Source: an uncultured Zetaproteobacteria bacterium (GTDB lineage Bacteria > Pseudomonadota > Zetaproteobacteria > Mariprofundales > Mariprofundaceae). Taken from it: a stretch of DNA of 55,291 nucleotides. The stretch lies in NCBI GenBank assembly GCA_964492105.1, contig CAZBJB010000001.1, positions 1 through 55,291 of the forward strand, written 5' to 3'. This document shows positions 1-55,291 of the stretch, in pieces. The notes under the pieces are model-generated. The model was not told the origin of the DNA. It made no database searches and was given only the letters and a program-made list of their open reading frames with translations. How positions within the stretch are numbered: position 1 is the first letter of the stretch; each line of letters opens with the position of its first letter. The position numbers and the translations under genes are program-made.

Positions 1-1986
1 ATTGTGCCCGCTACTCACCGTCCCCGTGGCGTAACTGTTGCTGATGGTACTGGTGCTGTTGGTACTACTACCATTTTTCCCCACCAGCCCGCCAACATAA
101 GCGGCATTGCTCCCGCCATTCACCGCGCCCGTGGCGTAACTGGCACTGATGGTGCCGTAATTACCTCCCGCCAGCCCGCCAACATGAGTGCTTACCCATA
201 TTCCGCTCACCGCGCCCGTGACGTAGCTGGCGCCGATTGCGCCGTAATTATCTCCCACCAGCCCACCAACATAGCCCTTCCCTTTCACACTGCCGCCCAC
301 CAACCCGATATTGCGGAGGATGGATCCGGAACCTGTATCCCCAAACAATCCGACGTCACCTGCTGAGGATCTGTTGATGGTCAGCCCGCTGATGGTGTGA
401 CCCAGCCCATCAAGGATACCGGTAAATTTGGTCGTTGGATTACCGACAGGGGCGAAGCCCTTGCCGGAATTCCAGCTACTGGTGCCACCGGCAGCAATAT
501 CGCTTCCCAGCGCATAGTCACCACTCAGGTTTCCACTCATGCCTTGCAGGTCGGTTCCTGTCGTGCTGCCTGGCGCACCCAGGCTCGTGATCACGGTGTA
601 GTTTGTGAGCGCCCCGCCGGAACCCAGTTTAGTGCTGAAGTTGTTTCCCGCCGGTAAAGTGACAGGGGCATTCACATGATACGCGCCGGTGCCACCGTTC
701 GCGCTGCTCTGGCCGTATTCCAGTGCCAGGCCAGCGGCGCCGGAGCCGTTCATGGCGCTGTTGATATTGATGTCGTTTTGTGCATTCAAGGTAAGCTTGT
801 TCGCATTCCATACGACGATATCGTTCACATTGATATCACCGGCGGTGCCGCTGGCACCACTGGTACTCGCAATGGCTACATTACCTCCAACAAGACTGGT
901 GGACAGCGTACTGCCCGTCATATCACCGCCGCTGGCGGCAATGGTGAAGTCAACCGGATCGATCAGCCACTGACCACTTTTCCCATTACTGGCTTTTGTG
1001 GTGACATGGAGATGGTTGGCGATGCTGACGTGCGCAGCACTGGTCTCGATAAAGCCGCCGTTGCCGCCATTCGGTGCACTGGCATCCAGCGTGCCGCCCA
1101 CATGGATGGCGTTATTGCCCATGCCGCCCTTCAGGTATATTTGTCCGTCCTTGCCGGTGACCAGTGTCCGGGCTTCAATGATGCCGGTCTGGTTAATCAC
1201 GGTGCTGGCCAGATCGCCGGCTGCCCGGGCGGTGAGGTACACGGTGCCGCCGTCGGCCCTGATGGCGCCGCCCTGCTGAATCAGTGCGTTGAGCGCACTT
1301 CGTTTGACTTGAATTTTAACCGGGCCACCCAGATCAAGCGTGACGTTGCTACCGGCCCCTAACAGCACATTGCCCCTGTTGGCGGTCAGCGCGCCCTGGT
1401 TGGTGATTTTAGCAGCAATCAAGGCAATGGTGCCGCCCCCGGCCGCCGTAATATGACCCTGATTGATAATGGCATTGTCACTATTGCCCTGAAACCGATA
1501 ACGGCCTGACATAAAATCGCGGGTGCTGATATTAAGGGTAGAGGCCACAAGACCGCCGACATTGACCTGTGCCGTCGGCGTGAACAACACGCCGTTGGGG
1601 TTAATCAGAAACACCCGGCCATTGGCGTTGATCGCACCCTGGATGACCGACACATTCGCACCGAGAACCCGGTTAAGGGCGACGGCACTGGAACCGGGCT
1701 GTACAAAATTGACGGTATGCCCCTTGCCGATACTGAAACTGTGCCAGTTAGCAGCCAGCCTTGCGCTGGTTTGCGAGACGGTCATGGTGGTGGCGGACTG
1801 ACTGATATGGCCGGATCCGGCCACGATGGTGCCGCCGGTGGGCAGGGCGGCGGCAAACGCCGAAGCCAGGGGAACCGTACAAAGTAAACCGGTTAACATG
1901 ACCAGGGGCAACAGGGTCATGCGCTTTCGTGAAGCACTGGTGGCGAGATCCTGCTTCGCGGGTCGACCAGCTAATCCTTGAATCAT
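1..1986 (-). CDS. Two-partner-secretion TpsA / filamentous-haemagglutinin-like exoprotein with GLUG-type repeats. Only the N-terminal part is present; the C-terminus lies beyond the left edge.
   Basis: Absent from the ORF track because there is no stop codon inside the window. The reverse-strand frame ending at nt 1 is open throughout in my own translation. It reads (MIQGLAGRPAKQDLATSASRKR)MTLLPLVMLTGLLCTVPLASAFAAALPTGGTIVAGSGHISQSATTMTVSQTSARLAANWHSFSIGKGHTVNFVQPGSSAVALNRVLGANVSVIQGAINANGRVFLINPNGVLFTPTAQVNVGGLVAST. That is a signal peptide plus a haemagglutination-activity (TPS) domain with the NPNG motif. Gly/Asn-rich beta-helix repeats follow. At nt 1-450 there are repeats of the form YVGGLVG.NYG.I.ASY.TGAV.G. 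The start is ATG at 1986 or at 1920. Confidence 0.85.
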   Translation of the reverse strand, partial: MIQGLAGRPAKQDLATSASRKRMTLLPLVMLTGLLCTVPLASAFAAALPTGGTIVAGSGHISQSATTMTVSQTSARLAANWHSFSIGKGHTVNFVQPGSSAVALNRVLGANVSVIQGAINANGRVFLINPNGVLFTPTAQVNVGGLVASTLNISTRDFMSGRYRFQGNSDNAIINQGHITAAGGGTIALIAAKITNQGALTANRGNVLLGAGSNVTLDLGGPVKIQVKRSALNALIQQGGAIRADGGTVYLTARAAGDLASTVINQTGIIEARTLVTGKDGQIYLKGGMGNNAIHVGGTLDASAPNGGNGGFIETSAAHVSIANHLHVTTKASNGKSGQWLIDPVDFTIAASGGDMTGSTLSTSLVGGNVAIASTSGASGTAGDINVNDIVVWNANKLTLNAQNDININSAMNGSGAAGLALEYGQSSANGGTGAYHVNAPVTLPAGNNFSTKLGSGGALTNYTVITSLGAPGSTTGTDLQGMSGNLSGDYALGSDIAAGGTSSWNSGKGFAPVGNPTTKFTGILDGLGHTISGLTINRSSAGDVGLFGDTGSGSILRNIGLVGGSVKGKGYVGGLVGDNYGAIGASYVTGAVSGIWVSTHVGGLAGGNYGTISASYATGAVNGGSNAAYVGGLVGKNGSSTNSTSTISNSYATGTVSSGHN

Positions 1987-2254
1987 CCTTCCGCAAACGA
2001 CCTTCAACCCGCCCCGTTCGGACACGACCGGACTCCGCTTCACCCCGGGACGCAAAACACCACCCTCACCGGTTATCCGGTGCGAATAGTATCCCCGTGC
2101 CAAGGTCGTTCCTGCCGCCACTATTTCCTCCGAAAAGATCATTTGCAACCGAATCCAGTGGTAGCCTCAAGGGTAACGCGTATATAATCAAAAAGCAATA
2201 CTGTTATCCAGAACCCGACGTTGGCATACGGCGCATGTCACAACCCTTTAATTT

Positions 2255-2375
2255 GAGCCTCTTGCAACACTCCGGGTGGATGAGCGGCATGGTGGTTCCA
2301 TGGAGCGAAATTCAAGCTCGGAAATGGGCCGAAGCGGGGAAGCCGATCGCCGCTCATGCGTTTTGCAAGAGGTTC
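2255..2375. mobile_element. MITE family A, copy 1 (internally deleted)
   Basis: Termini are GAGCCTCTTGCAACAC ... GTTTTGCAAGAGGTTC. It is homologous to the copies at 21956, 25044, 27994 and 47057 but lacks about 40 nt of the central arm. Confidence 0.8.
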
Positions 2376-2416
2376 ATCTGTCATCAATTGTTCGTTGACA
2401 GGGGCATCAAACAGAA

Positions 2417-2436
2417 GGGGAGGCGTTAGCCTCCCC
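2417..2436 (-). terminator. Rho-independent-type hairpin downstream of the Cyc2-like gene
   Basis: GGGGAGGC-GTTA-GCCTCCCC, a perfect 8-bp GC-rich stem about 30 nt past the stop at 2468. On the minus strand it is followed by TTCTGTTTG. Confidence 0.6.
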
Positions 2437-2467
2437 CGTTAGCTCCCCTCGTCCGTTCAGAACAAAA

Positions 2468-3850
2468 TCACATCAATGCTTCAGCGGACAGCACCGTGGT
2501 TCTGTTCGTAAAGTTTTTCAGACCGGTACCACTGAGGGTGCCGGTCGGATCCGTAATCTTCTCATTATCGAATACCAGATTCAGATCAAAGTTTTGATAC
2601 AGCTTGTATACGGCGGCAAGCTGAAACTTTTGCGAACTGATATCCCCCGCGGCCAAACCTTTAAACCGCTTGTAGCCGTAACCGATACCAACCAGGAACC
2701 TGTTGACGGGTTCAATTTCGGTACGGATCGAATAGGCGTTGAACGTGTTACCCGCGGTATTAAACTTTCCGGTCATATCCATTGCACTACCGAAACCCGG
2801 TTCTCCCGGCATGCCGGGAGAACCATAAAAGTTACCGGCGCCGCTCGCGCTGGTACGGCCCGCGGCGTGTGCCCAGTCGCCATAAACACCCACGCTCATG
2901 TCATGAATCTCGCCCTGGAGTTGTACGTCGACAAACTGGAGGTTCATCGGTATCCGGGCATTTTCAAGCTTAACACCCATATTGGGTTTATTCAGGAAGC
3001 CGGAGCTGGTTGTTCCACCCGTTCCTCCCTTGCCTGCGGTGCCGGTCACATAGCCGAAGCCAATCAGCGTATCCCAGTCACCAACATTCAGGGTCGCCAC
3101 GGCACGCAACAGGTATCCCCATCGGGTACCCAGATTGCTGACGCCCGTGGTTTCTCCCGCAGGTGCAACCATGGCAAGCTGGATATAACCGAGATTCTTG
3201 TAGCGCACCCATGCGCCGAGACCCGTGGTCATTTTTGAAAAACCGGCGGCCTGAATGGCGGAAACATCCTTACCCGACAGTTTATCGCCACGGTGTCCGA
3301 ATACATTGGAGACTTCCATGGCGCTGGATGCACCCCATGGCGATTTGTGAGCACCCAGCCCGACCTGGAAATCGTCATTGATCCGAACGGAATTCAACAG
3401 TAGCCAGACAGGCGTGGGATTCATATTCTTGAATGAATTCCCATCAGCTCCACCCGTGAACATGATGAAGGCGCCCGTATGTTTACCGATACGCCCCGCA
3501 ATAAAGAGCCTGGCGCTGTCCGGTATATTATAGGTGGTGGTGGACGCTGCCCCGTCACCCGTCGTATGGGTTGCGGTTGCGACGACATCCATGCTCATGT
3601 TCAGCACCGTCGGGATGGACAGGTTATCATCCTCGACCAGCGCCTCATCACCCACATCGGTGAATGAATTGAACATGAATTCGCGACCGAAAGCGTTCAA
3701 GGCCGGAAAGGTCTGGAAATGACAGCTCAGGCAGGCTGCGCCGGTCTGGCGCGCAAATGCCGGAAGCGCCTCGGCCCTGCCTGGCAACAACGCAATACCG
3801 GATACCACAAGCAGAGCAAAAGCAGCAGTTGTAAGAAACATTTTCTTCAT
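2468..3850 (-). CDS. Cyc2-like fused monohaem cytochrome c / outer-membrane beta-barrel porin
   Basis: ORF 2468..4039, trimmed to the ATG at 3850, which is preceded by GGGAGGAAATTTAACACT (GGAGG RBS). It has a Sec signal, MKKMFLTTAAFALLVVSGIALLPGRAEA. A single CXXCH follows within LPAFARQTGAACLSCHFQTFPALNAFGREF. The remaining roughly 400 aa contain no cysteine, are rich in Gly/Thr/Asn/aromatic residues and look like a porin. Confidence 0.7.
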   Translation of the reverse strand: MKKMFLTTAAFALLVVSGIALLPGRAEALPAFARQTGAACLSCHFQTFPALNAFGREFMFNSFTDVGDEALVEDDNLSIPTVLNMSMDVVATATHTTGDGAASTTTYNIPDSARLFIAGRIGKHTGAFIMFTGGADGNSFKNMNPTPVWLLLNSVRINDDFQVGLGAHKSPWGASSAMEVSNVFGHRGDKLSGKDVSAIQAAGFSKMTTGLGAWVRYKNLGYIQLAMVAPAGETTGVSNLGTRWGYLLRAVATLNVGDWDTLIGFGYVTGTAGKGGTGGTTSSGFLNKPNMGVKLENARIPMNLQFVDVQLQGEIHDMSVGVYGDWAHAAGRTSASGAGNFYGSPGMPGEPGFGSAMDMTGKFNTAGNTFNAYSIRTEIEPVNRFLVGIGYGYKRFKGLAAGDISSQKFQLAAVYKLYQNFDLNLVFDNEKITDPTGTLSGTGLKNFTNRTTVLSAEALM

Positions 3851-4215
3851 AGTGTTAAATTTCCTCCCATATGTTGGCTCGGTTAAGCAGTTCGAGCCTT
3901 TATTTATCTTCTCCCCTGTTTCCAGACTTCCCTTCGACCTGCTCAAGCCATCCGTTTGCCGGCTTACAAGCAGGGAAAATACGGATCCCTTCGGGAGAAT
4001 CGGGGAGACGCTGCCGATGCTTGGCTGTAGAGTCAACATCCGGCATGTCCATGTGTGGCATTTCGTTACATGTTATACATACCTGGCATGGAAATATCAA
4101 AAACATTGTCAGGACAGTAAATTTCAGATTTATACCGGGTATCATGCAAGGCTTGTTCAATACCCTGAATCCCATAAACAGGAATATGGCCCGTAAGCAT
4201 TCCCGGATACGGGAA

Positions 4216-5523
4216 CTATTCCCCCAGCTTTCGGTACAGAGTGGAAAGGCCAATGCCAAGACGTCGACTGGTCTCTTCCTTGTCTCCGTTGCAGACCTTA
4301 ATCATTTGCAGGATCAAACCACGCTCAAAATTGACCGTTGCTTCCGCCAGCTTCGTTTCCTTTCCGCCGGCACGGATGTTCCGTGGTGGAATATCCAATT
4401 TACCGTTGCCGGCCAGCAGTAGCGCTCGTTCCAGTGTGTTTCCCAGTTCACGCGCATTGCCGGGCCAGTCCTGCACCTGGAGCCACAGGCATTGCCGCGC
4501 ATCCAGCGGGTCAACCCTGATTGCTTTATCCGCAGTGAGTTTTTCCAGCATGGAAACGGCCAGGGGCGCGATATCTTCCCGGCGCTCACGCAGGGGCGGG
4601 ATGCGTATATGGAGAATATCCAGGCAAAAGTATAAATCCTCCCGGAAGCGGCCCTGGCGGGTCTCGCCCCTGAGATCCTTGTTCGCGGCGGCGATGATCC
4701 GTGCATGGAAGGGATGTTTTCGCGTATCGCCCAGCGGTCGGAAATAGCCGTCATCCAGCACATGCAATAATCCGGCCTGTATGACCAGGGGTAATTCGTT
4801 GATTTCATTCAGAAACAATGTTCCGTTGCCCGCCATGGATAACAGGCCTTCACGATCCCGCTCCGCACCCGGGAATGCCCCCCGTTTGTAACCAAACAGT
4901 TCGCCTTCCATCAATTCACCGGAAATGGATGAACAATTAAACTGGATGAAGGGTTCTGCGTCACGATCACCGGCCATATGGATAAGGCTTGCCAGCCTTC
5001 TCTTGCCCACGCCTCTTTCTCCCTGAATCAACACCGGCGACCGCGTGGCGGCGGCTTTTCCCGCCATGTAGCGAACATGGCGCATGGTCTGCGAATCGCC
5101 CATGGAGGCCAGTGCCCCTTCGTCCCTCAGAATGGTGGTCATATTTTCCAGCCTCTGTTCCAGTTTGATCTTTTCATTGAGGCGCTTCAGCCGTGCCAGC
5201 AGTTCATCAAAGCGTATGGGTTTGGAGATATAATCATAGGCGCCGTTTTTTAGCGCCTGATCGGCAATATCCCTGTTACCAAATGCCGTCATCAGGATGC
5301 ATGGCACCGGATTATCGCGAGACTGGATATCGCGCAGTAAGTCGAAAGCATCGCCATCAGGCAAACGGATATCACTCAGAATTGCATCTATATCTTCGCC
5401 TGCAAGCTGATCACAGGCGCTTCGCAAGCTGTCCGCTTCCAGCATGCCATAACCTTCCTCAGCCAACATTTCCACGATACCCCGGCGGATGTGGCGTTCA
5501 TCCTCGACAATGAGTATGTTCAT
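4216..5523 (-). CDS. Sigma-54-dependent Fis-family response regulator (NtrC class)
   Basis: Receiver domain MNILIVEDE...LSDIRLPDGDAF. AAA+ core GERGVGKRRLA, a GAFPGA loop, LFLNEINELP and RIPPLRERREDI. C-terminal Fis-type HTH ETSRRLGIGLSTLYRKL. The ATG at 5523 overlaps the kinase stop (ATGA). Confidence 0.9.
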   Translation of the reverse strand: MNILIVEDERHIRRGIVEMLAEEGYGMLEADSLRSACDQLAGEDIDAILSDIRLPDGDAFDLLRDIQSRDNPVPCILMTAFGNRDIADQALKNGAYDYISKPIRFDELLARLKRLNEKIKLEQRLENMTTILRDEGALASMGDSQTMRHVRYMAGKAAATRSPVLIQGERGVGKRRLASLIHMAGDRDAEPFIQFNCSSISGELMEGELFGYKRGAFPGAERDREGLLSMAGNGTLFLNEINELPLVIQAGLLHVLDDGYFRPLGDTRKHPFHARIIAAANKDLRGETRQGRFREDLYFCLDILHIRIPPLRERREDIAPLAVSMLEKLTADKAIRVDPLDARQCLWLQVQDWPGNARELGNTLERALLLAGNGKLDIPPRNIRAGGKETKLAEATVNFERGLILQMIKVCNGDKEETSRRLGIGLSTLYRKLGE

Positions 5524-7016
5524 GCGGCCATCTCCGATGGCAGCCATGTACGAAAATGACTGCCATTTTGATCGCTGTGCGCCAGTTCGAGCCGGCCATG
5601 CATGCGTTCCATCAATTCGCGACTGATGGCGAGCCCGATCCCGCTTCCCGAGTGGCCTGGCTTGGTGGTAAACATGGGTTTGAAAATGTCCTCCTGAAGG
5701 TCCAATGGAATGCCGGATCCATTATCACACACGTTGATTGCGATACCGTCATCCAGATTTTCAGTCATCAATTCCACACGACCATCCTCCCCGCAGGCAT
5801 CCATGGCATTCAGCAACAAATTGACCAGTACCTGGCGTAACATGGATGCATTGGCCATCACGGGTGCCGGGGATGCCCTGAATACAGTTTCAAGTTTCAG
5901 CCGTTTCTGGTGGGGAGACATGCGCGCCAGCATCATCGCACTTCGAGCGACTGTTTCGATATGGATATGTGTCGTGTCTGATTCCGCGCCTGTTTTTCCA
6001 TAATCGAGAATATCGCGAATAATCGTTTCCGTACGCGACAATTCACTCATGGCTATCCGTACGCGCTCAGCGGCATCTTCACTTTGCCCCCGATCCAGTT
6101 TGCGCAAGGCCGTTTCGAGAGCAACCGATGCGCCCGCCAGCGGATTACCCACCTCATGGGCGATGCCCGCGGCCATCAGCCCCAACGCGCGCATTTTCTC
6201 ATGGTGAGCGGCCATGTTACGGGTATGGTTCAATTTGGTTTCCCGCTTCCGCAGAGCCTCACCCATCAGATTGCAGGCAAGGGCCAGCTCGCCCAGCTCA
6301 TCCATGGGGAGCGCAGGGCAATAAATATTGAAATCGCCATCTCCGATCTTTTTCAACTCGCGGCGAAGAGACGCCAGCGGGCGAACCATGTGCAGGTAAA
6401 GGTAAGCGGTGAATCCCGCAAGCAAGAACCACAGGGCAAGGATGGAAAACAAAAAATCGTTCCGCATGTCCATGCGCATAACAGACATCATGCGCATGGC
6501 CGCATTCACGCGTTGATCCAGCTTATGATGTCGTGCGGACAGATTCTTCGAGGCCTTATCGACGATATCATCAATCTCGCGCATCAGGATTGGACCCTCA
6601 AGGTTACTGGAAGAAAACGGTAAAGAGAAAACCTGCCTGGCCCTGGATGTGACACCCTCCAGCGTACGGGTAAGTTGCATGCTGACGGACTGTCCTGAAT
6701 ATTCCCGGTGAAGGGTCGCGGCCATTGCAGCACGGTTGACTTCAAATATTCTTCGCTGGCGCCAGTCACCATCGATGAGAAACGAGCGGACGGGTCTAAT
6801 CGTGTGAACCAGATCCATTTCCAGATCATGCAGACGATGACTTTCGTGATTAACGGCTTCAATGATCATGGCATCCCGATGCAGGGTATTGAAATCCCCG
6901 GTCATGTGCCAGCCAACATATGCAATCAGCGCAAACACCAGCGCAAGCCATCCGCCAATTTTCCATGCCAGCCGGGAACGCATGTCTGTTGATCTATTCC
7001 CTGGGAATATCGCCAT
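5520..7016 (-). CDS. Sensor histidine kinase (two TM segments, periplasmic sensor, HAMP, HisKA, HATPase)
   Basis: H-box AAGIAHEVGNPLAG, a HAMP-like segment LRRELKKIGDGDFN, N/G boxes LLLNAMDA and DNGSGI...GSGIGLAISRELM. An alternative start is M12 at 6983. Confidence 0.88.
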   Translation of the reverse strand: MAIFPGNRSTDMRSRLAWKIGGWLALVFALIAYVGWHMTGDFNTLHRDAMIIEAVNHESHRLHDLEMDLVHTIRPVRSFLIDGDWRQRRIFEVNRAAMAATLHREYSGQSVSMQLTRTLEGVTSRARQVFSLPFSSSNLEGPILMREIDDIVDKASKNLSARHHKLDQRVNAAMRMMSVMRMDMRNDFLFSILALWFLLAGFTAYLYLHMVRPLASLRRELKKIGDGDFNIYCPALPMDELGELALACNLMGEALRKRETKLNHTRNMAAHHEKMRALGLMAAGIAHEVGNPLAGASVALETALRKLDRGQSEDAAERVRIAMSELSRTETIIRDILDYGKTGAESDTTHIHIETVARSAMMLARMSPHQKRLKLETVFRASPAPVMANASMLRQVLVNLLLNAMDACGEDGRVELMTENLDDGIAINVCDNGSGIPLDLQEDIFKPMFTTKPGHSGSGIGLAISRELMERMHGRLELAHSDQNGSHFRTWLPSEMAA

Positions 7017-7518
7017 GTCCGGCGATATATTTCAGTGCCCGAACGGTACCCGCGCCGGCCCATGAATAAGGGCCGATCACCCTGGTAATGATCTTTCCTT
7101 CACGGTTCATGACCAGTGTTTCGGGATATTTGAATACGCCCAGTTTCGGTGCTGCGATTGAAGCACCTCCCGGATCCCGGAATATGGGGAACGGGATTTT
7201 ATGACGATGGACAAAGGCTTTGACATCCTCAAGGTTTTTGTCCACGGACAAGCCGACCACCGTGAACTGATCCTTTGGCAAGATTTGACTTAACTTTATC
7301 AGATCCGGCATTTCCTTACGACAGGGCGGACACCACGTGGCCCAGACATTCAATATGATGACCCTGCCCCTGAACAATTCACGGCTATGGACGATGTTGC
7401 CTGAAAGATCATGCAGCGACATACCTGGAAGCATGTCTCCCTTGCCAACCACCTTGTGGGCAGCGTTACCGCATGAGGCCAGCAGTAGCATCAGTGCGAA
7501 CGGGAACGACTTTATCAT
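6994..7518 (-). CDS. TlpA/ResA-family periplasmic thiol:disulfide oxidoreductase (lipoprotein)
   Basis: Lipobox MIKSFPFALMLLLASC and thioredoxin motif WATWCPPCRKEMPDL. The ORF 6994..7641 is trimmed to the ATG at 7518. Confidence 0.85.
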   Translation of the reverse strand: MIKSFPFALMLLLASCGNAAHKVVGKGDMLPGMSLHDLSGNIVHSRELFRGRVIILNVWATWCPPCRKEMPDLIKLSQILPKDQFTVVGLSVDKNLEDVKAFVHRHKIPFPIFRDPGGASIAAPKLGVFKYPETLVMNREGKIITRVIGPYSWAGAGTVRALKYIAGHGDIPRE

Positions 7519-7578
7519 TCGGAAACGGAGGCCAGATCCTGAATCGTGCACCACCCTTTCAACATTCCGATCCGTATA

Positions 7579-7637
7579 TGATTCACGGATCGTCGAATCG
7601 CCGTGATGATTGCGCCTGCATTGCTGAACAATGCAGG
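7579..7637. repeat. Family C repeat fragment plus a 9-bp-stem hairpin
   Basis: ATGATTCACGGATCGTCGAATCGCCGTGATGATTGCGCCTGC matches the left arm of family C. It is followed by CCTGCATTG-CTGAA-CAATGCAGG, which abuts the ccdA stop. Confidence 0.65.
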
Positions 7638-8405
7638 TCAATGCCCCGGCAGAGTAAAGGCGCCGTCAAGATTTGCCAGTGCCGGAAACCACTGGGCCAG
7701 CCAACCGGACAGTATGCTGAAGCTTCCAATGAATATAAGTACGCCAACCATAATCAACAGTACGCCCGACACCTTTTCAACCACTGTCAAATATCGTTTG
7801 AACCTTTGCGACCAGCGTAAGAATGAGTCCGTGACAAGCGCCGCCAGTAAAAACGGAATCGCGAGTCCAAGTGAATAGGCGAAAAGCAGGAGAATACCAT
7901 GCGACAGATCGGCCTGGATACTCGCAACCGCGAGAATCGCACCGAGAATGGGGCCGACGCAGGGCGTCCAGCCAAAGGCGAAAGCAGCGCCCAGTATCAG
8001 TGCGCCAATACCATGCCTGGCATTGATGCCCCTGGCCTCAAAGCGGGTGTCCATCATCAGCAGCGGGATACGTATCAGACCCGTGTAATGTAATCCGAAT
8101 ATGACAATGATGGTCCCGGCAATTTTACCGAGTACGTTCATGTGAGCCAGCAGCCATTGGCCCAGGAGTGTTGCCGATATCCCCAGCGCGATAAAGACCA
8201 GACTAAAACCTGCAATGAACCACACCGATTGCATCAGGGCACGCCTTCTTGCCGAAGCCGCGCGCCCCCCTTCATGCTGGCGAAGCTCGTTGACTGATAC
8301 GCCGGAAATATACGACAGGTACGCAGGCACCAGCGGCAATACGCATGGTGACAGAAACGATAATAGTCCGGCAATCAAGGCACCGATCAATGTGACTTCA
8401 ACCAT
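7638..8405 (-). CDS. ccdA: Cytochrome c biogenesis protein CcdA (DsbD-core thiol-reductant transporter)
   Basis: Polytopic membrane protein with the two conserved Cys motifs FLSPCVLPLVPAYL and GWTPCVGPILGAIL. The ATG at 8405 is preceded by an AGGAG RBS. Confidence 0.85.
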   Translation of the reverse strand: MVEVTLIGALIAGLLSFLSPCVLPLVPAYLSYISGVSVNELRQHEGGRAASARRRALMQSVWFIAGFSLVFIALGISATLLGQWLLAHMNVLGKIAGTIIVIFGLHYTGLIRIPLLMMDTRFEARGINARHGIGALILGAAFAFGWTPCVGPILGAILAVASIQADLSHGILLLFAYSLGLAIPFLLAALVTDSFLRWSQRFKRYLTVVEKVSGVLLIMVGVLIFIGSFSILSGWLAQWFPALANLDGAFTLPGH

Positions 8406-8580
8406 TCCACACTCCTGATACTGGATATTGACATGCGGCGCACGCCGCAACCCTTTGATTTGCCTGGCATTCCGAAAAATCACTCATCATCAATGAGGTG
8501 AATACATGATTGTTCGAAACGCCATGCAAACCAGATACTTACACCCTGCATCCAATGCCAATGTCAGATCCTGGGTTGAA

Positions 8581-11139
8581 TTACAATTTTGCCGTACGTA
8601 GCCTGAGCGCATTGGTGATGACCGATACCGAACTGAAGCTCATCGCGGCCGCTGCGATGATCGGTGACAATAGCAACCCGAATACGGGATACAGCACCCC
8701 GGCGGCAATGGGCACACCGGCCGAATTGTACACAAACGCAAAAAACAGGTTCTGGCGGATGTTTTTCATCGTTGCGCGTGACAGCCTGCGGGCACGTACA
8801 ATGCCGGTCAGATCACCCTTAACGAGGGTGATCCCGGCGCTTTCCATGGCCACGTCCGTACCCGTGCCCATGGCAATGCCGACATGCGCCTGCGCCAATG
8901 CCGGCGCATCGTTAATGCCATCGCCAGCCATGGCCACGATCCTGCCTTCATCCTGTAGTTGCCTGATGACCGCAGCCTTCTGATCGGGCAAAACATCCGC
9001 CTCGAAGCGGTCAATGCCCAGCTTCGCCGCCACGGCGGTTGCGGTATTATGATTGTCTCCGGTCAGCATCATCACTTCGATGCCCTCTCCGTGTAATGCC
9101 TTGATGGCATCGGACGTGGACGCCTTGACCGGATCGGAAACCCCCAGCAAGCCCACCAGTTGTCCGTCCATGGCAACATACATAACCGTTTCACCACCAC
9201 GCTGGTGTTCCTCTACCTCGGCCCGGACAGTGTCTGTTTCAACATTGTTATCCCGCATCAGTTTGGCGTTGCCCAGCAGGATGACATGACCGTCCACCAT
9301 CGCGCGCACACCCTTACCGATTGTGGCCGAGAAATTCTCAACCCCTCGCAGCACCAGAGTCCGCGTTGTTGCGGCACGAACGATGGCCTCCGCCAGGGGG
9401 TGTTCACTGGCTCGTTCAATACTGGCCGCCAGACACAACAGCTCGTCTTCAGGCATGTCGCCTGTTGCCCGGACGGTGGTTACGGCCGGCTTGCCTTCGG
9501 TCACGGTGCCGGTCTTGTCCACCACGACCATATTCACCTTCTCCATGATTTCCAGTGCTTCGGCATTCCTGATCAGTACACCGGCGGTGGCGCCGCGACC
9601 GGTTCCAACCATGATGGAAATCGGTGTGGCCAACCCGAGCGCGCAGGGACAGGCGACAATCAGCACCGCCACCGCATTGATGATGGCATGCGCCAGCCTG
9701 GGCTCCGGTCCGATAAAAAACCATACGGCAAAGGAGATCAGGGCCGCACTGACCACGGCCGGCACAAAATACCCGGCGACGGTATCGGCCATCTTCTGAA
9801 TCGGTGCCCGCGAGCGCTGAGCCGCGGCGACCATGTTCACGATTTGTGACAACAGCGTGTCCGCGCCCACCTTCTCGGCACGCATCAGCAGCGAACCATG
9901 ACCATTAACCGTGGCGCCAATCAACTGTTCCCCGACAAACTTCTCCACCGGAACAGGTTCGCCGGTAACCATTGATTCATCGACATGGCCCTCGCCCCCG
10001 GTCACGACCCCGTCCACGGGCACCTTTTCGCCGGGACGGATACGCAGAATATCTCCTGCCTGCACCTCTTCCATGGGTACGTCGGTTTCAGCACCGTCCG
10101 CATGGACGCGCCGGGCTGTTTTCGGCGCCATGCCGAGTAGCAGTTTGATGGCTTCATTGGTGCGCGATCTGGCACGCAGCTCCAGCACCTGGCCGAGTAG
10201 CACCAACGCGGTGATCACCGCTGCGGCTTCGAAATAGACATCGACCAGCCCACCCTTCCGCATCAGCGGTGGAAATATTTCCGGCAACACCAGCGCAACC
10301 ACGCTATAAATCCAGGCCACGCTTACGCCGAGGCCGACCAGCGTAAACATATTCAGATTCCAGGTTTTGATGGACAGGGCAAAGCGCTCGAAGAACGGCC
10401 ATCCGCCCCACAGCACCACCGGCGTAGCCAATACAAATTCAGACCATTGCACCGCGTGCATGGAGAATCCCTCTGGCAGCCAGCCGGGGACAAGGTCGGC
10501 GACCATGGCCAGCAGAAAGAGGGGTACGGCCAGCGCCGTGCTGATCCGGAAACGCCTGGTCATGTCGATGAGTTCAGGATTTTTTTCTTCACCGGTTACC
10601 GTACGTGGTTCCAGCGCCATACCGCACTTCGGGCAATTGCCCGGCGCATCGCTGATGACCTCCTGATGCATGGGGCAAAAGTATTCGGTTTTCCGGGACA
10701 GCCGAGGCACCGCCATCGGTTCCAGCGCCATACCGCATTGTTTGCAGATGCCTGCCCCCTTCTGTTCCTGACCGGGGCACATCGGACAAAAATACATGGC
10801 TCCGGTATCATCGGCCGGAGGATGAGCTCCCGTGGATTTGGCGGCATGATGGTGTTCACACACCTGACCTTTGTTCACGTAAGCCGGCGGATTCGCCGAG
10901 AACTTGTCCAGGCACCCTTTACAACAAAAACGGTAGCTTTTATCGGCATGCCGGGTGCGATGGGGGGATTCGGGTTTGACATGCATGCCGCATACCGGAT
11001 CGATGGTGAACTGGTCGGGTTCGGATTTAAACTTTTGCACACATCGGGCGCTGCAAAAGAGCCACGTATGCCCGTCATATTCCATACCATGGGGTGAATC
11101 ATCCTGGACTGTCATTCCGCAAACAGGATCAATATTCAT
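8581..11139 (-). CDS. copA: Cu(I)-translocating P1B-type ATPase with an N-terminal array of 2 YHS/TRASH and 2 CPxC..CPxCGM metal-binding modules
   Basis: Motifs: [10 protein letters not shown] (TM6), [24 protein letters not shown] (TM7), [11 protein letters not shown] (TM8). The N-terminus carries DPVCGM twice, then [18 protein letters not shown] and [16 protein letters not shown]. The ATG at 11139 is preceded by AAGGAGAG. Confidence 0.92.
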
Positions 11140-11166
11140 GGTTTCTCTCCTTGATGTGGTTCGCAT

Positions 11167-11275
11167 GATTCACGAATCGCCGTACTGTGCGTGCCTGCGT
11201 GCCTGTGCGTGCCTCCTGTGCGTGCCGCACGCAGACAGGCCGGGCCTTTGTTCACAACGGAGATTGCGGGGAAAG
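11167..11275. repeat. Family C repeat, copy b (one-ended, with an internal triple GTGCGTGCCT run)
   Basis: GATTCACGAATCGCCGTACTGTGCGTGCC...GTGCGTGCCGCACGCAGACAGGCCGGGCCTTTGTTCACAACGG is nearly identical to 29409-29483. Confidence 0.75.
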
Positions 11276-11305
11276 GGTTCGTAGCCGCAGGTGATGGCAT
11301 GGCGT

Positions 11306-13000
11306 TTAGCGTACGTAGGCATCGGCGGCATAACGGCGCATCATGCGGTGGCTGTTGAATATCGAGGCATTTTTACTGATAGCGCCCTTCATCACGGCAA
11401 TCCAGCCAGCCCGATCCCCGTGGTAAAGTGGCAGGACGACCCTTTCCAGTTTCTCATAGAGCGAGGCTGCATCACCATCGTTGTCCGCCTTTCCGCGGTC
11501 TCCGATGGCCCAGCCCGTGATCCCCTCAATGCAGCCCTCGATCCACCAGCCGTCGAGTACGGACAGATTGGGCACGCCGTTGAAGGCGGCCTTCATACCG
11601 CTGGTGCCCGAGGCCTCCATCGGTTTGAGGGGTGTGTTCAGCCATACGTCCACGCCCGAGACCATGGACAATGCAATATCCATATCGTAGTCCGGGATGT
11701 AGGCCATGGGGATGATGTCCGAGAGATCGCGCATATGATGATGTATTTCTTCAATCAGACGATGCCCTGCTTCATCCATGGGATGGGCCTTGCCCGAGAT
11801 CACGATCTGGAAGGGGTGTTCTTTGGCGATGGTCTTTAAGCGCGCCATGTCGGTAAACAGCAGATCCGCGCGCTTGTAGGCGGTCATGCGTCGGGCAAAA
11901 CCGAGGATGGGAAGTTTCGGGTTGAGTGCGAGGCCGGTGAGGGCACGAACCTTGTCGATCAAGCCCTGTCTGGCCTGGACATGTGCTTGCCAGACGGCTT
12001 CATCATCAATGCAGCAATCGACGCGTAACAGTTGCTCTGGCTCATGACACCAACCGGGGAGATGCGTATCGTAGAGTGTGCGAAAGGGTGATGATGCCCA
12101 TGTATAAGGGTGAACGCCGTTGGTGATGGCGCGCACGCGGTAGCCGGGAAACATCTTGCGCGAGACCTCGGCATGTCGTTTTGCCACGCCATTCACATAG
12201 TCGCTCAAATTCAGCGCCAGCCGGGTCATGTTGAGGCTGTCGCCGCCAGCCAGCAGTTTTAAGGTCTCCGGATCAATCATCTCACCCATGACGCGATGCA
12301 CCAGGTCGTGTGGAAACTTGTCCTGCCCGGCTTCTACCGGCGTGTGCGTGGTAAAGTTGCACATTTCGCGCACCCTGGGTACGTCATACGGGGTTTCTCC
12401 CGGTCGCAGATCATCCAGCGGATAGGCATAACGGCGCAGAAGCTCAAGGGTGAGAAGAGCGGAATGCCCTTCATTCAAGTGGTACTGACGCACATGGAAA
12501 CCAAGGGCGTTCAGTAAATCCACGCCACCGACACCGAGCACGATTTCCTGTTTAAGGCGATAGGCGGTATCGCCGCCATAGAGATGATCGGTGATCCGGC
12601 GGTCTTCCTCGTTATTTTCATCAAGGTCGGTGTCGAGCAAAAGTACCGGTTGTGTCCCGCCCATGTGGCCTTCCAGCACATACAGCCAGCCGCTCACCCA
12701 CACGTTGCGCCCTTCAATGGGGACGGTCACTTTCGCGGACAGGGGGCTGGCATATTGCGCCGGATCCCAGGGATCGGGGCTTTCACCCTGCCGACCCCGG
12801 TCATCAATCGTCTGCCGGAAATAGCCCAGACGACTGACGAGGGTGACGGCCACCATGGGCATTTCCAGATCGGCGGTTGAGCGAAGGACGTCGCCAGCCA
12901 GCACGCCGAGGCCGCCGCTATAGGTAGGGATGTCGTTTTGCAGTGCGATCTCCATTGAAAAATAGGCGATTCGCTCCTTACGAATGAACCCTCTAAGCAT
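11306..13000 (-). CDS. glgP: Alpha-glucan family phosphorylase (GT35, short form)
   Basis: YFSMEIALQNDIPTYSGGLGVLAGD at the N-terminus and the PLP-lysine region SGTSGMKAAFNGVPNLSVLDGWW. Confidence 0.9.
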   Translation of the reverse strand: MLRGFIRKERIAYFSMEIALQNDIPTYSGGLGVLAGDVLRSTADLEMPMVAVTLVSRLGYFRQTIDDRGRQGESPDPWDPAQYASPLSAKVTVPIEGRNVWVSGWLYVLEGHMGGTQPVLLLDTDLDENNEEDRRITDHLYGGDTAYRLKQEIVLGVGGVDLLNALGFHVRQYHLNEGHSALLTLELLRRYAYPLDDLRPGETPYDVPRVREMCNFTTHTPVEAGQDKFPHDLVHRVMGEMIDPETLKLLAGGDSLNMTRLALNLSDYVNGVAKRHAEVSRKMFPGYRVRAITNGVHPYTWASSPFRTLYDTHLPGWCHEPEQLLRVDCCIDDEAVWQAHVQARQGLIDKVRALTGLALNPKLPILGFARRMTAYKRADLLFTDMARLKTIAKEHPFQIVISGKAHPMDEAGHRLIEEIHHHMRDLSDIIPMAYIPDYDMDIALSMVSGVDVWLNTPLKPMEASGTSGMKAAFNGVPNLSVLDGWWIEGCIEGITGWAIGDRGKADNDGDAASLYEKLERVVLPLYHGDRAGWIAVMKGAISKNASIFNSHRMMRRYAADAYVR

Positions 13001-13065
13001 CGTTGACTCCTTCCGATCTGATATGACGTATTCGTTTAACCCGCATCATTCATGAAGTATGCAGG

Positions 13066-15162
13066 TCAAAAGAATACGGCCAGCGACCGCGTTTGCATAC
13101 GCCAGCAACCGGATTTCACCCGTTGCCGCCCGGTGTGGGGATCGCCTCCATCCTCTGGCGTGGGCTGTGAGGTGTCCAGCAACATCTGCCAGCTCCGCCC
13201 TGACGGCTGCCCTGGCAGCCGGAAGTTCACGGTTTCGATGGTGGCATTGAACAGCAGACAGAGTGCTTCGCCTGCGTCCCGACCGGCGTGGATCATGCAG
13301 CCGAGCAGGCCGCGTGGCCCGTTCCAGTCGGGGGACGCCAGATCGGGATCGAACCACCGGACTTCTTCCGGCATATAGAAACGTTCCGCCCTCAACACCG
13401 GAAACCGCCGTCGAAGATCAATCAGGACGCGTACGAAGCGGTGCAGCTCGCGGTGCTCCTCCAGTAATCCCCAGTCGTACCAGCTGATCTCGTTATCCTG
13501 GCAATAGGCGTTGTTGTTGCCACCCTGGCTACGGCGGAACTCGTCACCGCCGAGCAGCATGGGGACGCCGCGCGAGAGCAGCAGCGTCGCCAGCATGTTT
13601 TTGATCTGGCGCAGGCGTACAGCCTCTACCGCCGGATCATCGGTGCGGCCTTCGATACCGTAGTTGGCGCTGATGTTGTCATTGCATCCATCGGCACTGT
13701 CTTCGCCGTTGGCCTCGTTGTGCTTCTGCGCATAGCTCACCAGATCGTTCAGGGTGAATCCGTCGTGACAACTTATGTAATTGATGCTGTGCAGCGGTGA
13801 TTTTCCACTGTACCGGTAGATGTCGGCGCTACCGCACAGGCGGCTGGCCAGTGCGCCGGTCATGCCGGCATCGCCGCGCCAGAAGCGACGTACATCATCC
13901 CGGTAGCGACCATTCCACTCCGACCAGCGCATACCCGGAAAGCTACCCACCTGGTAGGCGCCGCCCGCATCCCAGGCTTCGGCGATCAGTTTGACGCCGA
14001 TCAGGATCGGATCCTCGGCGATACGCTCCAATAGCGGCGGATTGGGCAGCAGATCGCCGTGCTCGCCGCGACCCAGCACGGAAGCCAGATCGAAACGGAA
14101 GCCGTCCACATGCATTTCGATGACCCAGTGGCGCAGGCAATCAAGAATATAATCGCGCACCACCGGATGATTGCAGTTCAGGGTGTTGCCGGTGCCGGAA
14201 TAGTTCCTGTAGAAACGCCGGTCTTCTTCCAGCAGGTAGTAAACGGGATTATCCAGGCCGCGAAAGTTGAGCGTCGGCCCCGTGTGATTACCCTCCGCCG
14301 TATGGTTGAAGACGATATCAAGGATGACCTCAATGCCCGCCCGATGCAATTCCCGCACCATGGTCTTGAACTCGCTCACCTGACAACCCATACGGGAACG
14401 GCTGCCGTAGCCTTCCCTCGGGGCAAAAAAGACCACCGTGCTGTAGCCCCAGTAGTTGCGCAGGCGCTTACCGGTGAGCGGGTTGCGCCGCACCAGCTCG
14501 TTCGCGTGGAATTCCTGCACCGGCAACAGCTCAATGGCGGTTACGCCCAGCGACTGCAGATAGGGTATCTTCTCCACCACGCCGGGAAAGGCGCCGGGAT
14601 GGCGAACGCCGGATGAGGGATGCATGGTGAGGCCGCGGACATGGGTTTCGTAGATGATCGTTTCACACCAGGGATGGGCGGGTGGATAGTCACCCTGCCA
14701 GTCGAATGCATCGTCCGGCAACAGGCACTTGGCCTTGACGCCGGCGTCGCTTGCAATTGCCTTGGCCATGGGGCCGCATACGCTGGCGAAGTCCCAGCAA
14801 TCGGCGCCGGCAAGCGCCGTGGCATGGGGATCGAGCAGGATGTTGTGCTTGTTGAAGCGGAGCCCGTGCTCGGGTGCATCAGGGCCGTCCGCCTGCCAGG
14901 CGTAGAGTACATGTTGGCCAAGGCCGTCCACGCATATATGCCAGATATCCCCCGTGCGATTATACCGTGTATCAAGTGCGATGATCCGGGCCGGAGCCTC
15001 ATCCCGCGGACTGTCGAACAGCAGCAGGCTGATCCCGGTGGCGTGGCGGCTGAAAATAGCGAAATTGACGCCGGAACAGCCCCGATACGCACCAAGAGGC
15101 AGGGGAACGCCGGCTATCAGCTTCAGCACCATGAGATGACCGTTCGCCCGCTTAGCCTGCAT
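13066..15162 (-). CDS. glgX: Glycogen debranching enzyme GlgX
   Basis: GH13 motifs VILDIVFNHT, GFRFDLASVL, LIAEAWD, YISCHDGFTLNDL. The N-terminus PLPLGAYRGCSGVNFAIFS is typical of GlgX. An alternative start is the ATG at 15132. Confidence 0.92.
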   Translation of the reverse strand: MQAKRANGHLMVLKLIAGVPLPLGAYRGCSGVNFAIFSRHATGISLLLFDSPRDEAPARIIALDTRYNRTGDIWHICVDGLGQHVLYAWQADGPDAPEHGLRFNKHNILLDPHATALAGADCWDFASVCGPMAKAIASDAGVKAKCLLPDDAFDWQGDYPPAHPWCETIIYETHVRGLTMHPSSGVRHPGAFPGVVEKIPYLQSLGVTAIELLPVQEFHANELVRRNPLTGKRLRNYWGYSTVVFFAPREGYGSRSRMGCQVSEFKTMVRELHRAGIEVILDIVFNHTAEGNHTGPTLNFRGLDNPVYYLLEEDRRFYRNYSGTGNTLNCNHPVVRDYILDCLRHWVIEMHVDGFRFDLASVLGRGEHGDLLPNPPLLERIAEDPILIGVKLIAEAWDAGGAYQVGSFPGMRWSEWNGRYRDDVRRFWRGDAGMTGALASRLCGSADIYRYSGKSPLHSINYISCHDGFTLNDLVSYAQKHNEANGEDSADGCNDNISANYGIEGRTDDPAVEAVRLRQIKNMLATLLLSRGVPMLLGGDEFRRSQGGNNNAYCQDNEISWYDWGLLEEHRELHRFVRVLIDLRRRFPVLRAERFYMPEEVRWFDPDLASPDWNGPRGLLGCMIHAGRDAGEALCLLFNATIETVNFRLPGQPSGRSWQMLLDTSQPTPEDGGDPHTGRQRVKSGCWRMQTRSLAVFF

Positions 15163-15181
15163 TATTCATGAAGAGTCCAGG

Positions 15182-16756
15182 CTAGACCTTCCATCGCGAA
15201 TCTCCCTTTATCGATGGATTGGATGTGGCGCCATGCAGGCGGCCTTCGGCCATATCCGGGAAGAGTTGTTGCATGCCCATGGAGTGACCATTTGCCCCCA
15301 CAATACGCGCATGCCTACGGCGCAAGGCACGGGGGGCATCTACGCCGCAGGAGTGAGCAATTACCCCAAGCTCATGTGCGATATTTCGCACATAGTTCGC
15401 CACCATGACGCCCTTATCCGCAGGGTCGAGGCCACGTTGCAATCGTGGATTATGCGTGGTGATGCCCGTCGGACAGGTGTTGCGATTACATTGCATGGCT
15501 TGAATGCAACCCAGGGCAAACATAAAACCCCTCGCCGAATTGATGAAATCCGCTCCCATGCACAAAGCCCATGCCACATCAGCCGGGGTGACCAGTTTCC
15601 CGGAACAAACAACCCTGATTCTCTCCCGCAGACCATAAGCAATCAAATGGTCAACCACCATCGGCAGGCTTTCAGTCAATGGCATGCCCATATAATCCAT
15701 CAACGACTGCGGCGCCGCGCCGGTGCCGCCGTCGGCGCTATCCACGGTAATGAAATCCGGCGCCGAATCCTTGCCGCGCCGATGAATCTCCTCAAAAAGC
15801 TGATCGAGCACATCACAGTCGCCGATTACCAGTTTGAAGCCCACCGGTTTGCCCGTAACACCGCGCACGCACTCCACCATGTCCATCAGATCACCGGGGT
15901 TTCCAATATCTGTATGGCGATTCGGGCTGATTGACTCTTCGCCCTGCGGTATGCCGCGAATCTCTGCAATCTCTTCGGTGACTTTTCCTCCCGGAAGTAT
16001 GCCGCCCTTACCCGGCTTGGCCCCCTGACTGAGCTTGATTTCAAACATCCGCACCTGTTCATGGGCTGCGATTTCACGCAATCGTCCATCACAGAGGCGG
16101 CCTGCCTCATCCCTGACGCCGTACTTGGCCGTACCGATCTGAAACACAATGTCGCCACCCCCCTCCAGATGCCAACGGGAGAGGCCACCTTCCCCTGTAT
16201 TGAGCCAGCAGCCGGACAACACCGCTCCCTGAGACAGCGCCTGCACAGCCACTCTGGAGAGCGCACCATAGCTCATCGCCGAAATGTTGAAAATACTTTG
16301 CGCCTGATAAGGATGCAGGCATTCCGGGCCGATGGTCACGGGTGCAACCGGAGCGAACTCCTCCGGCAGCTTCGGAAACGGGCTGTTGACGAAATATACG
16401 GTTCCAGGCGGGTGGAGATCACGTGTCGATCCAAAGGCCGCGGTATGCACTTCATTTCTGGCCGCACGGTAGACCCACTCCCGCTGCGTCCGGTTAAACG
16501 GCATCTCCTCACGGTCCATGGCAAAGAAATATTGCCTGAAAAAGACGCCCAAATGCTCAAACCAGCTGCGGAAACGCCCAATGAGCGGATAATTATGGCG
16601 GATAGCATGCCTGGTCTGCATGACATCCACGATGAACATGAGCAACCCCGCCAGCAGAATCAGCGCAAACAGCAGCACCAGCCCCGCCAGCAGCCAGTGC
16701 GTGAACCCGTCCATCCAATTGATCATTTCAGGGTTTCTGTGCATCATCACACCCAC
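15182..16756 (-). CDS. Membrane-anchored FMN-binding glutamate-synthase-domain (GltB domain 2-like) protein
   Basis: An N-terminal TM helix LLAGLVLLFALILLAGLLMFIV, then FNISAMSYGALS, LNTGEGGL, GAKPGKGGILPG and TVDSADGGTGAAP, typical of the glutamate synthase FMN domain family. Confidence 0.8.
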   Translation of the reverse strand: MGVMMHRNPEMINWMDGFTHWLLAGLVLLFALILLAGLLMFIVDVMQTRHAIRHNYPLIGRFRSWFEHLGVFFRQYFFAMDREEMPFNRTQREWVYRAARNEVHTAAFGSTRDLHPPGTVYFVNSPFPKLPEEFAPVAPVTIGPECLHPYQAQSIFNISAMSYGALSRVAVQALSQGAVLSGCWLNTGEGGLSRWHLEGGGDIVFQIGTAKYGVRDEAGRLCDGRLREIAAHEQVRMFEIKLSQGAKPGKGGILPGGKVTEEIAEIRGIPQGEESISPNRHTDIGNPGDLMDMVECVRGVTGKPVGFKLVIGDCDVLDQLFEEIHRRGKDSAPDFITVDSADGGTGAAPQSLMDYMGMPLTESLPMVVDHLIAYGLRERIRVVCSGKLVTPADVAWALCMGADFINSARGFMFALGCIQAMQCNRNTCPTGITTHNPRLQRGLDPADKGVMVANYVRNIAHELGVIAHSCGVDAPRALRRRHARIVGANGHSMGMQQLFPDMAEGRLHGATSNPSIKGDSRWKV

Positions 16757-16795
16757 ATTGCCTCTTTAGCATGAACTAATTATGAACTAATTTAT

Positions 16796-17040
16796 AAATG
16801 TAGCCATACCCAGCGGCTGCAAATAAGGGATATTCTCCACCATGCCAGGCAAGATGCCGGGATGGCGAACGCTGGATGAGGTGTGCATGATGCGGCTGCG
16901 GGCACGGGTGTCGTGGATGCTCGTTTCGCGTCAGGGATGAGCGGGCGCCACCGCAATCGAATGCGCCGTCCGACACCAGGCAACTCGACCTCGATCCCGG
17001 CATCACTTAAGATCGCCTTCACGACGGGATCGCATGTGTA
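16796..17040 (-). pseudogene. Decayed internal fragment of a glgX paralogue
   Basis: These roughly 245 nt align by eye to glgX nt about 14545-14790. About three quarters of positions are identical, and there are a 9-nt gap and frame disruptions. Compare KAILSDAGIEV with glgX KAIASDAGVKA, and in a shifted frame PHPAFAIPA..AWWR...ICSRW in both. Confidence 0.8.
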
Positions 17041-17043
17041 GCT

Positions 17044-19419
17044 TCAATCCAGCCATTTCCAGTTGCGCACCTCGGGCATGTCCTCGCCATGCCGGATGAT
17101 ATACTGTTTATGCTCAATGAGTTTATCGCGCATAGACTGCTTGATGTATGCCGTTCCGGAACCCAGTCCGGGCACCCTGTCCAACACATCCACCACCAGA
17201 TGAAAGCGATCCAGATCATTGCGCACCACCATGTCGAACGGCGTCGTCGTCGAGCCCTCCTCCTTGTAGCCGCGCACATGCATTTTAAGATGGCACCTGC
17301 GGCGGTAGGTCAAGCGGTGGATGAGCCATGGGTAGCCATGATAGGCAAAGATGACGGGAGTGCCCGCCGGGAACAGAGTGTCGAAGTCCTTGTCATCCAG
17401 TCCGTGGGGATGCTCACCCTTCGGTTGTAGCGTCATCAGATCCACAACGTTGATCATCCTGATCTTCAAATCGGGCAGGTGCCGGCGCAGGAGCGCAATG
17501 GCGGCCAGCACCTCCAGGGTCGGCACATCCCCGGCCGCCGCCATGACCACATCCGGTTCCGATCCCTGATCATTGCTCGCCCACGCCCAGATACCGATAC
17601 CGGCGGTGCAGTGCTTGATGGCCGCATCCATATCGAGCCACTGAAGGGCGGGTTGCTTGCCAGCGACAATAACATTGATGAAATCGCGACTGCGCAGGCA
17701 GTGATCGGCGACCGACAGCAAACAATTGGCATCCGGCGGCAGATAGACGCGAATGATGTCCGCCTTTTTGTTGACGACATGATCGATAAAGCCGGGATCC
17801 TGGTGAGAAAAACCATTGTGATCCTGGCGCCAGACATGCGAGGTGAGCAGATAGTTAAGCGAGGCGATGGAGCGCCGCCACGGAATTTCCTTGCTTACCT
17901 TGAGCCATTTGGCATGCTGGTTAAACATGGAATCTACGATGTGGATAAATGCCTCATAGCAGGAAAACAGCCCATGGCGGCCGGTGAGCAGATAACCCTC
18001 CAGCCAGCCTTGACAGGTGTGTTCGCTCAATATTTCCATAACGCGTCCGTCCGGCGACAGGTGATCGTCTTCCGGCAATATGTTGGCCTGCCAGGCGCGA
18101 TCAGTGACCTCAAACAACGCCGCCAAGCGGTTGGAGGCCGTCTCATCCGGGCCGAAGACGCGGAAATTGCGCGTCCGCATATTGAGCCGCATGACATCAC
18201 GCAGAAACGTCCCCATGACCCTTGTCGCCTCGGCCAACAACTGCCCGGGCCGCGGCACCATCACAGCGTAATCGCGGAAATCGGGCAGCTTCAACGCCTT
18301 GAGCAGCAGTCCGCCGTTGGCGTGGGGATTAGAACCCATACGCCGCTCACCGGCGGGGGCCAACGCCTGCAAGGCAGGGATCAGGGTTCCGTTCTCGTCA
18401 AACAGTTCTTCCGGCCGGTAGCTGTGCATCCACTGCTCCAGCAGTTGAAGATGCTCCGGCCTGGTCGCCAGTTCACCGAAGGGTACCTGATGCGAACGCC
18501 AGTAACCCTCGGTCTTTTTGCCGTCCACCTCTTTCGGCCCGGTCCAGCCCTTGGGGCTGCGCAGAATGATCATGGGCCAGCGTGGTCGTTTGGTGACGCC
18601 ATCGGCGCGGGCCGCCTGCTGAATCTCCCTGATCCTGCCCGTGACCTCATCCAGCGTGGCTGCCATCTTCTGGTGCATGGCCTCGGGATCGGAACCTTCC
18701 ACGAACCATGGCTGGTAACCGTAACCGATGAACAGGCTCTCCAGTTCCTCGTGGTCGATACGCGCCAGAATCGTGGGGTTGGCGATCTTGTAGCCGTTGA
18801 GATGCAGGATGGGAAGCACCGTGCCGTCGCTCGCCGGGTTAAGGAACTTGTTGCCATGCCACGCCGTGGCCAGCGGGCCTGTCTCCGCCTCGCCATCGCC
18901 CACCACGCAGGCCGCGATGAGATCGGGGTTGTCGAAGACCGCGCCAAAGGCATGGGACAGCGCGTAACCGAGCTCACCACCCTCGTGGATGGAACCCGGG
19001 GTTTCAGGCGCCACGTGGCTGGGGATTCCGCCGGGGAAGGAGAACTGCCTGAATAAATGTTTCATGCCGCCGGCATCACGGCCAATGTTCGGATAAACCT
19101 CGCTGTAGGTGCCCTCAAGGTACGTGTTGGCCACCAGCCCCGGACCACCATGTCCCGGTCCGGCGATGTACATCATGTTCAGGTCCTGTTTATTGATAAG
19201 GCGGTTCAGGTGTGCATAGATGAAGTTCAGGCCGGGTGTCGTGCCCCAGTGCCCGAGCAATCGCGGCTTGACGTGTTCGAGGCGCAGGGGTTCCTTGAGC
19301 AGAGGATTGTCGATCAGATAGATTTGCCCCACGGAAAGGTAGTTGGCCGCCCGCCACCAGGCATTGATTTTGCGCAACATATCCGCTGAAAGCGGTTTTT
19401 CATTCATGGAGTTGTTCAT
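17044..19419 (-). CDS. xfp: Xylulose-5-phosphate/fructose-6-phosphate phosphoketolase
   Basis: 791 aa with [23 protein letters not shown] and [13 protein letters not shown], the canonical phosphoketolase signatures. The ATG overlaps the ackA stop (ATGA). Confidence 0.95.
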
Positions 19420-20564
19420 GGCTTCCTCATTCCGGTAACATCGTACCGCATAATATGTGCGGCTTCCCGGGCCAGTACCAACGCTTCATCAACCGCCATG
19501 ACCCATACCTGTACGCCCGATCCCTGCATGCTAATCAGGGATTCATCGCCCCTGGCTGCCGCGTTCGCCCGATCGTCAAGAGCGATACCGAGTGGCTCCA
19601 GGCCACTGAGGATACCTGCCCGTATGGATGGGCAGTGTTCGCCCACGCCGCCGCCGAACAAGATACCGTCCACGCCGCCGAGTGCCGCCATGTAAGCGCC
19701 GATGTATTTGCGGGCACGATAGCAGTAGAGATCGATGGCCAGCCGGACCTCCCTGTCATCGGAAGCCAACAGCTGGCGCATGTCGCCGCTCTTTCCCGAT
19801 ACGCCGAGCAGGCCGCTCTCCCGGTTCAGCATTCGCTCCAATGCCGCGCCGCCCATGCCTGCTTCGCGCTGCAAATGAATCAGTACACCCGCATCCACGT
19901 CTCCCGGACGCGTCGCCATGACCAGACCCTCAAGGGGTGAAAATCCCATTGAGGTATCCCTGGGAAGATCACCCTCCACGGCCGTGATGGAACAACCGGA
20001 ACCGAGTTGCAGGGAGATCACCCTGCCACCATCCCGCATATCGGGACGTAATACTCGCCAGCGCCGCCCCATGGCCTGATGGGCGATGCCGTGGAAGCCG
20101 TAGCGCCGCAGGCCATGCTTGCGGACTAAGTCGCGCGGCAGGGCATACATAGCGGCAACCTCCGGCAGTGCGGTGTAGAAAGCGGTATCGAACACCGCCA
20201 CCTGGGGAAGCGACGATCCCAGCACCTCGCGGCAGGCGCGCACGCCGGCCAGAGCGGGCGGGTTGTGCAGTGGCGCCAGATCCGACAGATCCGCAATGGC
20301 CGCCTCTGCTCCGGCATGCAGCAGACAGGGTGCGGTGAAGGCGTCGCCGCCATGTACGATGCGATGAGCGACAGCCGCGATATTGTCCAGCCCGTGCGTC
20401 CGCACAAAGTCGCGCAGGATCGGGGCACAGGGTTCTGCCGCCTCGGGCCGGTGGTGTGTGGCCAGCCGATGCGGGCCTGCGGCGTCGAAGCTGAACGCAT
20501 CCAGCCGCAGGGATGAACTGCCAATGTTCATGGTCAAAATAATGTGCTTCATCTTGTGATGCAT
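19416..20564 (-). CDS. ackA: Acetate kinase
   Basis: [11 protein letters not shown] (phosphate-1 motif), [33 protein letters not shown]. Translationally coupled to xfp. Confidence 0.9.
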
Positions 20565-20648
20565 GTCCCTGGCGAGCGCCGTGTGTTTGCGGCAAAGGTG
20601 ATGACAAACAGGCTGATGGCATGGGCCGCAGCAACAAGCGCAATGTTG

Positions 20649-21938
20649 CTATTCATGATCACCCTCCCTGAAATTATTGTAAAGATCATTACGGCGCAGT
20701 GGCGTAGGTAGAGGTTGGCGCGCGTGTCCGGTCAGCACCTGAAACACACCGGAGCTGCCCTGCTCGAAGAAGTAGGCTGAACCGGCCATATACAGACGCC
20801 ATAAGCGGTAAGTGGCCTCATCCACCATCCTCACCGCATCGTCCCTGTGTTTTTCCAATGCCTGCATCCAGCGGCGCAGGGTCAAAACGTAGTGGCGCCG
20901 CAAGCCTTCCACGTCGAGGATTTCGAACCCTGCCGCCTCCATGGCGGCGATGACTTCGCAGATGCGCGCCAGCTCCCCGTCCGGAAACACGTAACAGTTT
21001 ATGAAACGGGTGATGAGTGTGTCTTCCCAGCCTGTGTCGTTGGTGATGCCGTGGTTGAGAAACAGCCCTCCCGGTTTGAGTATACGCTTTACCGTTCCGA
21101 AGTAGAGCGGGAAATTGGCGATGCCGACATGCTCGAACATACCAACGCTGACCACGCGATCATAGCGGGCATCACGGGGAAGATCACGATAGTCGCACAA
21201 TTCTATTGTTACCCGATCCTCCAGCCCCTCCTTGTGAATATGATCAATAGCATAGTTGCATTGCTGTTCGCTCAGGGTGATGCCGTGAGCTCTGACGCCA
21301 TAATGGCGTGCGGCCCAACACACCAGGGCACCCCAGCCGCAACCGATATCAAGCAGCGTCTGCCCCGGCGCCAGTCGAAGCTTGCGGCAGATATAATCCA
21401 GCTTATCACGCTGGGCGTTGGTGAGGGACTGGCCGGCATCACGGAAGTAGGCGCAGGAATAGACCATGCCCGAGCCCAGCCACAAGCGGAAGAATGCGTT
21501 GGAAACATCGTAATGACGGGCGATGCTGGCCCGTGAATTGTGCCGATCCGCCAGTCTGGCGCGAGGGATGCGCGCGGTTTTGCCGACCAGCAGATGCAGT
21601 GCCTGCCATCCGGCCCGTAACCGTGCTGGCCACGATGGCATGTGTTCCTGCAGGTACTCCACCAGAGTGAACAGCGTCTCCACATCGCCCTCAATGTCCA
21701 CCTCGCCGGCCATATACGCTTCGGCCAGACGCAGCACCGGATCTTGCTGCAACACCAAATGGCGCAGGGACCCGGGGTGCCTGAAAACAATACGGCAGCG
21801 GCTGGCCTTGTTGCCAATGATCGTTTCACTGTTCCACAGGCATACAGCGACCGGACCATGATAATCCCCCAGCGCCAATTCCAGTATGGCCCTTGCGGCA
21901 ACCGCCGCCTTACCATACGGATCGGGGTTATGCGTCAC
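20649..21938 (-). CDS. cfa: Cyclopropane-fatty-acyl-phospholipid synthase
   Basis: IARHYDVSNAFFRLWL, the SAM motif LLDIGCGWGAL, and VSVGMFEHVG. The ORF-track TTG at 21968 lies inside MITE-A, so I prefer the GTG at 21938 (AGGAAACGGT GTG). Confidence 0.9.
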   Translation of the reverse strand: MTHNPDPYGKAAVAARAILELALGDYHGPVAVCLWNSETIIGNKASRCRIVFRHPGSLRHLVLQQDPVLRLAEAYMAGEVDIEGDVETLFTLVEYLQEHMPSWPARLRAGWQALHLLVGKTARIPRARLADRHNSRASIARHYDVSNAFFRLWLGSGMVYSCAYFRDAGQSLTNAQRDKLDYICRKLRLAPGQTLLDIGCGWGALVCWAARHYGVRAHGITLSEQQCNYAIDHIHKEGLEDRVTIELCDYRDLPRDARYDRVVSVGMFEHVGIANFPLYFGTVKRILKPGGLFLNHGITNDTGWEDTLITRFINCYVFPDGELARICEVIAAMEAAGFEILDVEGLRRHYVLTLRRWMQALEKHRDDAVRMVDEATYRLWRLYMAGSAYFFEQGSSGVFQVLTGHARQPLPTPLRRNDLYNNFREGDHE

Positions 21939-21955
21939 ACCGTTTCCTGGTTCTA

Positions 21956-22116
21956 GAGCCTCTTGCAAAACTCATGATCGGCGATCTGCTTCCCCACTTC
22001 GGCCCATTTCCGAGCTTGAATTTCGCTCCATGGAACCACCATGCAGCTCATTCAATTCCGGAAATGGTCTCAAAGCGGGATTGCCGCTCATCCACCCGGA
22101 GTTTTGCAAGAGGCTC
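21956..22116. mobile_element. MITE family A, copy 2
   Basis: GAGCCTCTTGCAAAAC...GTTTTGCAAGAGGCTC, flanked by the direct repeat TCTA (21952-55 and 22117-20). The arms fold into a long near-perfect hairpin. Confidence 0.85.
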
Positions 22117-22155
22117 TCTATTGTACCCATTATATTTTTAGCCTTTGTGCCTAAG

Positions 22156-22199
22156 CAATGTCTTACACTCTGCATGCACGATCACTTGCAGGATCCAGG
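22156..22199. repeat. MITE family B, right-end fragment
   Basis: CAATGTCTTACACTCTGCATGCACGATCACTTGCAGGATCCAGG matches the right end of B at 28338-28381. It ends 2 nt before the folK stop. Confidence 0.7.
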
Positions 22200-22201
22200 T
22201 A

Positions 22202-22705
22202 TTACCATGTCTGCTGTTGTTCGAGCATTGGAACGCCTGCCTCCATCAAGGATTCAAGTAGTTCCCCTGCGGTTTGTTCCAGCAGGGGATGCCGCCAGTC
22301 CGGCTGGATATCACACAGGGGCTGCAACACAAATATGCGTTCATGCATATACGGATGGGGTAGCGTCAAATATGCTGTTTGCATGATCGTATCGTCGTAG
22401 GCAATGAGATCGAGATCAAGCGTTCTTGGACCCCAGCGTGCGTCTGTACGTATGCGGCCATGCTGCTTTTCGATATTTTGCATGCGTTGCAGCAGTATTC
22501 TGGCCTCTATATCAACCTCCAGCAACACGATGGCATTAAGGTACTCCTGTTGTCCGGGGGATCCCATGGGAGGAGATCGGTAAATACGGGAGGAATCAAG
22601 TATTCGCAGGCCTCTGGTGTACGCAAGCTGTTCGCGTGCAGACAGGAATCCGGACAATACATCTCCCATATTTCCGCCAAAGGCAACGATGGCTTCTATT
22701 CCCAT
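22202..22705 (-). CDS. folK: 2-amino-4-hydroxy-6-hydroxymethyldihydropteridine diphosphokinase
   Basis: AIVAFGGNMGD, SRIYRSPPMG, YLNAIVLLE and RWGPRTLDLDLI are HPPK signatures. Confidence 0.9.
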   Translation of the reverse strand: MGIEAIVAFGGNMGDVLSGFLSAREQLAYTRGLRILDSSRIYRSPPMGSPGQQEYLNAIVLLEVDIEARILLQRMQNIEKQHGRIRTDARWGPRTLDLDLIAYDDTIMQTAYLTLPHPYMHERIFVLQPLCDIQPDWRHPLLEQTAGELLESLMEAGVPMLEQQQTW

Positions 22706-24276
22706 GCAACCGCACCGCCACGCCGCGGGTCACCGACAGCCTGGATGTGTCCATTCGTATCGATCGCGATGGCATGCACACCACCAAAGTAAACGGATGT
22801 CTGCTGCCAGTGGTGAATATTCCAGCCCAGGCCGGACAAGGTGTGCTCTTCATCGGGGCTGAGGCAGCCCGGTTCACAATCCAGCATGTTACCTTCGTTG
22901 TGAAGACGCGGACAATGGATGGCGACTTCAAGATCCATGGCTTCAAGTCTATGGTGGCACAACACTTGGAGAATGGCGCCGCGCAAGCGGTTTGAGCCAC
23001 CGCTGCCGAGAATCAGGGCGGGCCGCCCCTGACGAACAAAGATAGAAGGCGCCATCATGGATGAGAGCGTTTCTCCGGCGGGAAGACGGTGGAAACCCAG
23101 GGGGTTGATGTCTTCCTCGCCCAGCATGTTATTGAGATGAATACCCGTACCCGGCGCCACGATGCCGGATCCCTCACCATTGCTGGTGGTAATGGATACT
23201 GCTCGGCTTTCCTTGTCCAGCACGCTGATATGGGTGGTACTTCCATGCCTGTTTTCGGTTTCACAGGCATTGCGTTCTCCCTTCTTGTCGAGATGCCGCA
23301 TCATGTCATGAAAGTAATAATCTATATTTTTCTCATGGAGAAAATCCCGCACCGTACCCGTTTCATAAACCCGTTTATCGAAATCGGTGCCGCGCGCATG
23401 GCTGGCGGCGCGCAACGCTTCGGCCAGCAGGATATTCAATGGCTCATGATGTCCGGATGTTACCAGCCGATCCAGGAGCATGAGACTGAATGCCATCAGG
23501 CATCCACCGGATGAGGGTGAAGGGTTGGTGAGCATTCGACCGTCCAATGCCGATATGGAGACGGGTTTGCGTCGGATCACTTCGACCTGTTCCAGATCAT
23601 GCATGGAGAGCAGCCCTCCGGGATGACACGCATCAGCAATGCACCGCGCCACATCGCCATGATACATTTCGTCTACACCATCCATTGCAAGCAGTTCCAG
23701 CAGACTGGCCAGATCCGCATTTTTGAATAATTGACCTTCCTTTAACAGCAAGCCCTCCGGCGCATGCAATTGATGACATGGCTGTTCGGAAATCAGGATG
23801 GGTTCCAGTAATTGAATAAATGATGACTGGAGGGCATTGAGACGAATGCCAACACGTGCTGCATGAATCGCGGGTGCCATAACCTCCCGCATGGGAATAC
23901 ATCCGTGAATCCGGTGCGCCTCAAACAGGAGAGCCATGAGTACAGGCGCCCCAATCGCGGCGCGGCCAACATGGAAGGTTTGTACGGTATCGCCAAAATC
24001 TACCGGTACGGCGCGAAAATCAGGCTGTTTCACTGTTTCGATGCGACGCTCCGGCATGCGTACAAAGCCATCGAACAGGGTGGAGGCTCCATTGGGTTCC
24101 CGTAACAGCAAGAAACCACCGCCGCCCGCTCCCGTCAGCACAGGCTCGGCGATGAAAGATACACAGACGCTGGCTATAGCGGCATCCACGGCATTTCCGC
24201 CCGCGCGAAGAATTTCCGCTCCGGCCTCCGCCGTGGACGCATGTCCGGCGGCAACGCATCCTGATGCAATCGCCAT
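22696..24276 (-). CDS. ggt: Gamma-glutamyltransferase family protein (no recognisable signal peptide)
   Basis: The catalytic Thr region HGSTTHISVLD, then TTSNGEGSG, and NMLGEEDINP. The N-terminus AGHASTAEAGAEILRAGGNAVDAAIA is typical of the GGT large subunit. Confidence 0.88.
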   Translation of the reverse strand: MAIASGCVAAGHASTAEAGAEILRAGGNAVDAAIASVCVSFIAEPVLTGAGGGGFLLLREPNGASTLFDGFVRMPERRIETVKQPDFRAVPVDFGDTVQTFHVGRAAIGAPVLMALLFEAHRIHGCIPMREVMAPAIHAARVGIRLNALQSSFIQLLEPILISEQPCHQLHAPEGLLLKEGQLFKNADLASLLELLAMDGVDEMYHGDVARCIADACHPGGLLSMHDLEQVEVIRRKPVSISALDGRMLTNPSPSSGGCLMAFSLMLLDRLVTSGHHEPLNILLAEALRAASHARGTDFDKRVYETGTVRDFLHEKNIDYYFHDMMRHLDKKGERNACETENRHGSTTHISVLDKESRAVSITTSNGEGSGIVAPGTGIHLNNMLGEEDINPLGFHRLPAGETLSSMMAPSIFVRQGRPALILGSGGSNRLRGAILQVLCHHRLEAMDLEVAIHCPRLHNEGNMLDCEPGCLSPDEEHTLSGLGWNIHHWQQTSVYFGGVHAIAIDTNGHIQAVGDPRRGGAVAWE

Positions 24277-24310
24277 GATTAAATTCGCCGGTTCATTGAA
24301 TAATGTCTGG

Positions 24311-24919
24311 CTAATTGCCCGGTGTCATGAAGATAATAAAGCCCTTGATGCCAGACTGTCTGGCCAGTTTTAACTTTGCATTCTCAGCTTTTTTGCGTGT
24401 TTTCAAAGGGCCGGCCAGAACCGCATGCAGCTTGTCTTTCGTACTTATCATTTGTATATGCCAGCCGGAATGTTGTAACAGACTGGCCAGTCTCTTTGCC
24501 TTTATGGCATCTTTGAATGCGCCGGTCTGGACATAATAACCGGACTGCAGCCTATTCTCGACCTTCATATGGAGATTGATGGCCGGCGTAGCCGAATGGC
24601 GTAATACTGTTTTAACCGATGTCGTTTTTTGCATCCGCGAGACGGAATGTTTTCCTGCAGTGTGAGGCATGGACAATTGATGGGGCTTGCTTTCGTTTGC
24701 CTGGTTCCGGGCAGGTCTGGCCGGAAGACGGTATGTTGTTGTGTGTGACCGGCTGGCCCTGGTGGCAACGTGAGTCTGTTCCGGGAGAAACCAGGATGGT
24801 GCAACAAGCAGCAGAACAAGCAGCAGCGAGACCGCAAGCGCACTGATCGTGGCCAGACGATATTCGTATACCCCTGCTATCCAGTCGGAACGTCTCATGT
24901 GTATTCGAAATTCAGGCAC
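24311..24919 (-). CDS. SPOR-domain membrane protein
   Basis: An N-terminal TM helix ISALAVSLLLVLLLVAP and a C-terminal SPOR fold: GYYVQTGAFKDAIKAKRLASLLQ...HAVLAGPLKTRKKAENAKLKL. Confidence 0.75.
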   Translation of the reverse strand: MPEFRIHMRRSDWIAGVYEYRLATISALAVSLLLVLLLVAPSWFLPEQTHVATRASRSHTTTYRLPARPARNQANESKPHQLSMPHTAGKHSVSRMQKTTSVKTVLRHSATPAINLHMKVENRLQSGYYVQTGAFKDAIKAKRLASLLQHSGWHIQMISTKDKLHAVLAGPLKTRKKAENAKLKLARQSGIKGFIIFMTPGN

Positions 24920-25011
24920 TCAACGGCATCAGTAAAGCACCCCCGCATGTGGACCACCGGCGTGGATATCCGTGCATGTGCGTATCTGACGAGCCTCTTC
25001 ATATCATACCA

Positions 25012-25338
25012 CCCGGATCCTGCAAGTGATCGTACATGCAGAGGAGCCTCTTGCAAAACTCGTGAACGGCGATCGGCTTCCCCACTTTAGCCCATTTCCG
25101 TGCTGAAATCTCGGCCCATGGAACCACCATGCACCTCATTTCGTCACGGAAATGGACTCAAAGCGGGATTGCCGATCATCCACCCAGGGTTTTGCAAGAG
25201 GCTCAGAGTGTAAGACATTGGTTTATATAGCGCATTGAAAAAACATGTTGTCACCTTGTTGGTGATGAATATTTTTTCGATATGCCAGATGAATCAAGGG
25301 GTTGCGCTATGTGTGTGCGAACCCTTGCAGGATTTAGG
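25012..25338. mobile_element. MITE family B, copy 2, interrupted by MITE-A copy 3
   Basis: CCCGGATCCTGCAAGTG ... CTTGCAGGATTTAGG, flanked by the 5-bp direct repeat TACCA (25007-11 and 25339-43). Confidence 0.8.
25044..25204. mobile_element. MITE family A, copy 3 (nested in B)
   Basis: GAGCCTCTTGCAAAAC...GTTTTGCAAGAGGCTC, flanked by AGAG on both sides. Removing it restores the contiguous B sequence GCATGCAGAGTGTAAG. Confidence 0.85.
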
Positions 25339-25362
25339 TACCAGGTTTCAGTTGCATTCATC

Positions 25363-26208
25363 TTATGTGCCCTGTTTCTTCCGGCCACCGACGCGTACGG
25401 GCAGCGAATCAGGATTTACACGAGCACCATTAAAACGAACGCCCCAGTGCAGATGGGGGCCCGTGGCACGCCCGGTCCGGCCTACTTCGCCAATTGTTGC
25501 TCCGGTTTTGAGCCATGTTCCCTCATGCACGTGTAGACTCTTCAGGTGAGAGTATACCATCACCAGTCCCAGTCCATACCCGATGACGACCGTATTTCCA
25601 TTTAGGAACATGGATTTAACCAGCAGGACGCGTCCGGCAAGCGGATTGACAATGGGCGTGCCTTCGGGAGCAGCTATATCAAGACCCGTGTGGGGTGAAC
25701 GTGGTTCGCCATTGACATACCGTCTGGCCCCGAATGGCGTGGAAACGATACCGTTCAGCGGTTTCCTGACGATGGAAATATCAGGCTTTGCATTCACGTA
25801 CATCCCGTAGGCCTTTCTGAGCGATGCATGATCGGCATGGATACGAGCCAGTGCCCTGGCATCGAAAACAGCCATTTCTTTTTTCACCGTGATGCGGGAA
25901 ATGCGAAAATGGCCTCGTTTGACATGTAACCGGCCGGATGCTTTCCGCGTCTTCGATGTCCAGTGAAGCGTGTAATCACCGGGTTTTTGTCCGAGATCAA
26001 CACCAATCCAGCCGATCCAGTGGCCCGTCGCCCCGGCTTTGACCGGCCAGCTTTTACCGAAGCAGCGAAGGCTGGCATGCTCACCGGGCAATGCCGTTTC
26101 CACACGCACGATATCACCCTGCACGGCATGCCATTCACGCGCCATGGCCAATGGCATGCCGAGCGTAAGGCTTACCACAACAAACGTAAGGGATATGCTA
26201 ACTCGCAT
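25363..26208 (-). CDS. M23-family (LytM-type) metallopeptidase
   Basis: HTGLDIAAPEGTPI, GNTVVIGYGLGLVMVYSHL, GRTGRATGPHLHWGV. The signal peptide MRVSISLTFVVVSLTLGMPLAMA starts at the ATG at 26208. Confidence 0.88.
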   Translation of the reverse strand: MRVSISLTFVVVSLTLGMPLAMAREWHAVQGDIVRVETALPGEHASLRCFGKSWPVKAGATGHWIGWIGVDLGQKPGDYTLHWTSKTRKASGRLHVKRGHFRISRITVKKEMAVFDARALARIHADHASLRKAYGMYVNAKPDISIVRKPLNGIVSTPFGARRYVNGEPRSPHTGLDIAAPEGTPIVNPLAGRVLLVKSMFLNGNTVVIGYGLGLVMVYSHLKSLHVHEGTWLKTGATIGEVGRTGRATGPHLHWGVRFNGARVNPDSLPVRVGGRKKQGT

Positions 26209-26340
26209 GATGAGGCATGCCACTGCCCAGGCCGCCGCTGATGTGTTCGGGGACACGGCAAACACGCGTGGTTTGTGCCTGAAAATGAGCAAGTCTGACG
26301 CTACCTTCAAGCAAATCATGGGCGATCTGAGCAGTTACCA

Positions 26341-27480
26341 TTATGACAAGGTCTCCACGGACGTTACCCGGGAGTGCACATCGCCATCCCGGAAATGTAC
26401 GCGTATGACATCATCCGGCTTGACGCGCGCTGCACGTGTGAGTATCCGACCGTCCGAACCATAGCTCACGGTATAACCCCGATCCAGTACGGCCATGGGA
26501 TTTAAGGCGGTAAGTCGGGCCTCGGCACGGCTGACATGCATACGCCGCTCGTCTTGCGCCGATATCCACATGTGTCGGCACTGCATATACTGATTTTCCA
26601 GATCCCTTCTGGCATGGGTCAGCAAATGGTGCAAGAGTTGTTGCAACAGGTGCAGGCGCGGCATCTGCTGACGCAGGGTTTCCCTGTTCGGGCAGGCAAG
26701 TTCTGCGGCGCTGGACGGCGTGGCCGCCTGTTTGTCCGCCGCGAAATCGGCCAGACTGATGTCGATTGCATGGCCGATACCGGTGATGACGGGGATGTCG
26801 CACTCGGCGATGGCACGCACGACGGATTCCTCGTTAAAACACCACAAATCCTCCGGGCTGCCACCGCCACGCACCAGAAGAATCACATCCGGCCTGTCCT
26901 CCATGTTTTGTAAGCGCTCCAGGGCACGCGTGATTTGCGGTGCGGCGGCTTTACCCTGAACGGGCGTGGGCGAAAGTGTCCGTTGCAGCCATCCGGGGCG
27001 GGTGGAAAGTACCTTGTGGACATCCTGCAAGGCCGCAGCGGTCTCCGACGTAACAATGCCGATGTGATGAGGCAGGGCAGGGATCGAATGCTTGATTTCA
27101 GGCGCAAACCAGCCGCGTTCGGCAAACGCTTTCTTGCGCCGTTCAAATTCAATCGCCAGCGCGCCGCTGCCAGCGGCTTCCAGGCGTGAAACGACCAGTT
27201 GATAACGGCCTTGCGGTGGATAGAGCGAGATATGCCCGATAAAAATGTATTGCTGCCCCTCTTCGGGTTGTTGTGAAAGGCGCAGGGCCGTCGATTTCCA
27301 GATGACCGCAGAAAGTGACGCACCCGCATCCTTGATGGTGAAATACATATGTCCGGATATTTGCCGGTTCAGGCGTGAGATTTCTCCCAGCACATACACA
27401 CTGGAAAATCCTTGCTCCAACACTTGTTTGATGCAAGCGGTCAACTCACTGACGGACAGAGGTTGTCTCTTAGCCCGCAT
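26341..27480 (-). CDS. xseA: Exodeoxyribonuclease VII large subunit
   Basis: LSVSELTACIKQVLEQGF, GEISRLNRQISGHMYFTIKD, IGIVTSETAAALQD, RGGGSPEDLWCFNEE, TPSSAAE. Confidence 0.9.
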   Translation of the reverse strand: MRAKRQPLSVSELTACIKQVLEQGFSSVYVLGEISRLNRQISGHMYFTIKDAGASLSAVIWKSTALRLSQQPEEGQQYIFIGHISLYPPQGRYQLVVSRLEAAGSGALAIEFERRKKAFAERGWFAPEIKHSIPALPHHIGIVTSETAAALQDVHKVLSTRPGWLQRTLSPTPVQGKAAAPQITRALERLQNMEDRPDVILLVRGGGSPEDLWCFNEESVVRAIAECDIPVITGIGHAIDISLADFAADKQAATPSSAAELACPNRETLRQQMPRLHLLQQLLHHLLTHARRDLENQYMQCRHMWISAQDERRMHVSRAEARLTALNPMAVLDRGYTVSYGSDGRILTRAARVKPDDVIRVHFRDGDVHSRVTSVETLS

Positions 27481-27494
27481 TACCCGTCACCCGG

Positions 27495-27510
27495 CCTGTT
27501 CATGAACAGG
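27495..27510. promoter_or_regulatory. Perfect 16-bp palindrome CCTGTTCATGAACAGG about 15 nt upstream of the xseA start
   Basis: Read directly from the sequence. It sits between the dksA stop (27547) and the xseA start (27480). A small hairpin, CCGCA-CCGGA-TGCGG at 27523-37, lies next to it. Confidence 0.3.
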
Positions 27511-27546
27511 TCAGGATAAATCCCGCACCGGATGCGGCTGATTCAG

Positions 27547-27918
27547 TCAGTCGATACGGGTACGTTCTTCAATCTCCTGGGACGTTTTACAATCAATGCA
27601 CAAGGTGGTAACCGGCCTGGCCTGCAAACGTCTCACGCTGATATTGCCACCACAGCTGTCACAGGCGCCGAAACTGCCATCCTTGATACGGTTCAGGGCC
27701 TGGTCGATTTTTTTGATCAGCTTGCGTTCGCGGTCGCGAATGCGGAGATCAAAATTTCGATCTGTTTCTACGGTAGCCTGATCCGTCGGATCAGGAAAGG
27801 CGGTTTGCTCTTCCTGGTGCATGGTCTGGATGTTTTGATTCAGTCCATCATCCAGTTCCCTGCGCCATGTGGAGAGCTGCTTCGAGAATTTATCAAGTTG
27901 CGTTTTGCTCAGCACCAT
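27547..27918 (-). CDS. dksA: RNA polymerase-binding transcription factor DksA
   Basis: A coiled-coil region with DPTDQATVETDRNFDLRIRDRERKLI and the 4-Cys zinc finger CDSCGGNI...LCIDC. Confidence 0.92.
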   Translation of the reverse strand: MVLSKTQLDKFSKQLSTWRRELDDGLNQNIQTMHQEEQTAFPDPTDQATVETDRNFDLRIRDRERKLIKKIDQALNRIKDGSFGACDSCGGNISVRRLQARPVTTLCIDCKTSQEIEERTRID

Positions 27919-27993
27919 TTTACACCTCCGGAATCCTCGCGCTCCACTGTGTCATGCTGCTATATTACTGCTGTTTACACCGATATGACATAG

Positions 27994-28155
27994 GAGCCTC
28001 TTGCAAAACTCGTGATCGGCAGATCTGCTTCCCCACTCTGGCCCATTTTCGAGCTGGAATTTCGCCCCGTTGGATCACCACGAAGCTCATTCCATCTCAA
28101 CAATGGACTCAAAGCGGGATTGTCGCTCATCCACCCAGCGTTTTGCAAGAGGCTC
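27994..28155. mobile_element. MITE family A, copy 4
   Basis: GAGCCTCTTGCAAAAC...GTTTTGCAAGAGGCTC, flanked by ATAG (27990-93 and 28156-59). Confidence 0.85.
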
Positions 28156-28218
28156 ATAGCTATAAATTTTAAGGCGGCGAACCTTAGCGATTCGCTATCT
28201 TCGTGTAAATACGTTTAA

Positions 28219-28381
28219 CCCAGATCCTGCAAGTGCTCGCACACACATAGCGCAACCCCTTGATTCATCCAGCATATCGGAAAAAACATTCATCACCAAT
28301 AAGCTGACAACATGTTTTTTCAATACGCTATATAAACCAATGTCTTACACTCTGCATGCACGATCACCTGCAGGATCTAGG
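28219..28381. mobile_element. MITE family B, copy 1 (uninterrupted reference copy)
   Basis: CCCAGATCCTGCAAGTGCTCGCACACACATAG ... CTCTGCATGCACGATCACCTGCAGGATCTAGG (an imperfect TIR of about 30 bp), flanked by the 5-bp direct repeat TTTAA (28214-18 and 28382-86). Confidence 0.8.
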
Positions 28382-28556
28382 TTTAAGCATTCCATGTCGG
28401 TTCCTGGGAGGTGCCTGCTGCTTGCAAACAGGGGGTTTCGACCGTACAGTTCCGCATTCGCTGCCGTGATCATGTAACCACGTGCGGAAAATATGACCTG
28501 AGATACTCGCTCCGGATGCGCATTTATTCCGCGGCAGATATACCGAGAGAGGCGCC

Positions 28557-29066
28557 GTGTATTACGAAACTATCTTTATCGTCAATCCTGACGTTTCCAA
28601 GGAAAATACCGGGATACTGACCGACACGCTGGTCAAGCGTGTTGAAAAAGCCAGTGGCCGTATCGTCAAACGTGAATACTGGGGCTCACGCCCGCTGGCT
28701 TATCAGATCGCCAAACGTAAGCGTGGTCATTATGTTATGCTGGTAACGGATGGCGCACACGCCGCCGTGCAGACACTGGAGGAGGGCCTGCGCCTGGAAG
28801 AGCGCGTGCTGCGTTTTTTAACCACGCGCTTGCAGGAACTTTCCGATGAGCCATCACCGCTACTGCGCCGCCAGATTAAAAGTACCGAATCCACCAGGAG
28901 TGAAGATAAACCCGCAGAGGAACCTGCTAAGAAAGACGCAGTCGAAGCTGTAACCGTGGATACACGGGATGACGTTACGACACAGACACAGGTGCCGGAT
29001 GCGGTGGAGCAACAGCCTGTTAAAGAGGATACGACACTGGAAGCGGGAAATGATGCCGCAACCTGA
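28557..29066 (+). CDS. rpsF: 30S ribosomal protein S6 with a long acidic C-terminal extension
   Basis: GTG start. MYYETIFIVNPDVS...REYWGSRPLAYQIAKRKRGHYVML is canonical S6. About 60 extra Glu/Asp/Thr-rich residues follow. Confidence 0.93.
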   Translation: MYYETIFIVNPDVSKENTGILTDTLVKRVEKASGRIVKREYWGSRPLAYQIAKRKRGHYVMLVTDGAHAAVQTLEEGLRLEERVLRFLTTRLQELSDEPSPLLRRQIKSTESTRSEDKPAEEPAKKDAVEAVTVDTRDDVTTQTQVPDAVEQQPVKEDTTLEAGNDAAT

Positions 29067-29415
29067 TCCGCGGGTGAGCCATGCAGCCCGGGGAAACCAG
29101 GTTTGCTTACAGGGTGTGTTGGCGGATATATGCCAACGATGGACTCCCGATGGAAGTCCGGCCGCGATTGCCTCACTGGTTATTGCCAGACCCGGTCTGG
29201 GCACCGCGCGGCTGACAAGCGAATCGAGCCAGCCGATTCCCTTGCGGGCAACGGGCAACGAAGCGAACGAGCTGGCACGGCATGAAGGTCACATGGTGGA
29301 CATTGAGGGGAGGCTTCGGCGGCGCTATTACAGCCGCCACGGCGAATCCCACTGGGGCCAGGTAGAGGTATGGGTGGACTGCTGCCAACCATCAGTGAGC
29401 CCGGACGCTTCATGA
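29050..29415 (+). CDS. priB: Primosomal replication protein N (PriB), SSB-fold
   Basis: It sits between rpsF and rpsR, as in beta- and gammaproteobacteria. The OB-fold-like sequence is NQVCLQGVLADICQRWTPDGSPAAIASLVI...HMVDIEGRL. The ATG at 29050 overlaps the rpsF stop; an alternative start is the GTG at 29074. Confidence 0.75.
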   Translation: MMPQPDPRVSHAARGNQVCLQGVLADICQRWTPDGSPAAIASLVIARPGLGTARLTSESSQPIPLRATGNEANELARHEGHMVDIEGRLRRRYYSRHGESHWGQVEVWVDCCQPSVSPDAS

Positions 29416-29574
29416 ATCGCCGTCATGACTACGCCTGCCTGTGCGTGCCGCACGCAGACAGGCCGGGCCTTTGTTCGCAACGGATGCCTGGGAAGGAGAC
29501 CGTGGCCGTGCATACGGTCGACCAACGAGGGGTTTATGGCTCCAATGACGCGGCAGTATTGATGAATAGTCCGG
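29401..29574. repeat. Family C repeat, copy c (complete, bounded by TIRs)
   Basis: The left end is CCGGACGCTTCATGAATCGCCG. The reverse complement of the right end is CCGGACTATTCATCAATACTGCCG. The core is an imperfect palindrome, GCCTGCCTGTGCGTGCCGCACGCAGACAGGCCGGGC. Confidence 0.75.
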
Positions 29575-29586
29575 ATTAGGAGGTAT

Positions 29587-29961
29587 ATGACAATGGCCGA
29601 AGAGCCTGTGAAGACAACCGAAACAACCGCTGACATCCGTCCGGCTCCGCGGAACACCGAACGTCCCGCGGGTGTGCGTGAAGGAACCCGTGGGGATCGG
29701 CGTAGCGATGATCGCCGCCCGCCATCACGCCGCCCGCGCTATCCGCGTAAGCGAAAGTTTTGTAAGTTCTGTGCTGATACAAGCATACGGATCGACTATA
29801 AAAATCCGGATTTATTGAAGCAGTTCATTACTGATCGTTATAAAATGTTACCGGCGCGTGTAACCGGCACCTGCGCCAGGCATCAGCGTGCATTGACGAC
29901 GGCGATAAAACGTGCCCGCAATCTGGCGCTGCTTCCATTTACACCACTGCATCACGATTGA
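29587..29961 (+). CDS. rpsR: 30S ribosomal protein S18 with an Arg/Pro-rich N-terminal extension of about 45 aa
   Basis: [64 protein letters not shown] is canonical S18. There is a strong RBS, AGGAGGTAT, before the ATG at 29587. Confidence 0.92.
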
Positions 29962-30039
29962 TGATACAAAACCGGCTTGTGCCGTGGACGATGTGCCGTG
30001 CAAGTTGTTTGGGAGCCTCCTGGCCCGGATGAAAATAAT

Positions 30040-30993
30040 ATGACGCAGGACATACGTGCCATGCCGCCGGGAGCCGAATGGATACTCACCCACCGTACGC
30101 CATGCGCGCTGGTGGCTGTGTTCATGTTTGGCATGGCGCTGTGGCTTGCGGGAACGGCGTTTTCCATTCCGCTGCTGGCACTGCACTTGCTGACGCCAGC
30201 GCTGTTTGCCCTGATTACGCTGGGCGGCGGTGTGGTGTTTGGAGTACAGGTGGCCGTGCTGGCTGCCGTCTTGGTGAGCCTGGCCGCACGGGCATCGCTG
30301 GCGCCGGGGCTCATGTTGCTGATGCTGTATGGTCTGCTGCCCATCCTGTCGGCAGCCAGCCTGAACGGGCAGGGCGGTATGTCCAAAAGTGCACAGCGTC
30401 TGGCCATCGGCCTGGGAGCAATCATGCTGGCCACCCTGATTGCGGGTGCGGTGATTCAGGATGTAACGGCCAGGGTGCTTGTCGGACAAGGGTTGTCACC
30501 CCTGTTTGACGCCATGCGGGGACAACGGGCAATGGCTGCGGAATTGTTTGCCCGCGTCCGCAACATAACCGTATGGATATTCCCCGGCCTCATGGCGCTG
30601 AGCCTGTGGATCGTCTGGTGGAGCAACGTGCTGCTGGCACGTAGTATTGCCGTATACTACGGTTTCTTCCGGGGCGATATACAGCCGGCCAACGCCTTAC
30701 GGCTGAACGCGAAGATTGCATACCTGTTTCTGGCACTCGCCGCCGTGGGTGCCGTGGCGCAGGGAACAGTGCAGTACCTCGCGGTTAATGTGGATCTGTT
30801 GATCGCCGGTCTGTTGTCCGCGCAGGGGCTGGCCGTCGCGCATAGATGGTTACAGGTACGGCGGATGCAGGTGCTGGCCGTACTGATGTATATCGTGCTG
30901 TTGATGCAGCCGGTGACGTTATTACCCTTTGCCGTGATAGGGTTGTTTGATATCTGGTTTGATTACCGCCGGAACATGCCGCCGGCAAAGTGA
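30040..30993 (+). CDS. DUF2232-type polytopic membrane protein (conserved between rpsR and rplI)
   Basis: A hydrophobic protein with 8-9 predicted TM segments. Its position is typical of betaproteobacterial rpsF operons. The ATG at 30040 is the first ATG in ORF 29977..30993. Confidence 0.7.
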   Translation: MTQDIRAMPPGAEWILTHRTPCALVAVFMFGMALWLAGTAFSIPLLALHLLTPALFALITLGGGVVFGVQVAVLAAVLVSLAARASLAPGLMLLMLYGLLPILSAASLNGQGGMSKSAQRLAIGLGAIMLATLIAGAVIQDVTARVLVGQGLSPLFDAMRGQRAMAAELFARVRNITVWIFPGLMALSLWIVWWSNVLLARSIAVYYGFFRGDIQPANALRLNAKIAYLFLALAAVGAVAQGTVQYLAVNVDLLIAGLLSAQGLAVAHRWLQVRRMQVLAVLMYIVLLMQPVTLLPFAVIGLFDIWFDYRRNMPPAK

Positions 30994-31001
30994 GGATCGT
31001 G

Positions 31002-31451
31002 ATGCAACTCATTCTTCTGGAACGTGTGGAAGGTCTTGGAAATGTTGGCGATGAAGTCGTCGTCAAGCCTGGTTACGGGCGCAATTTCCTGCTGCCGCGA
31101 GGCAAGGCAACGCTGGCCAATGATGCCAATCGCAAGGTGTTTGAGCATCGTCGTGCGCAGCTTGAAGCGCAGCAATACAGTGCGTTGGAGCGTGCGCGGA
31201 TACTGGCCGGGAAGCTTGCCGATTTACACCTTGCCATTACCCGCGCCACGTCGGACGGCGAACACCTGTACGGTTCAGTGTCCACACACGAACTGGCTAA
31301 TCTGTTGTACGCGGCCGGTCATGAGGTGAAACGGCGACAGATCATTCTCAACGATCCGATTAGGAAAATGGGCGAGCATTCCTTCCGTGTGCGTTTACAT
31401 CCGGATGTTATCGCCGATCTTACCCTGACGGTTGAATCCGAAAATGTATGA
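31002..31451 (+). CDS. rplI: 50S ribosomal protein L9
   Basis: MQLILLERVEGLGNVGDEVVVKPGYGRNFLLPRGKA is canonical L9. GAGGA RBS. Confidence 0.95.
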   Translation: MQLILLERVEGLGNVGDEVVVKPGYGRNFLLPRGKATLANDANRKVFEHRRAQLEAQQYSALERARILAGKLADLHLAITRATSDGEHLYGSVSTHELANLLYAAGHEVKRRQIILNDPIRKMGEHSFRVRLHPDVIADLTLTVESENV

Positions 31452-31463
31452 TACAACCGTAAG

Positions 31464-31484
31464 AAATCCGTTCATGGATTTTTT
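31464..31484 (+). terminator. Weak hairpin plus T-tract after rplI
   Basis: AAATCC-GTTCAT-GGATTT followed by TTT. The stem is only 6 bp and AT-rich. Confidence 0.35.
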
Positions 31485-31691
31485 ACTCAACGAACCGTAA
31501 ACAATGCGATTTTCGCTTTCCTTACGAAGGAACGACTTGCATTGCATGTTGCTCCCTTGCCCGTCCCGCCTCGCCCGAAGGGAACCCCGCTCATGGGCTA
31601 ATGCGGCGTTGTCTCCCTTGCCAGAGGCTCGCCATTGGCTTTGGGATGCGCCCCTGAACCCATGGGCGGGGTTCTGACAAACGACGCGTTT

Positions 31692-33065
31692 ATGGGATCG
31701 GACTCTACCTCCATCCGGGAGCATGTTCCGCCGCATGCGCTTGATGCCGAGTTGGCGGTACTGGGGGGGATCATGCTCGATCCCGAGGCGCTGGAGCGGT
31801 TGGAAGGAAATCTTCTACCCGAACATTTTTACGCCGACCGTCATCATTTGATCTTCAACGCCATGCAGGAACTCGCGGGCAAGGGTCAACCGGTGGATGC
31901 CCTCACCGTCAAGGATTATCTGGCGCAACGCAGCCAACTGGATGCCTGTGGTGGCGAGCTTTATCTCGGTGAGTTGATCAGCGCCATTCCCACCGCCGCC
32001 AATGTCAATCATTATGGTCATATCGTGCGGGAGCGCGCCGTTCTGCGTGAATTACTGAATGTATGTTCCAGGGTTTCGCAGAATGTGTACGAAAAACCGG
32101 ATCTGGATGTCGATGTCCATCTGGATCGGGCCGAAATGGACGTGCTGGCCGTGGCGGAACGGTTCAGTCGTTCACGCCCCACCTTCAGTAAAATGAGTGA
32201 TCTGATGGTGGAAGGCTACCATCAGCTGGAAAAGCGCTATGCTGAAAAAAAAGCGATTACCGGCATCCCCACGGGTTTTTCCGATCTGGATGAAATCACA
32301 TCCGGCATGCAGCGAAGCGACCTCATCATTGTCGCCGGACGCCCCAGTATGGGTAAGACGGCATTTGCCATGAATCTTGCACGCAATGCCGCTGCGGAGG
32401 CCGAAGATGCCAAAGCGATTGCGGTATTTTCACTGGAAATGTCCTGCCAACAGATTGCCCTGCGTATGCTGGCTAGTGAAGCCCGTGTCAACATGAAGTT
32501 ACTGCGTACCGGCCGCTTCTCCGCCGAGGACTGGCGCAAGCTCGCCGCGCGTTCCGGTGCCTTGGCTGAATCCCCAATCTTTATTGATGACACGCCGGCT
32601 ATTTCCGTCCTCGAATTGCGCTCCAAATGCCGCCGTCTGAAAAAGGAGGCGGGTGGCCTTGATCTGGTGATTATCGATTATCTGCAATTGATGAGCGGAC
32701 GCCACAACGCCGAACGGCGGGAACAGGAGATCAGCGAGATTACACGATCCCTCAAGGGTCTGGCCAAGGAACTGGATGTACCGGTTATTGCCCTGTCCCA
32801 GCTCAACCGCTCACTGGAATCGCGCACCGAGAAACGCCCCATGATGTCTGATTTGCGCGAATCAGGCGCCATTGAACAGGATGCGGATGTCATTGCCTTT
32901 ATTTACCGCGAAGAGGTGTATAACAAAAAACCGGAAAACGAGGGACTGGCGGAAGTGATCATCGCCAAACAGCGGAATGGCCCTACGGGTATCGTGCATC
33001 TCACCTTTTTGCATGAATACACCCGCTTTGAAAACCACGCTTCACATTCAGGCTTTGACGATTAA
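31692..33065 (+). CDS. dnaB: Replicative DNA helicase DnaB
   Basis: PPHALDAELAVLGGIMLD, Walker A GRPSMGKTAF, IIDYLQLM, SQLNRSLESR, RESGAIEQDADV. The ATG at 31692 is preferred over the ORF-track start at 31635. Confidence 0.93.
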   Translation: MGSDSTSIREHVPPHALDAELAVLGGIMLDPEALERLEGNLLPEHFYADRHHLIFNAMQELAGKGQPVDALTVKDYLAQRSQLDACGGELYLGELISAIPTAANVNHYGHIVRERAVLRELLNVCSRVSQNVYEKPDLDVDVHLDRAEMDVLAVAERFSRSRPTFSKMSDLMVEGYHQLEKRYAEKKAITGIPTGFSDLDEITSGMQRSDLIIVAGRPSMGKTAFAMNLARNAAAEAEDAKAIAVFSLEMSCQQIALRMLASEARVNMKLLRTGRFSAEDWRKLAARSGALAESPIFIDDTPAISVLELRSKCRRLKKEAGGLDLVIIDYLQLMSGRHNAERREQEISEITRSLKGLAKELDVPVIALSQLNRSLESRTEKRPMMSDLRESGAIEQDADVIAFIYREEVYNKKPENEGLAEVIIAKQRNGPTGIVHLTFLHEYTRFENHASHSGFDD

Positions 33066-33077
33066 GCAACGACCCCG

Positions 33078-34157
33078 ATGAGCCGTCCCGCCATTGCCAC
33101 CATCCACCTTGGTCATTTACGCCATAACTACCGCATACTGAAAAAGAAAGCGAAAAACGCCACGGTGATGGCCGTGGTCAAGGCCAATGCTTATGGTCAC
33201 GGGCTGGATGTGATCGCACCTGTCCTGCTGGATGAAGGATGCCGGTCTTTTGCGGTTACGGATGCCGAAGAAGGTTTGCGGCTGCGGCGCATTGTAGGGG
33301 ACAGGCCCGATATCGTGATTCTTTCCGGCATCTTTGACCAGGAGGATGCCGGGCTGTGCCTGAAAGCCGACCTCACGCCGGTTGTGGCCGAACCATGGCA
33401 GATCAACAGGCTTAAAAGCATTTCATTCGCGGGCCGTGTATGGCTGAAGGTCGATACGGGAATGCATAGACTGGGCTGTGAAGATGTGGCGCGGATGTTT
33501 GCAGCCTGCCGGGAGCAGGGTATGCACATTGCGGGTATGATGAGTCATTTGGCCTGCGCCGATGATCCGGATCATCCACTGAACCATCGGCAGGCCACAG
33601 CCTTCCACCAATATCTGGCGGCATTGTCTGAACCCGTGCCCGCTTCCCTCTTAAATAGCGCCGGACTGGTGACTATGCGGGAGCACGTGATGGATGTGGT
33701 ACGCCCCGGTATTGCACTATATGGCGCGGAACCGGTAAGAAATCGGTTGCTTGGCCTACAGCCTGTTATGCAACTGACCAGTCGTATCATGCAGGTTCGC
33801 ACCGTACGCAAGGGAGAGAGCGTCTCGTATGGCGCGGCTTTTACCGCCCGGGAGGATATGCGCATTGCTGTTGCCGCATTGGGTTATGCGGACGGTTTGC
33901 CGCGCAGCCTCTCCAATTGCGGTATGGCCATGGCCGTGAATCAACAGGGCAAAAAGGCTATACTCCCTGTCACGGGCCGCGTATGCATGGATTATTGTCT
34001 GCTGGATACCAGCCATGTTCCCCTTGCCACCAACGATATGGTGGAGTTCTGGGGGGGTGCGATGCCCGCCGTGGAAGTGGCACGGCAGGCGGACACCATT
34101 GCATATGAGCTGTTTACCGGGGTTGGGGAGCGCGTGATGCGGAAGGCGGTAATGTGA
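33078..34157 (+). CDS. alr: Alanine racemase
   Basis: The PLP-lysine motif AVVKANAYGHG, then VDTGMHRLG and PGIALYG. Confidence 0.92.
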   Translation: MSRPAIATIHLGHLRHNYRILKKKAKNATVMAVVKANAYGHGLDVIAPVLLDEGCRSFAVTDAEEGLRLRRIVGDRPDIVILSGIFDQEDAGLCLKADLTPVVAEPWQINRLKSISFAGRVWLKVDTGMHRLGCEDVARMFAACREQGMHIAGMMSHLACADDPDHPLNHRQATAFHQYLAALSEPVPASLLNSAGLVTMREHVMDVVRPGIALYGAEPVRNRLLGLQPVMQLTSRIMQVRTVRKGESVSYGAAFTAREDMRIAVAALGYADGLPRSLSNCGMAMAVNQQGKKAILPVTGRVCMDYCLLDTSHVPLATNDMVEFWGGAMPAVEVARQADTIAYELFTGVGERVMRKAVM

Positions 34158-34924
34158 AATTTCTTCAGGGTATCGGCAGGTTGCTGGAGGCGGCCTTCAT
34201 GCGCTCCGGCGCGTATGCCGGAACCCTGTTAAAAATGCTTCGTGGCATGGCCTCCCCGCCGTGGTATCCGGGGCTAATCCTGCGACAGGCCGAGGAAGTC
34301 GGCGTCCACTCACTACCCGTCGTACTATTGACCGCCCTGTTTACCGGCATGGTGCTGGCCCTGCAGTCCTATATCGGATTCCACCGTTTTGGCGCGGACA
34401 GCATGGTGGCGACGGTCGTCTCCATGTCCATGTTGCGGGAACTGGGACCTGTGCTGGTCGGTCTGATGGTCGCTGGCCGGGTTGGCGCTTCATTTGCCGC
34501 CGAACTGGGCACGATGCGCGTGACCGAACAAATTGACGCGTTGTGGACGCTTTCCACGGATCCCTTCCGTTACCTCATTATGCCCCGTGTCCTTGCGGCG
34601 GTGCTCATGATGCCGTTGCTGGTAGCGATGGCCGATGCCATTGGCATGATCGGCGGATACGGCATCAGCGTGTTCCTCCTCGATCAGACGCCCGCGGTGT
34701 ACATCGAACATTCAACGATGTTTTTGGGATTAAATGATTTGTTCTCGGGACTCGTCAAGGCAACCTTCTTTGGCGGTATCATCGGCGTGGTAGGATGTTC
34801 GGAAGGTTTCCATTGCAGTGGCGGCGCGCAGGGTGTGGGTCGCGCGACCACCAGAGCCGTGGTGGTCAGCGCCATGAGTATCCTCGTGTCCGATTATATC
34901 CTCACGGTATGGATGTTCCAGTGA
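34154..34924 (+). CDS. MlaE-family ABC transporter permease
   Basis: LRELGPVLVGLMVAGRVGASFAAELGTMRVTEQIDAL is the MlaE/Ttg2B signature. The GTG start overlaps the alr stop. Confidence 0.88.
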   Translation: MKFLQGIGRLLEAAFMRSGAYAGTLLKMLRGMASPPWYPGLILRQAEEVGVHSLPVVLLTALFTGMVLALQSYIGFHRFGADSMVATVVSMSMLRELGPVLVGLMVAGRVGASFAAELGTMRVTEQIDALWTLSTDPFRYLIMPRVLAAVLMMPLLVAMADAIGMIGGYGISVFLLDQTPAVYIEHSTMFLGLNDLFSGLVKATFFGGIIGVVGCSEGFHCSGGAQGVGRATTRAVVVSAMSILVSDYILTVWMFQ

Positions 34925-35682
34925 GCATACCAAAAATTCGGGTCTGCGACGTGAGGAAGCGTTTCAACAGCAAGGTGGTGCTTGACGGCATCAGTCTGGA
35001 CGTGATGCCCGGAGAATCCATGGTGATTATCGGCCTTTCCGGCACCGGAAAGAGCGTGCTGATGAAATGCATCCTTGGCCTGATCAAACCGGATGAAGGC
35101 CAGATACTGGTGGATGGGGAAGACTGGTGTACCCTGCCCGAAAGAGAACAACTGGAACGCATGCGGCGTATTGGCATGGTATTTCAGGGTTCCGCTCTGT
35201 TTGACTCATTGCCCGTATGGGAAAATGTCGCGTTTGCCCTGCTTCGGCAAGGGATCGGCAGAAAAGAAGCGAGAAAGCGTGCCAGTCGCGTACTGGAGAT
35301 GGTCGGACTGCCCGGCACGGAGGATGTCATGCCAGCCGAACTTTCCGGAGGCATGACCAGACGTGCCGGATTTGCACGCGCCATCTGCCACAAACCGGAA
35401 ATGGTATTTTATGATGAACCGCTAGCGGGGCTGGATCCCATTATGGCCGATGCCATCACCCATCTGATGCTCCGGCTGCATGAGGAATTCGATGTTACAT
35501 CGCTTACCATTGCACACAATATGCCGCTTGCCCGGCGCTTTGGCGGTCGTATTGCCATGCTGATGGATGGTAAGATTCACCGAATTTTGTCACCCGATGA
35601 GCTGGATTCGTGTTCCGATCCCGTGGTTCGTCAGTTTGTCGAAGGCAGGGCCGATGGGCCGATTCATGTGCTGGAGGGATGA
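34912..35682 (+). CDS. MlaF-like ABC transporter ATP-binding protein
   Basis: Walker A GLSGTGKS, signature LSGGMTRR, Walker B VFYDEP. The start overlaps the permease stop. Confidence 0.9.
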   Translation, partial: DVPVSIPKIRVCDVRKRFNSKVVLDGISLDVMPGESMVIIGLSGTGKSVLMKCILGLIKPDEGQILVDGEDWCTLPEREQLERMRRIGMVFQGSALFDSLPVWENVAFALLRQGIGRKEARKRASRVLEMVGLPGTEDVMPAELSGGMTRRAGFARAICHKPEMVFYDEPLAGLDPIMADAITHLMLRLHEEFDVTSLTIAHNMPLARRFGGRIAMLMDGKIHRILSPDELDSCSDPVVRQFVEGRADGPIHVLEG

Positions 35683-35724
35683 GTGGTAAGGAATTTATGA
35701 GACGGGAAATAAGAGGATGATGTC

Positions 35725-36618
35725 ATGAATGCACAAGCCAGACTGGGGGCTTTTGTCCTGATTGGCGTGCTGGTGCTGGGCCTGCTGAGTGTCAAAATTG
35801 GCCGAATTCACATATTCGGTCATAACGGGACAATCGTGGAGGCTATATTTAACGACGTGAGCGGTCTGGAAGATCAAACGCCTGTGCGCATGGCGGGCGT
35901 TCGGGTCGGTCGCGTGGCATCCATTACGCTGGAGAACAACCGCGCCCTTGTGCGCATACATCTGCGACCGGGCATCACCCTTCCGGCTTCCACACGTGCG
36001 TCACTGGCCGGCGGTGGTCTCATGGGTGAAAAGTTTATCGCCCTGAATGCGGACCCGAATGATTCCAAATCGTTACCGCCCGGAAAACACATCCCTACAG
36101 TGCAAGGCGGAAATCTGAATATGCTGATGGCCAGAGTTGCCGCTACTACCGACGATATCCATCAACTCACGATGATGGGTGAACGCGCCATCCATACGAT
36201 CTCTGTTATACTGGATGAGAATCGCGGCGATCTGCGCAACACCCTTCATAACCTGAGCCGTGTCAGCGATTCCATGAGGAAACATGTGCCGGGTACATTG
36301 AATCACGCACGGCGCGCATTCAGTCATTTGGCCAAAGCGGCGGATGCAAGCACAGCTTTCTTCAATGCGGGGCAACAATCCTTTCATGACCTTGATGCAC
36401 TGCTGGTGGGCAACCGTGAAAATCTTTACCGCATGATTTTTGGATTTCGCAAGGCTGCCGAAAATCTGGATGCATTGTCCGACGATCTGCGCCGCAATCC
36501 ATGGAAACTGATGATCAAGCAAAAAGAAGTACCGCCTTCCCCACACGCCAGTCAGGAGAGGATGGAGGAAATGATGCTTTCAACCGGTCAGATGGGCCTT
36601 GCTCCCGCACGACACTAG
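35725..36618 (+). CDS. MCE/MlaD-family substrate-binding protein (long form)
   Basis: An N-terminal TM helix, then the MCE domain FNDVSGLEDQTPVRMAGVRVGRV. About 297 aa with a helical C-terminal extension. Confidence 0.85.
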   Translation: MNAQARLGAFVLIGVLVLGLLSVKIGRIHIFGHNGTIVEAIFNDVSGLEDQTPVRMAGVRVGRVASITLENNRALVRIHLRPGITLPASTRASLAGGGLMGEKFIALNADPNDSKSLPPGKHIPTVQGGNLNMLMARVAATTDDIHQLTMMGERAIHTISVILDENRGDLRNTLHNLSRVSDSMRKHVPGTLNHARRAFSHLAKAADASTAFFNAGQQSFHDLDALLVGNRENLYRMIFGFRKAAENLDALSDDLRRNPWKLMIKQKEVPPSPHASQERMEEMMLSTGQMGLAPARH

Positions 36619-36709
36619 CCCGTATTGTTCTTCGACTCATTCCACCCCGAAAGTGAACTCGAAACGGAATAACCGATCATCCATTCAGGGTCTTGCAAGC
36701 AGCTCCGCA

Positions 36710-37471
36710 ATGATTGTCCTTGCTTGCCTGTATCTGATTCCGTCGGCTGGCCTGGCTGGAACATATTTTGAAGCAGCACAACGTCTTTTCGAATCCGGCC
36801 ATGAAACCGATGCGCGGCGGTCACTGACGTTGGAGATAGGACTGCGCCCCGGAAATCTGGAAGCGCGCTACGATCTTGCTGTACTCCTCATGCGTATCGG
36901 CCATCGGGAAGAGGCCATCCGTCTGTATCAGGAAAACATGAAGCGCGGCTGGTATCTGCCTACCGTTGTCAATCTGAGCGCGCTTTACCTTAAGCGGGGC
37001 AAGCGCAAATCCGCCATTCGACTGCTGGAAAGCGCCACCCGGAAATTCCGTTCGGAGGCCGTCCCATGGTACCTGCTGGCTGCCATAGCCAAACAACAAA
37101 AACAATTCAAAAAGGCGGATAAATATTATCAACAATCACTCAAGGCAGACCGGAAAAATGGTTTTGCTCACATCCGTTACGCCCGGTTTCTAGCCAGCCG
37201 TCATCGTCTGCGGGCGGCCATCACGCATGCCGAACACGCCATGCGCCTGTTACCCGAATGCGCACCATGTTTTAACATCGAAGGCAATATTTTACGTCAA
37301 AATCATGAGATAAAACGAGCATTGATCGCCTACCAGAAAGCCGTTTCCCTGTCACCCGGTCGTGCCACCCGGCTGAATATTATTGCCATGCTGGATGCGC
37401 TTGGCGAACATCGACGCGCCAACACGATGAGACAGGCCATGAAGGCCGAACGGGCGGATCCCGTCCCATGA
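36710..37471 (+). CDS. TPR-repeat protein with signal/anchor
   Basis: MIVLACLYLIPSAGLAG, followed by repeated A..YY..SL/A..P motifs (LEARYDLAVLL, ADKYYQQSLKADRKN, ALIAYQKAVSLSP). Confidence 0.7.
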   Translation: MIVLACLYLIPSAGLAGTYFEAAQRLFESGHETDARRSLTLEIGLRPGNLEARYDLAVLLMRIGHREEAIRLYQENMKRGWYLPTVVNLSALYLKRGKRKSAIRLLESATRKFRSEAVPWYLLAAIAKQQKQFKKADKYYQQSLKADRKNGFAHIRYARFLASRHRLRAAITHAEHAMRLLPECAPCFNIEGNILRQNHEIKRALIAYQKAVSLSPGRATRLNIIAMLDALGEHRRANTMRQAMKAERADPVP

Positions 37472-38607
37472 GTTCCCCTTCGGCTACACTGCCGTTCCGC
37501 TCCTCCGCATTGGGCTCGCTCGGCGTGGAGATGGAATGGATTACCGTGGATATGGACAGTGGCGCACAGATTCCGGCCGCGCCACGGTTCTTCTCACACA
37601 TTGAAACGACGCCACGCATCAAACCGGAACTGTTTACCTCCACGATTGAAATCAATACGGGCATTCATGCCCGAACGCAAGATTGCATCGCGGAACTGGA
37701 AACGCTGCACAAACAGGTCGGTGACCTTCTGGTCGGGCAACGTGCGGCGCTTCTTTCCAGCGGTGCCCATCCCTTCTCCCGCTGGCAGGATCAAACGGTC
37801 AGTGACGATGCACGCTATCAGCATCTGGTCGATCGTTTGTGCTGGATAGCGCGGCGTTTCAATATTTTTGGTATCCATGCACATATTGGCATGCCGAGTG
37901 GTGATGATTGTATTGTCGCACTCAACCATTTACTGCCTGTCATACCTGCGTTTCTTGCGATCTCGGCCAATTCCCCCTACTGGACGAAGCATGATACGGG
38001 TCTGTCATCCTGCCGCATCAAAATATTCGAGGGATTGAGCCAGGGCGGAATGCCATTCTACTTTGAGGACTGGCGGGATTTTGAACATTGTACACATCGC
38101 CTGATGATGACCGGAAGCATTGATTCGGTACGTGATATCTGGTGGGAAATGCGTCCACATCCGGACTTCGGTACCCTGGAAATCCGGATCGGCGACATGC
38201 CCGCGACCCGGGCTGATGCCGCAGCCTATGTTGCTTATGTGCGTGCCGAAGCCATGGCTGCGGTGCATACGACAAGACGTCCCCGCGTACATCCATCACT
38301 GATCCGGGAAAACCGATGGCGCGCATGCCGCTATGGCATAAACGCAATCATGATCGCACCGGAAACAGAACGCCTCGTGCCGGTACTCGACTGGATTGAA
38401 AATCGTCTGAATATTCTGCCCGAACAGGGTGCTGAAACGGAGGATATTGCGATTGTCCGGGAACAACTGGTACATTGGCGTTCCCACGGGGATGGCGCGG
38501 ATCGCCAACGCCGCATCCGGCAAGCGTCCCCGGACTGGGATGACATGATTGGACGAATGCGTCAGGATGGGTGGAACGGATGTTCCGGATCAAACCCCCT
38601 TCCATGA
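37468..38607 (+). CDS. Carboxylate-amine ligase, glutamate-cysteine ligase family 2 (YbdK-like)
   Basis: LGVEMEWITVD, ELFTSTIEINT, FGIHAHIGM, NSPYW, WWEMRPHPDFGTLEIRIGD are GCS2 signatures. The ATGA overlaps the TPR gene stop. Confidence 0.88.
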   Translation: MSSPSATLPFRSSALGSLGVEMEWITVDMDSGAQIPAAPRFFSHIETTPRIKPELFTSTIEINTGIHARTQDCIAELETLHKQVGDLLVGQRAALLSSGAHPFSRWQDQTVSDDARYQHLVDRLCWIARRFNIFGIHAHIGMPSGDDCIVALNHLLPVIPAFLAISANSPYWTKHDTGLSSCRIKIFEGLSQGGMPFYFEDWRDFEHCTHRLMMTGSIDSVRDIWWEMRPHPDFGTLEIRIGDMPATRADAAAYVAYVRAEAMAAVHTTRRPRVHPSLIRENRWRACRYGINAIMIAPETERLVPVLDWIENRLNILPEQGAETEDIAIVREQLVHWRSHGDGADRQRRIRQASPDWDDMIGRMRQDGWNGCSGSNPLP

Positions 38608-39776
38608 ACAGTGATCGCTTCATGCAGCATATTGCGGCGGTTATGCCGGACGTCATTGCCTTGAGACGACATTTGCACGCCCACCCTGAACTCTCCGGCC
38701 ATGAGAAAAAGACGGCCGCCCATGTCGCCGGACTGCTCGAAGGTAACGGCATCGCCGTGCGATCCGGTATCGGCGGTTATGGGTTACTCTCGACAATCAG
38801 GGTGGCGGAAGACAGGCCATGGGTTGCACTCAGGGCCGATATGGACGCCCTGCCTATTCATGATGGTAAGAAAATGTGCGACTACGCCTCCACCGAAGCA
38901 AACATTACCCATGCCTGTGGCCATGATGCGCATACGGCCATGCTGTGTGGTGCGGCTGCCGTGTTGCAAGGTATGCGGAATACCCTGCCATTCAATGTCG
39001 CCTGTATCTTTCAACCGGCGGAAGAGAGTGCGGCGGGCGCACGCATGATGCTGGATGACGGTGTATTTGCCCGCATTCATCCCGAGCGCATTTATGCGTT
39101 GCACGTCTACCCCTATCTACCAGCCGGAAGCCTTGGGCTGAAAGACGGTGTCATGTGTGCTGCGGCCGACATATTTGATGTGGAAATCGAAGGGCGCGGT
39201 GGCCATGCCGCGCGCCCGCATGAGTGCATTGACGTGATCCTGATTAGCAGTCACATTATTCAGGCATTGAACCATATTGTCAGCCGCCGTGTAAACCCGC
39301 TGGATCCGGCGGTTCTGACTATCGGTCAGATTCATGCGGGCAGCGCAGCCAATGTCATTCCCTGTTGCGCCCGTTTTTCCGGTACGGTGCGTTCATTGCA
39401 TCCGGACACGCATGAGGAAATACGGCTGCGTATGGATCGCATCATCCGCCAGACAGCGGAGACATGGGGCGCTACAGCCCGGTTTTATATGCGTCAGGCC
39501 ATCCCTGTCTTGCATAATGACACAAAAACCATGCAAACAGTGCGTGCCAGGCTGGCGCAATACCTGCCGGATACGCCCATCGTTGAAATCAAGGAACCTT
39601 CCATGGGCGGAGATGATTTCGCCGAGTATCTCAAGCAGACACCTGGTGCACTCCTGCGTCTGGGGACCGGTGGAAGCCCCGCCACGCGCTATCCTCTGCA
39701 CCATCCCTGTTTTGACGTAGACGAATCCGCCCTGCCCGCAGGCGTGGCCGCACTCGCTTGCCTGTGCCTGGCGTGA
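38604..39776 (+). CDS. M20D-family amidohydrolase (N-acyl-amino-acid / hippurate hydrolase-like)
   Basis: LRRHLHAHPELSGHEKKTA, ALRADMDALP, HACGHDAHTAML, FQPAEE, GGDDFAEY. The ATG at 38604 overlaps the GCS2 stop (ATGA). Confidence 0.88.
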   Translation: MNSDRFMQHIAAVMPDVIALRRHLHAHPELSGHEKKTAAHVAGLLEGNGIAVRSGIGGYGLLSTIRVAEDRPWVALRADMDALPIHDGKKMCDYASTEANITHACGHDAHTAMLCGAAAVLQGMRNTLPFNVACIFQPAEESAAGARMMLDDGVFARIHPERIYALHVYPYLPAGSLGLKDGVMCAAADIFDVEIEGRGGHAARPHECIDVILISSHIIQALNHIVSRRVNPLDPAVLTIGQIHAGSAANVIPCCARFSGTVRSLHPDTHEEIRLRMDRIIRQTAETWGATARFYMRQAIPVLHNDTKTMQTVRARLAQYLPDTPIVEIKEPSMGGDDFAEYLKQTPGALLRLGTGGSPATRYPLHHPCFDVDESALPAGVAALACLCLA

Positions 39777-39778
39777 CC

Positions 39779-40216
39779 ATGCTACGACTATTCTTCGTGC
39801 TGTTCGTCACCCTTCCATTGCTGGAATTATATGTACTGATTCAAGTGGGAAACGCTATTGGAGGTCTCAACACCATTGTGCTGTGCCTGTTGACGGCCTT
39901 TATCGGCGGCATGTTGATTCGCCGACAGGGTCTGATAACCCTGGTGGATGCGCAAAAACGCATGGCTTCGGGTGATCTTCCCGCCGAGCATGCTTTTCAT
40001 GGCATCTTGCTGGCGATAGCGGGTATTCTGCTTTTTACGCCAGGGTTCATCACCGATTTTGTGGGGTTTTTGTTATTGATTCCATCATTGAGGCGATGGT
40101 CGATCCGTCGTTGCCTTCCCATCAATCCGGTACGGACGGATCGATCCCGATCAGATATCATTGATGCGGATATTGTTGATCCCGAAGACCATGATCCTCC
40201 CATGAACCAACATTAA
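39779..40216 (+). CDS. fxsA: FxsA family membrane protein
   Basis: MLRLFFVLFVTLPLLELYVLIQVG...LLFTPGFITDFVGFLLLIP is the FxsA signature. Confidence 0.88.
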   Translation: MLRLFFVLFVTLPLLELYVLIQVGNAIGGLNTIVLCLLTAFIGGMLIRRQGLITLVDAQKRMASGDLPAEHAFHGILLAIAGILLFTPGFITDFVGFLLLIPSLRRWSIRRCLPINPVRTDRSRSDIIDADIVDPEDHDPPMNQH

Positions 40217-40390
40217 ACCCAAGATCCGACATTGACATCCGCCGTATGTCAGTCAGGCCTCGGGATCATCGCCCGCCTTGACGGATATGAGCCGTTTGCG
40301 GCAGCATTCATCTGCTGGAGTTGTAAAGGACACGCAACTGTTCAATACACTGTAACCACGGAGCACACAGAGAGCTTGAAAGGAGATATT

Positions 40391-41047
40391 ATGTCAACAT
40401 ATATCCAGTCCACGACCCGTATTGATGCGCGTATCGGTTTTCTGGGACGTACGTACGGCATGCTGACGCTTTGTATCACCGCCGGAAGTATCGGCGCCTA
40501 TGCCAGTATGGGGATGGCCTTTCCTTATCAGCATCCGTGGATGATGCTGTTCATCATGATGGGCGGTATCTTCATGGTGCAGAGGCTTCGCCATACCCCG
40601 GTCATCAATGTGCTTGCATTGCTGGGTTTTGGTGCAATCACCGGTATGAGTATTGCACCCCTGGTTCACATGGTGGCCGCCAAATCAGGCATGCTGGTGG
40701 CACAGGCGTTCATGACGACCGCCGTTGCTTTTGTCGCGTTGACGGCATATACCTTTGTTTCAAAAAAGGACTTTTCCTTCCTGAAAGGCTTTGTCTGGAC
40801 GGGGCTCGTTGCCATCATTGTGCTGGGTCTGTCCAATTATTTTTTCTTTGAATCCGGTACGGTTGCGCTTGCCATTTCCGGTGTTGGCGTATTGGTATTC
40901 TCGGCTTTTATTCTGTACGATACTTCCAGCGTATTGCGGCAGTATCCCGATGATGAATATATTTCCGCTGCATTAACGCTGTATCTGGATGTATTCCTGC
41001 TGTTTGAGAATCTCCTGATGCTGTTTGGCGTGCTTGGCGACGATTAA
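40391..41047 (+). CDS. Bax-inhibitor-1/YccA-family membrane protein
   Basis: FLGRTYGMLTLCI, seven TM segments, and a C-terminal SAALTLYLDVFLLFENLLMLFG. AGGAG RBS before the ATG at 40391. Confidence 0.88.
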   Translation: MSTYIQSTTRIDARIGFLGRTYGMLTLCITAGSIGAYASMGMAFPYQHPWMMLFIMMGGIFMVQRLRHTPVINVLALLGFGAITGMSIAPLVHMVAAKSGMLVAQAFMTTAVAFVALTAYTFVSKKDFSFLKGFVWTGLVAIIVLGLSNYFFFESGTVALAISGVGVLVFSAFILYDTSSVLRQYPDDEYISAALTLYLDVFLLFENLLMLFGVLGDD

Positions 41048-41176
41048 GGCGAACACATTCGTAACGGTATCAGCGCACCCTCCGATTGACCCGATCATTG
41101 CGTCGGACATGCTCGTCTGCAGGAGGCTATACTGTCTGCTTGCATATGGCGTATCCGTCTGAGCCCATTGCAAAGC

Positions 41177-41764
41177 CTATTGTTCCTCGCCTGTGATGGG
41201 CCTGTCGGGTGTATTGGCGGGCGCATGAATGAGTTCAGACCATGCATCGCGCAAGTATTCATACGCAGACCATAAGGTTAACAGGGCGGCGATCCACAGC
41301 AGCACCAGTCCGATCACATGCATATCCAGTCCGAGTATGGTTTCGTGCAGCAAGAGGCAGAAGATCGCAATCATTTGCATAGCTGTTTTCCATTTTCCCA
41401 GCAGTGAAACATGAACAATTCCGGAGACCTGCGCCAGCCATTCACGCAAGGCACTGATAACAATTTCACGCCCGATAATAATGGCGGCCAGCAAGGCGGG
41501 CGTCCGTCCGGCCTCAACCAGAAGCACCAGAGCCGTGGCAACCAGTAGTTTGTCGGCCACGGGATCAAGGAAGCGGCCAAATGCGGTTACTTCATTACGG
41601 CGGCGGGCAAGATATCCATCCAGCCAGTCCGTCAAAGACGCCAGGCCGAACAGAACTGCGGCCCCCAGATGACCTGATCTTCCGGGCAGGTAGAAGACCA
41701 GCGCGAGCAAAGGAATGATCAGCACGCGCGCCGCCGTAAGCTGGTTGGATAGTGTCCACCTCAT
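41177..41764 (-). CDS. pgsA: CDP-diacylglycerol--glycerol-3-phosphate 3-phosphatidyltransferase
   Basis: LTAARVLIIPLL and the CDP-alcohol motif DWLDGYLARR...GRFLDPVADK. The start is taken at M9 (41764). Confidence 0.9.
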   Translation of the reverse strand: MRWTLSNQLTAARVLIIPLLALVFYLPGRSGHLGAAVLFGLASLTDWLDGYLARRRNEVTAFGRFLDPVADKLLVATALVLLVEAGRTPALLAAIIIGREIVISALREWLAQVSGIVHVSLLGKWKTAMQMIAIFCLLLHETILGLDMHVIGLVLLWIAALLTLWSAYEYLRDAWSELIHAPANTPDRPITGEEQ

Positions 41765-41807
41765 TGCCCCATTGTTGACCGGGGGCATAGCCGGGGTAAA
41801 GCTTTTT

Positions 41808-41954
41808 TCTGTTCAGCATGTGTCACGGGGTGTCTCAGGGACTGGAAAGCACGCATACGGACGACCGATGAGGGATTCGGTCGCCTGTATGCGTACATCG
41901 CACAGGCAGGGACAAAGGAACAAATAAGGGCGCGGCAGTATTTGTGCATCATGC
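41808..41954. repeat. Family C repeat, copy d (right half)
   Basis: GCATACGGACGACCGATGAGGGATT ... GGGCGCGGCAGTATTTGTGCATCATGC parallels the right halves of the copies at 29500-29574 and 44055-44200 (reverse complement). Confidence 0.55.
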
Positions 41955-42146
41955 AAGAGGATCGCAGGTTAAGTCCTTGTGGACATCCGACCCAATACAT
42001 CTAATCTTTCCCTTCATGGTGACTGGCCTTCTTGATGGTGGCGCTGCCTTGGCAGCAAGGCACAAACCGAGGATCATCCACACGCCTCAAAAGGGTTGCG
42101 GCATGCGCCGCATGTCAATGTCGGATCCTGGGCTCAAGGGGCCGCC

Positions 42147-44051
42147 ATGAAATCTGAGCGCATGAATATGAAGCCCGATGATAGCGGCTGGTGGAAGCGC
42201 CGCTGGGCTGTATTGGCTCATGATATACTGTGGATCCCGGTATCGTTGTTTCTGGCCTACTGGTTTCGTTTCAATCTGGGAACGATTCCGCCAGTCCATC
42301 TTCACGGGCTGTACTGGACGCTAGTCGTGGCACTTCCGGTGCAGGTTGGGTTCTTTCATGTGTTCGGACTGTATCGGGGTATCTGGCGTTTTTCCTCCAT
42401 TCCCGATTTAACAAGAATCTTGAAGAGCGTGGCCGCAGGCGTAGCGCTGACCTTTGGCCTGGTATTTATTATCAGGCGGCTGGAGGGAGTACCGCGATCC
42501 GTGCTGTTGCTGTATCCGATCTTTCTTTCGGTAGCGCTTGCCGGGCCACGCCTGCTGTACCGTTGGTGGAAGGATCGCTTCCTTCATCTGTCGAGTAACA
42601 CCCAGCGCGCACTGGTTGTTGGCGCGGGCAAGGCGTGCGAGTTGCTCGTGCGCGATCTGTTGAGGCACGGGCCTTGTCTGCCTGTAGGTATCCTGGATGA
42701 TGACGCCGGGAAACAGGGAAGGGACATCCATGGCGTGCGTATTTTGGGAAACCTGAACGATATCTTCGATCAAATTCGCATGATGGCTATAGACGTGGTG
42801 TTGCTGGCCATCCCATCCGCGCCGCGCCAGTTAATTCGTCGCGTGACCAGGGATTGTCAGCAAGCAGGCGTTGTCTGCCGTACGTTACCATCCCTGATAG
42901 AGCTGGCGGATGGTACGGTCGAAGTCGCCAGTTTACGCGATGTCTCCATTGAGGATCTGCTGGGGCGTGATCCTGTCGTAATGGACACGAAACGCCTGAC
43001 TTTGCTGTTGCGGGATCGATGTGTGATGGTCACCGGCGCGGGTGGTTCCATCGGCTCCGAGCTGTGCCGTCAGATTGGCCGCATGGCCCCGACGCATCTG
43101 CTGATGCTGGATCATGCTGAATTCAATCTCTACAGTATTGAGCAGGAAATGCGTAGCCGTCTGGGTCATGTCTGTATTCCCATGCTGGGCGATGTGTGCG
43201 ATAGTGTGTACATGCGCTGGGTGTTCGAGCATTTTCAGCCATGCGTTATTTTCCATGCCGCCGCCTATAAACATGTTCCGCTGGTTGAAGAGAATCCCGC
43301 CGAAGGTGCAAGAACGAATGTGTTTGGCACATGCAACGTCGCCGATCTGGCGGTGGAATTCGGTGTGCGGACATTCGTGCTGGTGAGTACGGATAAAGCG
43401 GTAAATCCCGCCAATGTGATGGGTGCGTCCAAGCGCGCTGCCGAAGTGTATTGTCAGAACCTGGATGCCCGTAGTCCGCATACCGCCTTTATCACCACGC
43501 GATTCGGCAACGTGCTGGGTTCCACCGGCAGTGTTGTGCCCAAGTTCCGCTCACAGATTGCCGACGGTGGTCCCGTTACTGTTACGCATCCTGAAATGAC
43601 CCGCTTCTTTATGACCATTCCGGAAGCTGTAAGCCTGATTCTTCAGGCCGGGGAAATCGGCAAGGGTGGTGAAATTTTCGTTCTGGACATGGGCGAACCC
43701 GTAAAGATTCTCGATCTGGCCGAGCAAATGATTCGTTTGTCCGGCCTTGTGCCCAATGAGGATATCGCCATCAAATTTACGGGCTTAAGGCCGGGAGAAA
43801 AACTGTATGAAGAGTTGTTCCACGAAGCCGAATATCTGAGCGGTACCGCGCATCCGAAATTGATGCTGGCCGCGGCGCGTGAAATGCACTGGCCGCTATT
43901 GACGGACAGGCTGAAACAACTGCGCGATGCCTGCGCCATGCATGATACGGATATGGTACGCCACACACTCAAAGCCATTGTACCGGAGTTTCAGGGCATG
44001 CGCATGGCAACTACCAACGAAAACCCCGTCGTCAACCCCCCCCTTCACTAA
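42147..44051 (+). CDS. Membrane-bound CapD/WbpM/PglF-type nucleoside-diphosphate-sugar 4,6-dehydratase/epimerase
   Basis: Four N-terminal TM helices and two Rossmann regions (VVGAGKACELL; VTGAGGSIGSEL). The catalytic AAAYKHVP and the STDKAVNP motif are present. Confidence 0.88.
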   Translation: MKSERMNMKPDDSGWWKRRWAVLAHDILWIPVSLFLAYWFRFNLGTIPPVHLHGLYWTLVVALPVQVGFFHVFGLYRGIWRFSSIPDLTRILKSVAAGVALTFGLVFIIRRLEGVPRSVLLLYPIFLSVALAGPRLLYRWWKDRFLHLSSNTQRALVVGAGKACELLVRDLLRHGPCLPVGILDDDAGKQGRDIHGVRILGNLNDIFDQIRMMAIDVVLLAIPSAPRQLIRRVTRDCQQAGVVCRTLPSLIELADGTVEVASLRDVSIEDLLGRDPVVMDTKRLTLLLRDRCVMVTGAGGSIGSELCRQIGRMAPTHLLMLDHAEFNLYSIEQEMRSRLGHVCIPMLGDVCDSVYMRWVFEHFQPCVIFHAAAYKHVPLVEENPAEGARTNVFGTCNVADLAVEFGVRTFVLVSTDKAVNPANVMGASKRAAEVYCQNLDARSPHTAFITTRFGNVLGSTGSVVPKFRSQIADGGPVTVTHPEMTRFFMTIPEAVSLILQAGEIGKGGEIFVLDMGEPVKILDLAEQMIRLSGLVPNEDIAIKFTGLRPGEKLYEELFHEAEYLSGTAHPKLMLAAAREMHWPLLTDRLKQLRDACAMHDTDMVRHTLKAIVPEFQGMRMATTNENPVVNPPLH

Positions 44052-44054
44052 CCT

Positions 44055-44298
44055 GCATGATTCACAAATGCTGCCGCGCCCCTGGCTTGCTCCTTTCTCC
44101 CACCCCATAATATCCACTTTGTGTCTTTCACGGGGATCCCGGTTGTTCCCTTGCCTGCAAGGAACCCTTTGTCAGTCGTGTCCGTATGCCCGGCGACGGC
44201 GACCCCTAACGGGGATCGTTGCGAACACAGGTCCGGCCTGTCTGCGTGCGTTTGCGTACAGGCAGGCGCGATCATCACGGTGATTCATGAATAGTCCA
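44055..44298. repeat. Family C repeat, copy e (inverted orientation, with an insert of about 80 nt)
   Basis: The left end is GCATGATTCACAAATGCTGCCG. The right end ...GCAGGCGCGATCATCACGGTGATTCATGAATAGTCCAGA contains the priA start codon. Confidence 0.7.
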
Positions 44299-46467
44299 GA
44301 CCTGGTTGAAATCGCGGTATTCGCGCCGCTGAATAAAACGTTTACCTACACATGGCCTGAATGGCTGGGTGAACCGAAGCCGGGAGTGCGCGTTCAGGTG
44401 CCCTTCGGACGTGGTCGGCGGCTGGGCGTGGTGTGGTTCGAGGATGTAGCCCCTGACAGCGCCATTGAACTCAAAGCTGTGATCGACCGCGTGGATGCCG
44501 TGCCATTGTACGATTCCCGGCGCATGCAATGGCTTGAGCGGGCCCGCCGTTATTATGTGGTCGCGCCGGGTGAATGCGCCGAGACGGCATTTGCGTGGGC
44601 TGGCCATGAAGATAAACGTCGCTGGCACTGCCCCGATACGGCAGCCCTTTCCCGATCGGATAGCGGACTGGCTCAGGCTTTTTCACACCGGACGACGCTG
44701 TCCACCGCGACATTGCGGAAGAAATTATCCGTAACCGGATTGTATCATCGCCTGTGGCAGGCCGTGGCGGCAGGTCATCTGACGGAAGTGTTCAAGGGCG
44801 AGGAAGGGGATAGACCACATTCTTCGGGACAAAACAGTACAACAGCTCCCTTTTTACACCCGGAGATGCCCAACGAACCGATCCCCGAACATTTATTCCC
44901 CGCGCAACAACAGGCATTGGGCAGAATCAGCCGTATACGGGGGTTTGCGCCATTCCTGTTGTTCGGGTGTACGGGTTCCGGAAAAACGGAGGTCTACCTT
45001 CGGGCCGCCCGGCAACGGGTTGATGCAGGCAGGCAGGTACTTATCCTCGTTCCCGAGATCGGCCTGACACCACAGTGGCTGGCACGCCTTGCCACTCGCT
45101 TTAATCGGGTCGCCGTATGGCATTCAGGTCTTTCGGACGTTCGGCGTTTACAGGTTCGACGAGAGCTGCCGGGCGTGGACGTGCTCGTTGGCACCCGCTC
45201 CGCGCTCTTTCTTCCGCTGCCACGCTGTTCCATGATTGTCGTAGACGAGGAGCACGACACATCGTTTAAACAACAGGATGGCATGCATTATCATGCCCGG
45301 GATATGGCCGTTCTGCTGGCGCAGGAACTGGAGATTCCAATCATTCTTGGTAGCGCGACACCCAGTCTGGAGAGTTGGCGTCAGGCAAGGGATGGTCGTT
45401 ATCAACTTCTGGAGCTGCCTGAACGTATTGCACCGCACCCCGCTCCGGCGATTGAACGCATAGATATGCGCGGGATGGAGGCAGCCCTGTCCGATCCGAT
45501 GCTCGCCTTGCTGCGGGATACGAAAGATCGAGGGCTTCAGTCCATTCTGTATCTGAACCGGCGTGGCTATGCGCCCGCGCTCATCTGTACGGCCTGTGGC
45601 GACGTGCCGGAGTGCCCGTCCTGTTCCTTCAGACTTACGCTGCATCGGCGAAGGAAGGAGTTGCGCTGTCATGGCTGCGGGTTTGCCCGCCGTGTTCCGG
45701 TCGCGTGCGAGCATTGCGGTGAGGATGCGTTGCTGCCGCTGGGTGAAGGCACCGAAAAGGTGGAGGAACAGTTGGCCGCTACCCTGCCGGATTTGCGCAT
45801 GGCCAGGCTGGATCGCGATGCCGTGCGCAATGAAACCGAGCTGATGCGGATATTAGGAGATTTCTCGTCGGGTCAGCTGGACTGTTTGGTCGGTACGCAG
45901 ATGCTGGTCAAGGGGCACCATTTTCCCAATGTGGTGCTGGTCGGGGTGGTTAATGCTGATCTGGGTCTTGGTTTGCCGGATTTTCGTGCCGGAGAGCGCT
46001 GGTGGCAACAGATTACGCAAGTGGTGGGGCGCACGGGACGCGGCGAAGATCCGGGGCGGGTCATGGTTCAAACCCGCAATCCCGAAGGGCAATGGCTTTC
46101 CCGTATCGGTAGTGAACAGGCATGCAAGACACTGGATACCGAGCTTGCCTTGAGAAAAACACTGGATTATCCTCCGTTCGCACGCTGGGTTCGTATTATT
46201 TTTTTAGCCACGCATAATAACCTGGCCATGCAGGCGGCTGAATACGTAGCGCGGGCATGCGCTGCTCATATGCCGGATATTGTACAGTGCATGGGACCCA
46301 TGCCGTGCGCTATTGAGCGAATCGCTACGCGCTACCGCGTTGAACTGGTACTGCGGGATACGACGCGCAAGCACTTGCCATGGCGTCTTGCACCGTTGTT
46401 ATCGCGCATCACGCTTGCCTCTGGTGTGCGTATGCGCGTGGATGTGGATCCACTGGATATGATGTGA
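44287..46467 (+). CDS. priA: Primosomal protein N' (replication restart helicase PriA)
   Basis: [13 protein letters not shown] (Walker A), VVDEEHD, the Cys-rich zinc region [32 protein letters not shown], and [12 protein letters not shown]. Confidence 0.93.
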
Positions 46468-46508
46468 ACTCACCTGCGTTATTCATGCGGGTTACCACAG
46501 GGGGCGAT

Positions 46509-46871
46509 ATGAGTATGGAACTGACTGAAGCCGCTGCGGGAAAGGTTCAGGGGCTGCTGGCACAGGAAGAAAATGAAGCACTACATCTGCGAATTTTTGT
46601 TTCCGGCGGAGGCTGCTCGGGGTTTCAGTATGGTTTTACGTTCGATACGGAGGTGAAGCAGGATGATACGGTGGTGGAAAGCCACGGCGTCAAGCTGCTG
46701 GTGGACGCCATGAGCCTTGATCTGCTCAAGGGTTCCGAGATTGACTATCAGTGTTCACTGCAAGGCGAAGCCTTTGTCATTCGCAATCCGAATGCCGGAT
46801 CCACCTGTGGCTGCGGTCAGTCGTTCACACCTTCCAAAAGCGGTAGTGGATGCGCCAACGCAGGCTATTGA
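46509..46871 (+). CDS. erpA: Iron-sulfur cluster insertion protein ErpA/IscA family
   Basis: [20 protein letters not shown] and a C-terminal [14 protein letters not shown]. It carries an extra tail of about 14 aa. Confidence 0.85.
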
Positions 46872-46895
46872 TAAAAAAGAAACGTAACTACTCAG

Positions 46896-46921
46896 CCGCT
46901 CATGAGTTTTGCAAGAGGCTC
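46896..46921. repeat. MITE family A, terminal fragment
   Basis: CCGCTCATGAGTTTTGCAAGAGGCTC is identical to the last 26 nt of copy 5. Confidence 0.7.
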
Positions 46922-46934
46922 CCTGGCCTGAACT

Positions 46935-46974
46935 ATTCATAAATCGCCGTGATGATTGCGCCTGCCTGTGCGTG
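46935..46974. repeat. Family C repeat, truncated left arm
   Basis: ATTCATAAATCGCCGTGATGATTGCGCCTGCCTGTGCGTG. Confidence 0.7.
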
Positions 46975-46984
46975 TAGAGTACAA

Positions 46985-47311
46985 CCCAGATCCTGCAAGT
47001 GCTTGCACACACATAGTGCAACCCCTTGATTCATCCAGCATATCGAAAAAACATTCGAGCCTCTTGCAAAACTCTGGGTGGATGAGCGGCAATCCCACTT
47101 TGAGACTATTTCCGGGATTGAATGAGCTGCATGGTGGTTCCATGGAGCGAAATTCAAGCTCGGAAATGGGCCGAAGTGGGGAAGCCGATCACCGCTCATG
47201 AGTTTTGCAAGAGGCTCATTCATCACCAATAAGGTGACAACATGTTTTTTCGATATGCTGTATAAACCAATCTCTTACACTCTGCATGCACGATCACTTG
47301 CAGGATCTAGG
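46985..47311. mobile_element. MITE family B, copy 3, interrupted by MITE-A copy 5
   Basis: CCCAGATCCTGCAAGTG...CTTGCAGGATCTAGG, flanked by the 5-bp direct repeat TACAA (46980-84 and 47312-16). Confidence 0.8.
47057..47217. mobile_element. MITE family A, copy 5 (nested in B)
   Basis: Flanked by ATTC (47053-56 and 47218-21). The uninterrupted B copy reads AACATTCATCACC at this point. Confidence 0.85.
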
Positions 47312-47316
47312 TACAA

Positions 47317-47334
47317 TCACTTGCAGGATCTAGG
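47317..47334. repeat. Solo MITE-B right-end remnant
   Basis: TCACTTGCAGGATCTAGG repeats the last 18 nt of B immediately after the TACAA duplication. Confidence 0.6.
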
Positions 47335-47614
47335 TTATATTCCCTTCATCAGCGACAGTGTAGAGTCCCCTGATGCTTCATGTCCTGTCCCGTAGAGGTG
47401 CATACCCTCAGATCCATCCCGGGGATCCATGGCAAGGCGTGTCCCGCAGCCAATGGTGTGCCCCTGGCACGGGTTGCAACGCTGCATTGATCCCCTGGCA
47501 TGGCTTCCTTCGGGCGAGGTTGGGCGAGCGGGCGGCTGCGTTATACCCGTTTGAATTGTCCACGGTCGATCCCGTGCTCGCACGGCTTGCTGTACGCCTC
47601 GCCGGGAATTGCTG

Positions 47615-48595
47615 ATGGTACACTCTTCTACGGAACAGGGCGCCGGATTCGCCTTGCAAGTACAAGATTTGCACAAGATTTACAGCAATGGAAAATCCGC
47701 ACTGGGTGGCGTAAATCTGAATGTTCCAAGGGGTGCATTCTACGCACTTCTTGGGCCAAACGGGGCGGGTAAAAGTACGTTGATCAATATCCTGGCCGAT
47801 ATTGTCCGTCCCTCCTCCGGATCAGCATACCTGATGGATCATGATATGTTCCGCGACAAGGCGTGGTGCAAGCGGCATATGGGTGTGGTACCGCAAGAAA
47901 TTGCCTTTGATCCGTTTTTTAATCCGCGTGAAATGTTATGGATTACCTCCGGGCTGTTCGGGTGCAAACCCGATAGTGCATGGATTAACGAGTTGCTGGA
48001 TATCCTTGATCTTTCCGTGCATGCGGACAAAAACGCACGCCAGCTCTCCAGTGGTATGCGCAGGCGTTTGCTGGTGGCGCTGGCGCTGGTACATAAGCCG
48101 TCATTGGTGATTCTCGACGAGCCGACGGCCGGGGTGGACGTTGAGTTACGCCGTCGCCTGTGGGATTTCATGCGCGAACTGAATCGTGCGGGGACGACAA
48201 TCCTGTTGACTACGCATTATCTCGAGGAGGCCGAAGAGTTGTGCGATTACGTAACCATCATCGATCAGGGGCAGGTGGTGGCTGACCGTCCCATGCAAGA
48301 ATTGATGCATGACGATGCCGGACGCTATTTGTGGCTGCGGTATGGCGAGGGATTCAGCATCTCCGATGAGGATGCGCGGGCGCTGGCGGATTTTCATCCA
48401 CGCACCAGTGAGCGGGGCATCTGCCTGACGTTGCGTTACGGAAAACCGGATGAAACCAATTTTCATGAAGCCTATCGGGCGGCGGTGTCGCGCTTTGGCG
48501 CGCCGGTGGATGCGGGCGTGCGCCAGGAGGATCTGGAGGATGTGTTTATTCGCCTGACGCATGATACGAACGACAACATGAAGGGGACCACATGA
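47615..48595 (+). CDS. ABC transporter ATP-binding protein (ABC-2 type exporter)
   Basis: Walker A GPNGAGKST, signature LSSGMRRR, Walker B ILDEPTAGVD. The ATG at 47615 is in frame with the ORF-track TTG at 47609. Confidence 0.9.
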   Translation: MVHSSTEQGAGFALQVQDLHKIYSNGKSALGGVNLNVPRGAFYALLGPNGAGKSTLINILADIVRPSSGSAYLMDHDMFRDKAWCKRHMGVVPQEIAFDPFFNPREMLWITSGLFGCKPDSAWINELLDILDLSVHADKNARQLSSGMRRRLLVALALVHKPSLVILDEPTAGVDVELRRRLWDFMRELNRAGTTILLTTHYLEEAEELCDYVTIIDQGQVVADRPMQELMHDDAGRYLWLRYGEGFSISDEDARALADFHPRTSERGICLTLRYGKPDETNFHEAYRAAVSRFGAPVDAGVRQEDLEDVFIRLTHDTNDNMKGTT

Positions 48596-49362
48596 AACCG
48601 CTCAATCCACGCGGTGCATGGACGCTGTTTCTGCGCGAGACCCGCCGATTCATGAACGTGAAGATGCAGACCATCGTGGCACCCGCACTGACGGCCATCA
48701 TGTATCTGCTGGTATTTCGCTATGCTATGGGCCGGCGTTCGGTACCGGGGTTGCATGTCGATTATTTCTCCTTCCTGATTCCGGGGCTGGTCATGATGTC
48801 CATGTTGCAAAACGCGTTTGCCAACACGTCCAGCTCCATGATTGTCGGTAAAGTAATGAATGTACATATCTACCTGCTGATGGCTCCGCTTGCCGCAATT
48901 GAAGTGGTAGGCGCATTTCTGGCTGCCGCCGTGGTGCGTGCGCTGACTGTTGCCACGGTACTGTTGCTGGTACTTGTCCCGTTTACCGCGCTAACATTTA
49001 CACATATCGGCCTGGCTCTGTTCTATGGCGTGTGCGGCAGCATTCTGATGGGCGGTTTTGGCCTGATTGCCGGTATGTGGTCAGATAAATTCGATGATAT
49101 AGCGCTGATCAATAATTTCCTCATCATGCCGTTGACCTTTCTCTCCGGTGTGTTTTATTCAGTCAAACAATTGCCGCCGTTCTGGCAACATGTAAATCAT
49201 TTCAATCCGTTCTTCTACCTGATTGACGGTTTCCGTTACGGCTTCATTGGGGTAGGGGATACCAACCCGTTCACCGCCCTGTGGGTGGTCGGCGGTGCAA
49301 CATTGATCTGCATGGCTGCCTGCTGGAATCTGTGGCGCATCGGCTGGCGGTTAAAGGAGTAA
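48592..49362 (+). CDS. ABC-2 family transporter permease (YadH-like)
   Basis: A six-TM protein. Its start overlaps the ATPase stop (ATGA). The N-terminus RETRRFMNVKMQTIVAPALT is typical of ABC-2. Confidence 0.85.
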   Translation: MKPLNPRGAWTLFLRETRRFMNVKMQTIVAPALTAIMYLLVFRYAMGRRSVPGLHVDYFSFLIPGLVMMSMLQNAFANTSSSMIVGKVMNVHIYLLMAPLAAIEVVGAFLAAAVVRALTVATVLLLVLVPFTALTFTHIGLALFYGVCGSILMGGFGLIAGMWSDKFDDIALINNFLIMPLTFLSGVFYSVKQLPPFWQHVNHFNPFFYLIDGFRYGFIGVGDTNPFTALWVVGGATLICMAACWNLWRIGWRLKE

Positions 49363-49598
49363 TTGCAACATAAACGGGCAGCATGGCGTCCACCCCGGCC
49401 CCCCCTCCTGGTGATGCGGATTTATCCGGCGTATTGCAGGGCGGCGGGCACGGGAGTTATTTGCCATTTTGAATATATTTATGGCATCATGTTTTTGTAT
49501 CGATTTATACCCTGCCGCCCGGAAACACCCCTTTCCATTTCTTGCCGTGCCTCTCAACAAATTATGGGAACTGTGATCAGACAGGGACTATACGGGCC

Positions 49599-52500
49599 GT
49601 GATTTTCCTGCATGTTTCCTTCCGCGACGGCGTCCCCTGGCTCTGGGGCGAGCAGGATCGTGCGACCCGGGACAAGGCGCTGAGGCCCTGCTGCTATGAT
49701 CCCGGCATCAAGGGGCTGCGCGCCGCACTGAAACAGCTTGCTCCCGACATCAGCATGCTGAAGCGCAACACGTCCAGCGCAACAATCTGGCTCCCGTCAC
49801 GGGGCGATACCCCCATTCCCTCATCGTCGATGATCGGGCCATCCCCCGATCTCAGAAGGAAAGTGGCCATCAGGCCGCATGTTGTGCTGGTGCGAACATT
49901 GTCGCTGGAAGAATTGCTGGAACTGGTGTCCCTTGCCGATTCCGGGGCGCATGCCAATGCCGGAATCCTGTTCGGAACCTCCTTTTTATGGTGTAGCCGC
50001 CTGTTGGCCATGGCGCTGAATATCATGGTCAAAGAGAACTTCCTGCCCGGCTTGATCCATGGCGGCGACGGGTATGAAGCGCGCTGGCTTCCGGCGCCTG
50101 ACGAGGATGACGAGCGGAATCTCGCCGCACTGGCATCAAGCATGCCCGGCACCTGCCGCTGTATGGGGGATGCACCGGATGCTCCGCCGGAAACCCATCC
50201 CCGCCAAACGATGAATCTTTTGCTGGTGCGCATGGTGGACGCAGTGGTGCGGCGCGCCAATACACCCGGACCCCTGCAACAAACCAGGCGCCATGCCAGT
50301 GTGCATGATGCATGGATGGCGGCGCTGGTCTCAGCGGATGCCACGGTGCGGTGGAAAGATTCCGGGGATTTACAAACCTTTGCACGGGAACTGGCCCGCT
50401 GGCGGCGACCGGTCGATCTGGTGGCGAAATCACCGTTCAAGTTCGCTTTTCGCCTGGCGGAGCCCGGTGATGGCGCCCCGGAGGATGCCGCCGACGCGTG
50501 GCGGGTGGATTACCTGCTGCAACCCAAGAGCGATCCGAGCCTGATGATCCCCGTATCTGAATTGTGGCGGACGGACAAACGCACTGTGGCACAGTTGAAG
50601 GAATTTGGCTCCGACGCCACCGAATTCCTGCTGACGGCGTTGGGACAGGCGGCGGGTCTCTGCCCCGAAGTGGCGGCAAGCCTGAAGGTACGGAATCCGG
50701 ATGGATTTATGTGTAATGCCGCCGGCGCCTGTCGCTTTCTGCAGGAACAGGCGCAGGCGTTGCGTTCCGCGGGCTTTGTCGTGCTGTTGCCGTCGTGGTG
50801 GGTGGGCCATGGGGCGGTGGGGCGCTTAAGCCTCACGGCCAGGGCGAAGACCCCCGTGATGCAGGGAGCAGGCGATCTGACGCTGGATGCCATGATTCAA
50901 TTCGATCTGGCGGCTTCACTGGGCGATGATAAACTGGATATCACTGAACTACGCCGGCTGGCGTTGCTGAAAGCGCCGCTGGTGCGGGTGCGTGGCCAGT
51001 GGACGATGATCGACGCCGATGAAATCAAACGTGCGGTTCGTTTTCTGGAACGGCAGCAGCAAGAGTCCACGACGGCCCGCGACCTGATTGCGATGGCGCT
51101 TGGATCGGAAAAGAAAGTCGGCAGCCTGCCAGTGACAGCGGTGGAAACCCATGGGTGGCTGGATGATCTGCTGTCAACGCTTACCGGCAAGCAGGATTTT
51201 GAAACGCTCTCCCAGCCCGGTCAGTTTGCGGGCCAGCTTCGCCCCTATCAGGAACGAGGCTATTCATGGCTCGCCTTTCTGCGCCGATGGGGATTAGGCG
51301 CTTGCCTGGCGGATGATATGGGGCTTGGGAAAACGGTGCAGACGCTGGCTCTTATCCAGCGTGAGCGCGAGGCGGGCGAGCAGCGTCCGGTGTTGCTGGC
51401 TTGCCCCACCTCGGTCATCAACAACTGGCGCAAGGAAGCGGAGCGGTTTACCCCGGATCTGTCCGTGCTGGTGCATCATGGTCCCGACCGCAGGCGGAAG
51501 GGTGCATTCGCCAGATCCGCCACAAAACACGCGCTGGTGATTTCCAGTTACGCCCTGCTGCAACGGGATATTGATTTTCTGAAGGATATCGATTGGGCCG
51601 GCGTGGTGTTGGATGAGGCGCAGAATATCAAGAATCCGGAGAGTAAACAGTCCAGGGCTGCTCGTGGCATCAAGGCGGACTACCGGATCGCTCTGACCGG
51701 TACGCCAGTGGAAAACCATGTCGGGGATTTATGGTCACTGATGGATTTTCTCAATCCGGGCTTGCTTGGCAGCCAAAACGGATTCAAACAAGCCTTCTAC
51801 AAGCCAATTCAGGTATGGCGCGATACGAATGCTGCCGCGCGACTCAAACAACTGACGGCGCCCTTTATTCTGCGTCGGATGAAGACGGATCGTTCCATTA
51901 TCAGCGATTTGCCGGACAAGATTGAACAGAAGGCATACTGTACGCTGACCCGCGAGCAGGCCTCATTGTATCAGGCCGTGGTCGAGGATATGCAGCAGCG
52001 GCTGGAGCAGGCATCGGGCATTGAGCGGCGCGGACTGGTGCTGGCCACCTTGTCCAAACTCAAGCAGGTCTGCAATCACCCGGCTCAGTTCATGGGTGAT
52101 GCCTCCGGGCTGGCCGGTCGTTCCGGCAAGCTCGCACGCCTGCATGAGATGCTGGAAGAGATCAGGGAAGCTGGTGAACGAACGCTTGTTTTTACCCAGT
52201 TCTCGACCATGGGCGGGATGTTGCAACGCTATTTTCAGGACCAACTTGGCGAGGAGGTGTTATTTTTACATGGTGGCGTTGCCAGGAAGCAGCGCGACGC
52301 CATGATTGAGCGTTTTCAGCAGGATGCGGATGCACCGCATCTTTTCGTTCTGTCGCTCAAGGCTGGCGGTACGGGGCTGACGCTGACGCGGGCCAACCAC
52401 GTGGTACATTTCGATCGGTGGTGGAATCCGGCTGTGGAGAATCAGGCTACGGATCGCGCCTTTCGCATTGGCCAGCGCCGCAATGTGCAGGTGCACAAAT

Positions 52501-52664
52501 TCATCGTTGCCGGAACGCTTGAGGAGCGGATTGATGAGATGATCGAACAGAAAACAGGTATCGCCGCGCAGGTGATAGGCAGTGGCGAGCAGTGGCTCAC
52601 CGAACTGAGCAATAACGAACTGCGGGACATGATCAGCCTCAGCCGCGATGCCGTGGGAGAATAA
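49599..52664 (+). CDS. SNF2-family (HelZ-like) helicase with a long N-terminal domain of unknown function
   Basis: LRPYQERGYSWLAF, motif I DDMGLGKT, motif II LDEAQNIKN, motif III LTGTPVEN, and a helicase-C region LKAGGTGLTLTRANHVVHFDRWWNPAVENQATDRAFRIGQ. The N-terminus VIFLHVSFRDG..WLWGE is typical of this family, so I prefer the GTG at 49599 over the TTG at 49542. Confidence 0.88.
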   Translation: MIFLHVSFRDGVPWLWGEQDRATRDKALRPCCYDPGIKGLRAALKQLAPDISMLKRNTSSATIWLPSRGDTPIPSSSMIGPSPDLRRKVAIRPHVVLVRTLSLEELLELVSLADSGAHANAGILFGTSFLWCSRLLAMALNIMVKENFLPGLIHGGDGYEARWLPAPDEDDERNLAALASSMPGTCRCMGDAPDAPPETHPRQTMNLLLVRMVDAVVRRANTPGPLQQTRRHASVHDAWMAALVSADATVRWKDSGDLQTFARELARWRRPVDLVAKSPFKFAFRLAEPGDGAPEDAADAWRVDYLLQPKSDPSLMIPVSELWRTDKRTVAQLKEFGSDATEFLLTALGQAAGLCPEVAASLKVRNPDGFMCNAAGACRFLQEQAQALRSAGFVVLLPSWWVGHGAVGRLSLTARAKTPVMQGAGDLTLDAMIQFDLAASLGDDKLDITELRRLALLKAPLVRVRGQWTMIDADEIKRAVRFLERQQQESTTARDLIAMALGSEKKVGSLPVTAVETHGWLDDLLSTLTGKQDFETLSQPGQFAGQLRPYQERGYSWLAFLRRWGLGACLADDMGLGKTVQTLALIQREREAGEQRPVLLACPTSVINNWRKEAERFTPDLSVLVHHGPDRRRKGAFARSATKHALVISSYALLQRDIDFLKDIDWAGVVLDEAQNIKNPESKQSRAARGIKADYRIALTGTPVENHVGDLWSLMDFLNPGLLGSQNGFKQAFYKPIQVWRDTNAAARLKQLTAPFILRRMKTDRSIISDLPDKIEQKAYCTLTREQASLYQAVVEDMQQRLEQASGIERRGLVLATLSKLKQVCNHPAQFMGDASGLAGRSGKLARLHEMLEEIREAGERTLVFTQFSTMGGMLQRYFQDQLGEEVLFLHGGVARKQRDAMIERFQQDADAPHLFVLSLKAGGTGLTLTRANHVVHFDRWWNPAVENQATDRAFRIGQRRNVQVHKFIVAGTLEERIDEMIEQKTGIAAQVIGSGEQWLTELSNNELRDMISLSRDAVGE

Positions 52665-52665
52665 G

Positions 52666-53553
52666 ATGGCCCGATATGACTGGTATTACACGCCCGCCAG
52701 GCCGAAGGCGGTGAAAGGCGGCATCAAGGCGCAGAGTAAGCGCGGCGCATTTTCCACCAAGTGGTGGGGCAAGCGCTGGATTCAGACGCTGGAAGGCTTT
52801 CGTATTGGCGCGCGCCTGTCGCGGGGCCGCGCCTATGCCCGCAAGGGGCAGGTGGCCAGCCTGGATGTTGAACCGGGAGAAATTCAAGCCAGGGTTCAGG
52901 GGTCCCGCCGAGGTGCCTACAGGGTGTCCATCAAACTGGCCATATTGAACGCCGAACAGTGGCGGAAAGTCGCGGATCGGATTAGCGAAGAGCCAATCTT
53001 CGCCGCCTTGCTGCTGGGCGGTGAAATGCCTGAAGATATTGAGCGGATTTTCTCCGATGCCGGGGCGCCATTGTTTCCCGTGCGTCAGCATGACCTCGAT
53101 ACCGATTGTTCCTGTCCGGACTGGTCCAACCCTTGCAAGCATATTGCCGCCGTCTATTACCTGCTGGCGGAAGCGTTTGATCAGGATCCGTTCCTGCTGT
53201 TCAGACTGCGCGGCATGGATCGGGATGTGTTCCTGGATCGCTTACGCTCAGCCGGGTCGGACGAACAGATAACAGAGGAAGCCTTCCCTCAGTCCGAATC
53301 AGATCCGTTGCCGCTGGATCACGACGCATTCTGGGGCAAGGAGGCCCTGATGCCGGAGGGCGAAGCAACAGCCAATCTTCCGGCCCTGCATGCGGCGATT
53401 CCGAGACGGTTGGGAACACTCCCGTTCTGGAGGGCGGAACGTGATTTCATCAAGGGAATGGAAGCATTTTATTGCCATGTCTCCGCTCTGGCGCTGTCGC
53501 TTGTGGAACAGGATCGCGCCAACACGGATGGAAACTTCTCCGACGCGGTCTGA
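52666..53553 (+). CDS. SWIM zinc-finger protein
   Basis: The CxCx(n)CxH motif DCSCPDWSNPCKHIAAVYYLL. The ATG at 52666 is 2 nt after the SNF2 stop and is preceded by GGGAGA. Confidence 0.85.
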   Translation: MARYDWYYTPARPKAVKGGIKAQSKRGAFSTKWWGKRWIQTLEGFRIGARLSRGRAYARKGQVASLDVEPGEIQARVQGSRRGAYRVSIKLAILNAEQWRKVADRISEEPIFAALLLGGEMPEDIERIFSDAGAPLFPVRQHDLDTDCSCPDWSNPCKHIAAVYYLLAEAFDQDPFLLFRLRGMDRDVFLDRLRSAGSDEQITEEAFPQSESDPLPLDHDAFWGKEALMPEGEATANLPALHAAIPRRLGTLPFWRAERDFIKGMEAFYCHVSALALSLVEQDRANTDGNFSDAV

Positions 53554-53772
53554 AAACGCCTTGTATCAATGATCAACTTCTCTCCACAGCCTAACCCGCG
53601 ATAGATACGCCCTTCCTGATATATTGGGAGGCCATTTTTGCGATAAAACAGTCAGGTTTGAGCATCTTGCACAACCCTGATCGATCAGCCCGTTTTGTAC
53701 GCTTTATTTATGTTGTTGTTCGTATCAGCATGCCTTGCTTGCGGCGCTTCCGCCGCCCGGAGCAGAAAAAAT

Positions 53773-55140
53773 ATGTACGTTTCCAGTTTGACAGCATTAT
53801 CTCCGCTTGATGGACGTTATGCGGGAAAAATTGCGCCTCTCCGACCGATTTTCAGTGAATTCGGACTCATCCGCGCACGCGTAACCGTTGAAATCCGTTG
53901 GTTGCGAATGCTTGCCGACCATCCGGATATCCATGAAGTGCCCGGATTGTCCGTGTCCAGCGGAAAAGCCCTGGAGAGCATCATTGAAGATTTCGATGAA
54001 AACGATGCCACGCGCGTTAAACATATCGAAACCGATACCAATCACGACGTCAAGGCCGTGGAATACTTTCTTAGGGAAAAGTTTTCCATTTACACGGAAC
54101 TGAAGGCCATATCCGAATTTCTGCATTTCGCCTGTACATCCGAGGACATTAACAACCTCGCTTACGCCCTGATGCTCAAGCGTGCACGCGATGAGATCAT
54201 GATTCCCTGTGTGGATGAACTGATTGACAAGATTGTCAAAGGTGCTCACGTCATGGCCAATGCATCCATGTTATCCCGAACACACGGCCAGCATGCAAGC
54301 CCGACGACCATGGGTAAGGAATGGGCTAACGTCGCTTACCGCTTGCAACGACAACGGGAACAGCTATTGGCTACGCCCATGATGGGGAAAATCAACGGTG
54401 CTGTCGGCAACTATAATGCGCATTGGATCAGCTATCCGGATGTGGACTGGCAGAATACCGCAAAGCATTTCGTGGAATCACTGGGATTAACATGGAACCC
54501 CTATACCACGCAGATTGAACCCCACGACTTTATCGCGGAAATGGGCGATATTTTCTCTCGTCTCAACAACGTGCTCATGGATTTTTGCCGCGATACATGG
54601 GGCTACATCTCGCTGGGTTATTTTCGTCAGATGCCTGTTCCCGGGGAAGTGGGTTCCTCCACGATGCCGCACAAGATCAATCCGATCGATTTTGAAAACG
54701 CCGAGGGAAACCTGGGCCTGGCCAATGCAATTTTTGGGCATCTGACGGCGAAACTTCCGGTTTCCCGTTGGCAACGCGACCTTTCCGACTCCACTGTATT
54801 GCGCAGCCTTGGAACGGCTTTTGGTCACAGCCTGCTTGCCTGGCAATCCGTTCAGTGTGGTATGAATAAGCTCGAACTCAACGAAACAGGGATGAAGAAA
54901 GACCTGGATGGTGCATGGGAAGTGCTGGGCGAGGCCATTCAAACGGTCATGCGCCGTTACGGTTTGCCAAATCCCTACGAACAAATGAAAGCACTCACAC
55001 GTGGCAAAAGAATGGATGGAACAAGCCTGCGCACCTTTGTTCAGAACCTGGATATTCCGGATGCCGCAAAACAGCAGTTGATGGCCTTGACGCCTGAAAC
55101 CTACACAGGCAATGCAAGTGAACAGGCCCGTAATCTGTAA
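53773..55140 (+). CDS. purB: Adenylosuccinate lyase
   Basis: LTALSPLDGRYAGKIAPLRPIFSEFGLIRARV, the fumarate-lyase signature GSSTMPHKINP, and 455 aa from the ATG at 53773. Confidence 0.93.
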   Translation: MYVSSLTALSPLDGRYAGKIAPLRPIFSEFGLIRARVTVEIRWLRMLADHPDIHEVPGLSVSSGKALESIIEDFDENDATRVKHIETDTNHDVKAVEYFLREKFSIYTELKAISEFLHFACTSEDINNLAYALMLKRARDEIMIPCVDELIDKIVKGAHVMANASMLSRTHGQHASPTTMGKEWANVAYRLQRQREQLLATPMMGKINGAVGNYNAHWISYPDVDWQNTAKHFVESLGLTWNPYTTQIEPHDFIAEMGDIFSRLNNVLMDFCRDTWGYISLGYFRQMPVPGEVGSSTMPHKINPIDFENAEGNLGLANAIFGHLTAKLPVSRWQRDLSDSTVLRSLGTAFGHSLLAWQSVQCGMNKLELNETGMKKDLDGAWEVLGEAIQTVMRRYGLPNPYEQMKALTRGKRMDGTSLRTFVQNLDIPDAAKQQLMALTPETYTGNASEQARNL

Positions 55141-55159
55141 GTATACACTCATACTATAG

Positions 55160-55291
55160 TGGACCCCAAATTCAGGACAGGTTCTTAAGGTAGATTCAAG
55201 GGTATTGTTTCTCTCCAGAAAGGAGAAGAGGATGATACGAAAACATTATAGCAAAGCGGTGAAAGCGCAGGTGGCTCTGGAAGCGATCAAG
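55160..55291 (+). mobile_element. Left end of an IS3-family insertion sequence (continues beyond the right edge)
   Basis: A possible IRL starts TGGACCCCAAATTCAGG 20 nt after the purB stop. An orfA-like start MIRKHYSKAVKAQVALEAIK sits at 55232 after AGGAGAAGAGG. Confidence 0.6.
55232..55291 (+). CDS. IS3-family transposase OrfA (HTH_Tnp_1 type), first 20 codons only
   Basis: The ..K.KVALEAIK motif is typical of IS3-family OrfA N-termini. Not in the ORF track because there is no stop codon within the window. Confidence 0.55.
   Translation, partial: MIRKHYSKAVKAQVALEAIK

Follow-up and report, generated by a model that had tools for sequence, protein, structure and literature searches.

The locus raises the question of whether the gene at positions 2468–3850 of the minus strand encodes an outer-membrane iron oxidase of the Cyc2 family, and of what role a gene of this kind would have beside a sensor kinase and a response regulator. 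The window, by which we mean the whole 55,291-nucleotide stretch of DNA analysed, here carries an open reading frame of 460 amino acids plus stop, and the same 460-residue call is repeated on two other public contigs. A preliminary description, made from the sequence without database searches, had proposed a fusion of a monohaem cytochrome c with an outer-membrane porin.

The N-terminal features of the protein agree with that description. A Sec-type signal peptide (residues 1–28, MKKMFLTTAAFALLVVSGIALLPGRAEA; 3767–3850, minus strand, as are all gene features below) can be recognised by eye from its MKK start, a hydrophobic core and a cleavage-type site between AEA and LP, which is the predicted signal peptidase I site. 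The residues M1, K2, K3, P23 and A28 vary little or not at all among 79 homologs. Residues 28–36 (3743–3769) form the Cyc2-specific motif ALPAFARQT (motif definition in PMC8406198); AXPXFAR[Q/K][T/Y] occurs at the equal position in 77 of the 79 homologs, with P30, A31, F32, R34, Q35 and T36 invariant. The haem c attachment site CLSCH is at residues 40–44 (3719–3733), within the peptide quoted in the preliminary description. C40, C43 and H44 are invariant, and all 79 homologs contain exactly one CXXCH. C40 and C43 are the sole cysteines of the 460-residue protein, leaving the remainder free of cysteine as had been noted, and 75 of the 79 homologs likewise have two cysteines only. Four residues past the CXXCH lies a PAL (PXL) motif (residues 49–51; 3698–3706), in which P49 and A50 are nearly invariant; the strict pattern C..CH....P.L fits 51 of the 79 sequences. 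The order is thus ALPAFARQT, GAA, CLSCH, FQTF, PAL, and the spacing from motif to haem site is the same as in Cyc2PV-1 from Mariprofundus ferrooxydans PV-1. The mature part is rich in glycine (13.2%), threonine (8.8%), asparagine (6.5%) and aromatic residues (10.4%), again as first described. There are 273 homolog matches at E ≤ 1e-3; conservation of the sequence features on this scale, over hundreds of homologs, means that they are not due to chance.

Family membership was judged by the criteria of Keffer et al. 2021 (PMC8406198) and McAllister et al. 2020. The protein combines a signal peptide, one N-terminal CXXCH, the AXPXFAR[Q/K][T/Y] motif and a PXL motif four residues downstream; at 460 residues it is longer than the minimum length (at least 365 residues), and its blastp match to Cyc2PV-1 (AKN78226.1) has an E value of 4e-113, where E ≤ 1e-5 to a known Cyc2 is asked for, with 46% identity over 423 aligned residues, which is almost the full length. 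In a neighbor-joining tree (a distance method applied to 67 sequences, with cluster references confined to Cluster 1) the window protein nests within an 18-member Zetaproteobacterial clade that includes Cyc2PV-1; the bootstrap value is 69%. The Zetaproteobacterial sequences are set off from the non-Zetaproteobacterial outgroups by a long branch. This is a Cluster 1-type placement, with the neutrophilic iron oxidisers including Cyc2PV-1. A Pfam search of the protein returned only a sub-threshold DUF3693, an NCBIfam search gave no match, the porin family models of both libraries gave no match even at E ≤ 10, and searching the PDB by sequence yielded nothing but noise. For Cyc2PV-1 itself NCBIfam likewise gives no match and no Pfam domain is recorded, so the missing matches reflect a gap in the libraries and are uninformative.

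The C-terminal part was predicted using AlphaFold2. The model has a mean pLDDT of 80.9 and a pTM of 0.80, with the barrel blocks mostly at 80–97, and DSSP identifies 16 strands between residues 84 and 459 (2474–3601), which corresponds to the 16-strand C-terminal barrel expected of Cyc2. The strands are joined by periplasmic turns of 2–4 residues and by long loops at residues 132–147, 171–207, 231–244, 273–303, 331–368 and 434–445, of which loop 171–207 holds short helices, like loop L3 of porins. A Foldseek search of the PDB matched 16-strand porins with E values of 1e-11 to 1e-8 and TMq of 0.41–0.47; the highest TMq (0.47) was with OprO (4RJW), which Keffer et al. (PMC8406198) also name as the structural match.

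The barrel fold and the long helix-containing third loop are shared with OprO, OprP (2O4V), OmpF, PorB, Omp32 and BpsOmp38, at a sequence identity of about 10%; these porins lack a haem domain. The resemblance to OmpF, PorB, Omp32 and OprO, together with the absence of a match to any curated cytochrome family, could be taken to mean that the protein is an ordinary diffusion porin without redox function, whose N-terminal CXXCH is vestigial or coincidental. We consider this barely credible: C40, C43 and H44 and the flanking Cyc2 motif are invariant among the 79 homologs, down to 38% identity, the Pfam porin families match the protein no better than the cytochrome families do, and haem binding and Fe(II) oxidation are both documented for its nearest characterised relative (PMC8406198).

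The preliminary description gave the C-terminal sequence correctly as ...LSAEALM, but regarded it as an oddity because it lacks the usual aromatic terminus of outer-membrane proteins. It is in fact the norm of the clade: the last residue is M in 58, L in 18 and F in 3 of the 79 homologs, and Cyc2PV-1 ends in ...EFEGLL. The non-aromatic C-terminal Met/Leu is therefore a clade trait.

Comparison with characterised systems places the protein closest to Cyc2PV-1, a Cluster 1 protein. Both are Zetaproteobacterial and have a signal peptide, a single-haem N-terminal domain of nearly identical sequence, a 16-strand barrel and a non-aromatic C-terminus. The window protein differs in having insertions of about 11 and about 16 residues, in the predicted extracellular loops 273–303 and 331–368. 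Because these two loops are enlarged, the substrate or the conditions of use could differ from those of Cyc2PV-1. The Cyc2 of Acidithiobacillus ferrooxidans (Cluster 2) and Cyt572 of Leptospirillum (Cluster 3) belong to the same family and have the same fused cytochrome-porin design, but come from acidophiles and from other phylogenetic clusters; they are set beside the window protein by description. In A. ferrooxidans, cyc2 is located in the rus operon. Both proteins have been shown by experiment to be Fe(II) oxidases (PMC8406198, PMC7029218). The MtoAB, PioAB and MtrCAB systems likewise combine an outer-membrane barrel with a c-type cytochrome, carry electrons across the outer membrane and are involved in iron metabolism. 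In these, however, porin and cytochrome are separate polypeptides, with ten haems and 26 strands, whereas the window protein is one polypeptide with one CXXCH and 16 strands, and is not a decahaem system.

Taken with the published motifs, the identity to Cyc2PV-1, the barrel model and the tree placement, the original identification as Cyc2 stands, and membership of the family is as good as certain. We put the probability that the protein both belongs to the Cyc2 family and functions as an Fe(II) oxidase at roughly 0.8. The most likely function, by comparison with its characterised relatives, is the outer-membrane oxidation of dissolved Fe(II). The precursor would be exported by Sec and cut after AEA at residue 28. 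One haem c would be attached covalently to C40 and C43, with H44 as an axial ligand, as the invariant CXXCH suggests; covalent attachment of haem has been demonstrated in Cyc2PV-1 (PMC8406198). Residues 84–459 are predicted to form the 16-strand outer-membrane barrel with, from the barrel and the pattern of loops and turns in the model, both termini in the periplasm, and the haem domain of about 55 residues would consequently lie at the barrel's periplasmic opening or within it. We infer this position rather than take it from the model, because the confidence of the model is low in the haem-domain region (pLDDT 31–68 for residues 1–80). If the protein works like Cyc2PV-1, an Fe(II) oxidase with an Em of 208 mV (PMC8406198), Fe2+ would enter the pore from outside and pass one electron to the haem, from where the electron would continue to a periplasmic cytochrome and on to the terminal oxidase. 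The direction of electron flow is not readable from sequence. Keffer et al. also warn that homologs of Cyc2 may serve other functions (PMC8406198).

The nearest genomic loci come from Zetaproteobacteria or Mariprofundaceae, at 85% identity and below. All known members of the Zetaproteobacteria are, to our knowledge, iron oxidisers, and given these nearest relatives the suggestion that the host oxidises Fe(II) is reasonable; the host is probably an iron-oxidising Zetaproteobacterium.

The neighborhood of the gene differs from that of the Cyc2PV-1 type, in which a divergent feoB lies upstream and a gene for a 258-residue lipoprotein downstream. Both feoB and the lipoprotein gene were sought in the window and are absent. 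The window cyc2 instead has a histidine kinase and an NtrC-like response regulator upstream and a TpsA gene downstream. A family search with the lipoprotein gave no significant assignment. Its gene comes after most other cyc2 genes of Zetaproteobacteria (34 loci) but is lacking in the subclade linked to the response regulator. The adjacency of kinase, regulator and cyc2 was found in nine loci; the cyc2 genes of these loci are monophyletic in the neighbor-joining tree (95% bootstrap), and in all nine cyc2 is directly downstream of the histidine kinase and the NtrC-family regulator, with the regulator immediately upstream. Several related MAGs carry both the regulator-linked cyc2 and a second copy. 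Of the four such pairs, at least two (loci L010 and L011) have the lipoprotein gene after the second copy. The literature reports multiple cyc2 copies in some Zetaproteobacteria and leaves their regulation unresolved. These findings suggest that the window cyc2 may be a separately regulated accessory paralog.

Further upstream lie genes for a TlpA/ResA-like periplasmic thioredoxin (6994–7641; Pfam AhpC-TSA/Redoxin) and a CcdA/DsbD_TM thiol-reductant transporter (7638–8483; Pfam DsbD_TM), both of which are syntenic in loci L003, L004, L005, L008 and L027. This pair likely supports the reduction of the CXXCH cysteines of apocytochromes or the maturation of cuproproteins, and may thereby be linked to cyc2; the nearness of genes of the cytochrome-maturation type speaks in favour of the Cyc2 reading. 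Domain searches identify the next gene (8581–11166) as a CopA-type P1B ATPase with two YHS and two HMBD domains at its N-terminus. It stays near the subclade cyc2 despite rearrangement, being upstream in the window and in L003, and downstream in L005 and L007.

The kinase (5520–7016) consists, according to domain searches, of two transmembrane segments, a periplasmic domain of about 150 residues, and HAMP, HisKA and HATPase domains. A family search with the periplasmic sensor domain gave no significant assignment; in seven orthologs it contains the invariant motifs N..SH.LH.LE, F.LPF...N.EGPIL and RH. The response regulator (4216–5547) has the REC, AAA+ sigma-54-interaction and Fis-type HTH domains of the NtrC family (PF00072, PF00158 and PF02954), and scores under every NCBIfam equivalog cutoff. 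Between it and cyc2 there are two tandem 16-bp palindromes (4169–4215), TTCCCGTATCCGGGAA (4215–4200) and TTCCTGTTTATGGGAT (4184–4169), 31 bp apart from centre to centre. The first of these is a perfect TTCCC-N6-GGGAA, which occurs nowhere else in the 55-kb window. The pair recurs with a spacing of 31–33 bp in seven of the nine syntenic loci by a strict pattern search, with near-matches in the other two, and its palindromes are candidate binding sites of the adjacent regulator.

A regulator of this type would in the canonical case be a sigma-54 activator, driving cyc2 from a −24/−12 promoter. Its AAA+ sigma-54-interaction domain is strong (PF00158, 2.4e-54), the tandem palindromes resemble enhancer sites, and the window contains a perfect sigma-54 consensus at another place (30176–30191), a hint that the organism uses sigma-54. 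The loop L1, which contacts sigma-54, is however degenerate. It reads GAFPGA rather than GAFTGA in the window and in L001–L004, GAIPGT in L007 and GALPGT in L008, which makes seven of nine orthologs; L027 has GAFSGA, and only L005 retains GAFTGA, which fits the canonical mode. Nor does the DNA provide a suitable promoter: the 365-nt upstream region (3851–4215) contains no TGGCAC-N5-TTGCW element with the key GG/GC of −24/−12, the alignments of orthologous intergenic regions show none that is conserved, and the one pattern match near cyc2 lacks the −24 GG. Matches to the sigma-54 pattern occur across the window at chance level (35, against 39.4 expected). What is conserved upstream of cyc2 instead is a TTGAC-17-CAnnnT element, with TTGACT at −35 (4036–4031), a 17-nt spacer and CAGCGT at −10 (4013–4008). 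Across seven orthologous intergenic regions the columns of TTGA, and those of the C, A and T in CAnnnT, do not vary, and we regard the element (4008–4036) as the candidate sigma-70-type promoter of cyc2; it falls below the threshold of a standard sigma-70 consensus scan, which returned no promoter. There is a precedent in the NtrC of Caulobacter, which acts at sigma-70 promoters and has no GAFTGA motif (PMC12421884). The window regulator is similar in having an altered sigma-54-contact loop and no −24/−12 element at its presumed target. The orthologs differ from Caulobacter NtrC in mostly carrying a single-residue variant of the motif, with one that keeps it, and the target gene and the signal, both presumed in the window, are different. 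On balance, canonical sigma-54 control of cyc2 is quite improbable.

Two other elements were considered in the intergenic region and rejected. A candidate sigma-54 element, CGGCAA-N5-TGGCT, was dropped since indels part its two halves in orthologous loci, and a conserved element at about 4070–4054, resembling the TGTGAC-N5-GACACA of a CRP/FNR-type site, is a poor palindrome in the window, with 4 of 8 pairs.

Between the candidate promoter and the start codon there is a conserved leader of about 150 nt (3851–4001; 65% mean identity across seven loci), presumably a 5′ UTR. It can form a hairpin GGCTCG...CGAGCC at about 3897–3875, possibly extended by a helix between a pyrimidine arm and a purine arm. 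RNAalifold on the seven sequences gave 9 pairs with double changes, compared with 5.7 ± 1.4 in shuffled alignments, and a covariation term of +1.52; because this covariation support is weak with seven sequences, any conserved RNA structure in the leader is tentative. An Rfam search of the leader returned no credible family. The gene's own ribosome binding site, noted in the preliminary description, lies 12 nt before the ATG (GGAGG, 3867–3863) and is conserved in seven orthologous loci, with GAGG invariant. The strong terminator described there is equally evident, as an intrinsic-terminator-like hairpin 31 nt past the stop codon (2437–2416), with a stem of 9 pairs, 7 of them G-C, a 4-nt loop and the tail TCTGTTTGAT.

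These elements suggest how the gene may be controlled. We propose that a weak sigma-70-type promoter drives this copy of cyc2, and that the neighbouring kinase and NtrC-like regulator would control it. The kinase would sense a signal in the periplasm, possibly Fe(II) or another metal through its SHxLHxLE region, and activate the regulator. The regulator would bind the two upstream palindromes and thereby control the weak promoter; in its activated form on the two TTCCC-N6-GGGAA sites it would switch on cyc2 without sigma-54. We rate this scheme of regulation as a whole somewhat below even odds. In the literature we found nothing relevant linking Zetaproteobacterial cyc2 to sigma-54 or to a two-component system. 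In the wider proposal, histidine kinase, NtrC-like regulator with GAFPGA loop and cyc2 form a module that marks out, within a subclade of the Zetaproteobacteria, an accessory Cyc2 paralog under its own regulation; we give this, too, somewhat less than an even chance.

A paralog with its own regulation might also be a true Cyc2-family cytochrome-porin whose purpose is not the routine conservation of energy from Fe(II). Possible roles include oxidation of Fe(II) in another form or over another range of concentrations, oxidation of another reduced metal, electron uptake under particular stress, or protection linked to metal homeostasis and switched on by a periplasmic signal. Such a role would be in keeping with the distinct monophyletic subclade and its own kinase and regulator, with the presence of both cyc2 types in related MAGs, with the persistence of the CopA-type ATPase nearby, with the enlarged extracellular loops L5 and L6, and with the conserved His/Glu-containing periplasmic motif of the kinase; the multiple copies reported in the literature also leave room for it. 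The motifs of the haem domain are, however, those of Cyc2PV-1 (AxPAFARQTGAACLSCHFQTFPALNAFGR), and this speaks for an unchanged redox chemistry. Nothing in the data points to another substrate, and accessory paralogs often differ in regulation or kinetics alone. We therefore consider a different role unlikely, and retain Fe(II) oxidation as the most likely function of the window Cyc2.

Cyc2 is the main marker gene of neutrophilic microbial iron oxidation, and a clear Cluster 1-type Cyc2 marks the host of the contig as a probable iron-oxidising Zetaproteobacterium, which is a useful result and an expected one. The family itself is already known; what is mildly new is a sub-lineage that always stands beside its own sensor kinase and response regulator. 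If this pairing reflects regulation, counts of cyc2 transcripts in the environment may mix constitutive and inducible paralogs, and the kinase would offer a tractable way into the signal that controls expression of an iron oxidase. Should the circuit prove true, a neutrophilic iron oxidase would for the first time have a concrete sensor-regulator circuit proposed for it, with a bearing on a question that the field itself has flagged: whether cyc2 is regulated, and whether its transcripts can report activity.

The window cyc2 gene (2468-3850, minus strand) encodes a protein of 460 residues, which begins with a Sec-type signal, MKKMFLTTAAFALLVVSGIALLPGRAEA, and an AEA/LP cleavage-type site, both read off the sequence. 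After the signal it reads ALPAFARQT-GAA-CLSCH-FQTF-PAL. The CLSCH haem site (3719-3733, minus strand) holds the only two cysteines of the protein, and the mature part contains 13.2% Gly, 8.8% Thr, 6.5% Asn and 10.4% aromatic residues. GGAGG is found 12 nt 5' of the ATG (3867-3863, minus strand), and a 9-bp hairpin with a G+C-rich stem and a T-rich tail lies 3' of the gene (2437-2416, minus strand). The preliminary description had reported a Sec signal, a single CXXCH, a cysteine-free remainder rich in Gly, Thr, Asn and aromatics, a dedicated ribosome-binding site and a terminator hairpin, all of which are confirmed.

Searches of Pfam, NCBIfam and PDB sequences gave no match to the window protein. 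Cyc2PV-1 (AKN78226.1), the validated Fe(II) oxidase of Mariprofundus ferrooxydans PV-1, also has no NCBIfam match and no recorded Pfam domain, so that a lack of suitable models explains the silence of curated libraries, which does not count against membership. In a large protein collection we found 273 homologs, of which all the named ones are from Mariprofundus or other Zetaproteobacteria; one homolog cluster (P0064) includes Cyc2PV-1 itself (P0121). Keffer et al. (2021, PMC8406198) expressed Cyc2PV-1 and showed that it localises to the outer membrane, binds haem and oxidises Fe(II), with an Em of 208 mV. BLASTP aligned 423 residues of the two proteins with 46% identity (E 4e-113), and their haem-domain sequences are nearly the same. 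The same authors define Cyc2 by a signal peptide, a single CXXCH, AXPXFAR[Q/K][T/Y], PXL four residues past CXXCH, a length of at least 365 residues, a blastp E value of 1e-5 or below, and a 16-strand porin resembling OprO/OprP (Keffer et al. 2021, PMC8406198). The window protein has every one of these features. All 79 aligned homologs contain a single CXXCH; 75 have no cysteines beyond its two, and AXPXFAR[Q/K][T/Y] occurs in 77. P30, A31, F32, R34, Q35, T36, C40, C43 and H44 are invariant.

The AlphaFold2 model, calculated from this 79-sequence alignment, was confident (pLDDT 80.9, pTM 0.80), with 16 strands within residues 84-459. Foldseek against the PDB matched the 16-strand porins BpsOmp38, PorB, OmpT, Omp32 and OmpF (E about 1e-11), and the top query-normalised TM-score was to OprO (4RJW, 0.47); identity is about 10% for all of them. 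The modelled turns after strands 2, 4 and so on to 14 are 2-4 residues long, the alternate loops are long, and the third loop, of 37 residues, contains helices. The predicted topology is the usual porin type with both termini periplasmic, which would put the haem domain where the barrel opens to the periplasm, as proposed for Cyc2 by Keffer et al. Of the barrel with an N-terminal haem plug that was to be looked for, the 16 strands are thus predicted, but the haem-domain region is modelled at low confidence, so that we infer the plug position. In the model, the terminal strand (residues 446-459) completes barrel closure. The C-terminus had been called odd, a view that we do not uphold: M is the final residue of 58 of the 79 homologs, L of 18 and F of three, and Cyc2PV-1 ends in EFEGLL. 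The non-aromatic C-terminus is a clade trait.

Scanning genomes, with each species represented once, gave 300 related loci, of which the best 80 are almost all from Zetaproteobacteria or Mariprofundaceae; the closest is from an uncultured Zetaproteobacteria MAG (85% identity). A bootstrapped neighbour-joining tree was built from 67 full-length sequences. It groups the window protein with Cyc2PV-1 in an 18-member Zetaproteobacterial clade (69% support), with Nitrospirae, Thermodesulfobacteriota and Deltaproteobacteria outgroups set off by a long branch. Cyc2 proteins of Zetaproteobacterial isolates, including Cyc2PV-1, belong to Cluster 1 (McAllister et al.); the window protein is assigned to it tentatively, by this surrogate tree of Zetaproteobacterial and outgroup sequences.

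The nearest gene 5' of cyc2 encodes an NtrC-family response regulator (RR; 4216-5547), preceded by a sensor histidine kinase (5520-7016), a TlpA-like thioredoxin, a CcdA-like transporter and a CopA-type P1B ATPase whose N-terminal part has two YHS/TRASH and two HMBD domains (8581-11166), all on the minus strand. Adjacency of RR and cyc2 recurs in eight of the related loci (L001-L005, L007, L008 and L027), where genes for the kinase, TlpA, CcdA and CopA are usually close by, and on two further contigs that encode the identical Cyc2 protein. We note that the ATPase gene stays near RR-linked cyc2 despite rearrangement, being 5' in the window and L003 and 3' in L005 and L007. Directly past the cyc2 terminator is a large TpsA-type two-partner-secretion exoprotein gene (1-2166, minus strand; TPS domain E 6e-38, GLUG repeat), truncated by the window start; the same gene order occurs on another contig (L082).

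The RR-linked cyc2 genes are monophyletic (95% bootstrap in the same tree). The Cyc2PV-1-type locus differs in having a divergent feoB 5' and a 258-aa lipoprotein gene 3' of cyc2. This conserved lipoprotein gene lies directly 3' of cyc2 in this and other Zetaproteobacterial loci, 34 in all (for example L081 9435-10211, plus strand, about 258 aa with lipobox LNAC; L021 7732-8346; L057 7448-8074), whereas it is absent from RR-linked loci and from the entire window. Family searches with the lipoprotein gave only faint NlpB/BamC-like and DUF3576 matches, below cutoff; the protein may be a Cyc2 partner that has so far gone unrecognised. In four MAGs there is a second cyc2 besides the RR-linked one (L005 with L011, L007 with L010, L002 with L019, L001 with L042); the lipoprotein gene follows L010 and L011, none was found beside L019, and L042 is partial. 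Because the RR-linked clade lacks this gene and such MAGs hold second copies, the window cyc2 most plausibly belongs to a lineage of accessory paralogs.

The window RR scores below all NCBIfam equivalog cutoffs. Its sigma-54-contact loop is GAFPGA, as in L001-L004, with GAIPGT in L007, GALPGT in L008 and GAFSGA in L027; among the orthologs compared, only L005 has the canonical GAFTGA. No sigma-54 -24/-12 element was found in the 365-nt RR-cyc2 spacer, and pattern matches across the window are at chance level. Directly past the RR stop codon are two 16-bp palindromes, TTCCCGTATCCGGGAA (4215-4200, minus strand) and TTCCTGTTTATGGGAT (4184-4169, minus strand), the first being the only perfect TTCCC-N6-GGGAA in the 55-kb window; the pair is kept across syntenic loci with a spacing of 31-33 bp. 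About 140 nt 3' of them is a candidate promoter, TTGACT-17 nt-CAGCGT (4036-4008, minus strand), in which exactly TTGA and the C, A and T positions are invariant in seven loci. Together, these features are consistent with an activator-dependent sigma-70 promoter and an NtrC-like RR uncoupled from sigma-54, for which Caulobacter NtrC provides a precedent (PMC12421884). At 4054-4070 (minus strand), centred about 61 nt 5' of the inferred transcription start, there is a TGTGAC-N5-GACACA-like element that is kept in orthologous loci. The window version (TGTAACGAAATGCCACA) is a weak palindrome; a second regulator may bind there. The cyc2 leader (about 150 nt) has 65% identity across loci and no Rfam match; it may fold, with weak covariation.

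The periplasmic domain of the kinase (about 150 aa) has no family match in domain searches and carries N..SH.LH.LE, F.LPF...N.EGPIL and RH, invariant in seven orthologs; that its signal is a metal or Fe(II) is a guess. In the literature searched we found nothing tying a Zetaproteobacterial cyc2 to such a sensor-regulator system; McAllister et al. described cyc2 as "potentially regulated" and called for tests of regulation.

The remaining window genes are housekeeping. Genes at 11306-20564 (minus strand) for glycogen-phosphorylase-like, isoamylase/GlgX-like, glutamate-synthase-domain, phosphoketolase (XFP) and acetate kinase proteins are of carbon-storage and fermentation types, found here in a host presumed to be an autotrophic iron oxidiser. 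A recurrent pair at 49542-53553 (plus strand) comprises an SNF2-family helicase gene with DUF3670 and, overlapping it on the 3' side, a SWIM zinc-finger gene. The window has one perfect sigma-54 consensus and no other, TGGCACTGCACTTGCT (30176-30191, plus strand), which is inside or at the beginning of a DUF2232 ORF flanked by rpsF and rplI. By our estimate, chance alone would give roughly 0.05 perfect matches in 55 kb, so its presence hints that the host uses sigma-54.

Homology, sequence criteria, model and tree all support the Cyc2 interpretation of the preliminary description: the window protein is a Cyc2-family fused cytochrome-porin, and most probably an outer-membrane Fe(II) oxidase, in a Zetaproteobacterium, as is expected for this group. 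The more novel reading, as yet unproven, is of a Cyc2 paralog under regulation of its own, with a recognisable sensor-regulator module.

Follow-up and report, generated by a model that had tools for sequence, protein, structure and literature searches.

ZraSR senses metal in the periplasm and controls an envelope protein. Along with AtoSC and NtrBC, it resembles a two-component system (TCS) that is encoded in the genome of an iron-oxidizing Zetaproteobacterium, viewed here through one window (the whole 55-kb stretch of DNA analysed): in each case, a periplasmic sensor kinase (HAMP-HisKA-HATPase_c) and a REC-AAA+-HTH_8 regulator are combined with tandem palindromic upstream sites. The system in the window differs in its sensor domain, for which no sequence match was found in Pfam or the PDB, in the GAFPGA loop and Walker B NE of the regulator, and in its putative target, an outer-membrane cytochrome-porin gene without a -24/-12 promoter. 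The best NCBIfam matches (NtrC, AtoC, NtrX and ZraR for the regulator, AtoS and ZraS for the kinase) all score far under the equivalog cut-offs. Another parallel is provided by the atypical enhancer-binding proteins (VpsR, TyrR, PhhR, HupR, NtrX, HsfA), which combine NtrC-like architecture with altered GAFTGA and Walker B motifs, the latter being ND in VpsR (PMC6158489) compared with NE in the window. Atypical proteins without GAFTGA and with a variant Walker B work with sigma70 (PMC6158489), and the target promoter in the window is likewise sigma70-like in appearance. Unlike these proteins, the window regulator has close sisters (62-68% identical) that keep GAFSGA and sigma54-like promoters, so that the switch would be recent, within one orthologous group.

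The other genes of the locus also have described counterparts. As in the periplasmic CcdA-TlpA/ResA pathway, which supplies reductant for cytochrome c maturation and reduces ScoI/CoxB, and in the Scs-type thiol systems for copper tolerance, the window encodes a two-cysteine CcdA and a membrane-anchored thioredoxin-fold partner; here, however, the two genes are 119 nt and a hairpin apart, and co-transcription is not obvious. The barrel is predicted to have 16 strands in the window Cyc2 as in Cyc2PV-1 (Mariprofundus ferrooxydans, Cluster 1), and the two proteins also have the conserved PAFARQTGAACLSCHFQTFPALNAFGR motif, a lone CXXCH and a signal peptide in common; the window Cyc2, however, falls in a distinct sub-clade, the members of which are invariably encoded within a tlpA/TCS/CopA context. 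In Acidithiobacillus ferrooxidans, a two-component system, RegBA, has been proposed to control the cyc2-containing rus operon (PMC5506826). RegBA, however, is a redox system with a global role, is not encoded next to cyc2 and has a regulator that is not of the NtrC type, and A. ferrooxidans Cyc2 falls in another cluster than the window Cyc2. McAllister et al. 2020 called cyc2 regulation untested (PMC7029218); cyc2 transcripts go up in mats when Fe(II) is added (PMC7029218). The adjacent TCS is the first candidate regulator of cyc2 among neutral-pH iron oxidizers.

We found no published description of this arrangement in the literature. On balance, the region is probably a multi-unit envelope metal-response locus in which the TCS would control the adjacent cyc2 paralog, and the same guarded confidence extends to its predicted division into several transcription units (copA; ccdA; tlpA-kinase-regulator; cyc2). 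The six consecutive minus-strand ORFs of the original prediction are present where it placed them, and Pfam and homology bear out their identities (Cyc2-like, NtrC-family regulator, histidine kinase, TlpA/ResA-like, CcdA, Cu(I) P-type ATPase). The locus comprises:

2416-2437, minus strand: strong terminator-like hairpin GGGGGAGGC-TAAC-GCCTCCCCT with a T-rich tail, 31 nt past the cyc2 stop
2468-3850, minus strand: cyc2 paralog, 460 aa; signal peptide, one haem motif (CLSCH), porin modelled as a beta-barrel of 16 strands
3876-3974, minus strand: leader conserved in the alignment, with two potential hairpins (3938-3974, 3876-3898), upstream of a GGGAGG ribosome-binding site
4008-4036, minus strand: candidate sigma70-type promoter, TTGACT (4036-4031), 17 nt, CAGCGT (4013-4008)
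4054-4070, minus strand: 17-bp palindrome-like putative operator TGTAACGAAATGCCACA, with its centre ~61 bp 5' of the inferred start
4169-4215, minus strand: tandem palindromes TTCCCGTATCCGGGAA (4200-4215) and TTCCTGTTTATGGGAT (4169-4184), 31 bp apart, from 1 nt past the regulator stop
4216-5523, minus strand: NtrC-family response regulator (REC + AAA+ + HTH_8; Pfam matches include Sigma54_activat) with an atypical GAFPGA loop and Walker B FLNE
5520-6983, minus strand: sensor histidine kinase (TM1, periplasmic domain, TM2, HAMP, HisKA, HATPase_c; Pfam), start taken from orthologues
6994-7518, minus strand: TlpA/ResA-like thioredoxin-fold lipoprotein (AhpC-TSA/Redoxin), lipobox LLLASC, active site WCPPC
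7615-7637, minus strand: perfect 9-bp hairpin CCTGCATTG-TTCAG-CAATGCAGG, directly 3' of the ccdA stop
7638-8405, minus strand: CcdA (DsbD_TM) with both conserved cysteines, SPCVLP and TPCVGP
8581-11139, minus strand: P1B-1 Cu(I)/Ag(I)-type ATPase (CopA; E1-E2 ATPase) with two YHS and two HMBD domains at the N-terminus and, as read from the sequence, CPC, YN and MSFSS motifs

A functional link among these genes, beyond mere adjacency, is supported because many independent contigs from Zetaproteobacteria repeat the gene neighbourhood. The synteny check on relatives showed that the core, tlpA-HK-RR-cyc2 (HK, kinase; RR, regulator), is kept beyond this genome. It recurs in ~12 independent Zetaproteobacterial loci (type A) and is present, whole or in part, in L003, L004, L005, L007, L008, L027, L078, L085, L093 and others. 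The core is usually accompanied by CopA, CcdA and a small monohaem cytochrome c, one or another of which is found in most loci that bear it. A single function for all six genes is at most a possibility, given the variable gene content around the core: CopA is found on either side of cyc2 among relatives, some loci lack CcdA or the cytochrome c, L094 brings CopA-CcdA-cytc-TlpA-Cyc2 together without the TCS, and the gene set is split in L083 and L001. In a reciprocal test, a search with the kinase sensor domain again found neighbours of Cyc2-like genes. Kinase homologues with 38-42% identity, including that of M. ferrooxydans PV-1, are followed by a regulator and by a gene for a Cyc2-like and/or small outer-membrane protein, and adjoin CopA and CcdA with 76-78% identity to the window proteins; the distant TCS homologue of PV-1 precedes a Cyc2-like gene, adjoining CopA and CcdA. 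The neighbours recur, despite rearrangements, in both the type-A loci and 6 type-B loci. The distant module type carries CcdA and a Cyc2-like gene without TlpA, with an FeThRed_B-like protein and a CBS protein instead.

The Cyc2 paralog is 46% identical to Cyc2PV-1 (AKN78226) over 423 residues (E 4e-113). Its AF2 model (pTM 0.73) contains 16 strands, the best Foldseek matches being the 16-strand porins PorB/Omp32/OmpF, and the N-terminal motif PAFxRQTGAACLxCHFQ is invariant, common to 22 homologues. In a 63-sequence tree, all TCS-linked cluster-1 Cyc2s form one clade, apart from the TCS-less copies, and every other Cyc2 with sufficient upstream sequence is without a TCS. Five MAGs of relatives encode both kinds, with the TCS-less copy on another contig.

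The regulator had been described as sigma54-type, which is correct for the domain architecture but not for the GAFTGA threonine, the Walker B aspartate or a cyc2 -24/-12 promoter, all of which are absent. Motif alignments place GAFPGA where GAFTGA is expected and NE where DE is expected; a -24/-12 promoter was sought upstream of the window cyc2 and not found, and no sigma54-like promoter was found in the seven loci with proline in the regulator loop. Sister lineages with GAFTGA or GAFSGA regulators have sigma54-like promoters resembling TGGCA-N6-TTGC. The sigma54-like promoters identified are those of L078, TGGCACACCCCTTGCG; L093, TGGCATAGACCTTGTT; L005, TGGCATCATGCTTGTT; L088, TGGCATGAGAACTGCG; and PV-1, TGGTATAACATTTGCT. 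The dN/dS of the regulator against its orthologues is 0.10-0.16, and it is therefore under purifying selection. Because the sigma54-contact threonine and the Walker B aspartate are lost and the promoter region is replaced, this protein is most likely an atypical, sigma54-independent enhancer-binding protein, like VpsR, TyrR and HupR. The loss of GAFTGA and that of the -24/-12 promoter may be one ancestral event, with the cassette inherited together.

Tandem palindromes of the pattern TTCCC-N6-GGGAA lie 3' of the regulator gene in most module loci, directly past its stop in both module types, and keep their position in intergenic DNA that is otherwise unalignable between loci. Within 90 nt of the regulator stop, 14 of the 17 loci with sequence there have a match at 8 or more of the 10 specified bases, and 11 have one at 9 or more. 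In the window, the sole match with at most one mismatch falls at 4169-4215 (chance expectation, 2.2). These palindromes are likely the binding sites (predicted UAS) of the regulator; alternatively, they could be autoregulatory sites or weakly terminate the tlpA-HK-RR transcript. Protein binding is favoured because the sequence is invariant without covariation and because second palindrome pairs precede second target genes, in L093 and PV-1. Measured from the proposed -35, the palindromes lie ~135-170 bp further upstream, a long distance for a sigma70 activator to span. The candidate promoter, with the pattern TTGAC/17 nt/CAnnnT kept in seven P-type loci, has a weak -10 and is uncalled by a generic promoter scan. 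The 17-bp operator (family consensus TGTnnCA-N3-TGnnACA, from which the window copy deviates at one position) was seen only in lineages whose regulator lacks GAFTGA. The leader matched no Rfam family; its RNAalifold covariation term is +0.52, and the observed covariation score was reached in 86 of 500 shuffles, with weak pair-count controls.

In the proposed mechanism, the kinase would sense a periplasmic signal, a metal ion such as Fe(II) or Cu, through its periplasmic domain. This domain spans ~150 aa, rather than the ~170 aa given originally, and is a four-helix bundle in the AF2 model (pLDDT 83). Residues N45, H49, H52, E55, E129, H152 and D172 are invariant in an alignment of 24 homologues, and the His/Glu cluster (H49, H52, E55, E129, H152) suggests binding of a metal ligand, Cu or Fe(II), a reading based solely on conserved residues in a monomer model. 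Once phosphorylated by the kinase, the regulator would bind the palindromes just past its own gene and control transcription of the adjacent cyc2, whose product would be an inducible fused monohaem cytochrome-porin, extra to the TCS-less Cyc2 encoded in the five module-bearing relatives' MAGs. In the sister lineages, the same control would be classically sigma54-dependent, through GAFTGA/GAFSGA regulators, whereas in the window lineage the promoter region would have been replaced by the sigma70-like element, the extra operator and the long conserved leader. CcdA would hand reducing power from the cytoplasm on to the TlpA-like lipoprotein; CopA would export Cu(I).

CopA scores 595.7 bits against TIGR01511 (cut-off 397) and occurs, at 67-86% identity, in the majority of loci whose flanks are long enough, whichever the module type; CcdA orthologues (78-86% identical) adjoin it in both types. 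The TlpA-like protein, the start of which is uncertain (an alternative GTG lies ~40 nt upstream), scores far under the equivalog cut-offs (TlpA, 77.8 vs 230; ResA, 75.7 vs 170), and its WATWCPPCRKEMP active site is similar to that of rhizobial TlpA. Scs/TlpA systems are linked to copper. CcdA and TlpA could either reduce the CXXCH of Cyc2 and of the neighbouring cytochrome c or repair or prevent copper-driven thiol damage. The copper-stress role suits them at least as well as maturation because, in relatives, the block lies among genes for RND efflux, HMA, YHS and DUF411/CopG.

It is conceivable, albeit rather unlikely, that the entire locus is a copper-homeostasis island in which periplasmic Cu is the signal for the kinase, its export or buffering falls to CopA (joined by RND/HMA/YHS/CopG in relatives), and CcdA-TlpA act in an Scs/DsbD-like manner against copper-induced thiol mis-oxidation. 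Cyc2, which might for example oxidize Cu(I) or serve as a replacement iron oxidase, would then be a copper-stress output, as would the small outer-membrane proteins. Indeed, the core of relatives adjoins ACR_tran RND pumps, HMA, YHS and DUF411 genes; regulator-cyc2 of L001 lies next to genes assigned, purely from the size and order of their ORFs, to a divergent RND pump, a membrane-fusion protein and an outer-membrane factor; in L090, genes for a second CopA, of the HMA type, and for His-rich membrane proteins come after the Cyc2-like gene; and CsoR/RcnR and NicO genes lie near the PV-1 module. The wide occurrence of CopA and the His/Glu cluster of the sensor point the same way. However, the window itself is without RND, HMA or CopG genes, Cyc2 is known solely as an Fe(II) oxidase, and its transcripts rise with Fe(II) in mats (PMC7029218). 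Moreover, the 3 His/2 Glu pattern fits Fe(II) or Zn at least equally to Cu(I), and the adjacency of metal genes could mean that they share an island in the genome and not a regulon. No palindrome was found upstream of copA.

Still less probable is one co-transcribed six-gene unit that would sense, mature and metallate Cyc2, with CcdA/TlpA reducing its CXXCH and a sigma54 TCS driving expression. The short gaps or overlaps once claimed for every junction are confined to tlpA-kinase-regulator: ATGA (GCATGAAC) holds both the stop of the kinase gene and the start of the regulator gene, as predicted, and 10 nt separate the TlpA stop (6994-6996) from the orthologue-backed kinase start (6983); the two genes overlap by 23 nt if the kinase instead starts at the upstream ATG 7016. 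The remaining gaps (copA-ccdA, 175 nt; ccdA-tlpA, 119 nt; regulator-cyc2, 365 nt), the hairpin past ccdA, a possible transcript boundary or processing site, and the separate cyc2 promoter region oppose a single transcript; the hairpin past cyc2, a predicted terminator, marks the end of the unit. TlpA is always immediately 5' of the kinase, and many relatives have a monohaem cytochrome c immediately 5' of TlpA, which is thus flanked by two c-type cytochromes; cytc-TlpA-Cyc2 are adjacent in L094 even without the TCS, and CcdA recurs in both module types, all in line with maturation. Yet the distant type lacks TlpA while retaining CcdA and Cyc2-like, CopA has no known part in haem-protein maturation, and the regulator is missing the sigma54-coupling determinants, as cyc2 is a -24/-12 promoter. 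What survives of the self-contained unit is the functional linkage apparent from recurrent synteny, not the single transcript or a fixed gene order.

The shared orientation of the six genes is uninformative, no more than chance, because the minus strand carries a run of at least 17 consecutive genes here, some of clearly unrelated function (glycogen, phosphoketolase, adhesin). All large genes are minus from 1 to ~27.5 kb and plus from ~30 kb onward, and the GC skew is mostly negative to ~28 kb and mostly positive thereafter, with a cumulative minimum at ~26-28 kb. A coincidental neighbourhood, in which replication-strand bias lined up genes with no common role and the kinase and regulator alone form a real unit, with a target elsewhere, would suit this run, the large gaps and a palindrome count that fits chance, but is highly improbable, being disfavoured by the synteny across the type-A and type-B loci, by the conserved palindrome position and by the monophyly of the TCS-linked Cyc2s.

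The six minus-strand genes that the original prediction combined into one co-directional unit are present in the window, and five of their identities are backed by Pfam and NCBIfam, cyc2 being the exception. The window is of Zetaproteobacterial origin. The genes and one associated element are:

2468-3850, minus strand: cyc2
4216-5523, minus strand: regulator
5520-6983, minus strand: kinase
6994-7518, minus strand: tlpA
7615-7637, minus strand: perfect 9-bp hairpin, CCTGCATTG-TTCAG-CAATGCAGG, 1 nt 3' of the ccdA stop and with no U-tract
7638-8405, minus strand: ccdA
8581-11139, minus strand: copA

The kinase start, placed from orthologues at MRSRLAWK (6983), lies 10 nt past the tlpA stop, and the kinase stop and regulator start share the ATGA overlap (-4 nt) that had been pointed out. 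The short gaps or overlaps ascribed to the entire block hold for these two of the five junctions but not for the other three (copA/ccdA, 175 nt; ccdA/tlpA, 119 nt; regulator/cyc2, 365 nt). Given these gaps of 119-365 nt, the hairpin that follows ccdA, and the conserved regulatory elements in the upstream region of cyc2 itself, the sequence argues against a single six-gene operon with tight junctions and no internal terminators or promoters. Co-directionality is uninformative as evidence of a unit because all large genes are on the minus strand from 1 to ~27.5 kb and on the plus strand from ~30 kb onward, with the minimum of the cumulative GC skew at ~26-28 kb. The observation underlying the original prediction is confirmed in part; its interpretation, a unit for sensing, maturation and metal handling, finds partial support and requires important corrections.

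The orientation flip, at ~27500-30000 of the window with dnaB at 31635-33065, may be a replication-related strand switch. The G+C content is ~53% over the genes from cyc2 to ccdA (window 2000-8000) compared with 57-61% over 8000-22000, where copA lies together with genes of glycogen and central metabolism, a weak hint at a separate origin of the former stretch, given that 52-53% is reached elsewhere in the window too. On the 3' side, cyc2 is followed by a strong terminator-like hairpin and then by an unrelated gene for an FhaB-like exoprotein. The minus-strand segment 1-2121 encodes the N-terminal portion of this very large two-partner-secretion (TPS) protein, in which a TPS domain is followed by Gly-rich repeats of the VGGLVG/VGGLAG type; the gene continues beyond the window edge, and the product exceeds 1135 aa in an identical contig, L079.

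The cyc2 product has no family-model match in Pfam or NCBIfam and is 46% identical to Cyc2PV-1 (AKN78226) of Mariprofundus ferrooxydans (E 4e-113). Its signal sequence, predicted by reading (MKKMFLTTAAFALLVVSGIALLPGRAEA followed by LP), aligns with 21 homologues, the haem motif C40-L-S-C43-H44 (CLSCH) is invariant in the homologue alignment A1, and a second CXXCH is absent from the protein. The AlphaFold2 model (pTM 0.73) contains 16 strands within residues 81-459, and the best Foldseek matches are 16-strand general porins (E 5e-12). A predicted signal sequence, a single N-terminal CXXCH, a modelled 16-strand barrel, and homology to a validated Cyc2 together point to a Cyc2, a fused cytochrome-porin as defined in PMC5513912. 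The ATG at 4039, which would yield a longer ORF, was rejected as the start: the extension is not conserved as protein, and relatives have it in another frame or interrupted by a stop codon.

With 595.7 bits against TIGR01511 (cut-off 397), CopA classes as a copper P-type ATPase; it carries YHS and HMBD domains, two of each. The signature of P1B-1 Cu(I)-ATPases consists of transmembrane CPC, YN and MxxSS motifs, and ACPCALG, VYNSAG and MSFSS, read from the CopA sequence, match it. CcdA contains a DsbD_TM domain (PF02683, 7.4e-20), with the two essential cysteines within SPCVLP and TPCVGP. The TlpA-like protein matches AhpC-TSA, Redoxin, and Thioredoxin_8 at E-values of 1e-12 to 1e-21; a WCPPC active site and a lipobox, LLLASC, both read from the sequence, mark it as a lipoprotein. 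Its best named matches, TlpA and ResA, are below the curated equivalog cut-offs (TlpA, 77.8 vs 230; ResA, 75.7 vs 170), as is DsbE (61.2 vs 123).

The other five window proteins were mapped onto 74 Cyc2-encoding loci from reference genomes, and the locus set was enlarged by further contigs and by scanning metagenomes with the kinase sensor domain as the seed. Most of the 74 loci carry none of the five partners; M. erugo, M. micogutta, and strain EBB-1 are examples. Eight have a regulator directly 5' of cyc2, usually along with the kinase and TlpA, and all eight are among the Cyc2s nearest to that of the window (53-85% identity). The neighbourhood, for which a synteny comparison with related genomes had been proposed, recurs across many loci with variable gene content and order, the recurrent order being (CopA)-(CcdA)-(monohaem cytochrome c)-TlpA-kinase-regulator-Cyc2-(CopA). 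The cytochrome c is present in most relatives and absent from the window's module, and CopA lies 5' of the module in the window and in the related loci L003 and L008 but 3' of cyc2 in L005, L007, and L078. Locus L094 combines CopA-CcdA-cytochrome c-TlpA-Cyc2 without the two-component system (TCS). In two close relatives, the module is split: L083 (VAOZ01181627.1) carries GlgX-GlgP-Zwf-CopA-TlpA-kinase and then neither regulator nor cyc2, and L001 (CAZUWV010000012.1) carries an orphan regulator-cyc2 pair adjoining divergent genes whose size and order, the only basis of the assignment, point to an RND pump, a membrane-fusion protein, and an outer-membrane factor.

A neighbour-joining tree of 63 Zetaproteobacterial Cyc2s places every TCS-linked protein and that of L094 in one clade; among the remaining Cyc2s, those with 2 kb or more of sequence upstream are all without a TCS. 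Five MAGs hold both a TCS-linked and a TCS-less cyc2, on different contigs. Given this separate clade and the coexistence of both kinds in five MAGs, the TCS-linked cyc2 is a distinct paralog rather than the general Cyc2. Within the locus, the identities of the kinase, regulator, and Cyc2 to those of the window are mutually incongruent (L003, L004, L007, L078, L093); for instance, the kinase and regulator are 78% and 65% identical, respectively, in L078, and 65% and 79% in L004. This incongruence suggests recombination inside the locus, with the regulator and the downstream cis-region moving together as a cassette.

A distant type of the module was identified through kinase homologues with identities to the window's kinase as low as 38-42%, one of them in the M. 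ferrooxydans PV-1 genome. As in the window's type, an NtrC-type regulator is encoded next. It is followed by a 460-483-aa protein with the N-terminal IPVFARKYGLSCNSCH, which aligns with the window's Cyc2 in the cytochrome domain only and probably corresponds to 'Cluster 3' Cyc2 in PMC7029218, a putative assignment. A small outer-membrane protein is found in distant loci instead of, or besides, this Cyc2-like protein, CopA and CcdA are 76-78% identical to those of the window, and FeThRed_B-like and CBS proteins occupy the place of TlpA. Because the distant kinases again adjoin Cyc2-like, CopA, and CcdA genes, the association of these with the TCS is, judging from gene neighbourhoods, old and outlasts the swap of single parts, such as that of TlpA for FeThRed_B-like and CBS proteins. 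The PV-1 module (locus L096; DS022294.1, positions 655294-674784) encompasses genes for a YHS/HD protein, CopA, an insertion (NmeDI_C and transposase), CcdA, a Lycopene_cyc-domain protein, a CBS protein, an FeThRed_B-like protein, the kinase, the regulator, the small outer-membrane protein, and the Cyc2-like protein. The presence of this distant version in a cultured type strain makes experiments possible.

The designation of the TCS as 'sigma54-type' holds for the domain architecture of the regulator, which consists of REC (PF00072, 3.1e-26), AAA+ (PF00158 Sigma54_activat, 2.4e-54), and HTH_8 (PF02954, 7.6e-09), but not for the motifs or the promoter. In place of the GAFTGA loop, the window has GAFPGA, and the Walker B motif (hhhhDE) reads GTLFLNEI, with an aspartate to asparagine replacement. 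Proline-containing loops are shared by the related loci L001-L004 (GAFPGA), L007 (GAIPGT), and L008 (GALPGT). Of the seven proline-loop loci, counting the window, three have another residue for the Walker B aspartate (N in L007 as in the window, H in L004). The sister and distant regulators have GAFSGA or GAFTGA, and every one of these homologues keeps DE. Searches of 3851-4215, 5' of the window's cyc2, with the consensus (TGGCAC-N5-TTGC) and a PWM found no -24/-12 promoter (best score 8 bits, at an unconserved position), and L001, L002, L003, L004, L007, and L008 likewise have no comparable element (best PWM score at most 8 bits, at unconserved positions). PWM scores of 10.6-14.9 bits were obtained in L078, L093, L005, L027, and L088, 40-138 nt 5' of the target, and TGGCA-N6-CTTTCT is common to the Cyc2-like genes of L090, L092, and PV-1. 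The following good -24/-12 elements lie 3' of the palindromes, 40-140 nt ahead of the target start:

L078: TGGCACACCCCTTGCG
L093: TGGCATAGACCTTGTT
L005: TGGCATCATGCTTGTT
L088: TGGCATGAGAACTGCG
PV-1: TGGTATAACATTTGCT

The seven promoter-less loci (window, L001, L002, L003, L004, L007, L008) are exactly the seven with GAFPGA, GAIPGT, or GALPGT. A decaying regulator is ruled out by dN/dS values of 0.10-0.16, for the whole gene and the AAA+ domain alike. VpsR, TyrR, PhhR, HupR, NtrX, and HsfA are known enhancer-binding proteins of an atypical kind, without GAFTGA, with an altered Walker B motif, and acting with sigma70 (PMC6158489). By analogy, the window's regulator is probably an atypical, sigma54-independent enhancer-binding protein. 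If regulators of a single orthologous family have, as it seems, changed over from sigma54-dependent to sigma54-independent control, they offer a small natural system in which to study how the mechanism of enhancer-binding proteins shifts. A perfect sigma54 consensus, TGGCACTGCACTTGC, at 30176-30190 on the plus strand is located inside a DUF2232 membrane-protein gene (29977-30993) and is probably a chance match.

Where a sigma54 promoter would be, the seven proline-loop loci share TTGAC-17 nt-CAnnnT, along with a 17-bp palindrome, TGTnnCA-N3-TGnnACA, centred ~61 bp 5' of the inferred start, and a conserved leader of ~160 nt. The part of the leader at 3876-3974 (minus strand), conserved in all seven loci, could fold at 3938-3974 into a long imperfect hairpin and at 3876-3898 into another one ahead of the ribosome-binding site, with the purine-rich blocks TCGAAGGGAAG and GGAAACAGGGGAG between the two. 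Rfam has no family for the leader or anywhere in the window; RNAalifold and pair counting place the hairpins in register, and because the covariation is not significant with seven sequences, we do not claim an RNA element.

Two palindromes lie directly 3' of the regulator stop:

4200-4215, minus strand: TTCCCGTATCCGGGAA
4169-4184, minus strand: TTCCTGTTTATGGGAT

A single such site per 55 kb is unremarkable taken alone. The same motif occurs at most 90 nt from the regulator stop in both module types, between which the flanking intergenic DNA is unalignable; among the 17 loci with sequence there, 11 match at least 9 of the 10 specified bases and 14 match at least 8. L093 and PV-1 have a second palindrome pair 5' of a second target gene. 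We take the palindromes as putative binding sites of the regulator, with a putative regulon made up of the gene or genes that lie 3' of them.

Pfam detects HAMP, HisKA, and HATPase_c domains in the kinase, and the AlphaFold2 model (pLDDT 83) includes a periplasmic four-helix bundle. The sensor domain has no Pfam match and no PDB match by sequence, and Foldseek with the whole kinase matched the catalytic core only. The protein search was repeated with the full-length kinase because the sensor domain alone gave four matches. Across 24 kinase homologues, with identity down to 32%, N45, H49, H52, E55, E129, H152, and D172 of the periplasmic region are invariant; this His/Glu cluster suggests a metal ligand site, with Fe(II), Cu, and Zn as candidates. 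Fe(II) would suit the target gene and agrees with the reported stimulation of cyc2 expression by Fe(II) (PMC7029218). Cu fits the neighbours, namely, CopA in most loci and RND, HMA, YHS, and DUF411 in relatives.

TlpA always adjoins the kinase and, in many relatives, sits between two c-type cytochrome genes, a constant placement that a candidate cytochrome-maturation role of CcdA/TlpA, as in the original prediction, fits. A candidate role in the repair of thiols under copper stress agrees with the copper-related neighbours and with the distant type having no TlpA. In the most far-reaching reading, which we consider unlikely, the kinase would be devoted to sensing copper (or copper/iron redox state) in the periplasm, and the Cyc2s of this clade would be made in response to copper stress, to oxidise Cu(I) at the outer membrane or to stand in as an iron oxidase that resists copper. 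They would act in concert with CopA and with CcdA/TlpA as an arm for thiol repair, and the regulator family would recently have switched, along with the promoter, to activation without sigma54 from activation that depended on it. Such an arrangement would tie iron lithotrophy to copper homeostasis.

All component families are already known. The finding is a dedicated NtrC-family TCS for a specific Cyc2 clade within a copper-export/thiol-redox neighbourhood, probably sigma54-independent in the window's lineage. A literature search for a TCS adjoining cyc2 in neutrophilic iron oxidizers found no description, in agreement with the earlier suggestion that the arrangement had not been described. 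Cyc2 is the main marker gene of neutral-pH microbial iron oxidation, with transcripts used as an environmental activity proxy (PMC7029218). According to the same source, no cyc2 regulator is known in neutral-pH iron oxidizers, cyc2 regulation is still to be tested, the functional difference among Cyc2 clusters is not known, and the existence of multiple copies awaits an explanation. A conserved TCS with recognisable putative binding sites and promoters 5' of specific Cyc2 clades makes the questions of regulation and copy number testable, and cautions that cyc2 transcripts may not all report one physiological state.

Two further proteins recur next to these modules. A small outer-membrane-type protein of 240-280 aa with a C-terminal F, without a Pfam family, recurs beside the TCS and Cyc2, one group starting with GANFVLY..; in L093, L088, and PV-1, it has its own sigma54-like promoter 3' of the palindrome(s). 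A His-rich inner-membrane protein (..HQHSHSGSLA.DAMQRLLRGHIH..), which possibly binds metal, is encoded 3' of the Cyc2 gene in both module types. The positions in the relatives' loci are:

L093 6370-7173: small outer-membrane-type protein
L081 11397-12242: small outer-membrane-type protein
L096 ~12206-13005: small outer-membrane-type protein
L088 2968-3693: small outer-membrane-type protein
L087 11658-12419: small outer-membrane-type protein
L078 11358-12041: His-rich inner-membrane protein
L090 6135-6809: His-rich inner-membrane protein
L092 12534-13229: His-rich inner-membrane protein

In L090 and L092, a lipoprotein of 157-159 aa comes next after the His-rich protein.
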